Positions 1 through 64,000 of a stretch of DNA of 64,000 nucleotides are shown piece after piece. The notes beneath the pieces are model-generated. The model was not told the origin of the DNA and made no database searches. It saw only the letters and a list, made by a program, of their open reading frames with translations. The number at the start of each line of letters is the position of its first letter. Position 1 is the first letter of the stretch. The translations under genes and the position numbers were made by a program. Origin of the DNA: Selaginella moellendorffii (taxonomy: Eukaryota > Plantae > Lycopodiophyta); NCBI RefSeq assembly GCF_000143415.4, contig NW_003314304.1:1478841-1542840 (forward strand), written 5' to 3'.

Positions 1-292
1 AGAACGAACACCTCAACAATGTTGGCAGATACAGGGCAGTGAGAGCGGTGCCATTGCCCTTCAAACAAATGGATGACACTTTAGCTTAAAACATGCTAAC
101 ACAATTTTAGTTAGTCAACACCTTGTTGAAAACCAAAAAATAATAAACTCCTTTCTTTTAAAAACATTATATATACATTGTTTTTATTTTTGGTTGCTAG
201 TATGATGATTTAATTAGAATATACTTGAGTACATGCTTTGATTATTATTCATTCAAAAAAACTTTCTGATATTTATTTATGCATACTAGTAC

Positions 293-465
293 TGTGAGTG
301 CCTGGAATATGGAAAGGGAATACAGAAATGTGCATATCAATTAGCCCAAAAACCCTAGCTTATATACAGGAGCAGTGGTCCCGATTGAAACCAATCCGAC
401 GGCTACCAAAATCCACTACGCTAATATTAGTATACGGCATCGTAGCCATACACTTGGCCCTCACA
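293..465 (-). repeat. 3' LTR (173 bp)
   Basis: TGTGAG...CTCACA, near-identical to 5107-5275 (about 6 substitutions, 2 small indels). Confidence 0.95.
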
Positions 466-480
466 TCATCCCCTCCTCTC
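466..480 (-). other. Polypurine tract
   Basis: Minus strand GAGAGGAGGGGATGA directly abuts the 3' LTR. Confidence 0.85.
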
Positions 481-497
481 GGAATAATGGAAGGCCG

Positions 498-3400
498 TCA
501 GGGTTCTCTTGTAGATGGGCCGGGATCTGGAGGAACGTCAGGAGGAGGCATCGGCGGATCTGTAGACGGTATTAACTGCTCCTGATCCCTTTGTATGAAG
601 CGTTTTAACCGCTGCACATGCACAATCTCCGGAGGATCGGCCTGCTGAATGTCATGCCGAACCTCATAAACTTGCGGTCCAACTTGCCGCAACACCCGAT
701 ACGGTCCTTTCCACTGCGCAAGGAGCCCCTTAGACAAACCACGTACTGTAAGATGGGGAAAACGGACTAACACCAAATCATCCACTTTGTACTCCGCAGG
801 TGGACGATGATAGGAGTTGTAGCGCCGTTGTTGTCCCACTTGTATGCGGCCTAAGTGTTCGGCAGACTCTGCTCGGACAAGTGGAAGAATGCTTGTCAAA
901 TACTGATCCCATGACCTAACATCAGGAGCTCGTGGCAATCGCGAAGGTAAACCCAGCTTTGTTGGTAATATTGGATCATGACCATATAGAAGTTTATATG
1001 GTGAAGCACCAACAGAACTTTGCACCCCTGTGACATAGGCATACCGAAGAGATGGCAAATAACCATCCCAATCCGAATGCTGAAAGTTCACATACTTCGC
1101 AATCATCCCTTTGAATGTCCGAACGAGCCGTTCCACCAGACCGTCTGATTGTGGATGATAAGCACTTGTAAAAGTGTGGCGTATCCCCAACCGAGATGTC
1201 AAAACATGAAATACCTCAGCCATAAATGCAGGACCATTATCCGAAAGAATCCGCTCTGGACAAGAATGCTGGAACACCACTCGATTGAGGAGGAAGTATC
1301 CAACAGCAGTTGCAAAGGCGCTAGCAAGAGCACCAACTTCCACCCAACGAGTCAAGTAGTCAGAAGCAATAATAACATACTCATTGCCAGTAGTCGATCG
1401 TGGAAAAGGTCCCATAAGATCAAACGCCACCAACTCAAACGGACGGGAAACTGCAAATGACTCCAACCGTCCTTCTGCAGCACAAGGGGGAGTATTACGA
1501 GCTTGGCACCAAACGCAGCTACGCACATACCAGATAATATCACGTCGCATCTCCGGCCAATAGAAAGACCTGCGCAGCTTCTCGGTGACACGACGGTGTC
1601 CCATATGCCCACCTAGAACAGGAGAATCATGGTAGGCATGGAGAAACCGCGGAATAAACACCGAAGGCACCACCAACCGTAAATGATCATCAGGATCCGT
1701 CCCCACAAAATAAAGAAGGCCATCTTCAAGGCGATATTGAGAATGTAAATGCCGGAAAGGCAAGTCATCAGCAAGTGATGCAGGATTCTCAAACCCATCT
1801 CGAAGCCTTCGAATCCACGGCTCAATCTTTTGAGCCTCATGAACCTCATCAAGAGAAGGTAGATCTTGCTCTGCGCCCTGTGGACACTGAACGTCAAGGA
1901 CAGCAACCGCCGACGGTACAGAATCCTCATCTAGAAAATCCACAGATGCTGGAACAACAGGTTCGTCAGAAACATGAGAAGTGAGTGGAGAAGGAAGAGG
2001 AGCTCGAGAAAGGGCATCAGCATCAGCCATAGAACTCCCTGGGCGATGAACAACATCGAAATCATATATTTGAAGCTTCAAAGCCCATCGAGCCGTACGA
2101 CCAACCAGGTTCTTCCGCTTCAATAATGAAGTAACAGCAGCATGGTCACCTTCAAGTAATGTCCGAGAACCATGTAGATATGCATGAAGTTTCTCGAAAC
2201 CCCAGACTGCTGCTAAACACTCCTTCTCCGTCGTGGAGTAGTTCATCTCCGCTGGTTGTAATGTACGGCTTATGTATGCAATAGGATGGCGCTGACCAGG
2301 CACACTCGAGCTCTTTTGCATCAACACACCTCCAAGACCAATGTCAGAAGCATCCACGCGCAAAATAAAAGGTCGAGTGTAGTCAGGATATGCCAAAACC
2401 GGAGGAGTCATCAATAGCTCTTTGAGATCCACGAACGCCCGCTCACAATCCGAAGACCAGATGAAAGATGACGTTGATGACTTCAGCAACGCTCGCAATG
2501 GTGTAGTGCAATTGGAAAGATGATCCACAAAACGACTGAGATACTGCACCTTACCCAAAAAGCGCTGCACATCATTCACACATTTCGGAGTAGGGAACTT
2601 TAAAACAGCCACAAGTTTGTTAGGATCAACTTGCAAACCCTCACGAGAAACACGGTACCCAAGATAAGTTGTGTCCTTGGACCCAAACACGCACTTTGAC
2701 CGCTTCAGCTTTAAACCAACATCACGTAGCCGATCCAACACTTTACAAACATCACGAACGTGCTCCTCCCACGTCCCCTCCGAGTGGATCAAGACATCAT
2801 CAATGAAGTCAGCAGTCACTTCCGGCATATCGCAAAGAACCTCGTCCATCATCCGCTGGAAAGTTGCGGGAGCATTGTTCAAACCAAACGGCATCACCAA
2901 GAACTCGTACAAACCAAATGATGTACGAAAAGCAGTCTTAGGAATATCTTCTTCGGCCATCGGTACTTGCCAATACCCAGAAGCAAGATCTAGCTTGGTG
3001 AACCAACGACTTCGCCCCAGACGATCTAAGAGATCAGCAGTGTGAGGAAGAGGATACACATCTGGGATCGTCACTTCGTTTAACGGGCGATAGTCGATGT
3101 AGAAACGAATACTCCCATTAGGCTTCATCACAAGATGAGGTTCACATGCCCAAGGACTCCGTGACTTCCGAATAACACCCTTCTCCAGCATTTCCTTGAC
3201 GTTGGCTCGTAAAATCTTGATCTCCTTAGGTGACCGACGACGAACAGAAACCTTGATTGGACGAGCATCCCCGGTTGGAATCGGATGACATGTGGCAATC
3301 TTGGCCCCAGACAATAGGTCAAATTCAAAGAGATCAGAATACTCCTTCATGAGCCGGTCAACTGCTGCAACACAAAGATCGTCGGAGGGATCGGAAAAGG

Positions 3401-3962
3401 GAAAAGCAGAACAAGATGGAAACACAGAAGGAAAGAGTGGGGGAACAAAAGTAATGGAAGCAGAGGTAGAAATAGAGGGACAAAGAGGTATGGAAGTGAG
3501 AGGAATGGATGAAACATAAGGAAGTATGAGACAAGGGGGAGAAGCCTCAAAGTCACACTTGGCATGATTGCGCTGCAACCAATCCATACCAAGAATGAGG
3601 TCAAAAGCTTGACTCGGCACCACCCGCAACGACTGCAACTCAAGCTCGAGATCGCCCACACGCACAACCAGGTCCACCTTGTCCCGTGCACATGCATGTG
3701 TACGGCCGTTGCCATAAAGAATGAAAACTGGTTCCGCCGCACGACGCAAGTGTAGACGACAACGTGTGGTAACAGGTCGAGCAATAGAAGATAAACTCGA
3801 ACCTGTATCAACCAACACGGAGAGAATAATAGGAGACCTCTTGTTATAAAAACGAGCTTGGAAAGTAAACATGGGATGAACCGGTGCCGAGTGAACCCCT
3901 TGATGATACTCCCGAAAGAAAGATGGAGGGGTCACTGATTTATTCGCGTAAGGTCCCTCCAT
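498..3962 (-). CDS. pol: Pol polyprotein (protease, RT, RNase H, integrase)
   Basis: LVDTGS protease; LDLASGYWQ, MPFGL and FIDD RT motifs; DAS RNase H; H-H-CxxC and D-D-E (SDNG) integrase; WKGPY GPY/F motif. Confidence 0.96.
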   Translation of the reverse strand: MEGPYANKSVTPPSFFREYHQGVHSAPVHPMFTFQARFYNKRSPIILSVLVDTGSSLSSIARPVTTRCRLHLRRAAEPVFILYGNGRTHACARDKVDLVVRVGDLELELQSLRVVPSQAFDLILGMDWLQRNHAKCDFEASPPCLILPYVSSIPLTSIPLCPSISTSASITFVPPLFPSVFPSCSAFPFSDPSDDLCVAAVDRLMKEYSDLFEFDLLSGAKIATCHPIPTGDARPIKVSVRRRSPKEIKILRANVKEMLEKGVIRKSRSPWACEPHLVMKPNGSIRFYIDYRPLNEVTIPDVYPLPHTADLLDRLGRSRWFTKLDLASGYWQVPMAEEDIPKTAFRTSFGLYEFLVMPFGLNNAPATFQRMMDEVLCDMPEVTADFIDDVLIHSEGTWEEHVRDVCKVLDRLRDVGLKLKRSKCVFGSKDTTYLGYRVSREGLQVDPNKLVAVLKFPTPKCVNDVQRFLGKVQYLSRFVDHLSNCTTPLRALLKSSTSSFIWSSDCERAFVDLKELLMTPPVLAYPDYTRPFILRVDASDIGLGGVLMQKSSSVPGQRHPIAYISRTLQPAEMNYSTTEKECLAAVWGFEKLHAYLHGSRTLLEGDHAAVTSLLKRKNLVGRTARWALKLQIYDFDVVHRPGSSMADADALSRAPLPSPLTSHVSDEPVVPASVDFLDEDSVPSAVAVLDVQCPQGAEQDLPSLDEVHEAQKIEPWIRRLRDGFENPASLADDLPFRHLHSQYRLEDGLLYFVGTDPDDHLRLVVPSVFIPRFLHAYHDSPVLGGHMGHRRVTEKLRRSFYWPEMRRDIIWYVRSCVWCQARNTPPCAAEGRLESFAVSRPFELVAFDLMGPFPRSTTGNEYVIIASDYLTRWVEVGALASAFATAVGYFLLNRVVFQHSCPERILSDNGPAFMAEVFHVLTSRLGIRHTFTSAYHPQSDGLVERLVRTFKGMIAKYVNFQHSDWDGYLPSLRYAYVTGVQSSVGASPYKLLYGHDPILPTKLGLPSRLPRAPDVRSWDQYLTSILPLVRAESAEHLGRIQVGQQRRYNSYHRPPAEYKVDDLVLVRFPHLTVRGLSKGLLAQWKGPYRVLRQVGPQVYEVRHDIQQADPPEIVHVQRLKRFIQRDQEQLIPSTDPPMPPPDVPPDPGPSTREP

Positions 3963-4894
3963 TACTCACGCGACTCCTCGTTTCCCGGATGCATCTCGGT
4001 GTCCAGACCTTCCACTGCAGCAGCACCCACGGGACGTTGCTGACGCCAAGGTCTCCACCCAGGAAATGGAGGTCGCCAATCCGGAAAACGACGGCAACGC
4101 CGATAAGTATGACCAACTTCATCACACGCCCAGCAGCGAACATCACGGCCACGACCACGTCCTCGCGCTTGTCCTTGGACTCGAGCAGCAGCAGCATCAA
4201 CCTCCATTAGAACAGGACCATCACCCATAGGAAGGGGAGCGGAAGGACGTGCAGCGAGAAGTGGAAGAGGCGACGTCTCATAACGTTGTGCCAAGCGAAG
4301 AGCATCGTCAAGGGTGGCAGGAGCAAGTGCATGCACAAGTCCGACAAGATCTTGACGAAGTGCTGGCCACAACATTCCTAGCTTGATCCGCTCCGACATA
4401 TTTGGCTCCGCACGAAGCAAAAGACTTCGGAAACAAACGCCAAATTGCATCACCGACTCAGATGGCCCTTGGCGAAGACGATGCAATTGTTGGAAAGCAT
4501 CATCACAATCATCAGCATGGCCGAAGGCGCGTTTGAAGACGTCCGGGAGAACACTCCAATCCCCACGAGTGGCTGCGCTCAAACCATTGTACCACTGCAA
4601 TGCCGTCCCTTGGAGACACGTGGGAAACTCACGCAAACGTCGAGCATCATCCCAAGAATGATATGTGGCAATCACCGTGAAGTGATCAAACCAATGGTAC
4701 ACATCATCCCCAGGATTCCCGCGAAAGAACTCCGGCCGAACGCGAGGATTAGCACCAAGAGCAAGAGGAGTTGTACCACGTGCCGTGAACGCCGCCATCA
4801 ACTGAGTTTGGTTGTTCAATTGCAAGCGCATAGCATCAAGCAATTGTACCAACTGCTGCTCTAGAGTCAAAGGAGGAGATTGCGGATCTGCCAT
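3962..4894 (-). CDS. gag: Gag with CCHC zinc knuckle
   Basis: Retrotrans_gag-like LQGTALQWY and LRQGPSESV; PVLMEVD; CWACDEVGHTYRRC (CX2CX4HX4C). Confidence 0.93.
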   Translation of the reverse strand: MADPQSPPLTLEQQLVQLLDAMRLQLNNQTQLMAAFTARGTTPLALGANPRVRPEFFRGNPGDDVYHWFDHFTVIATYHSWDDARRLREFPTCLQGTALQWYNGLSAATRGDWSVLPDVFKRAFGHADDCDDAFQQLHRLRQGPSESVMQFGVCFRSLLLRAEPNMSERIKLGMLWPALRQDLVGLVHALAPATLDDALRLAQRYETSPLPLLAARPSAPLPMGDGPVLMEVDAAAARVQGQARGRGRGRDVRCWACDEVGHTYRRCRRFPDWRPPFPGWRPWRQQRPVGAAAVEGLDTEMHPGNEESRE

Positions 4895-5089
4895 GAAGAT
4901 GAGCGAAAAAGAAAGAGCAAAAGAAGAGAGATGACAAAAAGCTAGAAGGAAATGGTAGATCTAGACAACGCAAAAAGCTAGATCTAAACCAAAAGAAAGG
5001 AAATGGAAAAAGCTAGATCTAGACGATGCAAAAGCTAGATCTAAACCAAAATCCCAAATCTAAGCACTCCTCAGGGACAATCAAAGTTG

Positions 5090-5105
5090 CCCCTCATCTC
5101 CACCA
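5090..5105 (-). other. Primer binding site complementary to tRNA-Ala 3' end
   Basis: Minus strand TGGTGGAGATGAGGGG, 1 nt after the 5' LTR; plant tRNA-Ala ends CCCCGCATCTCCACCA (one mismatch). Confidence 0.8.
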
Positions 5106-5106
5106 A

Positions 5107-5275
5107 TGTGAGTGCTTGGTATATGGAAAGGGAATACAGAAATGTGCATATCAATTAGCCCAAAAACCCTAGCTTATATACAGGAGCGAGTGGTCCGGAT
5201 TGAAACCAATCCGACGGCTACCAAAATCCACTACGCTAATATTACGGTATTGTAGCCGTACACTTGGCCCTCACA
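5107..5275 (-). repeat. 5' LTR (169 bp)
   Basis: Matches 293-465. Confidence 0.95.
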
Positions 5276-6265
5276 GTACATATTTTGCAATTACCAATTC
5301 TTTAAAAGAAAAAAAATATTAGCTATATTTTTAAAACTAATTATAATTATTGTGTCAAAGAACTAATAGCAATAAATATTAGTTAATATGATTTGGATGA
5401 AAATACCATTGTAATAAAGTTTTCAGACATTTTATTTTAATGCCATTTATTCAGACAAATTTAAATATATAATTATATTTGTCATGAGCTTATTACTTTT
5501 TGTACAATTTGTAGATATTTAAAATTTTTAAAAGAAAAAATTTAATTAACAAAATTTTAACAAATAATAAATTTATAAAATAATTTGCTGCACATTCCAT
5601 ACAGTAATTCTTGGTTTGCTTAATAGTAATGTTATTCCTATTTATTAATCCAATTGATCATGGATGTTTATAATTTATAAACATAAGATTAATTTTATTG
5701 CATTAAATGGCAGAATAAACTAGAATATACTAAGAAGTGTTTAGGAAAACTTATACATTATAAACATGTTTATAAATATTAATACGAAATTAATCTATAT
5801 AAATAACAACTGTTAGATGGTAAAATATCCCAAAATATTCAAGCATATTTTAGGTATATACAAATTATTTTTTATATAAAATAATAATAATAGAAATTAT
5901 GTAATGTTAGGAAAAGTGTTTAACATTATTTAAGAAACAAGCACAAATGGATACACCAGAGGAATGAATGAATGATTTCACTGCAAACCAAACAATTGGT
6001 TGCTAAGCATAACAATATATATGGTACTTCCTAGAGTAATGGCGCACAAACTAGCCTCTCGAGGAAAAGTTTCGTGACAAGATTTAACTTCCGTACGTGG
6101 AGATTCACAAATCTCAATCAGTCACACCACACGTATACGAGGCTCCCGGTGCCTCGGCGTTGGGAAAAACGGCTTAAATTTACTGACACATTCACTCGAT
6201 CGAACGAAGCAAGCAACGGACGGACCGAGCAAAGAAGAAGATAGAAAAGAGAGAAACAAGGAAAA

Positions 6266-6851
6266 ATGTCAGTTGCCGCTAGGATCTTGGATTCCACCGC
6301 TGAAGATATCTACGCCAGCAGCAAGATGAAGAAATCTGAGGTAGAGTTGTGGAAATCAATCGTTTTCTAGATCTCAAAGCACTGAGCAATCGATTCTCCA
6401 GAGTGTCGTGCTCAAGGTCCAGATCAACTGTAACTGCTGTGCTCGCAAGGTGAAAAAGGCGATCGGTCAAGTGGAAGGTAACCAAGCAAAGCTTCCATTT
6501 TTGTCTTCCTTTGTGTGGATCGCCCACCCATTGATCAAACTCTCCAATGCACCAGGAGTGGAATCCATCACTGTGGATCTCACACAAAAGAAGGTGACGG
6601 TCACTGGCAGCTTCGACTCGAACAAAGTCGTCAAGCAAATCGCCAAAAAGACTGGCAAGAACGTCGAGCTGGCCGGTGCCAAAGACAGTAGCGGCGCCGC
6701 CAGAGGGTCGGATCACAAGGCGGTGGGCGGCGGCGGCAACAAGGTGAAATCTTCTGGCCAGCAAGAACAGCGCGAAAGTGCTACGACATTTCCAGTCGGG
6801 GATTCCTTCTTCTTCAGTGATGACAATCCAAATGGTTGCTCTATCATGTGA
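6266..6851 (+). CDS. Heavy-metal-associated isoprenylated plant protein (HIPP), 3 exons
   Basis: ATG 6266, GT-AG introns near 6341-6401 and 6478-6556; VLKVQINCNCCARKV HMA motif; C-terminal FSDDNPNGCSIM CaaX. Confidence 0.9.
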
Positions 6852-7036
6852 ATGTTGAGGTGTTCCTAAAGTTCCTCAAGGTTAATCCTTTGTGAAACTA
6901 CCATATCCGGAATCAATAGTTTGTCAAAAATATGACATTGAAGATGAAAGGACGCTTACAAACGCTAGAAGAAAGTCCTGCAAAAGAATCAAGCTCTTGC
7001 AAGATCTCGCAAATCACAAGTAAATATAAAAGGTGG

Positions 7037-7109
7037 TTCCGTTGCCGGGAATTGAACCCGGGTCTCTCGGGTGAGAGCCGAGTATCCTGACCGACTAGAC
7101 TACAACGGA
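7037..7109 (-). tRNA. tRNA-Glu(CTC)
   Basis: TCCGTTGTAGTCTAGTCGGTCAGGATACTCGGCTCTCACCCGAGAGACCCGGGTTCAATTCCCGGCAACGGAA folds as a cloverleaf with CTC anticodon; TTTT follows. Confidence 0.96.
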
Positions 7110-7714
7110 ATCTCGTTAGATTTTTCTCTGGTTGGATTAATAATATAGAGTTTCCCATAATCTGTTGACCAGATTTGAAATCTTTGACTGGATGGACTGA
7201 AACGAGTAAGAGAACAAAGCTAGTAGTTGACCAACCCTGACAATCTTCGCGGTCCACGATTCGAAGTCAATAATGGATATGTGTCGCACTACCAGTCAGC
7301 GCTGGTCCTCGTTTTAGAATGAACCAAAAAACGGGTTTGGGTATACGTTGATTCGGCATTGATATGGAAAAGATGGCGGGCATTGAATTCTCCTTCTTTC
7401 TTGGTGATTATTAAGGAGGAGCTGTGAAGCAATCGCTGGCTATGGAGGACATCTGGCTCGCGCTAATAAAATCCCTCCCCAAGAGAAGTGAAATATCAGA
7501 AAAAGAGAGATGTCCACCATAGCCGGCATGAATGACACTCTATGAATCTCAAACCCACAAACCAATCAAATTTTCTCAAATCCTAAAACCATGGCCCTGG
7601 AAGAACTTGGAAGAACTCTCGCAGGAAGTTGGAACGAATCAATGCAACCCGTTTGATATACCGTCGTCGAAACGAACATCCCATGCATCGTGTTCTTGGA
7701 TCCACGATCCGTGC

Positions 7715-9553
7715 CTAATGGTGGTGGACGCCATTGGTTCCGTTGGACACGATCACCCCATTCTCCCTGGCTGGATGATCACGATGATTCTCTCCGGCCG
7801 CGGAGGATGGATGATCCGGGGCTGGAGCTCTATAATCGCTCGTCACGAGCGATCCATCCTTGGCATACGCTTGACCCGTACTGGTATCCACGATCAATCC
7901 ATCCACTGTCTGGAAGTAGAGCTTCTCCCGGCGCGGGATATCTTCCATGTCAGTTGGAACTTCCAGTGGATACTCATCGATGCAATCCAGCCAGGGATTC
8001 ATCGACTTGGGTCGATCGATATCGCGGATCGCTCGCCACACGGCGCTGTTACACTTGAATCCCGATCCAACCCCGAGCTGCCACAGGCGATCGCCATACC
8101 TCACCCTCCCCTTGGCCTCGAGATACGCGAGCTCGTACCACACGCAGCTGCTCGAGGTGTTCCCGAATCGATGGAGCGTCATCCGGCACGCCTCCATCTT
8201 CTCCTCACCCAGCCGCAAGCTCTTCTCGAGCTCGTCCACCACCGCGCGGCCGCCGGCGTGGAGCAGGAAGTGATCGAAGGCGAGCTTGAAGTCCGGGATG
8301 TATGGCTTGCGATCGAGCTTGAAGACGCTGCGCGCGATCACGTTGGCCGCGAAGTGGAGCTGCTCGCCGATTGGAAGAACGAGCGGGCCGAGCTTGGTGA
8401 GATTCTTCTTGAGCGCGTCGGCGGCGGCGACCATGATGTGCTTGGTGAGCGTGATCCCAAGAACGCCATCGCTGTCGGCCTCCTGGGTGATGCATCCGTA
8501 CGCCTTGTCGTCGCCGCCGTTGTGGATGCGTACGGTATGAAGGAGCTCGTACTTGCCAGCGGCGGCGCCGCCGGGGGAGTGGCAGGGGTGGTTGCTCAGG
8601 AGGATGGCGGCGCCGCCGACGCGGAAGAGACAGTTCGTGACGAGCATGGGGCGATTGTTGCCCAGGTAGAGGTTGTGGGTGATGTTCTCGGTGCTCACCA
8701 CCAGCGCGTACGTGTTTGGATGCATCCCCAGGAGATCCTTGGCGAGGTCGATCGCTATGATGCCAGCACTGCAGCCCATCCCGCCCAGGTTGAAGCTCCG
8801 GATGTCGGTACCCATCTTGTAGTGATTGACGATCATCGAGGAGAGGCTGGGAGTGGGATTGAAGCAGCTGCTGTTGACGACCAGGATGCCAATGTCCTTG
8901 GATTTGATTCCGGTTTTGGCCAGGAGCTCGTCCACCGCACCGAAGATGACGAGCTCCGCCTCGGCGCGGGCTTGCTTCCAGCTAAGATCCGCGTTGGGGT
9001 GGTGGAACATCGCGGGCGGCGCGTAAGTCTCGTCGCCCACTCCGGATTTGAGATAGACCTTCTTGAAGAATTCCATGGTTTTCTCGGTGTAGACGCCCAG
9101 CCGCTTGGCGAACCATTCCGAGAGCTCCGCCGAGCACTTGAGCTTGTCGTCGGGCTTGTAGCACGCGAAGTCGACGATGTAGACGCCGGTTCTCTTCTTC
9201 TTGCGCGTCACCAGGAGCCACAGCGCCGCGATCCATCCGAGCGAGAAAATGGTGGCGACGGAGGTGATTCCCAGGAGCTTGGAGCTCTTGACCGCGGCCT
9301 GGATGGAGAGGAGGTCGTGGGCGATTGCGTCGCGGTGGTGGGCGATGGTGGAGAGATCCAGGTGGCCTGAGGCGATGGCGGAGACGAGGAGGAGGAGCGT
9401 GGCTTGCGCCGCCGCGTGGAGTGTGAAGACATAGCGGGAGAGGAAGAGAGAGATGGATCTGTGGAGAGGTGGTGGTGGCGATGGTGATGCTGTTCTTCTC
9501 TTTGCTGGCACTGCTGCTGCTGGGTCATCACTGAAAGTTCCTCCGGATCCCAT
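7715..9553 (-). CDS. KCS: 3-ketoacyl-CoA synthase (FAE1/CUT1 family), intronless CDS
   Basis: YIVDFACYKP, FNPTPSLS, NLGGMGCSAG, HAGGRAV, FGNTSSS, GSGFKCNSAVW; first ATG at 9553. Confidence 0.95.
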   Translation of the reverse strand: MGSGGTFSDDPAAAVPAKRRTASPSPPPPLHRSISLFLSRYVFTLHAAAQATLLLLVSAIASGHLDLSTIAHHRDAIAHDLLSIQAAVKSSKLLGITSVATIFSLGWIAALWLLVTRKKKRTGVYIVDFACYKPDDKLKCSAELSEWFAKRLGVYTEKTMEFFKKVYLKSGVGDETYAPPAMFHHPNADLSWKQARAEAELVIFGAVDELLAKTGIKSKDIGILVVNSSCFNPTPSLSSMIVNHYKMGTDIRSFNLGGMGCSAGIIAIDLAKDLLGMHPNTYALVVSTENITHNLYLGNNRPMLVTNCLFRVGGAAILLSNHPCHSPGGAAAGKYELLHTVRIHNGGDDKAYGCITQEADSDGVLGITLTKHIMVAAADALKKNLTKLGPLVLPIGEQLHFAANVIARSVFKLDRKPYIPDFKLAFDHFLLHAGGRAVVDELEKSLRLGEEKMEACRMTLHRFGNTSSSCVWYELAYLEAKGRVRYGDRLWQLGVGSGFKCNSAVWRAIRDIDRPKSMNPWLDCIDEYPLEVPTDMEDIPRREKLYFQTVDGLIVDTSTGQAYAKDGSLVTSDYRAPAPDHPSSAAGENHRDHPARENGVIVSNGTNGVHHH

Positions 9554-11067
9554 CTTCTCTCTTCTTCTCTCTAGTGAAAGTGAATCTATCGATCTGAAGT
9601 TCAAAGCTTGCAAGATTCACAAGCTTTCAAATCATGCTCGATCTTCTTCCAACTTAGAAAAAGGAATGACGTACGTACCTGAGACGAATATTTCTTACAA
9701 ACTACTCGAGAGAAACTAGCTAGAACAGCCGGGGAGTGGAAGAACTTGTGGGCGCAAGCGATTCCACGAGGATTCCAGCACCAGCAGCACCAGCATTGCC
9801 AGCGCCAAGAGGAACGAGGAAAAAAAGAGAAAAAAACGAAGAGAGGCAAGTTTGCGCGAGAGGAGAGGAGGAGGAACAAACGCAAACGCCGCAGGACCGA
9901 GCGAGCGAGATGCCTCAACTAAAACCAGTTTAAATACTAGGACTTAGAAAGAAAACCTCGCTCGCTCGCGGCTATGGAGGAACGAGGAGGACGCCGTTTC
10001 GAATCTTTGTCGTCTCGATCGATCGACAGCTTTTCACTCCCTCTTTTTACCAGCCAGCGATCCATCTTTCCCGGCTAAGCGCTCTTTCTTTCTAAGACGA
10101 TACGGCCCTGGCCGCATTGAAATCCACCTGGTCGGTGCCAGGGAAGAAATTAATTCCTCCAAGCGGAGAAGAGCGTTCTCTTTCCCACACTATAGTTTGC
10201 TCGCTCGCTACTGCCGCGCTGATACACTGTTCTTCCTCCTGGCTGGCCTCCTCTTTGCATTATCCAGGATTGCTTAGAAACTTAAAACGATGGAAAGCTC
10301 TCTCTCTTTCTCGGCGATGGATGGATCATGCGGCCACAATAACTACTTGAACATCCACCCGCCAGCCCATTTCCAGCCCCAAAAGCTTTTAAAGGGAAGA
10401 CGACGTAACGAGAACCATAGCCATGCCACAATGGCCAAAAACTCTTTTTCTTCCCCCTTGTTCTTGGTGGTGGCAGCATTGATTGGGAAAAAGAGAGAAA
10501 AAAAAAGGTGGAAAACTCTTTGTTCTAACTTCTAACATGGACATTCCCTCTATTATTAGGTCAAGTACCACGCAAAAAGGTGGCGCGGTGATTATAAAGT
10601 CCCATCCACCAACAACTCAGCACCACACACAGTCCAGTGGTGGAACTTAAATGAGTCCACATGTTGGTTGAATGTCCCAACCATTTACATCACGCGAGAG
10701 TGAGGTCAACGCCATCCATCCACGTCTCGGGGTTGGATCATCAAAGTTGCCACCAAGTTACGCTCCAAATCGTGATCTCTCTCGCCTGGCAAGGAATCCC
10801 AGCGACCAATCAATCCTGTCCATCGATCGAGCTAAAGAAGAAACGATGCGGAGCGGGAGAGAGAGACGCTCAAACCGCTCGCATTCATTGCTTTTTGGCG
10901 GAAGAGAGGCTCCGAGAGAGCGAGCACCACATCGATTCTCTCACGCTTCTCTCGGATCTCCTCCGATCTGATCTCTTGTAGCTTCCTGTGTATAGTAGAA
11001 AAATAGTTTTTCTTTCGGAAAGTTGGTCTCTTTCGATTTTTACCGGTGTTAGTAGCTCGGCTCCGGA

Positions 11068-12306
11068 TTAGCGCCAGTGCTCTTGCATCTTGACGTCGTC
11101 TTGCTTCATCATCCTGCCGTAGTCTTCGTGGTTGTACTCGCAGTTACCGCGGCCTCCAAAGGACGTGTCCAGCTTCTCCATGTCAAACACGTCCTCGAGC
11201 AGCTTGACGCTGTCGGGATCCTTGCTGTAGACGAACTTGACTTTCTTGTAAGTCTTGGGATCCAAGAATGGCTTGACTAGCTGCAACGCAAAGCAACAGC
11301 CACGAGTTATTGACCATGCAAGCGGAAAAGAAGAAGGGAACTCGAAACTTACAGCCCAGAATGCCTCGAAGATCCGGGGGGGATTGTAAAGAATCGCCAC
11401 GCCCAGCCTCTCGGGATAGTGGTTCTGCAAAACATTAGCGGTCTCGCGAGCGGCACTGAGGGGAACGGAGTTAGAGACGCTCCAACCGTGGAAGTCAATG
11501 AGCCACACCATTTGTTCCTGGTCGGGTGGCAAGTTCAGAACAGCATTCTCCAGACAGTACACCAGCTGCCGTATCTGACCATTTTGATCCTTGGTGTTCT
11601 GTGCCATCGAGAGAAAAGCCAAAAACAAGGTGAGGAGAAAAGCTGCCAGATCTTAACTCTCGACCAACAGAAAGAAGTAAAGGAGTACCTGTCTCGCAGG
11701 CCGCATTATAAGAATCGCTCTCCCGTAGTTGTCCACGAAATTGGCTCTATACACCTTGCCTGTCTCGGATTCAATGGCTATGTCCTCCTGGAAAACGAAA
11801 ATTCATCGATCAACATCAGCAACGAGGACAGAGAGAAAAGAAAGAAAAAGAAAACCAACAAGCAGAAGAAAAGCTTGCCATGGATTTAAGATCTCACCCA
11901 GCGGATGCTTTCTGGCTTGAAAGTCGCCCTCCACTTTAAAGAATCTTTAAGCATTTTCTCGGCCTTCTTTAGATTCCAGTTCCGGGCTCGCAGGTAGCGC
12001 TTGAGGCACGCGTCGGTGCAGTAGCGCTGCGATTTGTCGGTGAGAGAACCCAGCGCCGACCGCAGGCTATCCACCTGGAAGAAGGAGACGGTGATCGGAA
12101 GTAGAGAGGCTATGGAATCACTTCCGCAAGCTAGAGCTAGAGTAAGAGATAGAGATTATTACCTTTGCTTGCTCTTCCTCCGGAGAGGCTGGGTCGTCGC
12201 CCTTGCTCCGATTCCTCCAGATTGACGAGCGAGGCGATGGATGCTGCGGCGGCTGCTCCGATCCCTCGCGATCCGGCTCTCCATTCCTCTTTTTCTTGCT
12301 CGCCAT
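11068..12306 (-). CDS. SEC14/CRAL-TRIO lipid-binding protein, about 5 exons
   Basis: CTDACLKRYLRARNWN (CRAL-TRIO N); LVYCLENA, WLIDFHGW, LQNHYPERLG, VKPFLDPKT. Confidence 0.9.
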
Positions 12307-12403
12307 CGCTGTGGAGTAAAACCCTAGCGCCAAGAACAGGAAGCTTGGATCTGTGCGTGGTGAGTGCTGGCTATACCCTTGCTTGACTTCAGCAGGTCTA
12401 CAA

Positions 12404-12429
12404 CACGTGGCACGTATCTTCCACGTGGC
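12404..12429. promoter_or_regulatory. G-box/ABRE cluster in a ~200 bp divergent promoter
   Basis: CACGTGGC at 12404 and 12422, CACGTA between them. Confidence 0.5.
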
Positions 12430-12509
12430 GCGTTTCCATTCGCCGAAAGTGGAAGAGCCCTAATTTTTTGAATTTTATTTGCTCTAGGGTTCGTGACGCT
12501 TTTGGAGGA

Positions 12510-15500
12510 ATGGCTGTGCCGAGGGCGCAGCTCGAGGCGTGGCTGATCGACACGGCCAGTCCCGATGATGCATTGAGATCCTCTGCTACTGCCGCCATCG
12601 CGAGCGCCGAGGCCGTCACTGGATTTGCCGAGTGCCTTCTCGCGATTTCCGCAGGTAAAATCCCTTGCATTGTCTCAGCTCCTCTCTTTCTGAATCGCTT
12701 TCGCGCAGATCAGAATGGGACGCAGGCGATTGCCGCCGCGACGTATTTCAAGAATTTTTTGCGAGCGCATTGGGCCCAGAAGGAAAAGATCCGTGGCGCC
12801 GAGCGTAAAAATCTGAGAGAACAACTCTTGGAAGTGCTTTTGCGAGTGGATTCTATTGTTCTCAATCTATTGACAGAAGCTGTAAGTTCTTAAGTTTATC
12901 GGATCGGAGAGATGTTCTTCTGACATGGTTTTTTTTTTCCAGTTTCGAATTGTTGCTTCTCATGATTTTTCGGGCCAGGAGAAGTCATGGCAAGAGCTCG
13001 TTCCAGCGTTGCACAATGCGGTCAAGAACAGTGATCTTGTTGCTGATGTATCCACTGCTCCTCCTTACAAAACTCTGAATGCTCTTCTTGCAATTCAGGC
13101 CATCACCAAGCCATTCCAGGTGCGTATGAGAGAGGTCTCCTTTTAACGTTCTAATTGCAAAGCTATTGTTATCAGATGTGATTCGGGACTTTTGTATTGC
13201 AGTACTTTCTCGATCCTACTGTTGCGAGAGAACCTGTTCCGCCGCTTCTGGAACTCATCTCGAGGGATTTGCTTGTGCCGCTTCACGGGTTTTTCCACCA
13301 CCTTGTTGAACAGGTAAAAGTGCGCGTGCACTGAAAGTTCTTTTAACTCTTGCTCTGATATGAAGGCCTTAAAGTCAAAAGAGAAAGGATTTGCGCCACA
13401 TGACAACGTCTTGCTTGTGATTGCAAAGACTTTTCATCTCGCTGTAAGATCGCTCTCTCTCCAAGTTTTTCCATGTGTATCTTTGCTTTACAGATAGGAT
13501 CCCATATGCCAGCAAGTGTACTTTCCTGCCTCAAAATTTGGATCGGAGATGTTCTCGCGCTGCTGGACATTGTCAATGTCGATCAAACCATGGACCTTTC
13601 GGAACAATCTTCTAGACTGAAGGTTTGGAAGCGTTGCTTACAGATATGCTGTACACTGGTTGCACGACATCGAAAACACACCGAACAGTATGTTGACAGT
13701 TTCTTTCGCTATTCTGAGGAACTGATTGGATGCCCGACTCAGATTCTTATCAGCCATTTCCGCTGCATCGCTAAAGATTGTAAGCAGCCACACAACAGGA
13801 AAGGTATTTGTATGCGCATTCGAAGACAATAGTAAACAAGTGTCTCATACAGGATATTCATGTTGCGCAAGAGCGGATTATATCCTTGGCGTTTGATTTG
13901 CTGGCGAACATCCTAGAAACTGGGCCTGTAGGCTTTTCTGCTCTCGCATTTTGTAGCTTGACTCGCAAATGGTTTGTCAGGGATGGCGACTTTTGTCCCC
14001 ACAATTTTCTTCTCTGTTGGAGAAATCTATAGTTTCGGCTCTGGTGCTGAGACAAAAGGTACAATGCAAGTTGATCTGTCTCACCGTTTACTTTAAAAAT
14101 TTCTGTAGGACGTTGCTGATTGGAACGATGATGAAGATGAATACTTGCGGAAAAATCTCCCCTCTGACCTGGTAAAACTTCTCAGCTGTCAATTTTCATA
14201 CCGTAACTTGTGATATTTAGGACGAGTCGTGTGGTTGGAGGGACGATTTACTGACACCAAGGAGGAGTGCTTTGAATCTTCTTGGGGTTATTGCCACGTC
14301 AAAGGCAGGTATTCTTGCGGGACCTGTGGATTTTTGACATATGCCTGTGAAAGAAGCAGGGACCTGCTGGTGCTGGGAAGACACCAAACAAACGCAAGAA
14401 AGGGAAAAACAAGGATGGGACAGCAGGAGAATTACTAGTCATGCCATATCTGTCTCGATATCCTCTACCAACTGACGGCACGTGTTTTGAATCAACTGTA
14501 AGGTAGTACGCGCTACGTCCTAAAGGAGGTTGTAAACTGTGACTATCACTGTTTTGCAGCTACTTCGGAGTTTTGCTCGCATATGGCGCCCTTCAGCAGG
14601 TATGACTTTCTTATCTCTTACTCTCAGATTGTCTTAGTCTGTCCTATCGTTTGGCAGTTTTTTAAGTCGCAGTCGGCCGAGTATCTGAAAATGATACTCC
14701 TTTCAAGAGTTTTTCCTATATATTCTTTGACGCCTCCGTCACCTTTCCTGCTAGCAAATGCGAACTGGCTACTTGGGGAATTGGCAACTTGCTTGCCTGA
14801 GGTTTGAGCAACTCAAGGCGTTGACTAAGCTCTTCTGTGTTTCATTAGGATCTGAAGCAGCCAGTGTTTGACTCCCTGATATCCGCGATGCTGGCTGAGA
14901 ATGTTGGAGGTGTGTCCTGGAGACCTGTACGTGCGTCTGCTGCTGCTGCTCTCGCAGCTCTTCTTGAGGTCTTTTACGAAAAAATTCGTGATCGTCAATT
15001 TAACAAGGAAAAAAAAATTCTCAGGAGGATTACAAGCCAGTGAAATGGTTTCCGTTGCTGCAAGCGATCGTTTCTTCTGTCAAATCTGGTGCCGATGATG
15101 CCAGGCATGCGCTACAGCTACTGACGACTACTGTTGAGACTGGAGAAGAGGATGCTGCTGTACATGTGCCGTACCTTGTTGTGTCGATCAAAGACGAACT
15201 TCTGAGGCATCTCCCTGCTCCTCCTGACTTACAGGTTAGCCTCATTGCTTTTAATGTCTCTTATGCTTCCACTTGTGGTGTAGGTAGTGGAGCTTGGCTT
15301 CTCTTCAATGGCTGCATTAGCGCATTGTTGGGACTCTGCAGAACCAGGTGTCAGTAAGAAAGATGAGGAGCCTATAAAGAACTGGAGAGAAGGCTGCATA
15401 ACGTTAAGAAATACATTTGCGCAGCTTTTGCAACGTGCGTGGATCTGTTCGCCCGAGGTATACTTGGTCGTGGGATGTTATAGTTCTTACGTTTAAAAGT

Positions 15501-16962
15501 ACGATGCAGAATGACGCGGAGCAAGTAAAGACACCTCCGTCGTGCTTAAATGACGCGTCGGTAATTCTCGGATGCCTCGTCAAGCATACATCGGATTCTA
15601 GCGATATGACGAGGCTTAAGATTGAGCGCCTGGTGCAAGTCTGGGCCGATTCTATAGCTGATTGGAATGCGTGGGACGAAGAAGAAGACTTGGCAGTTTT
15701 TGATGCCATGGAGGAGATTATCGCTTTCAACGTAAAGCTCTCTACTGCTCGTTGTTTTCTCAATTGCGTACTAAAATCCTTTAAACTTTGACAGGCAAGA
15801 TGTCCACTGCAGCAGTTTTGTGTCGCAGAAACGCCGTTACCTCCAGCCCCTCCAGTGCCGCCTCGTTCCATTCTGGAAGGAATGGCTGCTTTCGTAAGCT
15901 CGGGGATGGAATCTGCATACGCTGCTGCTACATGGCGGGCTTGCAGACTTTCCCATACTCTGCTACATTCGACGTCGGTGTCTTTCGAGGGCGAGGCTGC
16001 AGTGAAGCTGTTGGTGTGTCGATTCACCGAGGCGGCATTCGGACGGCTAACAGAGCTTTCGAGTTTCAACGTCCCATTGGCAAAGCCTCTCATTCTTGTC
16101 ATTTCATCGTGCTACGTCGGGCTGCCGGACATAGTTGAGAAAGTTTTGTCAGTGGCTGGAAAAACGAAGGATGTCACAGAGCCTTTCCTGCAATGGGCCG
16201 AAGCTATGGCAACACTGGCAGATATAGACGCTGATCCTGGCCTTGTTCTTGAAACTGAGCTCAAGCTTGGAGGTAGGTATCAACGACTGATCATATTAGG
16301 CCTTACATTTTCTTGACGTTAATGCAGTTATGTGCCTGCTGAAACTTGTCGATCGCTTGGCCAACAACGGGACAACGGAGAAGATCGCCGGCAAGTGCCT
16401 TGAGTCACTACTAGATGCTGCGGTACGCCTTAAAGAAGCTCAACAGACGAATAAAGCAGAAGGCGAGGAAGACGGTAACGAAGACGACGATACCAATGAC
16501 AACTCAGAAGAGTACTCGGAGGTGATGAACCTAAACTTAATGTTCTCTACGTAACTCAAATCTGTCGGTTCGCTTTCGTTAGGAGGTGAGCGACGAGGAA
16601 GACGAAGAGGAGGAGCGCGAGGAAACAGAGGACGAGTTTCTGGAACGCTATGCCGAGACTGCGCGAGAGCTGGAGGAAGAAGCTATAGAAGATGCCGAAG
16701 GTGGAACGGAAGAAGACGGTCAAGACATCGAGCTAGGTGCGTGTCATCAAAAGATAATTTCTTGGTGATCCTGAGCGGCTTTGACTTTGCAGGAGTTTTG
16801 GCATTGGCGGATGCGGAGAAGTCCCTGGCCTTGTGCATCCAAAGCCGTGGAGGACTTGTGATGGAACAGGCTCTTGATCCCGACCTGGTTTGCAAGTTTG
16901 TGCAAGCGTTCCCGCATTTAAGCTGCTTGTTCCCGCTCACTAGGTGCAGCGAAACGGGATAG
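12510..16962 (+). CDS. Importin-beta family karyopherin (plant-specific PLANTKAP/SAD2-like), multi-exon
   Basis: IBN_N-like AAATYFKNFLRAHW; WNDDEDEYLRKNLP; FLLANANWLLGEL; acidic ETEDEFLERYA tail. Confidence 0.82.
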
Positions 16963-18374
16963 CCGTAAGTATCTCACGTCTTTGTTCTCATTTTTAAGAA
17001 TGAATGACTTGTGTTCATTCCAGTCCTCGTCACTAGGTATCTGATCGCCATTGAAATTGGATACACAAGAGGTTGCGTGTAAAATCCCTGTTTGTCTATT
17101 TCTTTGTTCTTTTCTTTTCCAGAAATCTCAAGCACAGAAAGCGTGGCCTTCCTAGATTGATGGCTGACTATCTGAGCGAGTCTTTTTGTTGGGACTCTCT
17201 TCCTCGGTTGTGGGAAATCGTCCTAAAATTCAATATTAAAACAAACTAAAACGTTAATGTAAAATACCCATACTTAATTGTCATGCACATATAAACCATT
17301 TTCAGAAAGTATGGAAGATGTTACCTTTCTACTTTTTATACCCAAGATAGATAACTCAAAGATTCAACATCTATGGGATTGGAATTATAGTAAAATAAAA
17401 TTTGGAGTAATTTATTCTTACGGGCTAAAAGTTTGCTTTGTCTGTCACCCCATCCTTGGTTTTCTCTCACAGACTTCTTTGTTTCATCGGCAATCCTCTT
17501 TGCTAAAGATCACTGAATTGCTACTAGTAAAGGCCTATGAGGACTAGCTATATCTAGAGGTTTCATAAAATGCATTGCTTTCAAACATTGAATGTTAACA
17601 AAATATTTTATGAATGAATTTCTTACTACAATAATAAATAAAAACGTTTACATTTCTTGAGACCTAGTAATCTCATTTCTATTTCTCAATTATTATTTAT
17701 ACAACTTTGATTAGCATTAATATGAGCTTTTGAAATCAAGAAGGGTGGTTATCCACAAGAAATAATTTACCATTTTTGTGTTTATTTAGAGCTATACGTT
17801 TAAAAATATCACTCTAAAAATAAACAGTTGTTTATCTTTAAATAATAAATAATTCTAATTGCTATAAAATAAATAAAAATTGGATGTTGACTTAGTATAC
17901 ATCTACAATCTCCATATGTATAAGGTATCTTATTTATCGCAACGGAAAAATAATAATAAATACTTTATATTTAACTCTACATGTTTTAAAGATCCAGAGG
18001 GAACAGTCTTATAATATATTCACATTTATCATATACTAATCCTGGATTTTACCATAGTGGTAGTTGATAAGCTATTTGCCAATATTTGGCAATTTTCTAT
18101 TATATATAAACTCAATTTCTATTAATGATAAGTTAGATAAATTAATAGCAAGCACTAATTAGGTAAGATTATAAAATAAACATATTTCATCAGCACAAGC
18201 CAATCCAATGGTTTAATAATAGTATACCGAACACCTGTGGATATTTTATTTTTAATAAAAGAAAAATAAAAAATATTATTCACAATTAAAATAAAAAAGA
18301 ATATCTTTTAGTTCTGTATTTTAGACTCAAAAATCATTCCAAATAAGTTTTTTCAAGCCAGGGATATCATCTGT

Positions 18375-20235
18375 TGTTTGGTAGACAAAAGGTACAGCAT
18401 TCCCATGTTGATGTTTCTCTCAGCGTTTGTTTTTAAATGCCGGGACACTGGACAATCAAATTCTCCCCTCTCTAACTTGGGTTGATGATGTTTCCTGTAG
18501 AAACTTGTTCTTGTGTATTCATGCTCTAAAATATTGTGCAAGACAACAGGGAACTCCTGGTGCTGACAACACGAAGACAAGAATAAGGATGCTTGAGGGA
18601 CAGCAGGAGCATCGCTTCTTGTCACGGTGCTTGCTTCTTCAAATCATGTAAACAATGCTAGCTATTTGGACCTTTTCTTTCTCATGTTCTCATGTTTTTT
18701 TTTCTTGTCTTGGCAGTTTTTCCAAATCTGAGAACAAATCTGTCATCTTTCCATGTTATGGTCAACTTGAGTGAGCTATATCTTTATTCCATTTCAACGT
18801 TCCAAGCCAGCAGCAATGTATAAAGCGTCTCAGAGCAGCTCGGAGCTCTTTTTGAGATCTGTTACAGTGTGCCTTCATTATCTAGTCATCCTTCTAACGA
18901 GCAAACAAGCTTCTCTCAGGAGCCGGACATATGGTTTGCCGAGACAGGAGAAGAGGACGCGGTTTGTTGTACATGTCCCATGCACGAACTCTCCTCCTGA
19001 ATCGCAGGTTACCACGGCACGGCTCACATACGTGTCTCTTAGTTCTCTCCGTGTGACGCATTGGCAGTGGAGCTTTGGCATCTCGTCAGTGGCTGCATTT
19101 TCGTGGTTTTGGGACTCCACACAGAAGCAGGCCGAAAGGAAGACCGAGGTGTAGACTTTTCATTCAGTATCTCACTTTTTTAAAGCGCCGAAACCAGCGA
19201 TGGTGTGAAGAGTATCGAGCGGTGCCATAGTTTTCAGGCCGTGGAAGTGTACTGACGAGCTCGGAGATATTTCTCTCGTCTCGTGCTGCATTCTTCCGGG
19301 GTACGTGTCTTTTGAGAAAGGGGCTGCAGCAGTGAAGATGCTGGTGTGTCGATTCGCAGAAGCGGCATTCGGACGGATAGCAGAGCTTTCGAGTTTTCAA
19401 CATCTCATTGGCGAAGCCTCTCATTCTTGTCATTCCATCTTGCTACGTTGATGGAACAAGTTTTGTCAGACTCGGGCGTGCCTTCCTGCGGTGGGCCGAA
19501 AGCCATGTCGACAAGGCTGGCAGACAGCGACACTGATCCTAAGCTCGGAGGAAGAGCATTAAGACCAGTGATCAGATCGGGCTTTAACGCTTCTCTTTTC
19601 CTCACGCATGTTTGATGCAGTTATGTGCTTTTGCAGAAACCTGTCGATCGCTCGGCCAACAAACAGGACACCGGAAAAGATTGCTGTGCGCGTTGCTCTA
19701 GATGCTGCAGTACGCATTTAAGAAGGTGCTCAAGGCGAACATACAAAACTTACGGAACTAAAGCTTTGTTCGTGTCGGTTTCAGGAGGGAAGACGAGGAG
19801 GACGAACCATTGACGAAAGGAAGTTTCCGGCCGAGACTGCGAGAAAGCTGGGCGAAGAAGCCCAAGGTGGAAACTGACGAACGAATCTGATGGTCACGCC
19901 AGCGTTTCCTGAAAGGTTTTTCATTCGTTGTCCTTGTGTTTGATGGTGATCGGCCCTTTTGACTTTGCAGGAGGCTAAGTTTCTCTCAGAGCTGTGGACG
20001 ACGATTCGTGGTGGTAAGTTTGAAAGTTTGTGGGAACGTCCCAGGTACGTTTCGAAATTCTCACTCTAGTCTCGGCTTTGTTTGAAGATTCTTAGTTGGT
20101 TTTCGTCTCTCTCTCTCTCGAGTTTCATAGCTTGTTTTTCACTCCTCTCGCTTGAGTTTCATAGCTGGTTTTCATTTCTCTCTCGAGTCTCTTGACTTTG
20201 TTTCTTCTTGGCTCCGAGAATGATTGACTTCTCAC
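18375..20235 (+). pseudogene. Decayed tandem duplicate of the 3' two-thirds of the importin-beta gene
   Basis: Collinear blocks match 14045-17010 (e.g. 18547 vs 14357; 18947 vs 15134; 19322-19450 vs 15995-16118; 19960 vs 16781), with introns retained and many deletions. Confidence 0.85.
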
Positions 20236-22078
20236 TTTGGTGGACTTACAATGCAGTCATGTGGCCACGGCCTGACTTCCAGCAAAGTTTGCAAACCCGG
20301 GACGGCCTGGACGCCACATAAAAGGTAGCTTAGCTTTCCTCCTCTCCTTTTTTTTTTCTCATGCACACTTTTTATATTTTTTTCTTCGCCTCAGGACCAC
20401 TGTCGCCAGATGCATTGCGTATGCCGCGAGAAATCCCTCGAGCAAGACAGTGAATTGCCCCCTCGCTTCACTCGGAGAGCTTTTGCGCCTGTTTAAGTGG
20501 ATAGATTCCAACTCTTTGCTCGCACACATTCCAAGCGAGGCGAGATTTTATGCTACGAGACGCGATATTCCACCCAAGGATTTGAACGAGCGTGAAGAAA
20601 AAAGGGAAGAACACCCAACGAAAAACAAAGAACAACTTACAAAGCATTTTGTGGTCCCCTTGAAAGTTTTTACTCTCGCCACTTGGTATTTGTAAAAGCT
20701 GGAAGCTTTTTAGGTGGTGACGTAGTGGCTTGCCACGTGCCCCACTGGGCAATTGCCGCGTGGCAAGCTAGCTTGCTTTGGTATCATTGGGCGTCATTCT
20801 CCGGTTCTAGAGGAATATAAGTAGCTGCAAATTTGAAATTTTAATTGTGTAAAGGTTGTAAAGGTTCGAATTGATTGATTGATTGATCGATCCATGTGGT
20901 TAATGCTCCTCGACTAAATGAATTAAAATTAATTAATCTAGCCGCACTAGCTTTTAACTAATTGGACGATCGCCAGGCCCATTCGTGTTGATGATGATAG
21001 CAAACATTATAAAAACCATGCAAAAACCTCGATCATCGATACCTTGATTCTTTTGTTACAACGACAACATTGGGGCATATTAAAAAGCGTAGAAAACTCT
21101 AGCAAAGTCGCCGATATTTTTTGCAAGCCAACAAACTCTTCCTCTCTCCTAGAATGTTTGTGTGCTACTGTATCGATACGGGTCAAATTATACACTCCAA
21201 TTGGTAGGTATTTGTACATATCTGCGCAGACTATTTAGGACTATTCAAAGCCATTTCTTGTTATCTTAAAGGCGAAAAAATTTGGCCCTTTTTACTTGAT
21301 TCTCTGATCTATCTTAAGACCTTGTAGTTCATCCATAGCATAGTGGCAAGGAAAAAAATTTGACTCGCTCTCAATCCAGAGCCCCAGAGCCCACTACACA
21401 GGATCTCTCCAATCTGTGATTGATGCCACCATGCTTAGATCATAGCCAGGGACCCATCTTGGGTTTTCTCCAATTTTTCTGATCGATCTTCTCTAGCAGT
21501 AAGCGCGAGAGGAGAGGGAGAGAGGGAGAGAGAGAGAGAGATAGAGCTGTTTAGTTACAAGCCAAAGATCCTAGCATGTAGCTTACAGCAAATAGGATGG
21601 ACGAAAGGAATGGATTTGTGGCTCGATTGTGGAGGAGCTCCAAGCGTGACGTTGGTATTTGGGTTCTTGTGGCACGGCGGCGAGCGAGATCAGCAAATCA
21701 GATTCCAAGCCGGCATTGCTCGATACTTGCATTGTTTCCTTTGCTCCTCCCTCTTTTTTACTAGCAAGATCATCGCTAGCGACACACACACGCCCAACTA
21801 TTTCTTTCTCGTCCCCTCTCTCTCATTTCCTCCCCTGCTTCTTTTTTTTCCTTCGTGTCTTGGTGGTCGGCTTGCTTCGCTGCCTTAAAGAATCCCACTC
21901 GATCGACACGGAGTTTGGAGCGATTTCGTCGCAGGGAATCTCGATCGTTTCAGGGAGAAGGAAAAAAATTGGTTTTTTAGTGTCTAGGTAGCGTGAGAAA
22001 GAAACGAAAAGAGGAAAAATGGGGAAAATTGGGTCGTTTTTTCGGTAGAAGAAGCTCACGACTTTTGGAAGAAAAAAA

Positions 22079-24479
22079 ATGGCTCAAAGAACAAATGCGA
22101 AGGGTCCGGAGGTAAGCGAGTTTGAGAATTTTTTCTTCCTTGCGAGAGAGATTTAAAAGATCAAATATTTTTTTTTCTTTCTTCGCAGTTTTTCTGGCCC
22201 CGACAAGTTCTTCGCAAGCTGCTCAAGTTGAAGCCCGCGTCGGACGGGTTCAATGCGGACGATCACGACGAAGACGACGACGACGACGACATGGAAAGCA
22301 GCGGCGATGGCACCTTGTCGTCCGGTATTCTTTCAAAACTTTGATAATGCTAAGCTTTCCATAAACTTTTGCTCGTGTTCTTCCGCAGATTCGAGTGAGC
22401 ACGAGGTGGAGCTCAAGCCTGCAAATCGAACGCGAAGTTTGCCCCCGCTGTATCCAACGACAGGTCTCGAGAAAAATCTGTTTTTCCGCAACTTAGATAT
22501 GGATCTTTTTAGTACTTCTTGTTTTTTCTTTCAGATCGACCGAAGCAAACACCGTCTCCAACTGTGGCTCTTGCGCGAGGACAGTCCGAGACGCTGTGGA
22601 CGCAGCTTGTCGACACTCTCGACTACCGGTATGTCTCTCCAAATTCGATTTTGTGAGAAGCTCTTGCTCACCAGTCGCGAATTCTTTGTCCAGGATACAT
22701 GTTGGGAGCTGGAATGTAGCTGGGAAGTCTCCAAACCCCGACTTAGATCTTCGAAAGTGGCTGGACGTCGATCAACCCGTGGATATGTACGTGATCGGGT
22801 AAGCCAAACTCGCTCTCGAGCTCTTTCGATCTTTAGAACTCAACAGTTTTCTGCTCTGATAGATTTCAAGAGGTCGTTCCTTTGAATGCCGGCAACGTCC
22901 TGGTAGCCGCCGACAACAGCCCCGTGGCAAAGTGGGAGTCGCTCATCCGCAAGACTCTCAATGGCGATCGGCGAAGAACAAAGAGCTGTCCAGCCTCTCC
23001 AGCCGCTGTTCATCCCGGCGACGACACCATCGAAACTTTCTCCTCGCTGCTCTCATCATCGTCGTCGTCATCGGAAGAACAATCTCGCCAGTGCGGTGCA
23101 TCGCCAACTATTTCCTCCTCGTCTTCTTCCGGAGACTCCGATGGAAGACAAAAGAGCAAACTTTCAACTCGAGGAGGAGGAGGAGGATTCCACCGGAGGA
23201 GCCGGAGTGCCTCGGACCATAACTTTCTCAACACCTGGACACCGAGTATCCCGCGCTCTAGCTCCGACGCCACACTCATCAAGTTTGCGGATTTGCCGTG
23301 TCCAAGCCACGACGCGATCTCCCCGACCATCTCGGCTTGTCTCTCGGACAACACGACGATGGCTTCTCCCGGAAACTCGGAGAACTACGTCCGGATCGTG
23401 AGCAAGCAAATGGTGGGAGTGTATGTCAGCATATGGATCCGCAAGAACCTTCGCAGGCACGTCCACGGACTCAAAGTTTGCTGCGTTGGCTGTGGACTCA
23501 TGGGATACTGTGGAAACAAAGTAAGCGTTTCCAAGTTCTTCTTTTTTTGTTCCTGATCATCTTTTGGATTTTTTGTTCTTGATCTTGCGGGTATTTTCTT
23601 CTCTTCTCAGGGCTCCGTTGCTGTCAGTATGTTGCTCCACCAGACGAGCTTTTGCTTCGTTTGCACGCATTTGACATCGGGTGACAGGGAAGGTGACGAG
23701 CTACGACGAAATGGCGACGTTGCCGAGATTCTCCGGCGGACGGCGTTTAATCGATCCAGCAAGGCCGGCTCGTCTAGCTCGGATCTTCCCGAGACAATCC
23801 TCCAGCACGAGTAAGCTTCATAGAGTTTTTGTGTTCTTCGAGAGCTCTAAAGTTTCGTTTTTCTTCGGCACAGTCGTGTGGTTTGGCTGGGCGACTTGAA
23901 CTATCGTCTTGCGCTCAGTGATTCCGAGACGCGAGCTTTGGTTGCGAGAGGTGACTGGCAAAGATTGCTCGCTAGAGACCAGGTAACGTTTTCTGTCATC
24001 TTTTCTCTTTCTTTCTTCTTTCTCCTTGCGAGTGTTCTCTGCTGATCGAGTGTTCTTCCATCTTTTCCAGCTTAAGATGGAGCAAACTGCCGGTCGTGTC
24101 TTCGATGGCTGGCAAGAAGGAGGGATCTACTTTGCCCCCACTTACAAGTACGTGAAGAACACGGACTGCTACTTTGGAGTGAACTCTAAACCCGGAGAGA
24201 AGCGTCGAACACCATCTTGGTCAGTGTGATCTTGGTAGATGATTCAAGCTTTTGGATCTAAGTTGTGGAACGCACAGGTGTGACAGGATACTGTATCGCG
24301 GCCGCGGCCTCAAGCAAATTAGCTACGCTCGAGCCGAGCACCAGTTCTCAGATCACAGGCCTGTCAAGTCCGCGTTCCTGGCCGAGGTGGAAGTTTTCAG
24401 CAATCGCAAGATGAAAACGGTGGCTAGGGTCACCAAATCCTCGCAGCTCAAATCCTGCAACGAAGAGGTATGGAAATGA
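22079..24479 (+). CDS. Type I inositol polyphosphate 5-phosphatase, multi-exon
   Basis: [12 protein letters not shown]-terminus, [54 protein letters not shown]. Confidence 0.93.
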
Positions 24480-25198
24480 AAACCATTTCATTTCATTCTT
24501 TTTTCCTTTCTTTCTTGGTATCTGTTTAAAAATCCAATCAAAGATTGTCACCTTGGTCTAGTTCGGACGTTCAGCAGCCTTAGGATTTGGATCCCAACGC
24601 TACGGCCTCGAAAAGTCTCGTAAACAACACGAACAAATATCATTTTGCCTCGAAGTCTCGTGAAGAAAAAATCTATTAAAACTTTCTTTTTGTACATCGA
24701 TATGGAGTTAAAAGTGTATGAAAAATGTAAAGCTTTCTCTTGAGACAAAAATCTTCGATATAAATTAATGTAAAGCTGCATATAGTTTTTGTTTTTGTGA
24801 CATCATGGGAATCAAAGATCACGATGGATATATAATCGCAATCACAATCTCGGTAGCTGACTTTAAAAAATACACGAGAAAGATGAATCCTATTTTTATT
24901 GTTCTTGGAAGAACCAGGCTTAACTTTGTCAAATCTTTGACTGCTTTTCGCTAAAATCGCGATGGAAGTACACACCCACGAGGCGACGAAAGTGGCCACT
25001 GACTTTGGAGCAGCTCCAAAGTTCGCCATCAAAATCTCGGTAGCTTACCTTCTTCTCGAAAGAATAAAGCTTGTGAATCCCTGTTGATCCGGACTATGGG
25101 AACCACAAGGAAACATCGCAAGCATACCAACCAAGCCAAGCATAGCTAGAAAACCATTAATCTATCCAACCTTTATAATAAGAATCACACTACCTCTA

Positions 25199-28109
25199 TC
25201 ATTGAGGGAGCTTGCCGTGGAGGTATTGAAGCAACGCTTTTGTTCCGCGCTCGAGGATGCCTCGCCGAATGCTGCAGGGAATCCAAGATCACTAAAAAGC
25301 CTCTGTATCGCGAGAGCTACCTTCTCAATGGATTCCCGTCCACTTTAAGCTTGCGTAATGTGGGTTCCAGATATCCCTGATGACCCGGACAATGAGAAGC
25401 AAAGAAAAAGAGAACTTTGCGGGAAAAGCATACCAGTTGAGGAGGAAGAGTAGACAGGTTGTTGTCCGTCAAGTCCAGTTCTTCGAGCGTACTCATCTCA
25501 CCGAATTCCTGCATCAAGCAATAGCACGCAAAACATAAAAGAACTTAAGAGACTTGCCTGAGGTAGCACGCTAATATTGTTCTGGCTCAAGTCCAAAATT
25601 CGTAAGCTAGACATCCGGGGCAAATCCCAAGGGATGGCTGCCATTTGAGTTCTCCTGTGCAGACGCCAAAGTTAGTTTTAGAGAGAGTCTAAAAGCATGT
25701 ATACGTTTACTCACATCAGTCGCAGTTCTTGGAGGCCAGTCATTAGAGACAAGCACGGAGGTGGTAGAAGCTGTGCAACCACGCCACTTAAATCCAGGAG
25801 TTGTAGATTGGACACGGCCGAGAATGCACCTGGTGGAAGCTAAACACACGCAGGTTAATACAGAAAGTTGGAGCTTGTTTGAAAACCCCGTACCGCAACT
25901 ATAGGATTTCGAGCAAGATTTAGATGCTTGAGGTTTGGTAGAGAGGCGAAAACGCTTCCTGGCCACTCTTGGATCTTATTGTCTGCAAGAATGAGAGCCT
26001 GTGACGCGATAACTTGGTGAGACAAGAAACTGCTTTCTCGAAATGCTGATTACCTCCATCGAAGTGCACATCGACATTTCTGGCGGCAGCTCTTGGATGC
26101 AGTTCTTAGCAAGATCAAGTTGGACAAGGTCGCATGACTCCCACACTGCAGGAGGAACATGGTCCAAATTTTTGTCGGAAAGAGACAAGGCCTGAAATAA
26201 AGTTCAGTCTGTTGTCTTTGAAAGTATTAATTGGAAAGAGTTTGGTACCACACTTTTGAAGAAACTGCCACTCGTGCTGCTTGGACAACCTGCTCCTGGA
26301 TGTTCATGCCAAATATATTGCCTGACGAGGCAGCTTCTGGTTTTGATTCTGCAAATCAGAAGCTGGAGTTGAAAAGTCTTGTTCCAGCCTCATAAATTAC
26401 CATCTTCAGCTGTGGAACGATCACGCAAGTACTTAAGTAGAGCAGGAGTACTTCCAGTAACCAAGGAACTGCACTCATTAAAAAGAAAGTGCAATCAGTA
26501 CTTTGGCATAGGTCAAAGATCTTACGTTCTTAACGTTCGCAAGGGATTTCCTGTAAGCACAAGCTTTCTCAACGATCCCATGAAGCCTGTAGGAACCGAA
26601 GTGTCAAAAACGCAATCAGGAACTTCAGCTTTTACTAACCGAGCTCAGGAGGCAATCCGCTTAGATTGTTGTTAGAAAGGTCGAGCACAGAAAGCCGCAT
26701 GGAACAAGCAGAAACTGGGAACTCAGAGAGCTGAGAGACAATGTTTAGTGGAAACATCACACAAGGAGCCACACAAGGACTGGAAACATCACCTGATTAC
26801 CATGCAGATCAAATGTGAGCAATGACTGGAGGTTCCCAATCTCGTTTGGAAGAGAAGAAAGCAAGTTATCTCTGAACAACAATAAAATGTATATATACTT
26901 TTTAGACACATGTAAAGAAAGGTACATACCCAAAATACGCCTCCACCAGCATACTGCAATTTACCAAAGAAGATGGTATCGACTTGATCTCTATGCGGAA
27001 TTTTGTCAGTAAGCTAATCACATTTGAAAATAGAGCACATACTATTCTGATGTAAGTCGAGACGTAGAAGTCGAGTGAGATTACCAATTTCTTCTGGTAG
27101 CTCAGTTATAGCATTCTTTCCTGCAGTTTAATTCCACTAGAAATAAGATGATGCCGAAACGGGCGGAAGAATGTACCTGCATTAAGCTCAGTCAGATTAC
27201 CGAGCGAGTGGAACAAGCTTGAAGGAAAACCGGTGATTTTGTTTCCCTACAAGCAAGTCACAAAAGTGGGATCACCGGATTCAACGAGAAAGTAGAAAAG
27301 TAAGAAAGAATCACTTTTACCTCGATACTGAGGCTAATCAGTCGAGAACAGGAAGCCAGTTGATCTGGCAGAAATGTGAGGCCATTGTTGGACAACTGGA
27401 AACAAACACTCGCGCTAGAAAAAAGCACAAATTTTTCACATCTTCACCTTTAGCTCTGCAAGATCAACACACAGTCCAATCGTGGAAGCAAGCTCCTTAA
27501 TTTGGTTGTTGGACGCGAGAAACCTGCCAAAAAACAAATAAAATAAGGACCCACACGATTCGTGTCGATCGTGTTCGTATTTCTGTAGCTTACTTCACGA
27601 GAGATGCTAGATTTCCAATCTCCACCGGAAGTTCCAAAATCGCATTGTGAGAAACATCGAGCGTCTTCAATGAAGTCAGCCTGAGAAGAAAGAATCAGCA
27701 GACGAGAAAAGTCAAGCCACTAAAACTCTTACATGCCAATGCTTTCAGGAAGAGATTCCAGTTCATTGTAGCTGATGTTGAGGACCACGACAGAGACGAG
27801 ATTCCCGAGCTCCTGGGAAAGAAGCTTGATCTTGTTGTGAGCAAGAACAAGCCTGTGAAGATCTACAAGCTTGAGAAGACAAACCAGCAAAACGGTTTAT
27901 AAAAAGTCCAATGCGAAACCATACCTCCCACCACTTTTCATCCTGCCCAACACACTCCAGGAGCTTGTAGACTTGCGGAGGCACTTCCCTGGAATCACCC
28001 ACATTACCAGTTAGTGTCGCAAGTAAAGGATTGAATGCGCGTACCTCAGATTCCTGTTGGAGAGGTCGAGAGAACCGGATGCTCGAGCCATCTTGAGAAG
28101 GCGTTCCAT
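25199..28109 (-). CDS. Intracellular LRR protein (LRRC40/PIRL-like), many short exons
   Basis: [21 protein letters not shown] start; LxxLDLxxNxL repeats; GNPLR...GTKALLQYL caps. Confidence 0.85.
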
Positions 28110-28216
28110 TCTCTCCTCACCTCTCTACCTAGGGCTCACACTCAATTTCTTCTTCTTGGCTGTTCCAAGCACTTCCCATCCAGTTTATAAGACATGGATG
28201 GGTACAGGCTGTTTGG

Positions 28217-29950
28217 TTACTTGTTTTCTTCAAAATCCAACCAGTCCAAGTTGGCGATTTGCTTCGTCTCCACATCCCGTGCTTGTTTCAGCGTCTCTTC
28301 GTATGAGCCGGTCTTGGACCTCCGGACATCGTCTAAAAATTTCGATTTGTCCCTCCTCCAGTCTTTGAAAGCGTCGTCAGCTTCTGTGAACACTTTCTGG
28401 AACAAGCGAGAGGAAGAATGAAGAGAGCAATAACGAGAAATGAAACATCTTACCTCCTTGTCTGCGATAATCGATCCCTTCTCGCGCTCCAAGAGTGAAG
28501 TGCTGATCAGAAGTTGTTTGAGAATATCGAACAAAAAAAGGAAAGAAAATCACACCTTAAGATGACTTTGTCCGGAACTCGAGGTCTCAGTACTACTGCC
28601 TTGATGCGATCCCCTTCCGCAAAAATGTCGGCCACGCGAGCAATTCTTCGATGGGATATGTTCGATATATGGAGCAATGCGCTGAAAGAAAAAAAAAAAA
28701 AGACGATTCAAGCCGGTTCGATACATAGACAAACTACCTTAAATCTGTTTCATCAATGCTGACAACAACTCCATAAGCTTCAACCTTCTTGACAACACCT
28801 TCAACTAGTGAGTCCGGGGGTGCAAGCTGTTGTACCTGAAAAAATAGCAGAACAGTACCCATTAAGTGGACTCTATTCAGAGAAACTGAAGATACCCACC
28901 CATGCTGCGCGTTCGTTCACAAGTATTCTCGCTTTTGCTTCCTCTACCTCAATAATCATCACAAGCAAAGTTCTTCCCACCTATACGCAACAGAAAGCAC
29001 TTCAGTTTCTTACGTGAAGTGAAACTGTATCCAGCTTACATAGTCTTTCAGCTGTGTGATATCCCGAGGCGAGTTCTGGATCATATCTTTTGGAAGGAAA
29101 GCTGTCAACCCCTGCAATAGTTTGGTCGGCCACCAAAATCGGGTAAATGCTCCAAACGAAGTACCTCAATCCGACAGATCAGCCCACCGAGATTGTACGA
29201 TTCAATCCGGACTTCTATACTTTCTTCAGCGCTGTGAATCTGACTAAAAGAAAGCAGGAAATGAAATTCCACCATGATCAAAATATGAACTGCTAGAATA
29301 AAGAGAAGAATACTCACATCTCTCACTCGTTGCCAAGCGATCGGTCGAGAAAAGTTCCGCATAGATAGCAAAGCTGTGCCGCTCAAAGTCTTCCCGATTA
29401 TCAAAAGCTGCACAATCGTCCCAGGCTCCACCATGAGATCGCCACCAGCGGAAGCATCCAATGCCTCGTCATCTTTCACGAGACAAGCCCGACCACTTGT
29501 TGGTGGAACAAATCTCTCCGAATAACCATCAGAATTATCGTCGTCAATCCTCCACATTCGATCTTCCAGCTTGAACCTCTCGAAAGGAACAAGATCCCGC
29601 GCAAACATCATTCCCAGCGATTGAGCTCCTATGTCCACTTCCAATTTGCTGCTGTTCCCGGACACTACCATCCCCACAACAACATCCCCGAGCTTTGGCT
29701 CGTAGTAATCCACCGAAATATCCTCCACAGGAGCTGGAATCGGCGCCTTCTCCTCGAAATCTTCCTTCTCCTCGCCAGCGCTGCTGTTCTTGCCTACTGG
29801 AGGAACCGGTACCTTAATCTCTGCTCGAATCGGCTTCTGTGGACTCGGAATCGATCTGACACTGCTTTCACCCTGCATTGCCCGGGCGCTCATCCTAGAA
29901 CTCCTTGCCGGCGCGCAAAACCCTGGGCGCCATAGCGCTTGCTTCTCCAT
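28217..29950 (-). CDS. PDE338: Plastid S1-domain RNA-binding protein (PDE338/RLSB-like)
   Basis: Transit-like N-terminus; DYYEPKLGDVVVGMVVSGN S1 domain; further S1 repeats; IANLDWLDF C-terminus. Confidence 0.78.
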
Positions 29951-30042
29951 CGCTTCCAAAAACCCTAGGGAAAGAGGAGGGAGAATCTTTTATTTATTTG
30001 TTTAAAACTCACAAGAATCAAGGAAGAGTCTTGTTGGACGAA

Positions 30043-31768
30043 TCATCCAGCCAAGTTTAAAGTGAACGATACATATGGATGAGCTTCCACTTCTCCTCCC
30101 ACGATTCCAGCCACGCCACCACCATCTTCGTCAGATTTCCAAAAGCCACTGCGCGATCAAACACGCTCGAATGTCACAAACCAAGAAAAAAATCCATTTT
30201 TTTCTTTACCTGTTGGGAGCATTACACAGTCCTTCGAGCATTGATCGGACTTTCTTCTCGTTTCTCTGGCTAGGAGCCATCACTGCGGCCTGTGAATCGA
30301 GAAAAAATGGTTTTTTGTATAGACAAATCTTTGGTGGTATGGATGGATCTTACCAGGAACTTTGGAGGAAGGCCGTATCTCAAAATACTCTCGGCAAAGA
30401 TCCGGATGGCACATATGTGCATCCACGCACTGAAAACCTGCGACGAGGGATGAAAATTGTTTTTCAGATCACGAAAGATAAAAAGAGAAAATGATCACAC
30501 ACCTCTCCGTAACTAGCACAGCACCACTGTTGGAGGGAGCTTCGTAGGCTGTCGAGTTCGCGGCTCAGCTTATCTTGTTCTTGCCTTCTTTGTTGTTGTC
30601 CCTCTGGATCAAACTCGATATCTCTAACCTGATAGAATCTAAAGGCCGTCAGTGAAGAAGAAATGGACTTTTTACCTGGAAGCCTCTCTCTCGTGCAGCT
30701 GATTTGAAGTTGTCTGCTACCTTGCGAAAGAGGATCACGGTGTACAGAGCATACTCGTTGTCCTCGTGTAGCTTCGCAGATGATCGAGGAACCTGAAACG
30801 TTTTGATCAAAATCTTGCGGTTAGAGCGCGCTGTCTTACCACAAAGTCAGTGAGACTTTCGTAGCTCTTTAGCCATTCGTTTTGCGAAAACTTTGAGACT
30901 ACCACCACTAAAGTCACCAGGTGCTCCGTGCTGATAACGTCGGACGGCTTCACCAGGTTGGAGATGTCACGCGCGGCCATGCTACAAAGAACCAAAAACT
31001 CAGTTTTTCCAGCACGAATGACCGCGACAGACCTTCCAGTTTGCCTGCGATTGATAGCACTGAGTTGTGTTTTCACATTCGTGTACTCTGCTACTCTAAT
31101 CTGCAAGAAAATTCACAACACCAACTTGAGCAAATCACACACAAAAAAAAACTCACTTTTAAGTCGTCTTCGTGCTTGGAAACGTTGTCTTGGATCATAT
31201 CGGCAGTCTCTCTGAGAGGATTCATGAGTGGATACTTCGCCTCGTCCCACGTAAATCTGTCAGTAGTCACGACAAACGCTTTAGAATTCCGAGCACTAGG
31301 ATGAGAAAGAAGAAAAACAAATCGTTCTCTCTACTTGGTAATGTAAGTGTCAACTGGTACCCCATCGACTGTAAGAGCGCTCGCTTCCACTCCAGCGTGA
31401 TGATCCAAATCCTCGATCTGGCGACGAATCTTGTGTGTCACTCCCTCCACCACGCCATTGATCTACATTTTTTTTTCCCAGTAGCCCTTGAGAATGAATC
31501 CATCGAAATAATTGAGCTATGAGTACCTTGACAAGATCATCGCTGAGAACCATGAGCGCATCGAGCGTCCCGATCCGCAATTCAGGGATATTGAACTGCG
31601 ACGAATGGGAGTGAGGAAGAAGGAAGAAGAGATTTGGGGAAATACCTTGTAAGTCGGTGTGTCGAAGGCGACTCTGGAGATCCCTTGCTGCAATGCGGCC
31701 CATGTCGCAGCTGCCGATTCGAGCACCGGGAGCGAGACGAGGCAGTAGCGCGTCACGGCCAATGCCAT
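30043..31768 (-). CDS. VHA-C: V-type H+-ATPase subunit C
   Basis: [62 protein letters not shown]. Confidence 0.93.
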
Positions 31769-31826
31769 CGAGCGATCGATGCCGCGCGAGAGCGAAGAGG
31801 GAGAACAGAGATCCCAAAAACTTTAG

Positions 31827-31842
31827 AACCCTAATTAGGGTT
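31827..31842. promoter_or_regulatory. Palindromic double telo-box in a bidirectional promoter
   Basis: AACCCTAATTAGGGTT perfect 16-bp palindrome between divergent ATGs. Confidence 0.6.
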
Positions 31843-31862
31843 TTGTGGCTTGTGTGCGTCTG

Positions 31863-34410
31863 ATGCGTTGCGTTGATGCGATGTCGGCCGTGTCGGCCAT
31901 GGCGATGGATCATCGTGTGATCGCTCCAGCCCCTGGATCCCCAGCATTTCAATGCAAGCTGCGAAAATCTCCATCTCCATCGCCAGCGCCATGGAAATGC
32001 AGGGTTTTGGCTTCCTCCTCGAGCGAGCGCCAGTTTCTTCAGAGAAAGCGGCCGATCTACGTCCCTAGCAGGATCGATGATCCCAGCTACGTCCGGATCT
32101 TCGACACGACGCTCAGGGACGGCGAGCAATCCCCCGGCGCGACGCTGACGAGCAAGGAGAAGCTCGACATTGCGCGGCAGCTTGCCAAGCTGGGCGTGGA
32201 CATCATCGAGGCGGGATTCCCAATCGCGTCGCCCGACGATCTCCTGGCGGTCAAGGGGATCGCGCTCGACGTTGGCAACAGGGTGGACGATGACGGGTAT
32301 GTTCCAGTGATTTGTGGGCTCTCTCGATGCAACAAGGCGGACATAGCTGCCGCCTGGGAGGCTGTGAGCCATGCTCTCCGGCCTCGAATCCACACCTTCA
32401 TCGCGACTAGCGAGATCCACATGAAGCACAAGCTTCGCAAATCACCGGACGAGGTCGTCCAAATCGCCACTGACATGGTTGGATACGCCAAGAGCCTTGG
32501 CTGCCAGGACATCGAGTTTAGTCCCGAGGATGCTGGAAGGTATGCATGGAGATTTTTTTTCCTTGCTTGTTCTTGATCTTCTGACACGAAAAAACAAATT
32601 TTGTTTGTTTTTCTAGGTCCGATCCCGAGTTTTTGTATAGAATTCTCGCGGAAGTTATCAAGGCTGGAGCCACCACTCTCAACATTCCGGATACTGTTGG
32701 CTACACGCTACCTTCGGAGTTTGGAAGGTTGATAGCAATGATCAAGGAAAACACGCCGGGAAGCCAGAATGTTGTCATTTCTACCCACTGTCAAAACGAT
32801 CTTGGACTCGCGACTGCCAACACTCTTGCTGTAAGTGTTCCTCATAAGAAGAAACTTTTCTTGCTTTCGTAGTTTTTTGTTTCTCGCAGCTTGAGATTCT
32901 CGGGTCTGATCTTTCGAGCAGGGTGCTTATGCAGGTGCCAGGCAATTGGAAGTAACAATCAACGGTATTGGAGAGAGAGCAGGCAACGCGTCGCTTGAAG
33001 AGGTTTGCCATCTTAAAGTCTGCCTGGGTTTACCCGTTACTCATTACTTCGTCGTAGGTAGTCATGGCTATTAGATGCCGCGGAGACGAGCAGCTCAATG
33101 GTCTCCACACGGGCATCAAACCCAAGCATATTGCTGTCACAAGTCGCATGGTGAGTTTTACTTCAGTTTCTTCTGTAACGTGGCTTTCTCTCTGGTTGCG
33201 CGTTTCAGGTGTCTGACTATACAGGAATGACCGTTCAACCTCACAAGGCCATTGTTGGGGCCAACGCATTTGCTCACGAAAGCGGAATCCACCAGGTTAA
33301 ATCTACATACTGTAATGGAAGAGGTCTCACGTAATTGTCTCTTGGCAGGATGGGATGCTAAAGTTTAAAGGAACTTATGAGATCATGTGTCCGGAAGACA
33401 TTGGACTTGTTCGTGCTGATGAAGCCGGTATCGTCCTTGGAAAGCACAGGTAACAGCTATGGTTTTTGCTGCTTGTTTGTCCTGACGGCGAGCTTTTTAT
33501 CTTTAGTGGTCGGCATGCGTTAAAAACTCGGTTGTCCCAGGTATGACTGCCCGTTTTAGCATCAGTTGCCATAGTCTAATTCTACGAGCTGATAGCTGGG
33601 ATACGAGCTAGAATCCAAGAAGCTGGATGACGTTTTTAAACGTTTCAAGGCTGTGGCAGACAAAAAGAAGGTAATGTTGTACTTTGCGATGTTTTCCGGC
33701 TTCTAAGTGCTGTGCTGTGCTTTTAGTCCTTATCGGATGTTGACCTGGAAGCTTTGTTATCGGACGAAGTTTTTCAACCAGAAGTTGTGTGGGCTCTTTT
33801 GGACCTCCAGGTTTGCTGCTTTTGCTGTTGCTTCGGCTCACTGTTTGAATACCTTTCTTGAAACAACAGGTCGTGTGTGGAACCCTGGGATTATCAACAG
33901 CGACCGTGAAGTTATCTGGTCCAGATAACATTCAACGTGTTGGTACGTCCATTGGAACGGGGCCTGTGGATGCAGCATACAAGGCAGTTGATTCAATCGT
34001 TCAGGTAATCAAATTTCCTTGAGGAAACTTTTGCATTGCACTGAACAATCTTACAGATTCCAGTAACTCTTTTGGAGTATTCCATGAACGCTGTTACTGA
34101 AGGAATCGATGCAATCGCCAACACAAGAGTCGTGATACGTGCCGAGAACTCGACTCCAGTAACGCACGCCCAAAGCACAGAGCCTGTTCAGAGGTCTTTC
34201 AGGTGAGAATCCATGAAGTTGCTACATCTTCATTCTTACGATTCAACCTTCTGCCTGCTCAGTGGATCCGGTGCATCCGAAGACGTGACAGTCTCAAGCG
34301 TCCGAGCTTACGTGAGTGCTCTTAACAAAGTGATTGGATTTTCCAAAGCAGTCCCTAGTTCCGAGTCGTCGGTTTCAGCTACTCAGGCTACCACAGTTGC
34401 GACAAAGTAG
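31863..34410 (+). CDS. IPMS: 2-isopropylmalate synthase, plastid, with C-terminal regulatory domain
   Basis: [71 protein letters not shown]; start could be 31881. Confidence 0.95.
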
Positions 34411-34470
34411 AGATAACTTATCCCAACGGTAGCTGTACAGTTTTGCAAGATTTAATCCAGGGATATAGCT

Positions 34471-35874
34471 ATGGAGCTAGCGTCTGGCTATGTCGCCTTG
34501 AGCAGGAGTGCCGGGTTTGTCACTAGCAGCAGCTCTTGCCACTTTCCGGCACTGGTCAGCAGCAGCTTCTCGGGGATTTTCAGCCACAGCTCCAGCTCGA
34601 GTAGCGTTCGCTGTAGGAGGAATGTGGTGGAAATTCTAGAGCAGAGGGGACTTGTCGAGTCGATTGCTGGCGAGAGCTTGAAGAAGGCATGCGACGAGAA
34701 ACCCATCAAGGTGTACTGCGGCTTCGACCCCACAGCGGAGAGCTTGCACCTGGGAAACTTGCTGGGAATTGTGGTACTCGAGTGGTTCCAGCGGTGTGGT
34801 CACGAGACCGTGGCTCTTTTAGGTGGTGCGACTGGAAGAATAGGCGACCCATCGGGAAAGAGTGCTGAGAGACCTGTCATGGATGAAGCTACGATCGAGA
34901 AGAACACGCAGGGAATCCAAGCTCTTCTCACGGAGATCTTGCAGCAAAAGGCTGTTGTGCTCAACAATTACGACTGGTGGAAGGAGTTTAGCTTGCTCGA
35001 GTTCTTGCGGGATGTTGGAAAGTTTGCTCGGGTTGGAACGATGGTTGCAAAGGAGAGTGTGAAGAGAAGGCTGGCCTTGGAAGAAGGTATCAGCTTCACG
35101 GAGTTTACGTATCAGCTACTGCAAGGCTACGACTTCGTTCATCTCTACAAAAGCAATGGCGTTTCGGTCCAGATCGGTGGCAGCGATCAGTGGGGGAATA
35201 TAACTGCTGGAATCGACTTGGTACGCAAGCTCTTGCAACGAGACGATGCCTACGGCCTCACTTTTCCACTTCTCGTCAAGAGCGATGGAACCAAGTTCGG
35301 AAAATCGGAAGGTGGCGCGGTGTGGCTCTCGTCGAAGTTCCTGTCGCCGTATCACTTCTACCAGCACCTCTTTGCGACACCCGACTCGGACGTGATCAAG
35401 ATGCTGAGAATGCTCACGTTTGTGGAGCTGGAGGAGATCGAGGCGCTGGAGAAATCCATGTCCGAGCCGGGGTACGTCGCCAACACTGCTCAGAGAAGGC
35501 TGGCGGAAGAAGTGACGAGGTTCGTGCATGGAGAAGATGGCTTGGAGGAGGCTCTGAAAGTCACACAGGCACTGGCTCCTGGAAGCACCACGACGCTGGA
35601 CTGGACAGCGATCGAGGCCATCTCCAAAGACGTACCGTCGTGCACGCTCGACTCGTCCATCGTCGTCGGCCCCGTGGTGGATCTGTGCGTCAGCTGCGGC
35701 CTCGCTCCGAGCAAAGCTGTTGCTCGTCGCCTCATCAAACAAGGTGGCATCTACATGAACAACGCGAAGGTGGACGACGAGAGATTGCTCGTGGCGGAGT
35801 CGGATATCATCGATGGCAAGATGCTGCTACTTTCGGCAGGAAAGAAGAACAAGATGGTCGTCCGGATTGGTTAA
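34471..35874 (+). CDS. Tyrosyl-tRNA synthetase, organellar (bacterial-type), single exon
   Basis: YCGFDPTAESLHLGN, IGDPSG, YQLLQGYDF, QIGGSDQWGNI, KFGKS, S4-like C-terminus; Ser-rich transit peptide. Confidence 0.96.
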   Translation: MELASGYVALSRSAGFVTSSSSCHFPALVSSSFSGIFSHSSSSSSVRCRRNVVEILEQRGLVESIAGESLKKACDEKPIKVYCGFDPTAESLHLGNLLGIVVLEWFQRCGHETVALLGGATGRIGDPSGKSAERPVMDEATIEKNTQGIQALLTEILQQKAVVLNNYDWWKEFSLLEFLRDVGKFARVGTMVAKESVKRRLALEEGISFTEFTYQLLQGYDFVHLYKSNGVSVQIGGSDQWGNITAGIDLVRKLLQRDDAYGLTFPLLVKSDGTKFGKSEGGAVWLSSKFLSPYHFYQHLFATPDSDVIKMLRMLTFVELEEIEALEKSMSEPGYVANTAQRRLAEEVTRFVHGEDGLEEALKVTQALAPGSTTTLDWTAIEAISKDVPSCTLDSSIVVGPVVDLCVSCGLAPSKAVARRLIKQGGIYMNNAKVDDERLLVAESDIIDGKMLLLSAGKKNKMVVRIG

Positions 35875-35884
35875 GATCCTCGCG

Positions 35885-36365
35885 AAGTCAGTCACAAGAA
35901 CGAGATGGTTGTCTAGATTTTTCAAGCTCCTCGTAGTCGGCGGTCGTCTCGATCGGTTAAGTTCTTCGTGAGGCCAGTCACGGGAGAGCGAGCTTGTCGA
36001 GTCGATGGTCGTCCAAGTTTCTCGCTAAGGTCAGTACTTTGAGATGGTTGTCTAAGCTCCCCGCTCGCGTAATCGGCCACAGGGAAAGGACGGACTAAGA
36101 ACAAGATGGTGGTTAAGTTCTTTGCGAAGCCAGTCACGGGAGAGCGAGTTTCTGAGGATCCAGTGCAAGTGTTTGCGCAAGTTTCTCTCATAGTCGGTAC
36201 TTTGAGATGGTTGACTAGATTTTTCATCTGGGAAAGGAAGTACGAAGAACAAGATGATCGTCTCGATCGGTTAAGTTCAGTCACGGGAGAGCGATCCCGT
36301 CAGGATTCGGTTACAGGAAAAGCAAGTTTTTGCGCAAGTTTTCTCTCAAAGTCAGTACTTCGGTG
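35885..36365. repeat. Degenerate ~150 bp tandem repeats
   Basis: GGTTAAGTTC...CAGTCACGGGAGAGCGA near 35955, 36112 and 36269; GTACTTTGAGATGGTTG at two sites. Confidence 0.7.
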
Positions 36366-37116
36366 AACAGGAAACGAGGAGATTGTCCGTTCAGTCTCGA
36401 GAAGATGGTCGTTAAGTAATCATCAGGGAGGAGGAAAGTTACAAACAAGCGAACAACACGGCATCGGTTAAGCTACTCGCAAAGTCAGTCTGGATCTGGA
36501 TCGCGAGAGAAGCGACACGGACTGTGGATCAGTTAAGTTATCCTCGCAGCGAAGTCATCAAGAAGAGGAAGACAAGGAGGAAGAGCCAAGAACAGAGGGA
36601 AAGCAAAAACAATGCCGTGAAACTTCCACAGGTGCTAGGCCTGGATTGGGCGCTGCGTCTCGGCCACATGGTTGGCTGCCTGTCCGGAGCAAACGAGCGA
36701 GCACTACATGTGTGCCTGTGGCTGTGGTCAGAGCGCCAAGCTTATTCAGCGGAGCAAACAAAACAGCACAAGCACGCTCGCTGCTTCCTTCGTCTCCTCT
36801 CCATTTAAGTAAGCTTTTCTTTCTTCTCCACTTCGCATTCTTTTCTAGTTTCTCTAAGTGCTCGCCTTTCCAGGGGCTCGATCGAGAATGCCAAGCGTAA
36901 GGAGATCTACTACTACCACCTCGCTCTCGCACTCTCGCTCGCACAGAGTTCGTTGCTTCTGTTCGAATTTTTTCCGTTTGGAAAAATCCCAGCCGGGTGA
37001 AGTGCACCGACGAGAAAGTGCTCGCCATCGCCCAGATTTGAGCGTACGTAAAACCATCATCAACGCGGTTAAGATCGCGACTAAGACCTACAACCACGAG
37101 CGAGGAGCACACTTAC

Positions 37117-37385
37117 ATCTCCAAAAAGTAAGCTTTTAATCTTTGTTTCACGCTAGACGAGCTCCTGGCTATGGAGGATGAGAGAGAGATCTCCAAAAAG
37201 AAAGCTTTTGTTTCGATGATTCCCTCTAAACGAGCTTTTGGCTATGGAGGATGGCTTTTAGCAACAGAGAGATCTCCAAAAAGAAAGCTTTGTTTCGATG
37301 ATTCCCTCTGAACGAGCTTTTGGCTATGCAGAGATCTCCAAAGCTTTGCTTGGAGCTCTTGGCTATGGAGGATGGCTATGGAGAT
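37117..37385. repeat. ~75-80 bp tandem repeat downstream of EIN3
   Basis: AGATCTCCAAAAAGAAAGCTT(T)TGTTTCGATGATTCCCTCT(A/G)AACGAGCTTTTGGCTATG twice plus partial copies. Confidence 0.85.
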
Positions 37386-37537
37386 TAAATCGAGAACAAT
37401 ACATTATACAAACACTAAGCACAGGAAAAAGCGTTTCGTGTGTGGTTTATAACTTGACACTCTCCATTCTTCCCAAAAGTTGGCGGGACGATCTTGGCGA
37501 TGGTTTTTTTTTTAAATCTATGCCTCTCTCGATCTCG

Positions 37538-40063
37538 TCAAGCTCCGAAGTACCAGATCGGCTCGTCCGTGATGATCTCGTGCGAAGCTCCCCGGCACAG
37601 CATTCTCGAGTTGTCCATGGCCAGATTCAAGCTCGCCGCTGGGACGTAGGCCTGCACGGCGTTGTGAAGCACCAGATTCTCTCCCAGTACGTGATGATGG
37701 TGGTGGTGGTGCGATGGCGGTGGAGGAGGAGGAGGAGCCTCGAATTGTGGCTGCTGCTGCTGGTAGTGCTGGCGATTGTGCTGCTGCTGCTGCTGCTGTT
37801 GATGGTGCTGTTGATGGTGATGGTGCTGGTGATGATTCGCAACTCCGCTAAACAACTTGTGATCCATCCGATGCTCGTGATGATGATGCTGCTGCTGCTG
37901 CAGACCGCGTCCCGGATCCAAAACCGTCACTCTACTGTGACTGTTGCTCGCGGCGGCGGCGGCGTTGTTACTGCCAAGAGCAAATCCCAGGCCGCTAAAA
38001 CCATGATCCATGCCGCTGCCACCGCCACCATCGCCAAAGTGATGATCGCCGAGCTTGTGGTCGATGGCTTCCACCAGCTGCTGGAGCTGGAGCCCCGCGG
38101 TGCTGCCACCGTAAATCCCCAGTAGCAGCTCGTGAAGTGGCTGGCTGCTATTGCTGGCGGTGGTGGCTGTGCCAGTGGTGGTGATGGTGGTGGCGGGGGT
38201 GGTGGTGCCATTGCTGGACGCAAGCAGTGCTGCTTGGGCCTGTGGAGGATGCGAGAGATCCTCGGCTGACAGGATCGCGGATTGAAACAAGCCGGCTTTG
38301 TTGTCTTGCTGCTGCCCCGCGATTAAGGCGCTTGTCGTCGCCGCCGACGCCGCCGCCACCGAGGCTGGCGCTTGACTGCCAAAGCCATGGATGTGATTCT
38401 GGTGCTGACTCCCATTCCCGGCGTGGATCACACTGACACACTTCGCTTCCGGCCTGTGCGGGCAGCTGCTCTGGTGGATGTTCCTCAAGCTCCTGTCCCC
38501 AAACGCGAACTTGAGGTCGTGATGGCGGCAGTCCTCGTACTGGCAAAGGAACGCTCGGTTCACGTTGTCTCCTCCCAGATTACTGCTCAGACTCCCTACC
38601 AGCCTCGGGATCCTCCGCTTGTTCCAGCTCTCGTCCTGCTGATGATCCACCACCATGTGATTGTGATGCTGCTGCTGCGACATGATCTTACTCTCCTGCT
38701 GCTGCTGGTGAAGAACAACGTCCGCAAGCTCCCCATTCACCACACTCACGTTGGCCGTGGTGGCAGTGGCAGCACCGGATCCCCCACGACCACCACTCGA
38801 TCCAACGAAAGCTGGCGGCCCATTGACCTCGGCTGGATCATCCTCGCACGAGACAACGTTGAGCGAGCCATCGAATCCATCCACGTCGTACTCGCTCGTA
38901 CTGCTCAGCGCCAGACCGTTGCTCCCTTCACTGTTGTTGCCGCCAGTGGCGGCCTGCTGGATCTGCGAGCCGGAGATCACCATCCCGTTGCTCATCACAA
39001 TCACCTGGCTATGGTGGTGGTGGTGGTTCTGCTGCTGCTGCTGCTGCCCGATCAAATTCCCCGAGCACTGCCTCGCCAGCGCCTCCTCCTGGTTGAGCAC
39101 CGAGATCCACGTCGCGCTCTCCTTGGCAGTCATCTTGTCTTGCAAGCACTTGGACTGCCTCACGAGCTTCCTGATCTTCCCGATATCTGGGGACATGTGT
39201 CGGATCACCGCAGTGAGAACTCCAACCTTCCACACCTTCTTGAGATCATGGGGCTTCTTATACGGCGGCGGCCCCTGCCCCTTTGGAAGCCCAAGCTCGG
39301 GCCACCACTCCTCGTCGCCGCTCGGCCACCACGGCGGCGCCACCCCTTTCTCCAGCGGGTACCTCCGCTGGGGTGGATCGCAGTGCTGCATTAGCGCCGA
39401 GAGAAGCGATCCGAGGGTGGTGTCCTGGAGCTCCTGGAGAGTGTGTGGCGTCGGGGCGGCGGCGGAGAGCTGGCCAGCGCCTCCGCCGGATCTGGAGCAG
39501 ATGCCGTGCTCCGCCTCGTACTTGGCGATGGCGGCGGGGCCGTTCCGATCGAAGCGGACCTTCTCCTTCCACCACGCGCGGATGTTGTCGCTGGCGCCGC
39601 TCACTGGCTTGCCCTTCTCGGGGATGATGCCATAGACGAATCCTTGGGCTTTGCAGACCTCCATCATCTTGAGCATGTACTTGAGGATCCCGTCCTGGGC
39701 TCGCGACATCTTCTTCCGCCGGGCTTGCTCCTGGGATTGCTTGTGCTTGGGGAGATTGCCCAGATTCTGGTGCTGCGCTGCTGGGCCGTCGTGATGCTGC
39801 TGCTGCTGCTGCCCATGGCTGCTGTGATTCGAGTGATTCGAGGAGAATGCGTTGTTGACCCTGGCCTTTTGCTTGTCCTTGATCCGCTTGAGCCGCAGCC
39901 GATCGTTCCAAATCCTCTTCTCCAGCTCGTCCACGTCCATGTCGTCGTCGCTGAAATCCTCGTGATCCTGGACGACCGCCTCGCCCAGGCCTCCATCGTT
40001 GTCTCCCACAAGATCCACGTCCAGGCCATAGCAGAGATCCGGGTCGCCGCCGTGGAGCTCCAT
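37538..40063 (-). CDS. EIN3: ETHYLENE INSENSITIVE 3-like transcription factor, intronless CDS
   Basis: [81 protein letters not shown]; poly-Q/H tracts. Confidence 0.96.
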
Positions 40064-40776
40064 CTTGCGGATCGATCGGAGTGGAAATATTTCGAGCAAG
40101 CGCTTCCGAGAGGAGGGAATATTTCGGAGCGATTACCTCCAATTCGCCATGGAAAGCCGAGGATCGAATGGGAAAAGCGAGGAAGATCACGGGATGCAGA
40201 GAGAAAGAAGGAAAAAGCTCGATTCAACGCGAGCCCCTTGTGTGATTACCTAGCTCCATCGATGCCCCGTCGACGCGCGCTGCGCTCGCCGATCGCGCCC
40301 GTGACACAGTGGCGCAGCGCCTTCAAATTCGACACATTGCCCGGGCAAGCGTCACAATCCCAATGCCGCCACCGCTGCGAGGCGCTGCCAACACGATCAA
40401 CGAGAATCGATGCCCTAGCGCATCAAGATCCCCGCTTTGCTCGGCGAGAGAGAGAGGAGCAATGGCGCAGCGCTCCTCGCCATAGCCAACTACTAGCTAA
40501 TAGCTATCCATCCAAATGCCGTACAATTCCCCCCAGGTCGGGTTTATGACATGGAAGTCCACTGGCTTTTTGACACGTGGCACAGCTACATCTGGATATA
40601 CAATCCAGCCACCGTGGACGCCCTTTTCAGCCCTTCGGGCTTACGGCCAATTTAGGTATCTGCCTCAAATTTAGCTAACCGGTTTGTTGCCAGATTTAGC
40701 AGCTCCCCGAATTTAAATCACTTTTGTCCAAGCTGCCAGTTTGTCGGAATCCAGTTTGGGTCATAAAATGGACCAC

Positions 40777-40905
40777 TGGCGGACGCCGGGCTCGAACCCG
40801 GACCAGCGGATGCCGCGCCGCGCCGGAGTCGAGCCACGAACCGGCGGTCTCGTCGCCGGACTCGAACCCGCCACCGTACGCTCTACGCCTCCACCGCTAC
40901 CATAC
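40777..40905 (-). other. tRNA-related Pol III-type element (SINE-like or ncRNA)
   Basis: Three B-box/T-loop motifs GG(T/C)TCGA(G/C)(T/C)CC, ending CCGGGTTCGAGCCCGGCGTCCGCCA, then TTTT; second copy at 57571-57700. Confidence 0.4.
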
Positions 40906-42153
40906 GCCTCTCTCTAGTTTATTATACGCCTCCAATCCTTGGTAGTGCTTCCTCATGATCACCTCTACGTGACAACCAACCCGGCGTAGAGTACGTGGGG
41001 TACGACGTTTGAAACTCCATTCATTGGGCTTTGTTAAAGAGAATAAAAGAGAGAACGCCACTGTAGCTAAACCTAGAAATCAAAAACTAAACTACATCGT
41101 GCCATTATTGGTTTGACTCTATGGCTTAGATGCAACACCTTTTACTCGGGCGGTGCCCTAACCCTAGCGAATAATAAAATATTCGCTGCGGAGAATATTC
41201 CGGAATCTGGTCCACACGATAGCGAGGAGTGACAAGAGGTTTTGGGGCCCCCCCAAAATGCTTATTTTTAATGTTCGCTGGGAGTCCATGTTCCCTCTTT
41301 AGCTCCCCATGTGTGGCCTTTGTTTTTGTTGCCAGCAAAAGAAACACACAGAAAGTTTGAAGAAGAGAGAGAGCACAAAAATCTGAGAGGAGAGAAAGAA
41401 ATGGCACCGGCTTTGATTGACTTTGCCCCGCTCCATTTCTTTGATCCCTCCATCTCCATCTCGTCCTTTTTCTTGTTCTACTCGGACTCGGACGATTTGA
41501 TCCATGTCATGTTTCGCTCGAAGTCGATGGATCACTGCCCGATCACTCCACCACTTCTTGTCGACTGGAAAAGTCTTTAAATTCCTCTCGCTGACACGGC
41601 ATTAGCCTGAGATCAAGGCCGCGGATCATCCAGCAAAGTCTAAGCTTTTTGCCAAGGATGTGACAAGCTAACGTGTTGTCCAGAGCGCTTACAGGTTCCA
41701 TTGTTTTTTCCATGACAATTCTTTTTCCTCCGGCGACCGGCACGAAAGTCGTCCGAAGCAACCCAAACTGGAAACAAGATACATGCCCAGTTTCTCGGAC
41801 AGATTTCCTCAAGCCCGGCAGCACACGGAAGACGAAGAAATTCGTTAAAAAATCCACGAGCAAGGAGAGAGAGAGAGAGAGAGACATAAAGAACTTTGCC
41901 AAGCCCAAAGTCGTTGATGTTAAGCTAGGCCATGCTTGAAGCGCGTGATGATGATCATGAAAGTTCCTGTCGAGATGCTCGGTGGATTCTCCGTGTCTCC
42001 AGCTAGAGACTTATCGATCAATCCACAGTGTGCGGCAGCCGTCGTTTCGCTCGATCGCTCCCTCGTTTGCAAAAGCTCGGACTTGACGATCCTTCTCTTT
42101 CTGCCATGGATTCCTCCATGAAGAGACCACCGAACCAAGTTGCGAGAGTGAGG

Positions 42154-42345
42154 TTAAGCTGTAGTGATCTTACGGACATCCTCTTTTTGGATTGATTCCT
42201 TTTTTACTCCGTGTATCGTATCGACACTGTTGTAGAAGAAACAAACGAGTTTTGGAGGTAGCAACTTCCCTTCCATTTGATTGATACATGAAGAACAAGA
42301 CATCGCTTGCAAGTGGAAGATCACACGGGAGATGTTTGGAGTCAA
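42154..42345 (-). pseudogene. HMA-domain fragment (P1B-ATPase/copper-chaperone-like)
   Basis: RVIFHLQAMSCSSCINQMEGKL resembles the MxCxxC metal-binding loop; copy at 58940-59131. Confidence 0.4.
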
Positions 42346-43207
42346 ACTGGAACTTTCGTGATTGTTACGAGCACCTCCCCTGAATCCAGCACCACACTAT
42401 CTATCTGGTAATGTTTCAAAACGAGTAAACTAATCAGTGTTTGTTGGGAATGAATGTTTGTGCTGCTTGGCCACTTGCACTGCGGCGGCAGCAGAGGAGG
42501 ATGTTTTGCGGGAACTATACCTGACTAAATCGAAGTACTTTAATTGCAATTTGCAAGATCACAAGTACTAGTCCTGAAGAAAAACAGCAAGATGTGCTTA
42601 TAATCAAGGCATTCTTGCAACGCAAGTGGAAATTCACTATGTTTACCTGGGCTTTCTGAGGATGCTTCATCTGAATCGCATAGTGTCACCCTGCCGTATG
42701 AAAAAGACAAGAGAAAAATTCTTACTCACTAGAGTTTGGCAATTTTACTCTAGCTACTACAATTTTTCCATTGTTGATACTCACTGTAGCTTCATTTAAC
42801 TCCACACTTTTTTATTTGATTAGAGATGTAAAGTTTTGTGTTATGTTCTAGAATTTTGTCTATAGTTACAAAACCACAAGTTTATCCATAAATGGATTGA
42901 TATTACTATAAACAATTAAAAAGAACAACTTGAAAGACAATTAATAAGGTTCAAATATAGAGGAAAAGGGCTCATGAATAAAAATACATTTTATTTTCCA
43001 AGCATTTTTCCAATTAATTAAAGGTCTTGGGATATTTGGGGTTAAGTGTCTTTGGGTTAGGTGACTTCCCGGGAATTTCAAATTCAAAAGTTTATAATTA
43101 CTTCAATGCAAAAGTATAATTTCAACTTCTCTCTCTTCCTTTCAACTTTTTTTCTTTGCTTTTCAATATGTAGTGAGTGAAATGCTTTCACTCGTAAGTT
43201 TTTCATA

Positions 43208-43935
43208 GGTGAGTGAATAAAACTTGATTAACTTTTATAATCTACTTTTCCAAAGTTACATTTAAGATGGCCAAGTGAGCAGTGTGATGTGCTCTTACAA
43301 CCAAGTGAATAGTTTCTTAACTTGTGCTAATCAAAGTTTGCTCACAGATATAATACAAAATAAGTGGGGATGCAATAAATTTATTCATTTCTCTTCTCTA
43401 GAAAAATCATTCTTTTACTTCTTGTTAAATATATAGTTTTTGATTGTGATGTTCTTCACTTTTTTTGAAGGGTATACTCCCTTAGCCAAAGATGCAATTG
43501 TTGATTCCATGTTATAGGTAAAAATTTGATAATTAGAATTGTTGCAGATTTCAATATTAATTTTGGGACCAACTTCTAAAGTTTTACCAAGATTATTTTA
43601 AATTAATAAGTTCAAAACTCTTTCTTGACAATCATGAGAAGTCAACACTTCAAATTGGAAATATCACCAAGGTTAACTTTAACCATATAATATCCAATCT
43701 CATTACAACCAAAATGTGGCTTAGATTATTCAATGGCAATCTAAACACTTAACCATATTCATCACTTGGAAATGCAATGATAAATATCAACAGTTTGCTT
43801 TAGATATTGCTTTCCAAGGAATTGTTCTCCTAAAAAACAATGGCTTACTACTTTTATTCACAATCTTGAAAATTGTGGCTCGTATAGGAAACTATATAAA
43901 TACAACATACATGATACTTGGAAACTACAAATGTG
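43208..43935 (+). pseudogene. BXL: GH3 beta-D-xylosidase relic
   Basis: DGQVSSVMCSYNQVN, YIV(F)DCD, GIVLLKNNG, ILGNY still readable amid stops. Confidence 0.85.
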
Positions 43936-46876
43936 AAAGATAAGTTTTTTCTCAAAACTCTTTAGATATTATTTATGGTTTTTTTGGAGAAATGTCATAC
44001 AAGTATGTATCACCTTTGCAAAACATGCAAATCTACAATAATAACATTCTCTATTTATAGTACTTATTTCGAGAATGTAGTCTCAACTCATTTCCAACAT
44101 TTCAAATGCAACCACTTATCTTATTATTCTTGTGATCACTACTTTTTGTTGATATCTTGGCTTTCAAGGACAATTTATGAATCTCAAGTGTTATTTGGTT
44201 TGGATATTTTCGTTAGTCCAAAAGTGCTACTCTCACTCTTATTACTTTTGGAGCATAAAATCCAAGTATTCCTTCTCTTGCTTTTTTTTCTTTGTAATAC
44301 AAACATTGAATCTAAAATTAAGTGGTCACTTGGTAAATACTTAGTACCACAAGGCATCCATAAATGTTTCCATATTGGATATGAAAATGAAATACAATCC
44401 ATTGTTGATATTTAAGGAGAAACTATCAATTTTACACAAGGTTACTAACAACTTTGGTGATATGGTAAGCAACTTTTTGCAAGTGAGATTTTTAGAGTGT
44501 AAGTTTTGTAAATGATACACAGATGAAAATAATTATAAGAAAAGTTACAATTTTTTGATACCCCTGGCAACGGTCAGGTGGATTCGTTTCGTGTTTGGAT
44601 TGTTTTACTCAACTTACTTGTACAAGCACCAACAAAGCTCTCCTTCAAAAGCAAAAAAAAGGAAACTCATGAGATTGTCCAACTGTAAAGAGTAACAAAG
44701 ATTAATCCAATCACTTACAAAATGAAGTATAAATTTATAATAACATTTTGCCCAATCTCGACAAAACCATTAATAAATCAAAGCTTTAGCCAAATGTTCA
44801 TCTTTGCTTGATAATCTAGCTCCACTCAACCAATATATAAAGCCCTAAGTTGGATAATGTATTTTTTATCAAGCTGGTCCTCTTTAATAAGTTCCATATA
44901 TAAATAATATAGTGATTTACCCTTTCTTCTTTTGTAAGTTATTGTCTAAAAAGAGTTTATTTTAAATTCACTTAAATCTTTCTCTTGAGAAATTACTTAG
45001 CTTGGCATAAAATCTTAGCAACCCAATACTAAATACTAGTCCAAAAATTTGAGAAAAACATATAAACCAGTATAGTAATGATAATTTGAAGCTTTTTCTT
45101 GCCAATTTACAAGGTATAATAAATGATTGAGATGTTGGTTCTCTAGACAAGGATGAGATAAAGATTGGGAGTGATCTTAGGCAAACATCTCTAAGCCAAA
45201 CTTCTTCATTTGGCTCATAAACTTGGTTGAGTTTGCAAAGGTTTCGATAAAGTTTATTTTTGAATTTTTGCATGTCATAAATGCTTATCAAGGCAATGTA
45301 AATAGGAGTATACTATAATTATGGCTTGTCATTTTTGTTATGGTGGTTGTGATTGCAACTATCACCATGCTTTCGACATCTTTATAAATGATTAATTTTT
45401 TTTTACTTTAGGATCATCTAAAGGAGTCTCACTTATAATTTCTATAGGCCCTGATATTAATTTGGGTGTTTCCTAACTTTAAGATGTGTTTTTGTAACCA
45501 CATCAACTTTGTACTTGGTCTAAATGCTCTATGTGTCTAGTTCCACTTTTGGATACCCAAATGGTTAGATAACTTTTTATGAAGTCCAAATTTAAAAACT
45601 TATATTGGTATTAGAAAAGTGTAAGGTGTGACTCTATTAGTTGATTAAAAAAATCACACCACATGTTAAGATTGATATTTAATAGGTTTAGTTTACTCTA
45701 ATTTTAACTCGAGGGGTAAGGTGTTAAAAGAGTAAGGCTCTTAGAAGAGCCCTACTCTTGCAAAAAAACATGATGGATTATAAACAACCAAAGATAATAA
45801 CTTAAAAAATTATTAATATTATTTTAAATATAGAAATGTACTCTTTGTTCCAATTAGTTATAAGTATTAGGTTATTTGAGATTAAGCATCTTTAAATAGT
45901 ATTGGGTTAGATGACCTTCTAGAAAGCCCAAATTCAGGAGATTATAGTGCCATAAATAATATAAGTTAATATTTGTAAAGAAACTAGCAAGAAAGAAAAC
46001 AATTTAAAATTAAACAACCTTTTAAAAATGAAATATTTACTATAATGTTCAAAAAAAGTATTTAGAAAGCATTTTTATTAGAGCTACTCTCAAGTAATAC
46101 TTGATGTGTTGCAAATGATTTCATAGTAAAAAATATCTTTATACTTCATTTTTAAAATAATAATTAGTGGTGTTTAATACATATTTTGTATTTTCTAAAC
46201 AATATCTACAGACACTCAAAAAATTTTGCTATTAAATTATTGTCATTTAAGCACTTGCTTACAATAGTGAAAGCACAATACAGTGTTTGGTTTTTTAGGA
46301 TGGCATATATATGTAATTGAGGAGAGTAAATAAATTTCTATATAGAGTTTAGTAAGTAAATGGAATTGTGAACAATGACAATTTTGATAAGTCCTTAAAG
46401 TGTAGTTTATACCATATTTTAGCTAAACAATAATTTAAAGAATAAGTTGAAGTTGGTAAAGATAATATAAAGTTATCTCCTACTTAGTTTTGAAATGCAT
46501 TACCTCAAAAGGTTTATTAATATTAATTAACTTCATTCCTAGAATTATTTTACCAAAGATGCCAAAATAAAAAATGCCGCTAACATGAAATTATCTGAGT
46601 AGTTTTTCTTTAAAGCATTCAATACTGAAATATCAGAATAAATATAAAAATTATTTTAGAGCAATATACAAAGATACCTCATCAACTTATATCAGGAAAT
46701 GTAGCATAATCATAGTAAAACTAACATTCTGCCATAGCTATAACAATATAGAGGACATTTGATTTATCATTGCCTTGCCAAATAGTCTCAAAAATCAATA
46801 TAATATTTAATTTATTTTAAATGCCCTACATAGTTATTGTTAAATAAAACCAAAATCTTAGATATATTTCAATATA

Positions 46877-47000
46877 AAATACCTTTGAAAATCCATACTA
46901 TTTTATAATCCAAAGTTATAGGATGGATATTAAAATATTTGGCCATAATTGTCTTTTGGTCAATTTCTTTCACAATTTTAGTTTTTATATTGAAATATCA
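46877..47000 (-). repeat. Diverged copy of the Roco C-terminal coding module
   Basis: Translates KTKIVKEIDQKTIMAKYFNIHPITLDYKIVWIFKG, versus TTKFGKKEKQETIMEKYFALHPIILEGKQIWVCKG in the main ORF. Confidence 0.75.
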
Positions 47001-47301
47001 TTAATATGAAATCATTTGATTAGTTTTTCCTTCACTTGGATTATTAAAAATTCAACACTGAAATAAATTTGAAACATTAGGATAAATATGAAAGAATATT
47101 TTAGAGCAATAATGCAAACTTACTTCATCAACTTTTCTTAAAAAAAAATACCCCAATCATTCCAAAGACATATAGTAATAATTATATAAAGTATGTTCAT
47201 CTATCTTCATATTTCCAAACTACCTCGTAAAAATATATATTGATGATCTACTTTAAAATGGTGTTTGTTAAATAAAACTAAAAACATAAATGTTAAATAC
47301 C

Positions 47302-47659
47302 NNNNNNNNNNNNNNNNNNNNNNNNNNNNNNNNNNNNNNNNNNNNNNNNNNNNNNNNNNNNNNNNNNNNNNNNNNNNNNNNNNNNNNNNNNNNNNNNNNN
47401 NNNNNNNNNNNNNNNNNNNNNNNNNNNNNNNNNNNNNNNNNNNNNNNNNNNNNNNNNNNNNNNNNNNNNNNNNNNNNNNNNNNNNNNNNNNNNNNNNNNN
47501 NNNNNNNNNNNNNNNNNNNNNNNNNNNNNNNNNNNNNNNNNNNNNNNNNNNNNNNNNNNNNNNNNNNNNNNNNNNNNNNNNNNNNNNNNNNNNNNNNNNN
47601 NNNNNNNNNNNNNNNNNNNNNNNNNNNNNNNNNNNNNNNNNNNNNNNNNNNNNNNNNNN
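47302..47659. other. Assembly gap (N run)
   Basis: Run of N. Confidence 1.
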
Positions 47660-47716
47660 TATATAAAGCATATTTATTTACCTTCATTTTGCTAAACCAC
47701 CTCATAAAAATATAGA

Positions 47717-50700
47717 TTAATGATCTGCTTTAGAATGGTGTTTGTTAAATAAAATAAAAAATTTAAATGCTAAATACCTTTGCAAACCCATATTTGTTTT
47801 CCCTCCAAGATTATGGGATGAAGAGCAAAATATTTTTCCATGATTGTCTCCTGTTTTTCTTTTTTCCCAAATTTAGTTGTCACTAGCTTAAATATCTCTT
47901 GCACATCTTCTGCTTTGGGATTTGTAGTTAGCTTGCTTTTGAGAAGACATGAATCCAAAAAGCTTATAAGCCTTCCCTTGGTTTCATCCACGATTGCATT
48001 CACTATCGGTCCAACACCAGCAAAATGTCCTCCAACTTTGGCCCCAATAAATAATAAGATCAATGTATGTTTAAGTACTAGAGCAAATTTCTTGAGCCAG
48101 TTTGGTGGGAGATCCAATTCAACACCTATAGAACTCTTCACTTGATGACCTTTAGAAGTTCCTTCAGGCCATTCACACAAGTAGTGAAGTCTACCATGTG
48201 TTCCCAGTATTTTACTGTAATTTTTCCACATATTATTCTCATCAAGAATATATGGATATTTTGGGCAATCTGTCTCCAATTTCAATAATACTCGAAAACA
48301 CGTTGTATGGATTGCATTCACTTTATCTATGATAGACTTGAGTCCATTCTTGAGCTCGTTAACGCTTACTTCAATGTCATTAAGTTTTGTATCCAACTTG
48401 TCAAAACGGTTCTCCATTTTATCAAACATCTTCTTAATATATCTGAGGATTGCATCGAGTTTTGGGTCTTCAATGTTTGGAAACTCAACAACATTTGATG
48501 ATGCTTTGGGAATTGTGACTTCTCCAACCTCCTCATAGTCCTTTAAGAGTTCATGAAGCTCAACAAACTTATTCACCACTTCATATTTTTGCTCATTAGG
48601 CATCAATAACTTGGCCAAAGCATTCTCATCTGAGACTTTCAAATCGTTAATCACATCCCAACTCTCTACTTCATGTGAATAATTCCAAGTGTGAGAGTAT
48701 TCTAGACCTCTTTCTCTTGCTTCATATTTGACTTTCTTTAGTGGATAAATAACTGCATCCCATGATTTTGGTTTGCCCACATTATTTAGTATCCTTCTCC
48801 ACACATAACCACGTCTCATCACATTTTCTTCAATTTCCAAAGATGGGCAATCCTCCATACATACCCCAATAATGCAATTTCTAATTTTTTCCATCCATCC
48901 TTCAGCTTCCTTTTCTAAATCCGGCCTTGGTGCATTCTCTACCTCTTTTGGGTAGTAGATGATGACATCAACCCATTGCCTATCTTTCCAATTGTTTGTG
49001 TCTCCCCCAACTCTCACAATTATCTCAATAAGGTTTTTTTTCAAAGCCACCCATCCATTCCCAAGCCTGAAACCTTTCTTGCTTAATTTGTGAAGTTTAA
49101 CTTGGATCTTTGTGAAAATACTTGCAGGAAACAATTTCAAGTCCTTGTCTTTGCATTCAAACCTCCTGCCCCAGTAGTTGTGGTTTTTTTGAGTGTCAAT
49201 TGGCACTGAGGGTGACAATAAATCTTCTGGAGGTGAATATTCTTCTTGCAATAATGTTGGCATTATCAGCTCTTTGGGCAAGTTATGCCAATTCCCATCC
49301 CATTTATCATCCCAAGGCAATATCACTCCCATCTCATGGAGCACTCCAAGAATGTACTCCACTATTTTGTCTTCGTTCCCACATTGTTGCTTCAACTGAT
49401 GTTTAACTATGTGTGTGTCCATTTTACTTTGGAGTTTGCTTGTCTCAGTATGTATGAAGAGCTGCACCACATCCTTGATAAACCATTGGACATCTAAGAT
49501 GGCAAATTGAGACACAATGTCGTCCTCTTCATGTCCCAAGCCAAAGTAAATTGCATCACCAGAATCATGTAGAAATTGCAAGATGAATTTGAGAACATTC
49601 TTGGAACTCCTGTGAGGCAAGAGGATTTTGCCAACTTTTTCTAGGGGTATGACCTTCTTGTGACTTGGATCTTGTACCAATTTCCTCTTTGCTTTGAGAC
49701 ATTCCCGTGGTATTTTTTGCTGGGCTGACAGCAGTTCTTCCAAGCAACTCCCCAACATGGTTTTTATCCCCCTTAAATCTTTCACTTGAGTGGCCACCAC
49801 CTCAAAACAAAAGTCATTCCCAAACTCAAGTACTTGCCGATAGCCTTTGTCGGAGATTATTGCAGAAACCACCTCCTTTGGGTCAAAGTCGGGTTCTGGA
49901 GTGAAAAAGTTCAAGGCAATCAAGACCCTGGGCTTCCTTTTGGGTGAGGCTGATTGATGTGAAGCGATGAACCTCAGCCAGTAAACCAAATTCTGCTTGA
50001 AAACCTCACAATTGCCATCCTCCACCTTGCATACGATCAAGAAGAGATCCTTCTCACTTCCTCTGAGAAAGTACTGGTGGAAAGCATGGAACTCTTCCTG
50101 TCCAGCCAGGTCGCAAATGAGCAGCTTTTGTTTGGTGGTCGCATAGACAAGTGGTTGCAGCTCAATGCCTGCTGTTGAAGCATGCTTTTGGAGACATGAT
50201 GGAAACCAAGACACTCTGCGGCAGAGGTTTTTTTTTATTGTGGTCTTTCCAACCCTGCTAGCACCAAACAAGAAGACATTTGCTGTTGACGGGTTGTCAA
50301 AGTCTTTGAATGCACTCTGCTGGAAACTTGCTTGAAAGCTTCAGAAGCTTCGGAATCATCACCTAGCTCAAGCACTTCCACGAGGCTTTGGTAGTTTTCC
50401 TATCATTGCATGTAGTAAATATTTAAATTATTAGAACAAAATGTGTTCTTTAGAACATTTTTATCTATATAATATATAGAGAGTTATTAAATTATTAGGT
50501 TCGCCATAACCTTAAAATTTTAAAATTTATAATGTTCGTACTAAATTACAATTGAAAATTGACCTCAACTCGTGAGCTCAACTCTTCAACTCGTGAGCTC
50601 AAGTATGGTCCGCGCCCGTATAGTCTTTGCAGCGAACAGTTTGAACAAGTGAGTGCCTTGAAGAGTGCTTCACCTGCCTCCTCTCGAAACGTTGCCACCA

Positions 50701-51586
50701 GTTTTACTAGCTTAATGCAAATGCCACTCTGAAATGCCTGTTCCCACCCTTCCTTGCCAATGTGGTTATCTTCGATGACTAACTCTTCCACCCTGCACTC
50801 CTGACTTGCCAGATCCCTACTCAATTTCCCAAATCCTTCCACTGTCATCCTGTTCCCCAGCAATTGGAGACGTTTCAAGTTGTTTCCTGGTTTCCTAAGG
50901 AGTTGGCTAAGGAGAGTCTCTGGGTTCCCAACCCTGTACAACCAAAGCTCTGTCAAGCAGTCGAGCTGAGCAAAGGCCAACTCAAGCTCCTGAGGTGGTG
51001 TGAGGATGTCTTTGCCTCGCCAATCGAAACGTAGCCCTTTCAAGACCTTGAATTCCTGTGTCATCGTCAGTAGCTTTGCAAACCTCTGCACCTCAATCTG
51101 CCAAATATCCTGTCCCTGCTGAGGAGGAGCAATGCCCTCTGCCACCCTTTGCATTCGATCACTGGGAATGCCCAACCTACAAGCGACCCTGGCAGCGAAG
51201 TGGATGAATCTGATGTCGAGCTGTGGTACCAAAGCGGCCTTGAGAATGTCAATGTGAGCAGCAGCAGCAGCAGCAGCAGACGAACTGCCATCACCAGGAG
51301 CATCTCCCACATCCAGAGCCCTGTCTAACCTGGGCGGATTTGAAATGCACCAGTTGAGCACACCAATCAGATCCTCCTCTGTGCCTCCAAACCCCTCAAC
51401 GGTAGCACTCACCTCATCAACAAACTCACCTTTGGATGCGTCAAGCGCCTCCAGCCTCCAGACAAGCTCCCCACAATTAAACTGAATCGCATTGAAGTGC
51501 CGCTTGTTGCCCCGCTTCGCTGCGAGAGCCTCCTTGATCTCCTTGACAGAGTCACAGCGGATCCACACTCGTCGCTCCTCCTCCAT
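47717..51586 (-). CDS. TORNADO1-like Roco protein (LRR - Roc GTPase - COR - coiled coil - C-terminal domain); possible frameshift near 50340
   Basis: RI-type LRRs (LKRLQLLGNRM, VEELVIEDNHIG); P-loop GASRVGKT; DLAGQEEFH; LHDSGDAIYF and WGRRFEC COR; LHYLCE; a 53-bp intron (47725-47777) gives WVCKDH*. Confidence 0.8.
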
Positions 51587-51998
51587 GGAAGTTTGCCCTA
51601 GATCGAGTGATCATGAGTAAACTTCTCCCAGCTGTGGATAAGAAAGTAAGCACGAGTTAGTTTAGGGTTTAGAACAGATAAAATGGGGAAGAAGGGGAAA
51701 GGGAAAAGAGAAGACCGAGCGAGTTCGTCGCCACGACAAGGTGTTAGACGAGGATGATATCGATGCGATCTCTGGCCAAAGACTCTCAATTGTTTTCCTT
51801 TTTGTCAGTGAAGGGGCAGTGGAGAGCACGAGTAAAAAGTGAGCTGTAATGTAAGAGTTAATTTAGGAATTAAACGGAAAGGACAAGACCATAAACAAAC
51901 ATAAAATGATTCCATTTGGTGGATTTTATGACACGCTGAGGGAAGAAAGGTCGGCTGTTTCAGCAGTGTAAATGTTTAGTATTGAATTTTTGACACAG

Positions 51999-53600
51999 GT
52001 ACTTCAATAATCTTTAAGTGCTGGATTTAGACGATTATAAGGTTTGTTTCTGTCGCTCATCGTTCTTCCTTGTTTTTTAACAACTAAACTGATTTCCTTT
52101 TGCAGTGGCAAGAGATAAAACCCAAGCTTGGAGCTGCCTGGCCTTCAGCTGGAACTGGTTCTCAGCTTGCTGTTTATTTAGATGAGGTATTTGTCTACTA
52201 AAAGTATAGTTTTGCGTGTTGTGAACATTTTTTCTTTTCTAGATTTTCTTGTACGGTGGCTATTTCAAAGAGCCTGTGCTTGTTTTACATTCTCGTTTGG
52301 AGTTTTAGTTTTTCAATGTGTTTTGTGAAGGTGAAAAAATCCGGTATGGCTCCTGGCCAAGAGCAGGATTTTTGTCCACATCTTGTTTGGTGGTGTAGTT
52401 GATGCTGATGAGTACGGTTTCAATGCATGCGTTGGAAAAACTAATGTCTTTTGCAGGTGATTCCCTGCACAGCGTTTTTATGATCGAGATGTATATGCTT
52501 TCCAGATGGTTTGTATCTCGTCGATTTTTTTAAAATTATCTAAACACCATCGCTCGCAGGTATCCTTTGGAGCTTCTCAAGCCAAAGAGCCTAAAGATTA
52601 AGGTATGGCAATCTGAGATTGTGTAGTGGTTAAGTGTGCATCCAAAGCAGAGGAAAGTGGTTGATCCAAATGTGGAAAATGCGTCTCAACGTTGAGCGTT
52701 CGGCTTGAAGGTTGTTGCCTTGTGGAAGAATGAATGCTGGAATGGTCGTTGGAAAGGATACTTTATTTCTGTATGGAGGTATGAAAGAAGTCGGCAAAAA
52801 AAAAGTGACACGACGACCTTTCCTCGCTGGACCTTCGATGTGTGGAAGTGCATTATTGAGGTTAGTATGATCGAGCCATCATCCAGCCTCATACTAATGT
52901 CTCAAGCAGGAAACACAAAGCGCGTGGATTGAAGCTAGTAAGGAGAAAGGCGAAACTGATGGTGACAACAGTGATGCTGGATCGATTAATAAAGGAAAAG
53001 ACGAAGAGGACGATGACGAGGTAGTAAAAAAGAAGGATGTAAGAAAACTTGTCTGTTTCCTTTTGTGTTCTAGGATGCAGTGGAGTCACTGTGAAGAGGC
53101 AGCTGCTATTCTTAGGGGCGAAGGCAAAAAGGTGACACAGAAAGCACGGAAATTAAAGATTGATCCGAGCTGGGCCTGGCTGATTCCCAACAAACACTTT
53201 TGGTGAGTGCTGATAGTAGTTCATCTTCCTGTTTTGTTATTGATTTGTCTTTCAGCCTGGAGAAACGCTGAGAGATTTTTTCTCTTGGACGATCATGTAT
53301 TGGCAAATGGCACCTTACGATCACACCCAACACACTGGAAAGGTGACAACGCAGGTTTTCTTTCGCTCGTTCTTCATGCTCTATGCATCTATCAGGAGCT
53401 CAGGAAGGATGGATTTGACTTGGCAAAGACACGCTACAGAGAACTTAAAACCCGTCCTTGACAAGGTAAAGTGGTGTTTTAAGAAGGAATCCTCACAACA
53501 GCATTGTTTGATTTGCAGCTCGCGAGACTTGAAGCCGACCACAACGCCGAAGAGGAGGCTACCAAACCTTCCAAAGAGCGCAGCAAGAAGAAAGGATAAG
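51999..53600 (+). pseudogene. Kelch-domain protein 4-like (KLHDC4/KEL3, DUF4110) 3' half, disrupted
   Basis: YFNNL*VLDLDDYK, IFLYGGY, LFGGVVD, MVVGKDTLFLYGGM, YWQMAPYDHTQHTGK, ELRKDGFDLAKTRYRELKP; stops and deletions. Confidence 0.85.
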
Positions 53601-53684
53601 GTCCGTGATCTCTGAAAGTTCTAGCTGAAAATTAAATGAATAGATTACAGTTATTCCCAGAGGTATGGTGAGTGCTTTCCTTTT

Positions 53685-54929
53685 CTAGAGGCAATGCCAT
53701 TGACATGAAACCACTAGTATACAATCTCTGCGTCCTATCATCAATGGTGATAGAAGGTTAATTAATAAGGACGATCCGCATGAAATGGATATCCTGCTCT
53801 TACCCAGGATAAAGTTTATATTTCCATGATTGCTCGCAGAGTGTATGGGCCTGAGATATGCCATGGCTTGCTTTCGGTTGCCTTTCGTAAAGTGCAGAGT
53901 GAACACTCTCTCTACGCGGTCCATAAACTTTACTACCTGTAGTGCATTGGAGCAATGAAATCCCATCAGCAAGACCCCCAAAGGAAAATTTCTTCACACC
54001 TTGTCCGACGTTGCAAAGTGAGAGTTTTCGACCATCTTGAGGTAACTGCCAGACTCCAGTCACCTGAAAATTTAAAAAAGCTTTTTAGAAGTCTGCAGTA
54101 ATTTTCCATTTTCCATAAGTACCTTGTCATATTTCTTGCGGATCCTGACGAATGCCATCATGTTCAAGGAGCTGCCAAGTAAGTTTTCAACACTTTGAGA
54201 ACATGGATCAATCGTATAGAGGTCATTCACCTCAAGTTTCTTAGGAGTCGAAGCCCACGATAAAATTCGACAAAGGCCGTCTGGAGCATCTTGGCTGCTC
54301 GCTGAACCTTTCCTTTGTTACCGGGGCTCCCCTTCAAGCTCTGAGATTCGTCATCTACAACATGGCAGAGATCAAACGATTCCAAGTTAAGTGCTACAGA
54401 TTTAGAGGCTGCTATAACAAACCTTGCATAACGATGAGCTCTTGCATTTGGATGTGAAGTTGCTGTGCTTGAGCATCGTACTCGTCTTCCTTGCATCTAA
54501 AAAACTTGTCCACTTTGTTGAGCTGATCGTCAAGGCCGAAAAAGAAGCTCTTTTCGTGATCCGATCGAGTTCCAAACAGCTCCGTCTCGTAAAAATCCTT
54601 GCCATCTGCAATTCTCCTCTTGTGCACAACCTGACCGTATTGAAGAGTTTTGTTTCGTCTTTACAGTCCAGAACATCCATGGATGTTTCCGAGGATATGG
54701 ATTGTTCGCAGCAGCTGCTCAGGATGGCGCTGGGATCTTGCAGCAAGTTTTGAAGCTTGCTCTTGTCAACCGAGAAGACATTTGGATCGAACACCTTGTG
54801 CTGCTGGTTCTTGGTATGTAGGATCTGGTTTTTGATTCTCTTGACAACTTTCTTGAGCTGCTTGTAGTCGCAGTACTTCACCCACTCTGGGACGAGCTGG
54901 CCCTCCAGCTGCTTCTGGAACTTCACCAT
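53685..54929 (-). pseudogene. PHO1: PHO1-family SPX domain, truncated before EXS and frameshifted
   Basis: MVKFQKQLEGQLVPEW..YCDYKQLKK, LDDQLNKVDKFF, AFVEFYRGLRLL, SLNMMAF, GNRKQAMAYLRP; frameshift near 54054. Confidence 0.85.
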
Positions 54930-57433
54930 GTCTGAAAGCTTGGATTACCTGAGGCGAACATCGTCAAGAAAACGATCAAGCAAGAGATGAAATACCTGGA
55001 GGAAATGGTGTCAAGTTTAGAATGCCTCTTCAAACTTTTCTGGCGCCTGTGCTCTGGAAGCAGAGGAAGAACAGTGGCAATGAGCATATGACGAGACAAA
55101 TGGTGGCGTGGAATCATCAAATGCGGGAGGAGCACCACCAATTCTCACAAGAAAACAGCGCCTTAAGATCATCTCTGGAGAAAAGGGGGAAAGCCTTCGT
55201 TTCTCACCGACGCCAGCGAACAATTACATAAGAATACGTTTTCCCGAGTGAAACTGACGCAGCAGAGTGCAAGAGGAGAGAAGAAGCAAGCGATCCATTG
55301 GCCTATGGAACTAAAAAAGGAAGCAAAAGGACAGGGAATGCAGGGGAATCTACATGAAAAGAAGCTGTCGTAAGTTACACACTTACACACACTCTCACAC
55401 ACTTCAACTCTTTTCTTGTCAACACGAGTAATTTATGCGAGCGAAAGGGAATGAAAGAATCATTTGAGCATCTAAAGCATGGAAGGAAGCGAGGCACGTA
55501 CTCTTTCTGGAAATCACGCTTATGGAGCGTTTTGTTTCGTCGGAATCCCGATTGCTGGCGCAACCAAACTGAAAGAATCGCAAGCTCAGAACTACGAAAG
55601 CAAAGAAAAAACTTACTCTTGAAAGGGGACGACGAGGAGAAGAATAACCGAAGGAGCCAAGCTTGGAATCGAGAGAGCTTGTCGAGTTCTCGAGGTGAGA
55701 GCCCTTTGCTCACTCAAAAACTTGAAGCAAAGCTGAATAACTCCAACAAAGCGATAAGAACGCCACCTTATATTGAAACACACGGCGGTTGTCAAGCGAT
55801 AATTCAGCTCTTCGTCTGGAATGCACCAGCAATAAAATAATGCATATGACGCAGAAAGAAGAACTTAACGTACCCGTTCGCTGCCACTTATCAAACTTGA
55901 CAACCCAAGTAACGTCCCCAACCTTCGTCGCACGAATTCGATCAACCCACATACAGAAGTTCTTTCCCCTGTGAATACCGTGGAGGGACGTAGAATCTCA
56001 ACGCTTGTACGAAGATCGTCTTCTAGTCCCCACGGAGTGACCAGCGTTGAGTCAGGGGCCTGCCAGCCATTTCGTTGCTCAACCATCCAAAAGTACTAAA
56101 TACGAGGAACTTACCATTGGCCTTTTCAAGTGTTCAAACACCTCGTGGGAGCTTTCAACCTCGCCTCGTAACCATCTCACACAGTAGCACCACGTCCGAT
56201 CAACCAGCAGTGAGCTGGCTCAGTAAGTCGGCATCCCTGGGCGAAACACAAGGATCAAACTTGAACTCTCGGATAGCTTGTAAGATTCCCGAAGCGCATC
56301 TTTCAGTGCCACGAAAGATCTTGGGATTGTCTTTGGCATTATCAAGGTACCACTGCGTAAGATCTTCAACCGCATTCCCGACCTGAGATCGTCAGTGAGT
56401 GAGTGGCTGATCAATCGACTTCAAGAACTTACGATCACTCCAGAAACGTCTTTGACGGCAAAGAGCTCAGCATCACAAGAACTTTCTGAGGAGCTCTGCC
56501 TTCCCTCATGAGCTGTCCCTTGTCAGCTGCTCAAGGGAGAACATCCATATCCTGTCCTCCGCTGTATATGATTTTTACATCCAACTGGAAGAACAAAAAA
56601 GAAGAAGGATTAGATCACAAAAGCTTCGAACGATCCTCTAAAAACTTGCCTCACACTCGATCAATCTCTTCAACAGTGTCTCCACAACCCGAGGATCCTC
56701 CGCCTTCTTCAGCTTGAAGCTGACTTTGTGAGGTCGCTGTGCTGTTTGTTCCTACAGAAAAAAAAAAACCAGGACGAGATAGAGAAAACCGTTGTAAACA
56801 CCATCAAAGAGAGGATATGGAATTTTTCTACCTGGAATGTAAGCTCTGGAAACTTGGAAGTCTCTTCCAAACAGCCCTATCCCACCCCTTGTTTGGTTCT
56901 CGCCCATGGCATCGCCGTACAATCTCGACATCGTGACCTCCGGCGTGAGCAGCGTCCTCTCCCGCCTCATCAGTCGGCGATCTTCCAGTCGAGAACACCA
57001 GAAGCGAGTCATGGAAATAATCTGCGGCCCAGAGCGCATTGAAGAAGAAACCCGATGCGTACCATTGTTCCATCGAGATCGGAGACGATCGCGAGCCGCG
57101 CCCCCTCCATTACAAGCTAATGTGCAAAGAACCCTAAAAGCATATGCATAGTATCCCTCGAATCTTTTTAGACTTTTCACTAGTTTCCAACTTGTCTTCC
57201 TTCCCAATCCTCGTAGCCTCTTAGAAACGCACGAAGAGGACCACTCTCTCATTCGGAGATACCGCCGAATCGTAAAGGGATCTTCCCTTCACATAGAAAT
57301 CTGCAAAGAACCGCTCCACACAAATTCCTTTTCAGAGTTTCTATACCTCGAATGGATCTGTCTGGTGCTTCTCATTGTTTTCTTGCTCTTCGACCTCTTC
57401 CTGGAAGAGCAATCCAAGGCAGCCTCATACTGG

Positions 57434-58633
57434 CTCTGCTGCTGCTGCTGCTGCCCGATCAAATTCCCCTCAAATTCGACACATTGCCCGGGCAAGCGTC
57501 ACAATCCCAATGCCGCCACCGCTGCGAGGCGCTGCCAACACGATCAACGAGAATCGATGCCCTAGCGCATTGGGGGACGCCGGGCTCGAACCCGGACCAG
57601 CGGATGCCGCGCCGCGCCGGACTCGAGCCACGGACCGGCGGTCTCGTCGCCGGACTCGAACCCGCCACCGTACGCTCTACGCCTCCACCGCTACCATACG
57701 CCTCTCTCTAGTTTATTATACGCCTCCAATCCTTGGTAGTGCTTCCTCATGATCACCTCTATGTGACAACCAACCCCGCGTAGAGTACGCGGGGTACGAC
57801 GTTTGAAACTCCATTCATTGGGCTTTGTTAAAGAGAATAACAGAGAGAACGCCACTGTAGCTAAACCTAGAAATCAAAAACTAAGGGGATGACAATGCTA
57901 GTAGTTCTTTTTTACATCGTGCCACCTTAACCCTAGCGAATAATAGAATATTCGCTGCCGGAGAATATTCCGGAATCGGCACATGATAGAGGGCAGTGAC
58001 AAGAGGTTTTGGGCCTTATTTTTATTGTTCGCTGGGAGTCCATGTTCCCTCTTTAGCTCCCCATGTGTGGCCTTTGTTTTTGTTGCCAGCCAAAGAAACA
58101 CACAGAAAGTTTGAAGGAGAGAGAGAGAGCGCAAAAATCTGAGAGGAGAGAAAGAAATGGGACCGGCTTTGATTGACTTTGCCGCGCTCCACTTCCCTTG
58201 ATCCCTCCATCTCCATCTCGTCCTTTTTCTTTTTCTATTCGGACTTGAACGATTCGATCCATGCCATGTTTCGCTCGAAGTCGATGGATCACTGCCCGAT
58301 CACTCCACCACTTCTTGTCAACTGGAAAAGTCTTTAAATTCCTCTCGCTGATGTGATCAGCACGGCATTAGCCTGAGATCAAGGCCGCAGATCATCCAGC
58401 AAAGTCTAAGCTTTTTGCCATGGATGTGACAAGCTAACGTGTTATCCAGAGCGCTTACAGGTTCCATTGTTTTTTCCATGACAATTCTTTTTCCTCTGGC
58501 GACCGGCACGAAAGTCGTCCGAAGCAACCCAAACTGGAAACAAGATACATGCCCAGTTTCTCGGACAGATTTCCTCAAGCCCGGCAGCACACGGAAGACG
58601 AAGAAATTCGTTAAAAAATCCACGAGCAAGCAG

Positions 58634-58674
<41 letters not shown>

Positions 58675-61600
58675 AAGAACTTTGCCAAGCCCAAAGTCGT
58701 TGATGTTAAGCTAGGCCGTGCTTGAAGCGCGTGATGATGATCATGAAAGTTCCTGTTGAGATGCTCGGTGGATTCTCAGTGTCTCCAGCTCGAGACTTAT
58801 CGATCAATCCACAGTGTGCGGCAGCCATCGTTTCGCTCGATCGCTCCCTCATTTGCAAAAGCTCGGACTTCACGATCCTTCTCTTTCTGCCATGGATTCC
58901 TCCATGAAGAGACCACCGAGCCAAGTTGCGAGAGTGAGGTTAAGCTGTAGTGATCTTACGGACATCCTCTTTTTGGATTGCTTCCTTTTTTACTCCGCGT
59001 ATCGTATCGACACTGTTGTAGAAGAAACAAACGAGTTTTGGAGGTAGCAACTTCCCTTCCGTTTGATTGATACATGAAGAACAAGACATCGCTCGCAAGT
59101 GGAAGATCACACGGGAGATGTTTGGAGTCAAACTGGAACTTTCGTGATTGTTACGAGCACCTCCCCTGAATCCAGCGCCACACTATCTATCTGGTAATGT
59201 TTCAAAACGAGTAAACTAATCAGTGTTTGTTGGGAATGAATGTTTGTGCTGCTCGGCCACTTGCACTGCGGCAGCAGAGGAGGATGTTTTGCGGCAACTA
59301 TACCCGACTAAATCGAAGTACTTTAATTGCAATTTGCAAGATCACAAGTACTAGTCCTGAAGAAAAACAACGCGATGTGCTTATAATCAAGGCATTCATG
59401 CAACTCAAGTGGAAATTCACTATGTTTACCTGGGCTTTCCGAGGATGCTTCATCTGAATTGCATAGTGTCACCCTGCCGTATGAAAAAGACAAGAGAGAA
59501 ATTCTTACTCACTAGAGTTGAGGACATTTTATTCCTAGAAAATTACTATCAAGATTCTAATTCTAAAAGTTTTTCTTTTGTTTTCTTACAATTATAGTTT
59601 ATAGTTGATAACCTCCACTCCATAAACATAAGAAAATTAAAATATAAATATAGTAACAAGGATTCTTAAAAATTATTGCAAGAGTTTATATTACTATCTT
59701 TGCTCTTTGAGCTTATAGAGATTTTTTTCCATGCAATTAAAGAATTTCCTTGGAATTATGTGACACTAAGCTTGGCATTGATGTTTATATCCAAGACTTT
59801 GGGTTGAGGCTCACTCTAGATGAAAAAGTGGATGAGAGTAAATGTTACTTACATGACTAAGAGTTCTAAGTTATTAGTAGTGGCATTAAACTCTCCAAGG
59901 TGTAACTTTTAGTCCAAAAGTCCAATTTGACAATTTTACTCTAGCTACTACAATTTTTTCATTGTTGATACTCACTGTAGCTTCATTCAACTCTACACTC
60001 TTTTACTTGATTAAAGATGTAAAGTTTTGTGTCATGTTCTAGAATTTTGTCTATAGCTACAAGACCATAAATTTATCCATAAATGGATTGATATTACTAT
60101 AAATAATTAAAGAGAACAATTTGAGAGACAATCAATGGAGTTCAAATATAAAGGGAGGGCTCATGAATAAAAATGCATCTTATTTTTCAATCAGTATGTG
60201 TTTTGGGATATTTAGGGTTCAATGTTCTTGGGTTTAAGTAAAATATTAGGATGGGTGACTTTCTGGGAAGTTTAAATTTAGGAGTTTACATTTCATATTA
60301 GAAAGGTCTTGGGTTTAACTCTATTAGTTGACTTAGAGGAATCACATCACATATTAATTAACATTTAGCAGGTTTAATTTGCTGCAACTAAGCTCGACCT
60401 AAGGGGTAGGGTGTCAAGAGAATGGGGCTCTCGACTTCTATTCATGAGGGCATAAACTTACAGAGAAGCGTGGTAGATTGTAGGCAACCAAAGAGAATGA
60501 CTTAAAAAATGATCCATGGGGTTTAAATATAGAGGAAAAAGGCCTATGAATAAACATGCACCCCCTTTTCCAATTGGTCAATGGTCATATTTGGGGTTAA
60601 GCATCTCTAGGCTGGGTGGGAAGTCCAAATTCAAGAACTTACAATTACTTCAATGCAAAGGTATAGTTTTCAACTTCTCTCTCTTCCTTTCATATTCTTT
60701 TTTTTGTTTTGCACTATGTAGTGAGTGAAATGCTTTCACTTGTAAGTTTCTCGCAGGTGCGTGAATAAGACTTGATTAAATCTTATAACCTGCTTTTCCA
60801 AAGTTACATTTAAGATGGCCGAGTGAGCAGTGTGATGTGCTTTTACAATCAAGTGAATAGTGTCTTGACTTCTGCTAATCAAAGTTTGCTTATGGATATA
60901 ATGTAAAATAGGTGGGGATGCAATAGGTTTGTTCATTTTTCTCCTAAAGAAAAATCATTCTTTTACTTCTTGTTAAATATATAGTTTTTGATTGTGATGT
61001 TCTTCACGTTTTTTTGAAGGGTGTAACATATGCTCCCTCAGCCAAAGATGTAATTGTTGATTCTATATTATAGGTAAAAGTTTGATAATTAGGATTGTTG
61101 CAGGTTTCAATCTTAATTTTGATACCAATTTTTAAAGTTTTACCAAGTTTATTTTAAATTAATAAGTTTAAAAATTTTTCTTGACAATCATGAGAAGTCA
61201 ACACTTTAAGTTGGAAAGATCACAAAGGTTAACCTTGACTATATAGTATCCAATTTTATTACAACTAAAATGTAGCTTGGATTATTCAATGATAATCTAA
61301 ACACTTAGCCATATGGAGATAAAATGATAATTATCAGCAACTTGCTCTAGATATTGCTTTCTAAGGAATTGTTCTTTTAAAAAACAATGGATTACTATTT
61401 TTATTCACAATCTTGAAAATTGTGGCTCTTATAAAAAATGATGTAAATATAACATATATGATATTTAGAAACTACAAATGTGAAAGATAAGTTTCTTCTC
61501 AAAACTCTTTAAATGTTACTTATGGTTTTATTGGAGAAATGTTATACAAGTATGTATCACTTTTGCAAAGCATGTAAATCAATAGCAATAACATCCTTTA

Positions 61601-64000
61601 TTCATAGTACTTCTTTCAAGAATGCAATTTCAATTCATCTCCAACATTTCAAATGCAACCACTTGTCCTATTATTCTTATGATCACTACTTTTTGTTGAT
61701 ATCTTAACTTTCAAGGACAACCCATGAATCTCAAGTGTTATTTGGTTTGGATATTTTAGTTAGTCCAAAGGTGCTACTCTCACTCATGTTATTTTTGGAA
61801 CATAAAATCTAAGTATTCCTTCTCTTCCTTTCTTTCTTTATAGTACAAAAATTGAATATAAAATTAAGTGGTCACTTGGTAAATACTTAGTACCACGAGG
61901 CATCCATAAATGTTTCCATGTTGGATATGAAAATGAAATACAATCCACTATTGATATCTAAGGAAAAGCTATCAATTTTAAATAAGGTTACTAACAACTT
62001 TAGTGATGGATTGTCCTAATCAACTTATTTGTATAAGTTTCTTTTAACACCAACAAAGCTTTCTTTCAAGAGCAAAAGAGGAAACTCTTGAGATTGTCCA
62101 ATTGTAAAGAGTAACAAAGATTAATCCAATCACTTACAAAATGATCTATAAATTTATAACAACATTTTGCCCAATCTCAGCAAAACCATTAGTAAATCAA
62201 AGTTCTAACCAACTTTTCATCTTTCCTTGATAATTTAGCTCCACTCGACTAGTATATAGAGCCCCAAGTTGAACAATGTACTTTCAAGATGGTCCTCTTT
62301 AACAAGTTCCATATATAAATAATATAGTGACTTACCCTTTCCTCTCTTGTGAATTATTGTTTAAAGAGAGTTTGTTTCTAATTCACTTAAATTTTCCCCT
62401 TCAGAAACCATTTAGTTTGGCATAAAATCTTAGCAACCCAATACTAAATACTAGCCCAAAACTTTGAGAAGAATATATCAACTAGTATATTAGTGATGAT
62501 TTGAAGCTTGTTTTGCCAATTTACAAGCTATGATAAACGATTCAGATATTGGTTCTCTAAATGAGGATGGGATAGAGATTGGGAGTAAGCCTAGGCAAAC
62601 ATCTCTAATCCAAACTTTTCCATTTTGCTCATAAACTTGATTAGCTTTGCAAAGGTTTCGATAGAGTTTGTTTTCAAATTTTTGCATGTTATAAATGTTT
62701 ATCAAGGCGATGTAAATAGGAGTACACTACAATTATGGCTTGTCTTTTTTGTTATGATGGTGGTGATCGCAACCATCACCATGCTTTCGGCATCGTTATA
62801 AATGATTAAATTTTCTTTTTTTACTTTAAGATCATCTAAAGGAGTCTCACTCATAATCTTTATAGGCCCTGATATTAATTTAAGTGTTTGTTAACCCTCA
62901 GATGTGTTTTTGCAACCACATCAACTTTGTACTTTGCTCTATGTGTCTAGTCCCACTTTGAATACCTAAAGGGCTACATAACCTCTCGGAAAGTCCAAAT
63001 TTAAAAACTTATATTTAGTATTAAAGAAGTCTTAAGTGTGACTCTATTAGTTGATTAAAAGAATTATACCACATGTTAAAATTGATATTTAATAGGTTTA
63101 GTTTACTCCAATTGGGCTTGACTCGACGGGTAGGGTGTTAAAAGAGCAAGGCTCTTAGAAAATCTGCAACTTTCAACTTCTATTTACGAGAGCGTAAACT
63201 TGCAAAAAAGCATGATGGATTATAAACAATAAAAAAAAATGACTCAAAAATTATTAATATTGTTTTAAATATAAAAATGTACCCTTTGTTCCAATTAGTT
63301 ATAAGTCTTTGGGTATTTGAGATTAAGCATCTTTAAATAATACGAGGTTGAATGATATTTTAGAAAGCTTAAATTCAGGAGATTATAGTGTCATAAACAA
63401 TATAAGTTTATGTTTGTAAAGAACATATCAAGAAAGAAAAAATTTTAAAATTACATAACCTTTTAAAAATGAAATATTTACTAGAATGCTAGAAATAAAT
63501 ATTTGGAGAGCCTTTTCATTAGAACTACTCCCAAATAACACTTGATGTGTTGCATATGAGTTCACAGTGAAAAATATCTTTATACTTCATTTTTAATAGA
63601 ATTATAAGTGGTGTTTAATGCATATTTTATATTTTCTAAAAGATATTTGCAAACACTTATAAAGAATTTGCTGTTAAATTATTGTCATTCAAGCACTTGC
63701 TTACAATAGTAAAAGTTCAATACAATGTTTGATTTTATAGGATGGCATATATGTATAATTGAGGAGAGTAAACAAATTTTTATATGGAGTTTAGTAAGTA
63801 AATAGAATTGTGTATAATAACAATTTTGATAAGTTTTTAAAGTGTAGTTTGTAACATCTTTTAACTAAACATTGATTCAAAAAATAGGTTGAAGTTGGTA
63901 AAGATAATATAAAGTTATCTTTAACAATATGTGATGATAAATAACAATTAAACATATATATTTAGTTTTGAAATGCACTATCTCAAAAGGTTTATTAATG
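57434..64000 (+). repeat. Segmental duplication copy 2, starting with a 35-bp EIN3 CDS fragment; runs off the window end
   Basis: 57434-57468 equals 39028-39062; 57470-57570 equals ~40323-40423; then collinear with 40777 onward. Confidence 0.93.
60757..61482 (+). pseudogene. BXL: GH3 beta-D-xylosidase relic, copy 2
   Basis: Paralog of 43208-43935 (DGRVSSVMCFYNQVN, GIVLLKNNG). Confidence 0.82.

What the first reader, a model, noticed from the sequence alone, without database searches (positions are those of the whole stretch)
25199..35874. Operon-like five-gene block radiating from one ~100-bp bidirectional promoter
Seen, leftward: VHA-C stop (30043), 92 bp, PDE338 ATG (29950); PDE338 stop (28217), 107 bp, LRR ATG (28109). 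Rightward: IPMS stop (34410), 60 bp, TyrRS ATG (34471). The VHA-C and IPMS ATGs are ~95-110 bp apart around a palindromic telo-box. Under 400 bp of intergenic DNA serves five genes, too little for separate 3' UTR, promoter and 5' UTR. Known: nuclear polycistronic mRNAs are documented in green algae but are rare in land plants. Inference: polycistronic or overlapping transcription, or promoters embedded in upstream exons.
Basis: partly seen in the sequence, partly recalled or inferred. Interest (0 to 1): 0.75.

Follow-up and report, generated by a model that had tools for sequence, protein, structure and literature searches.

The report
Five tightly packed spikemoss genes
Five ordinary housekeeping genes of the spikemoss Selaginella moellendorffii really lie only 60-107 bases apart, but the sequence points to separate, overlapping transcription units and not to an operon, and the same packing recurs elsewhere in this genome.

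Summary
The geometry is confirmed to the base. On the minus strand lie V-ATPase subunit C, an S1-domain (PDE338-like) gene and an LRR gene. On the plus strand lie isopropylmalate synthase (IPMS) and an intronless organellar TyrRS. The stop-to-ATG gaps are 92, 107 and 60 bp. The head-to-head gap is 94 bp, around a perfect 16-nt telo-box palindrome.

A polycistronic mRNA that feeds the downstream genes is not supported:
- The VHA-C>PDE338 gap holds the only two AATAAA motifs on either strand in 11.6 kb.
- An exact telo-box follows them, starting 10 nt before the PDE338 ATG.
- All six exact telo-boxes in the window sit in promoter-like places.
- The upstream ORFs are 1.1-1.9 kb long with 21-35 AUGs and show no AUG depletion, unlike green-algal polycistrons.
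- The gaps have no unusual RNA structure.

Read-through RNA cannot be excluded, least of all for IPMS>TyrRS. An intron-like element in the VHA-C>PDE338 gap is not significant (about 0.1 expected by chance).

This scan has already noted the same architecture on other pieces of this genome.

The parts
25199..28109 (-). LRR-protein gene CDS, about 20 short exons. The N-terminus reads [21 protein letters not shown]. The internal exon model is approximate.
   Evidence: Frame reads; exon model; Pfam LRR_8/LRR_4 on single exons.
28110..28216 (-). 107-bp gap from PDE338 to LRR. On the transcribed strand it holds TATAAA 28 nt after the stop (75-80 nt before the LRR ATG), then an AAGAAGAAGAAA run and a GA-rich leader. 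Two out-of-frame ATGs lie at or before the TATAAA. There is no exact telo-box.
   Evidence: RNA fold z = -0.6.
28217..29950 (-). S1-domain RNA-binding protein gene (PDE338-like): 8 exons, about 437 aa, with a Ser/Pro-rich N-terminal extension.
   Evidence: Pfam S1 model positions 5-25 and 30-63 fall on two adjacent exons; RRP4_S1 matches exon 1.
29951..30042 (-). 92-bp gap from VHA-C to PDE338. In the direction of transcription it holds: two overlapping AATAAA (29998-29989); a 19-nt pure pyrimidine tract (29985-29967); and an exact telo-box (29967-29960) starting 10 nt before the ATG. It contains no ATG. A candidate 48-nt GT..AG element (30012..29965) encloses both AATAAA motifs.
30043..31768 (-). 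V-ATPase subunit C gene: 11 exons, 380 aa.
   Evidence: Pfam V-ATPase_C; C-terminus matches PDB 7uw9_O and 36qu_O.
31769..31862 (.). 94-bp head-to-head gap between the VHA-C and IPMS ATGs, with the palindromic double telo-box AACCCTAATTAGGGTT (31827-31842). On the VHA-C side a pyrimidine-rich tract lies between the telo-box and the ATG.
   Evidence: The palindrome gives fold z = -2.5.
31863..34410 (+). 2-isopropylmalate synthase gene: 12 exons, about 624 aa from the first ATG. The ATG at 31899 has the best start context.
   Evidence: Pfam HMGL-like and LeuA_dimer.
34411..34470 (+). 60-bp gap from IPMS to TyrRS. It has no ATG, no NNTAAA-type signal and no telo-box. A weak 54-nt GT..AG candidate (34407..34460) scores at chance level.
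   Evidence: fold z = +0.4.
34471..35874 (+). Organellar (bacterial-type) tyrosyl-tRNA synthetase gene: a single exon of 467 aa.
   Evidence: Pfam tRNA-synt_1b at 1e-78. Exact match to an NCBI S. moellendorffii protein; related models are named 'tyrosine--tRNA ligase, chloroplastic/mitochondrial'.
35844..36560 (+). Degenerate tandem array (units of roughly 150 bp) that starts with the last 30 nt of the TyrRS CDS. It probably lies in the TyrRS 3' UTR.
   Evidence: RefSeq isoform X2 equals an 86- or 400-nt repeat-to-repeat deletion.

Best explanation
This is a very compact block of five separate RNA polymerase II genes whose transcription units abut or overlap.

VHA-C and IPMS share a 94-bp bidirectional telo-box promoter. 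Each downstream gene (PDE338-like, LRR, TyrRS) starts at its own short promoter, which lies over the 3' UTR or last exon of the gene in front. Each upstream mRNA is cleaved and polyadenylated inside or just beyond the next gene's promoter or 5' region.

Shown:
- the coordinates;
- the two AATAAA motifs and the telo-box in the VHA-C>PDE338 gap;
- the promoter-like placement of every exact telo-box in the window;
- the long, AUG-rich upstream ORFs.

Inferred:
- the positions of transcription starts and poly(A) sites;
- the TATAAA in the PDE338>LRR gap acts as a poly(A) signal, a TATA box or both;
- the TyrRS promoter lies inside the IPMS last exon or 3' UTR.

Some read-through RNA probably arises as a by-product, most plausibly across IPMS>TyrRS, but it would not be what feeds the downstream proteins.
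For: - Exact telo-box AAACCCTA occurs 6 times in the window against 1.56 expected; 0 of 100 shuffles reach 6. All six sit in promoter-like places: starting 10 nt before the PDE338 ATG; in the bidirectional gap; 13 nt before a minus-strand ATG at 12306; 77 nt before the ATG at 51586; and in both LTRs of a retroelement just before a TATATA.
- In Arabidopsis and rice, telo-boxes are about 8-10 times denser in 5' UTRs than in 3' UTRs (PMC3022908).
- The only AATAAA motifs on either strand between 29302 and 40918 are two on the VHA-C strand, 45 and 49 nt after its stop. Selaginella uses AAUAAA as its top poly(A) signal (PMC6413133).
- The gaps before PDE338 and TyrRS hold no ATG. The two ATGs in the LRR gap lie at or before the TATAAA, so an AUG-free leader remains after it.
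- The upstream ORFs are 1143, 1314 and 1875 nt long, with 21, 22 and 35 AUG triplets and observed/expected ratios of 0.9-1.2.
- The three tandem gaps fold no better than shuffles.
- Public gene models use the same TyrRS ATG.
- In Arabidopsis read-through loci, 202 of 271 second genes still had a detected transcription start site, and the second ORF of seven of eight bicistronic read-through transcripts tested was rarely translated (PMC9768141).
Against: - There is no transcript, cap or poly(A) data for this locus.
- TyrRS has no recognisable promoter motif, and IPMS has no recognisable poly(A) signal within 490 nt of its stop.
- LRR has only a TATAAA and GA-rich sequence; one-mismatch telo-boxes are at chance level (47 found, 46.5 expected).
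- The pyrimidine tract and the TAG|G of the telo-box before PDE338 also look like a splice acceptor. Four of the five long pure pyrimidine tracts on this strand in the block are intronic.
I did not check it.
Confidence: 0.62

Rival explanations
1. Arabidopsis-type read-through with intergenic splicing is a substantial product here. Pol II often fails to terminate after VHA-C, and perhaps after IPMS. A short intergenic intron removes the first gene's poly(A) signals and gives spliced two-gene RNAs. The downstream proteins still come mainly from their own capped mRNAs. This can coexist with the best explanation.
For: - The VHA-C>PDE338 gap holds a 48-nt GT..AG element (30012..29965) with a consensus GTGAGT donor, a 19-nt pyrimidine tract and a TAG|G acceptor.
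- This element encloses both AATAAA motifs, which is the arrangement described for 158 Arabidopsis loci (PMC9768141).
- Its donor-plus-acceptor score of 8.1 lies at the 37th percentile of 38 local introns, and its length fits their 47-91 nt range.
- IPMS has no visible poly(A) signal before TyrRS.
- Earlier scan notes report such intron-bridged pairs elsewhere in this genome (unchecked leads).
Against: - Elements this good occur at 1.17 per kb per strand in non-coding DNA of the window. That gives 0.11 expected in 92 nt, or about 0.3 over the three gaps.
- With the composition term included, 0.8 are expected per gap.
- The acceptor-like part is explained independently by a pyrimidine patch plus a reverse telo-box.
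- The IPMS>TyrRS candidate (score 3.1) and the PDE338>LRR candidates (2.2 or less) are at chance level.
Confidence: 0.22
2. These are true polycistronic mRNAs. One capped RNA from the bidirectional promoter carries VHA-C, PDE338 and LRR, another carries IPMS and TyrRS, and the downstream ORFs are translated from them as in green algae.
For: - The inter-ORF distances (60-107 nt) fall within the algal range, whose medians are 40-260 nt.
- The gaps before PDE338 and TyrRS contain no AUG.
- VHA-C and the first IPMS ATG have weak -3 contexts, while the downstream ATGs have a purine at -3 and G at +4.
Against: - Algal first ORFs are short (median 291-600 nt) and AUG-depleted (observed/expected about 0.5), which allows leaky scanning. 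Here they are 1143-1875 nt with 21-35 AUGs and observed/expected 0.9-1.2 (PMC7896298, PMC11892635).
- Two AATAAA motifs and a telo-box lie between VHA-C and PDE338.
- The gaps have no IRES-like structure.
- In Arabidopsis the second ORF of seven of eight bicistronic read-through transcripts tested was rarely translated, and read-through transcripts accumulate in NMD-deficient mutants.
Confidence: 0.05
3. The tightness is an annotation artefact. One or more start or stop codons are wrong, through a missed upstream exon or a later true ATG, so the real gaps are longer.
For: - The N-termini of PDE338, IPMS and TyrRS are unconserved targeting-type extensions.
- PDE338 has further in-frame Met codons at residues 20 and 25, and IPMS has four early in-frame ATGs.
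Against: - The VHA-C stop is the conserved natural C-terminus, and the protein starts directly with Pfam-matching sequence.
- The TyrRS ATG is the one used in public models, and the other haplotype's model starts 4 codons further upstream.
- The next in-frame Met of TyrRS lies after the HIGH-motif region.
- Moving to the later Met codons would widen the PDE338 gap only to about 150-165 bp.
Confidence: 0.04

Closest known systems
Arabidopsis read-through transcript loci with intergenic splicing (Kurihara et al. 2022, PMC9768141)
   Same: - Same-strand neighbouring genes.
- A candidate short intron between the first gene's 3' region and the second gene's 5' region that would remove the first gene's poly(A) signals.
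- The second genes are expected to keep their own start sites.
[quoted passage not shown]
   Different: - No RNA evidence is available here.
- The intron-like element is not statistically distinguishable from chance.
- The gaps (60-107 bp between coding sequences) are short enough that overlap is obligatory and not occasional.
Green-algal nuclear polycistronic loci (Gallaher et al. 2021, PMC7896298; PMC11892635)
   Same: Co-oriented ORFs separated by tens to a few hundred nucleotides, with AUG-free inter-ORF gaps in two of the three pairs.
   Different: - The first ORFs are 3-6 times longer than in the algae and are not AUG-depleted.
- A canonical poly(A) signal and a promoter motif lie between the ORFs of the first pair.
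- A single promoter and single poly(A) tail have not been shown.
Plant telo-box / pyrimidine-patch promoters and short bidirectional promoters (PMC3022908)
   Same: - Exact AAACCCTA within about 10-80 nt of the ATG.
- The telo-box is adjacent to a pyrimidine tract or GAA repeats.
- One palindromic copy serves two divergent genes.
   Different: In the PDE338 case the whole promoter region doubles as the 3' UTR and poly(A) region of another gene. No site II (TGGGCY) partner motif was looked for.
CDC26-TTM3 bicistronic transcript of land plants (as cited in PMC9768141; details from my own knowledge)
   Same: A land-plant example in which two proteins come from one nuclear mRNA.
   Different: In that case the upstream ORF is very small (own knowledge, not checked here). 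The upstream ORFs here are 380-624 codons.

Membership tests
Green-algal-type polycistronic mRNA | Short inter-ORF distance on one strand | tested here: met
   The gaps are 92, 107 and 60 nt. Algal medians are 40-260 nt.
Green-algal-type polycistronic mRNA | Short first ORF (median about 290-600 nt) | tested here: not met
   The first ORFs are 1143, 1314 and 1875 nt.
Green-algal-type polycistronic mRNA | AUG depletion upstream of ORF 2 (observed/expected about 0.5) | tested here: not met
   There are 21, 22 and 35 AUG triplets, with observed/expected 1.14, 0.89 and 1.22. They were counted exon by exon.
Green-algal-type polycistronic mRNA | Weak start context on ORF 1 and stronger context on ORF 2 | tested here: inconclusive
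   VHA-C has T at -3, and the first IPMS ATG has C at -3 and C at +4. PDE338, LRR and TyrRS have a purine at -3 and G at +4. No Selaginella consensus was available for scoring.
Green-algal-type polycistronic mRNA | One promoter and one poly(A) site per locus, with no signals between the ORFs | tested here: not met
   This holds for VHA-C>PDE338: two AATAAA and an exact telo-box lie in the gap. The other two pairs carry only weak signals or none.
Green-algal-type polycistronic mRNA | Full-length reads spanning both ORFs, and co-expression | not testable with these tools
Read-through locus with intergenic splicing (Arabidopsis type) | GT..AG intron from the 3' region of gene 1 to the 5' region of gene 2 | tested here: inconclusive
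   The VHA-C>PDE338 candidate is 48 nt with a donor-plus-acceptor score of 8.1, the 37th percentile of true introns, but 0.11 are expected by chance per gap. The other two gaps are at chance level.
Read-through locus with intergenic splicing (Arabidopsis type) | The intron removes the first gene's poly(A) signal or site | tested here: met
   Both AATAAA motifs (29989-29998) lie inside the candidate element 29965-30012. This is conditional on the element being a real intron.
Separate overlapping transcription units with telo-box promoters | A promoter motif close upstream of each ATG | tested here: inconclusive
   An exact telo-box is present for VHA-C, IPMS and PDE338. LRR has only TATAAA and GA-rich sequence. 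TyrRS has none.
Separate overlapping transcription units with telo-box promoters | A poly(A) signal after each upstream stop | tested here: inconclusive
   VHA-C has two AATAAA motifs. PDE338 has TATAAA at +28. IPMS has none within 490 nt. Only about 8% of Selaginella poly(A) sites use AAUAAA, so absence says little.
Bidirectional promoter | Divergent genes whose starts lie within a few hundred bp and share a motif | tested here: met
   The ATGs are 94 bp apart around the palindrome AACCCTAATTAGGGTT.

The most novel reading that the evidence does not exclude
Selaginella moellendorffii may routinely co-transcribe chains of full-length housekeeping genes and still make the downstream proteins from those multi-gene RNAs. 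That would need some route other than leaky scanning, such as internal processing, re-capping or efficient re-initiation. This five-gene block, driven from a single 94-bp telo-box promoter, would be one such unit.
Probability: 0.06. Interest if true: 0.85.

Novelty: new member of a known kind. Interest (0 to 1): 0.35.

Why it matters
If the reading is right, this locus shows how far a vascular-plant nuclear genome can squeeze Pol II units. The same roughly 90 bp would serve as 3' UTR, poly(A) region, core promoter and 5' UTR. A telo-box would mark the restart point a few bases before the next ATG.

That makes the block a compact natural test case for three things: transcriptional interference; termination against read-through; and minimal plant promoters, since about 100 bp may be enough to drive a housekeeping gene.

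On its own the locus is one more instance of an architecture this scan has already seen repeatedly in this genome. Its value is mainly as a well-defined locus for a CAGE, poly(A)-seq or long-read check.

Tried and rejected
- Intron-bridged gaps: I scored all GT..AG pairs of 44-95 nt with site matrices built from 38 local introns. The IPMS>TyrRS candidate would delete the stop and join the two ORFs in frame, but it scores at chance level. PDE338>LRR has none. VHA-C>PDE338 is suggestive but not significant.
- IRES-like or other RNA structure in the gaps: z-scores are -0.6, -0.5 and +0.4. The 7-bp hairpin around the TATAAA is not exceptional.
- Non-coding RNA genes hidden in the block: no Rfam match at gathering score in 22-40 kb, and no tRNA in the block.
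- Relaxed telo-box (one mismatch) before LRR or TyrRS: 47 matches against 46.5 expected, so it is uninformative.
- A TyrRS 5' exon spliced in from upstream, suggested by the other haplotype's model starting MDIA. The three codons before our ATG already read D-I-A, and the codon before them is AGG where ATG would be needed. A single-base difference between haplotypes is therefore the simpler reading, though unverified. A donor at IPMS ATG 31881 would need a 2.6-kb intron with a poor GTCGGC donor.
- A canonical intron to explain RefSeq isoform X2 (C-terminus VVSIG): none exists. Only 86- or 400-nt repeat-to-repeat deletions without GT..AG give that peptide.
- Literature on Selaginella intergenic distances, TSS maps or Iso-Seq: nothing usable was found, and the genome paper is not held.
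- Joined spliced proteins were not built or searched. Exons were searched one by one by reference, and AUG counts were made per exon, with only the four junction bases added.
- The large protein searches were not used, because no claim here depends on them.


Full report
**Source and context**

Earlier notes of this scan place the window in Selaginella moellendorffii. The TyrRS ORF is an exact NCBI protein of that species.

**Observation**

I re-read both strands in all frames and built approximate exon models with a small splice-aware dynamic programme. I corrected three places by hand.

On the minus strand:
- V-ATPase subunit C: ATG 31768, stop 30043-30045, 11 exons, 380 aa.
- LRR gene: ATG 28109, stop 25199-25201.

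On the plus strand:
- IPMS: first in-frame ATG 31863, stop 34408-34410, 12 exons, about 624 aa.
- Organellar TyrRS: a single exon, 34471-35874, 467 aa.

Pfam confirms each identity exon by exon. The VHA-C last exon aligns to the extreme C-terminus of solved plant subunit C chains, so that stop is the natural one.

The gaps are 92, 107 and 60 bp, and the two divergent ATGs are 94 bp apart, 353 bp in all.

The outer borders of the block are ordinary. The right tail-to-tail gap is 1.66 kb, to the stop of an EIN3-like gene; the left one is about 0.7 kb, to a gene with a weak phosphatase-family match whose end I estimated from ORFs.

**What the gaps contain**

VHA-C>PDE338:
- On the transcribed strand the gap reads, in order: 30 nt, GTGAGT, an A-rich stretch with two overlapping AATAAA, a 19-nt pure pyrimidine tract, the telo-box, 9 nt, then ATG.
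- These are the only AATAAA motifs on either strand between 29302 and 40918.
- Selaginella uses AAUAAA as its leading poly(A) signal (PMC6413133).

Telo-boxes in the window:
- Exact telo-boxes are enriched: 6 against 1.56 expected, with no shuffle reaching 6.
- All six sit where a promoter should be. Two are in this block, one lies 13 nt before an ATG at 12306, one lies 77 nt before the ATG at 51586, and two are in the LTRs of a retroelement directly before a TATATA.
- In Arabidopsis and rice the motif is about 8-10 times denser in 5' UTRs than in 3' UTRs (PMC3022908).
- So VHA-C has its own 3'-end signal and PDE338 its own promoter mark, inside the same 92 bp.

PDE338>LRR:
- TATAAA lies 28 nt after the stop and 75-80 nt before the LRR ATG. 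A GAA run and a GA-rich leader follow it.
- The two ATGs of this gap lie at or before the TATAAA.
- The TATAAA could act as a poly(A) signal, a TATA box or both. This is inference.

IPMS>TyrRS:
- The gap has no recognisable signal of either kind.
- This is the pair for which overlap or read-through is hardest to avoid.

**Test of the polycistronic reading**

Green-algal polycistrons work by leaky scanning. Their first ORFs are short (medians 291-600 nt), AUG-depleted (observed/expected about 0.5) and weakly initiated (PMC7896298, PMC11892635).

Here the first ORFs are 1143, 1314 and 1875 nt. They carry 21, 22 and 35 AUG triplets, with observed/expected ratios of 1.14, 0.89 and 1.22. A scanning ribosome would not reach the second ORF.

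The gaps fold no better than shuffles, so nothing suggests an internal entry site.

In Arabidopsis, 271 read-through loci are known. The second ORF of seven of eight bicistronic transcripts tested was rarely translated, read-through transcripts accumulate in NMD-deficient mutants, and start sites were detected for 202 of the 271 second genes (PMC9768141).

**Test of intron-bridged read-through**

Earlier scan notes pointed to intron-bridged pairs elsewhere in this genome. The Arabidopsis paper describes intergenic introns that remove the first gene's poly(A) signal.

I built donor and acceptor matrices from 38 local introns (47-91 nt) and scored every GT..AG pair in and around the gaps.

- The 48-nt element 30012..29965 has a site score of 8.1, the 37th percentile of true introns, and it encloses both AATAAA motifs.
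- Elements that good occur at 1.17 per kb per strand in non-coding DNA of the window, so 0.11 are expected in a 92-nt gap.
- Its acceptor half is also just what a pyrimidine patch followed by a reverse telo-box looks like.
- Against that, four of the five long pyrimidine tracts on this strand in the block are intronic.
- I leave this element open at roughly one in four.
- The 54-nt IPMS>TyrRS candidate would fuse the two ORFs in frame, but it scores at chance level. PDE338>LRR has nothing.

**Reading**

The most likely picture is five separate genes with obligatorily overlapping transcription units. A core promoter and two UTRs cannot lie side by side in 60-107 bp. Each downstream promoter must therefore sit within the upstream gene's 3' UTR or last exon, and Pol II from the upstream gene must run through it.

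It does not match the operon picture of the title.

Read-through RNA as a by-product is likely at some level, but I expect it not to be the source of the downstream proteins.

**Limits**

- Internal exon borders of the LRR gene are approximate.
- The name PDE338 was not verified beyond 'S1-domain protein'.
- Joined spliced proteins were neither built nor searched. Exons were searched by reference, and AUGs were counted per exon with only the junction bases added.

**Relation to earlier findings of this scan**

The same architecture has been noted on several other pieces of this genome: gaps of 16-180 bp, often with a telo-box before the next ATG. Two follow-ups reached the same 'separate promoters' reading. 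One reported spliced read-through pairs, and one reported assembled RNA crossing a gene trio.

I treated these as leads. On this locus I tested the telo-box placement and the intron-bridge idea myself. I could not test the RNA continuity.

**Verdict**

The block is an extreme but recognisable case of known plant features: a bidirectional telo-box promoter, tandem genes with overlapping ends, and possible read-through. Interest is moderate to low for this single locus. The genome-wide pattern is the more interesting object, and it needs transcript data.

Noticed in passing
window 35844-36560: A degenerate tandem array (units of roughly 150 bp, 3-5 recognisable copies) begins with the last 30 nt of the TyrRS coding sequence, so the gene's 3' end has been duplicated repeatedly into its downstream flank. 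RefSeq isoform X2 (C-terminus VVSIG instead of VVRIG) corresponds to an 86- or 400-nt deletion between GGTCGTC repeats, without GT..AG ends. That could be repeat slippage, a polymorphism or a reverse-transcription artefact.
   Followed up: partly
window 34459-34470: The other haplotype's RefSeq TyrRS model is 471 aa and starts MDIA before MELASG. In this window the same codons read AGG GAT ATA GCT. A single-base difference probably creates an upstream in-frame ATG there, which would leave only 48 nt after the IPMS stop. I could not check this without that scaffold.
   Followed up: partly
window 350-357 and 5164-5171: Both LTRs of a retroelement (gag-pol ORFs at 498-4894, minus strand) carry an exact telo-box directly followed by TTATATAC. 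The element's LTR appears to use the host's telo-box promoter motif.
   Followed up: no
window 12306-12510: A second small divergent promoter. An exact telo-box at 12319 lies 13 nt before a minus-strand ATG (12306). A near-telo-box at 12485 lies 25 nt before a plus-strand ATG (12510). The ATGs are about 200 bp apart, and a CRAL/TRIO-domain ORF lies nearby at 11068-11628 (minus strand).
   Followed up: no
window 37538-40099 (minus): A single long ORF of 853 aa with a full EIN3 DNA-binding domain (Pfam 2e-125), apparently intronless, lies tail-to-tail with TyrRS.
   Followed up: no
window 37117-37328: An 82-bp tandem repeat, 2.8 copies, 82% matches, lies between the TyrRS flank and the EIN3-like gene's 3' end.
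   Followed up: no
window 28176-28201 (minus strand): A 7-bp inverted repeat (CCATCCA ... TGGATGG) encloses the TATAAA of the PDE338>LRR gap. The gap as a whole folds no better than shuffles (z = -0.6).
   Followed up: yes
window 7034-7109 (minus): A tRNA-Glu(CTC) gene, the only tRNA in the window.
   Followed up: no
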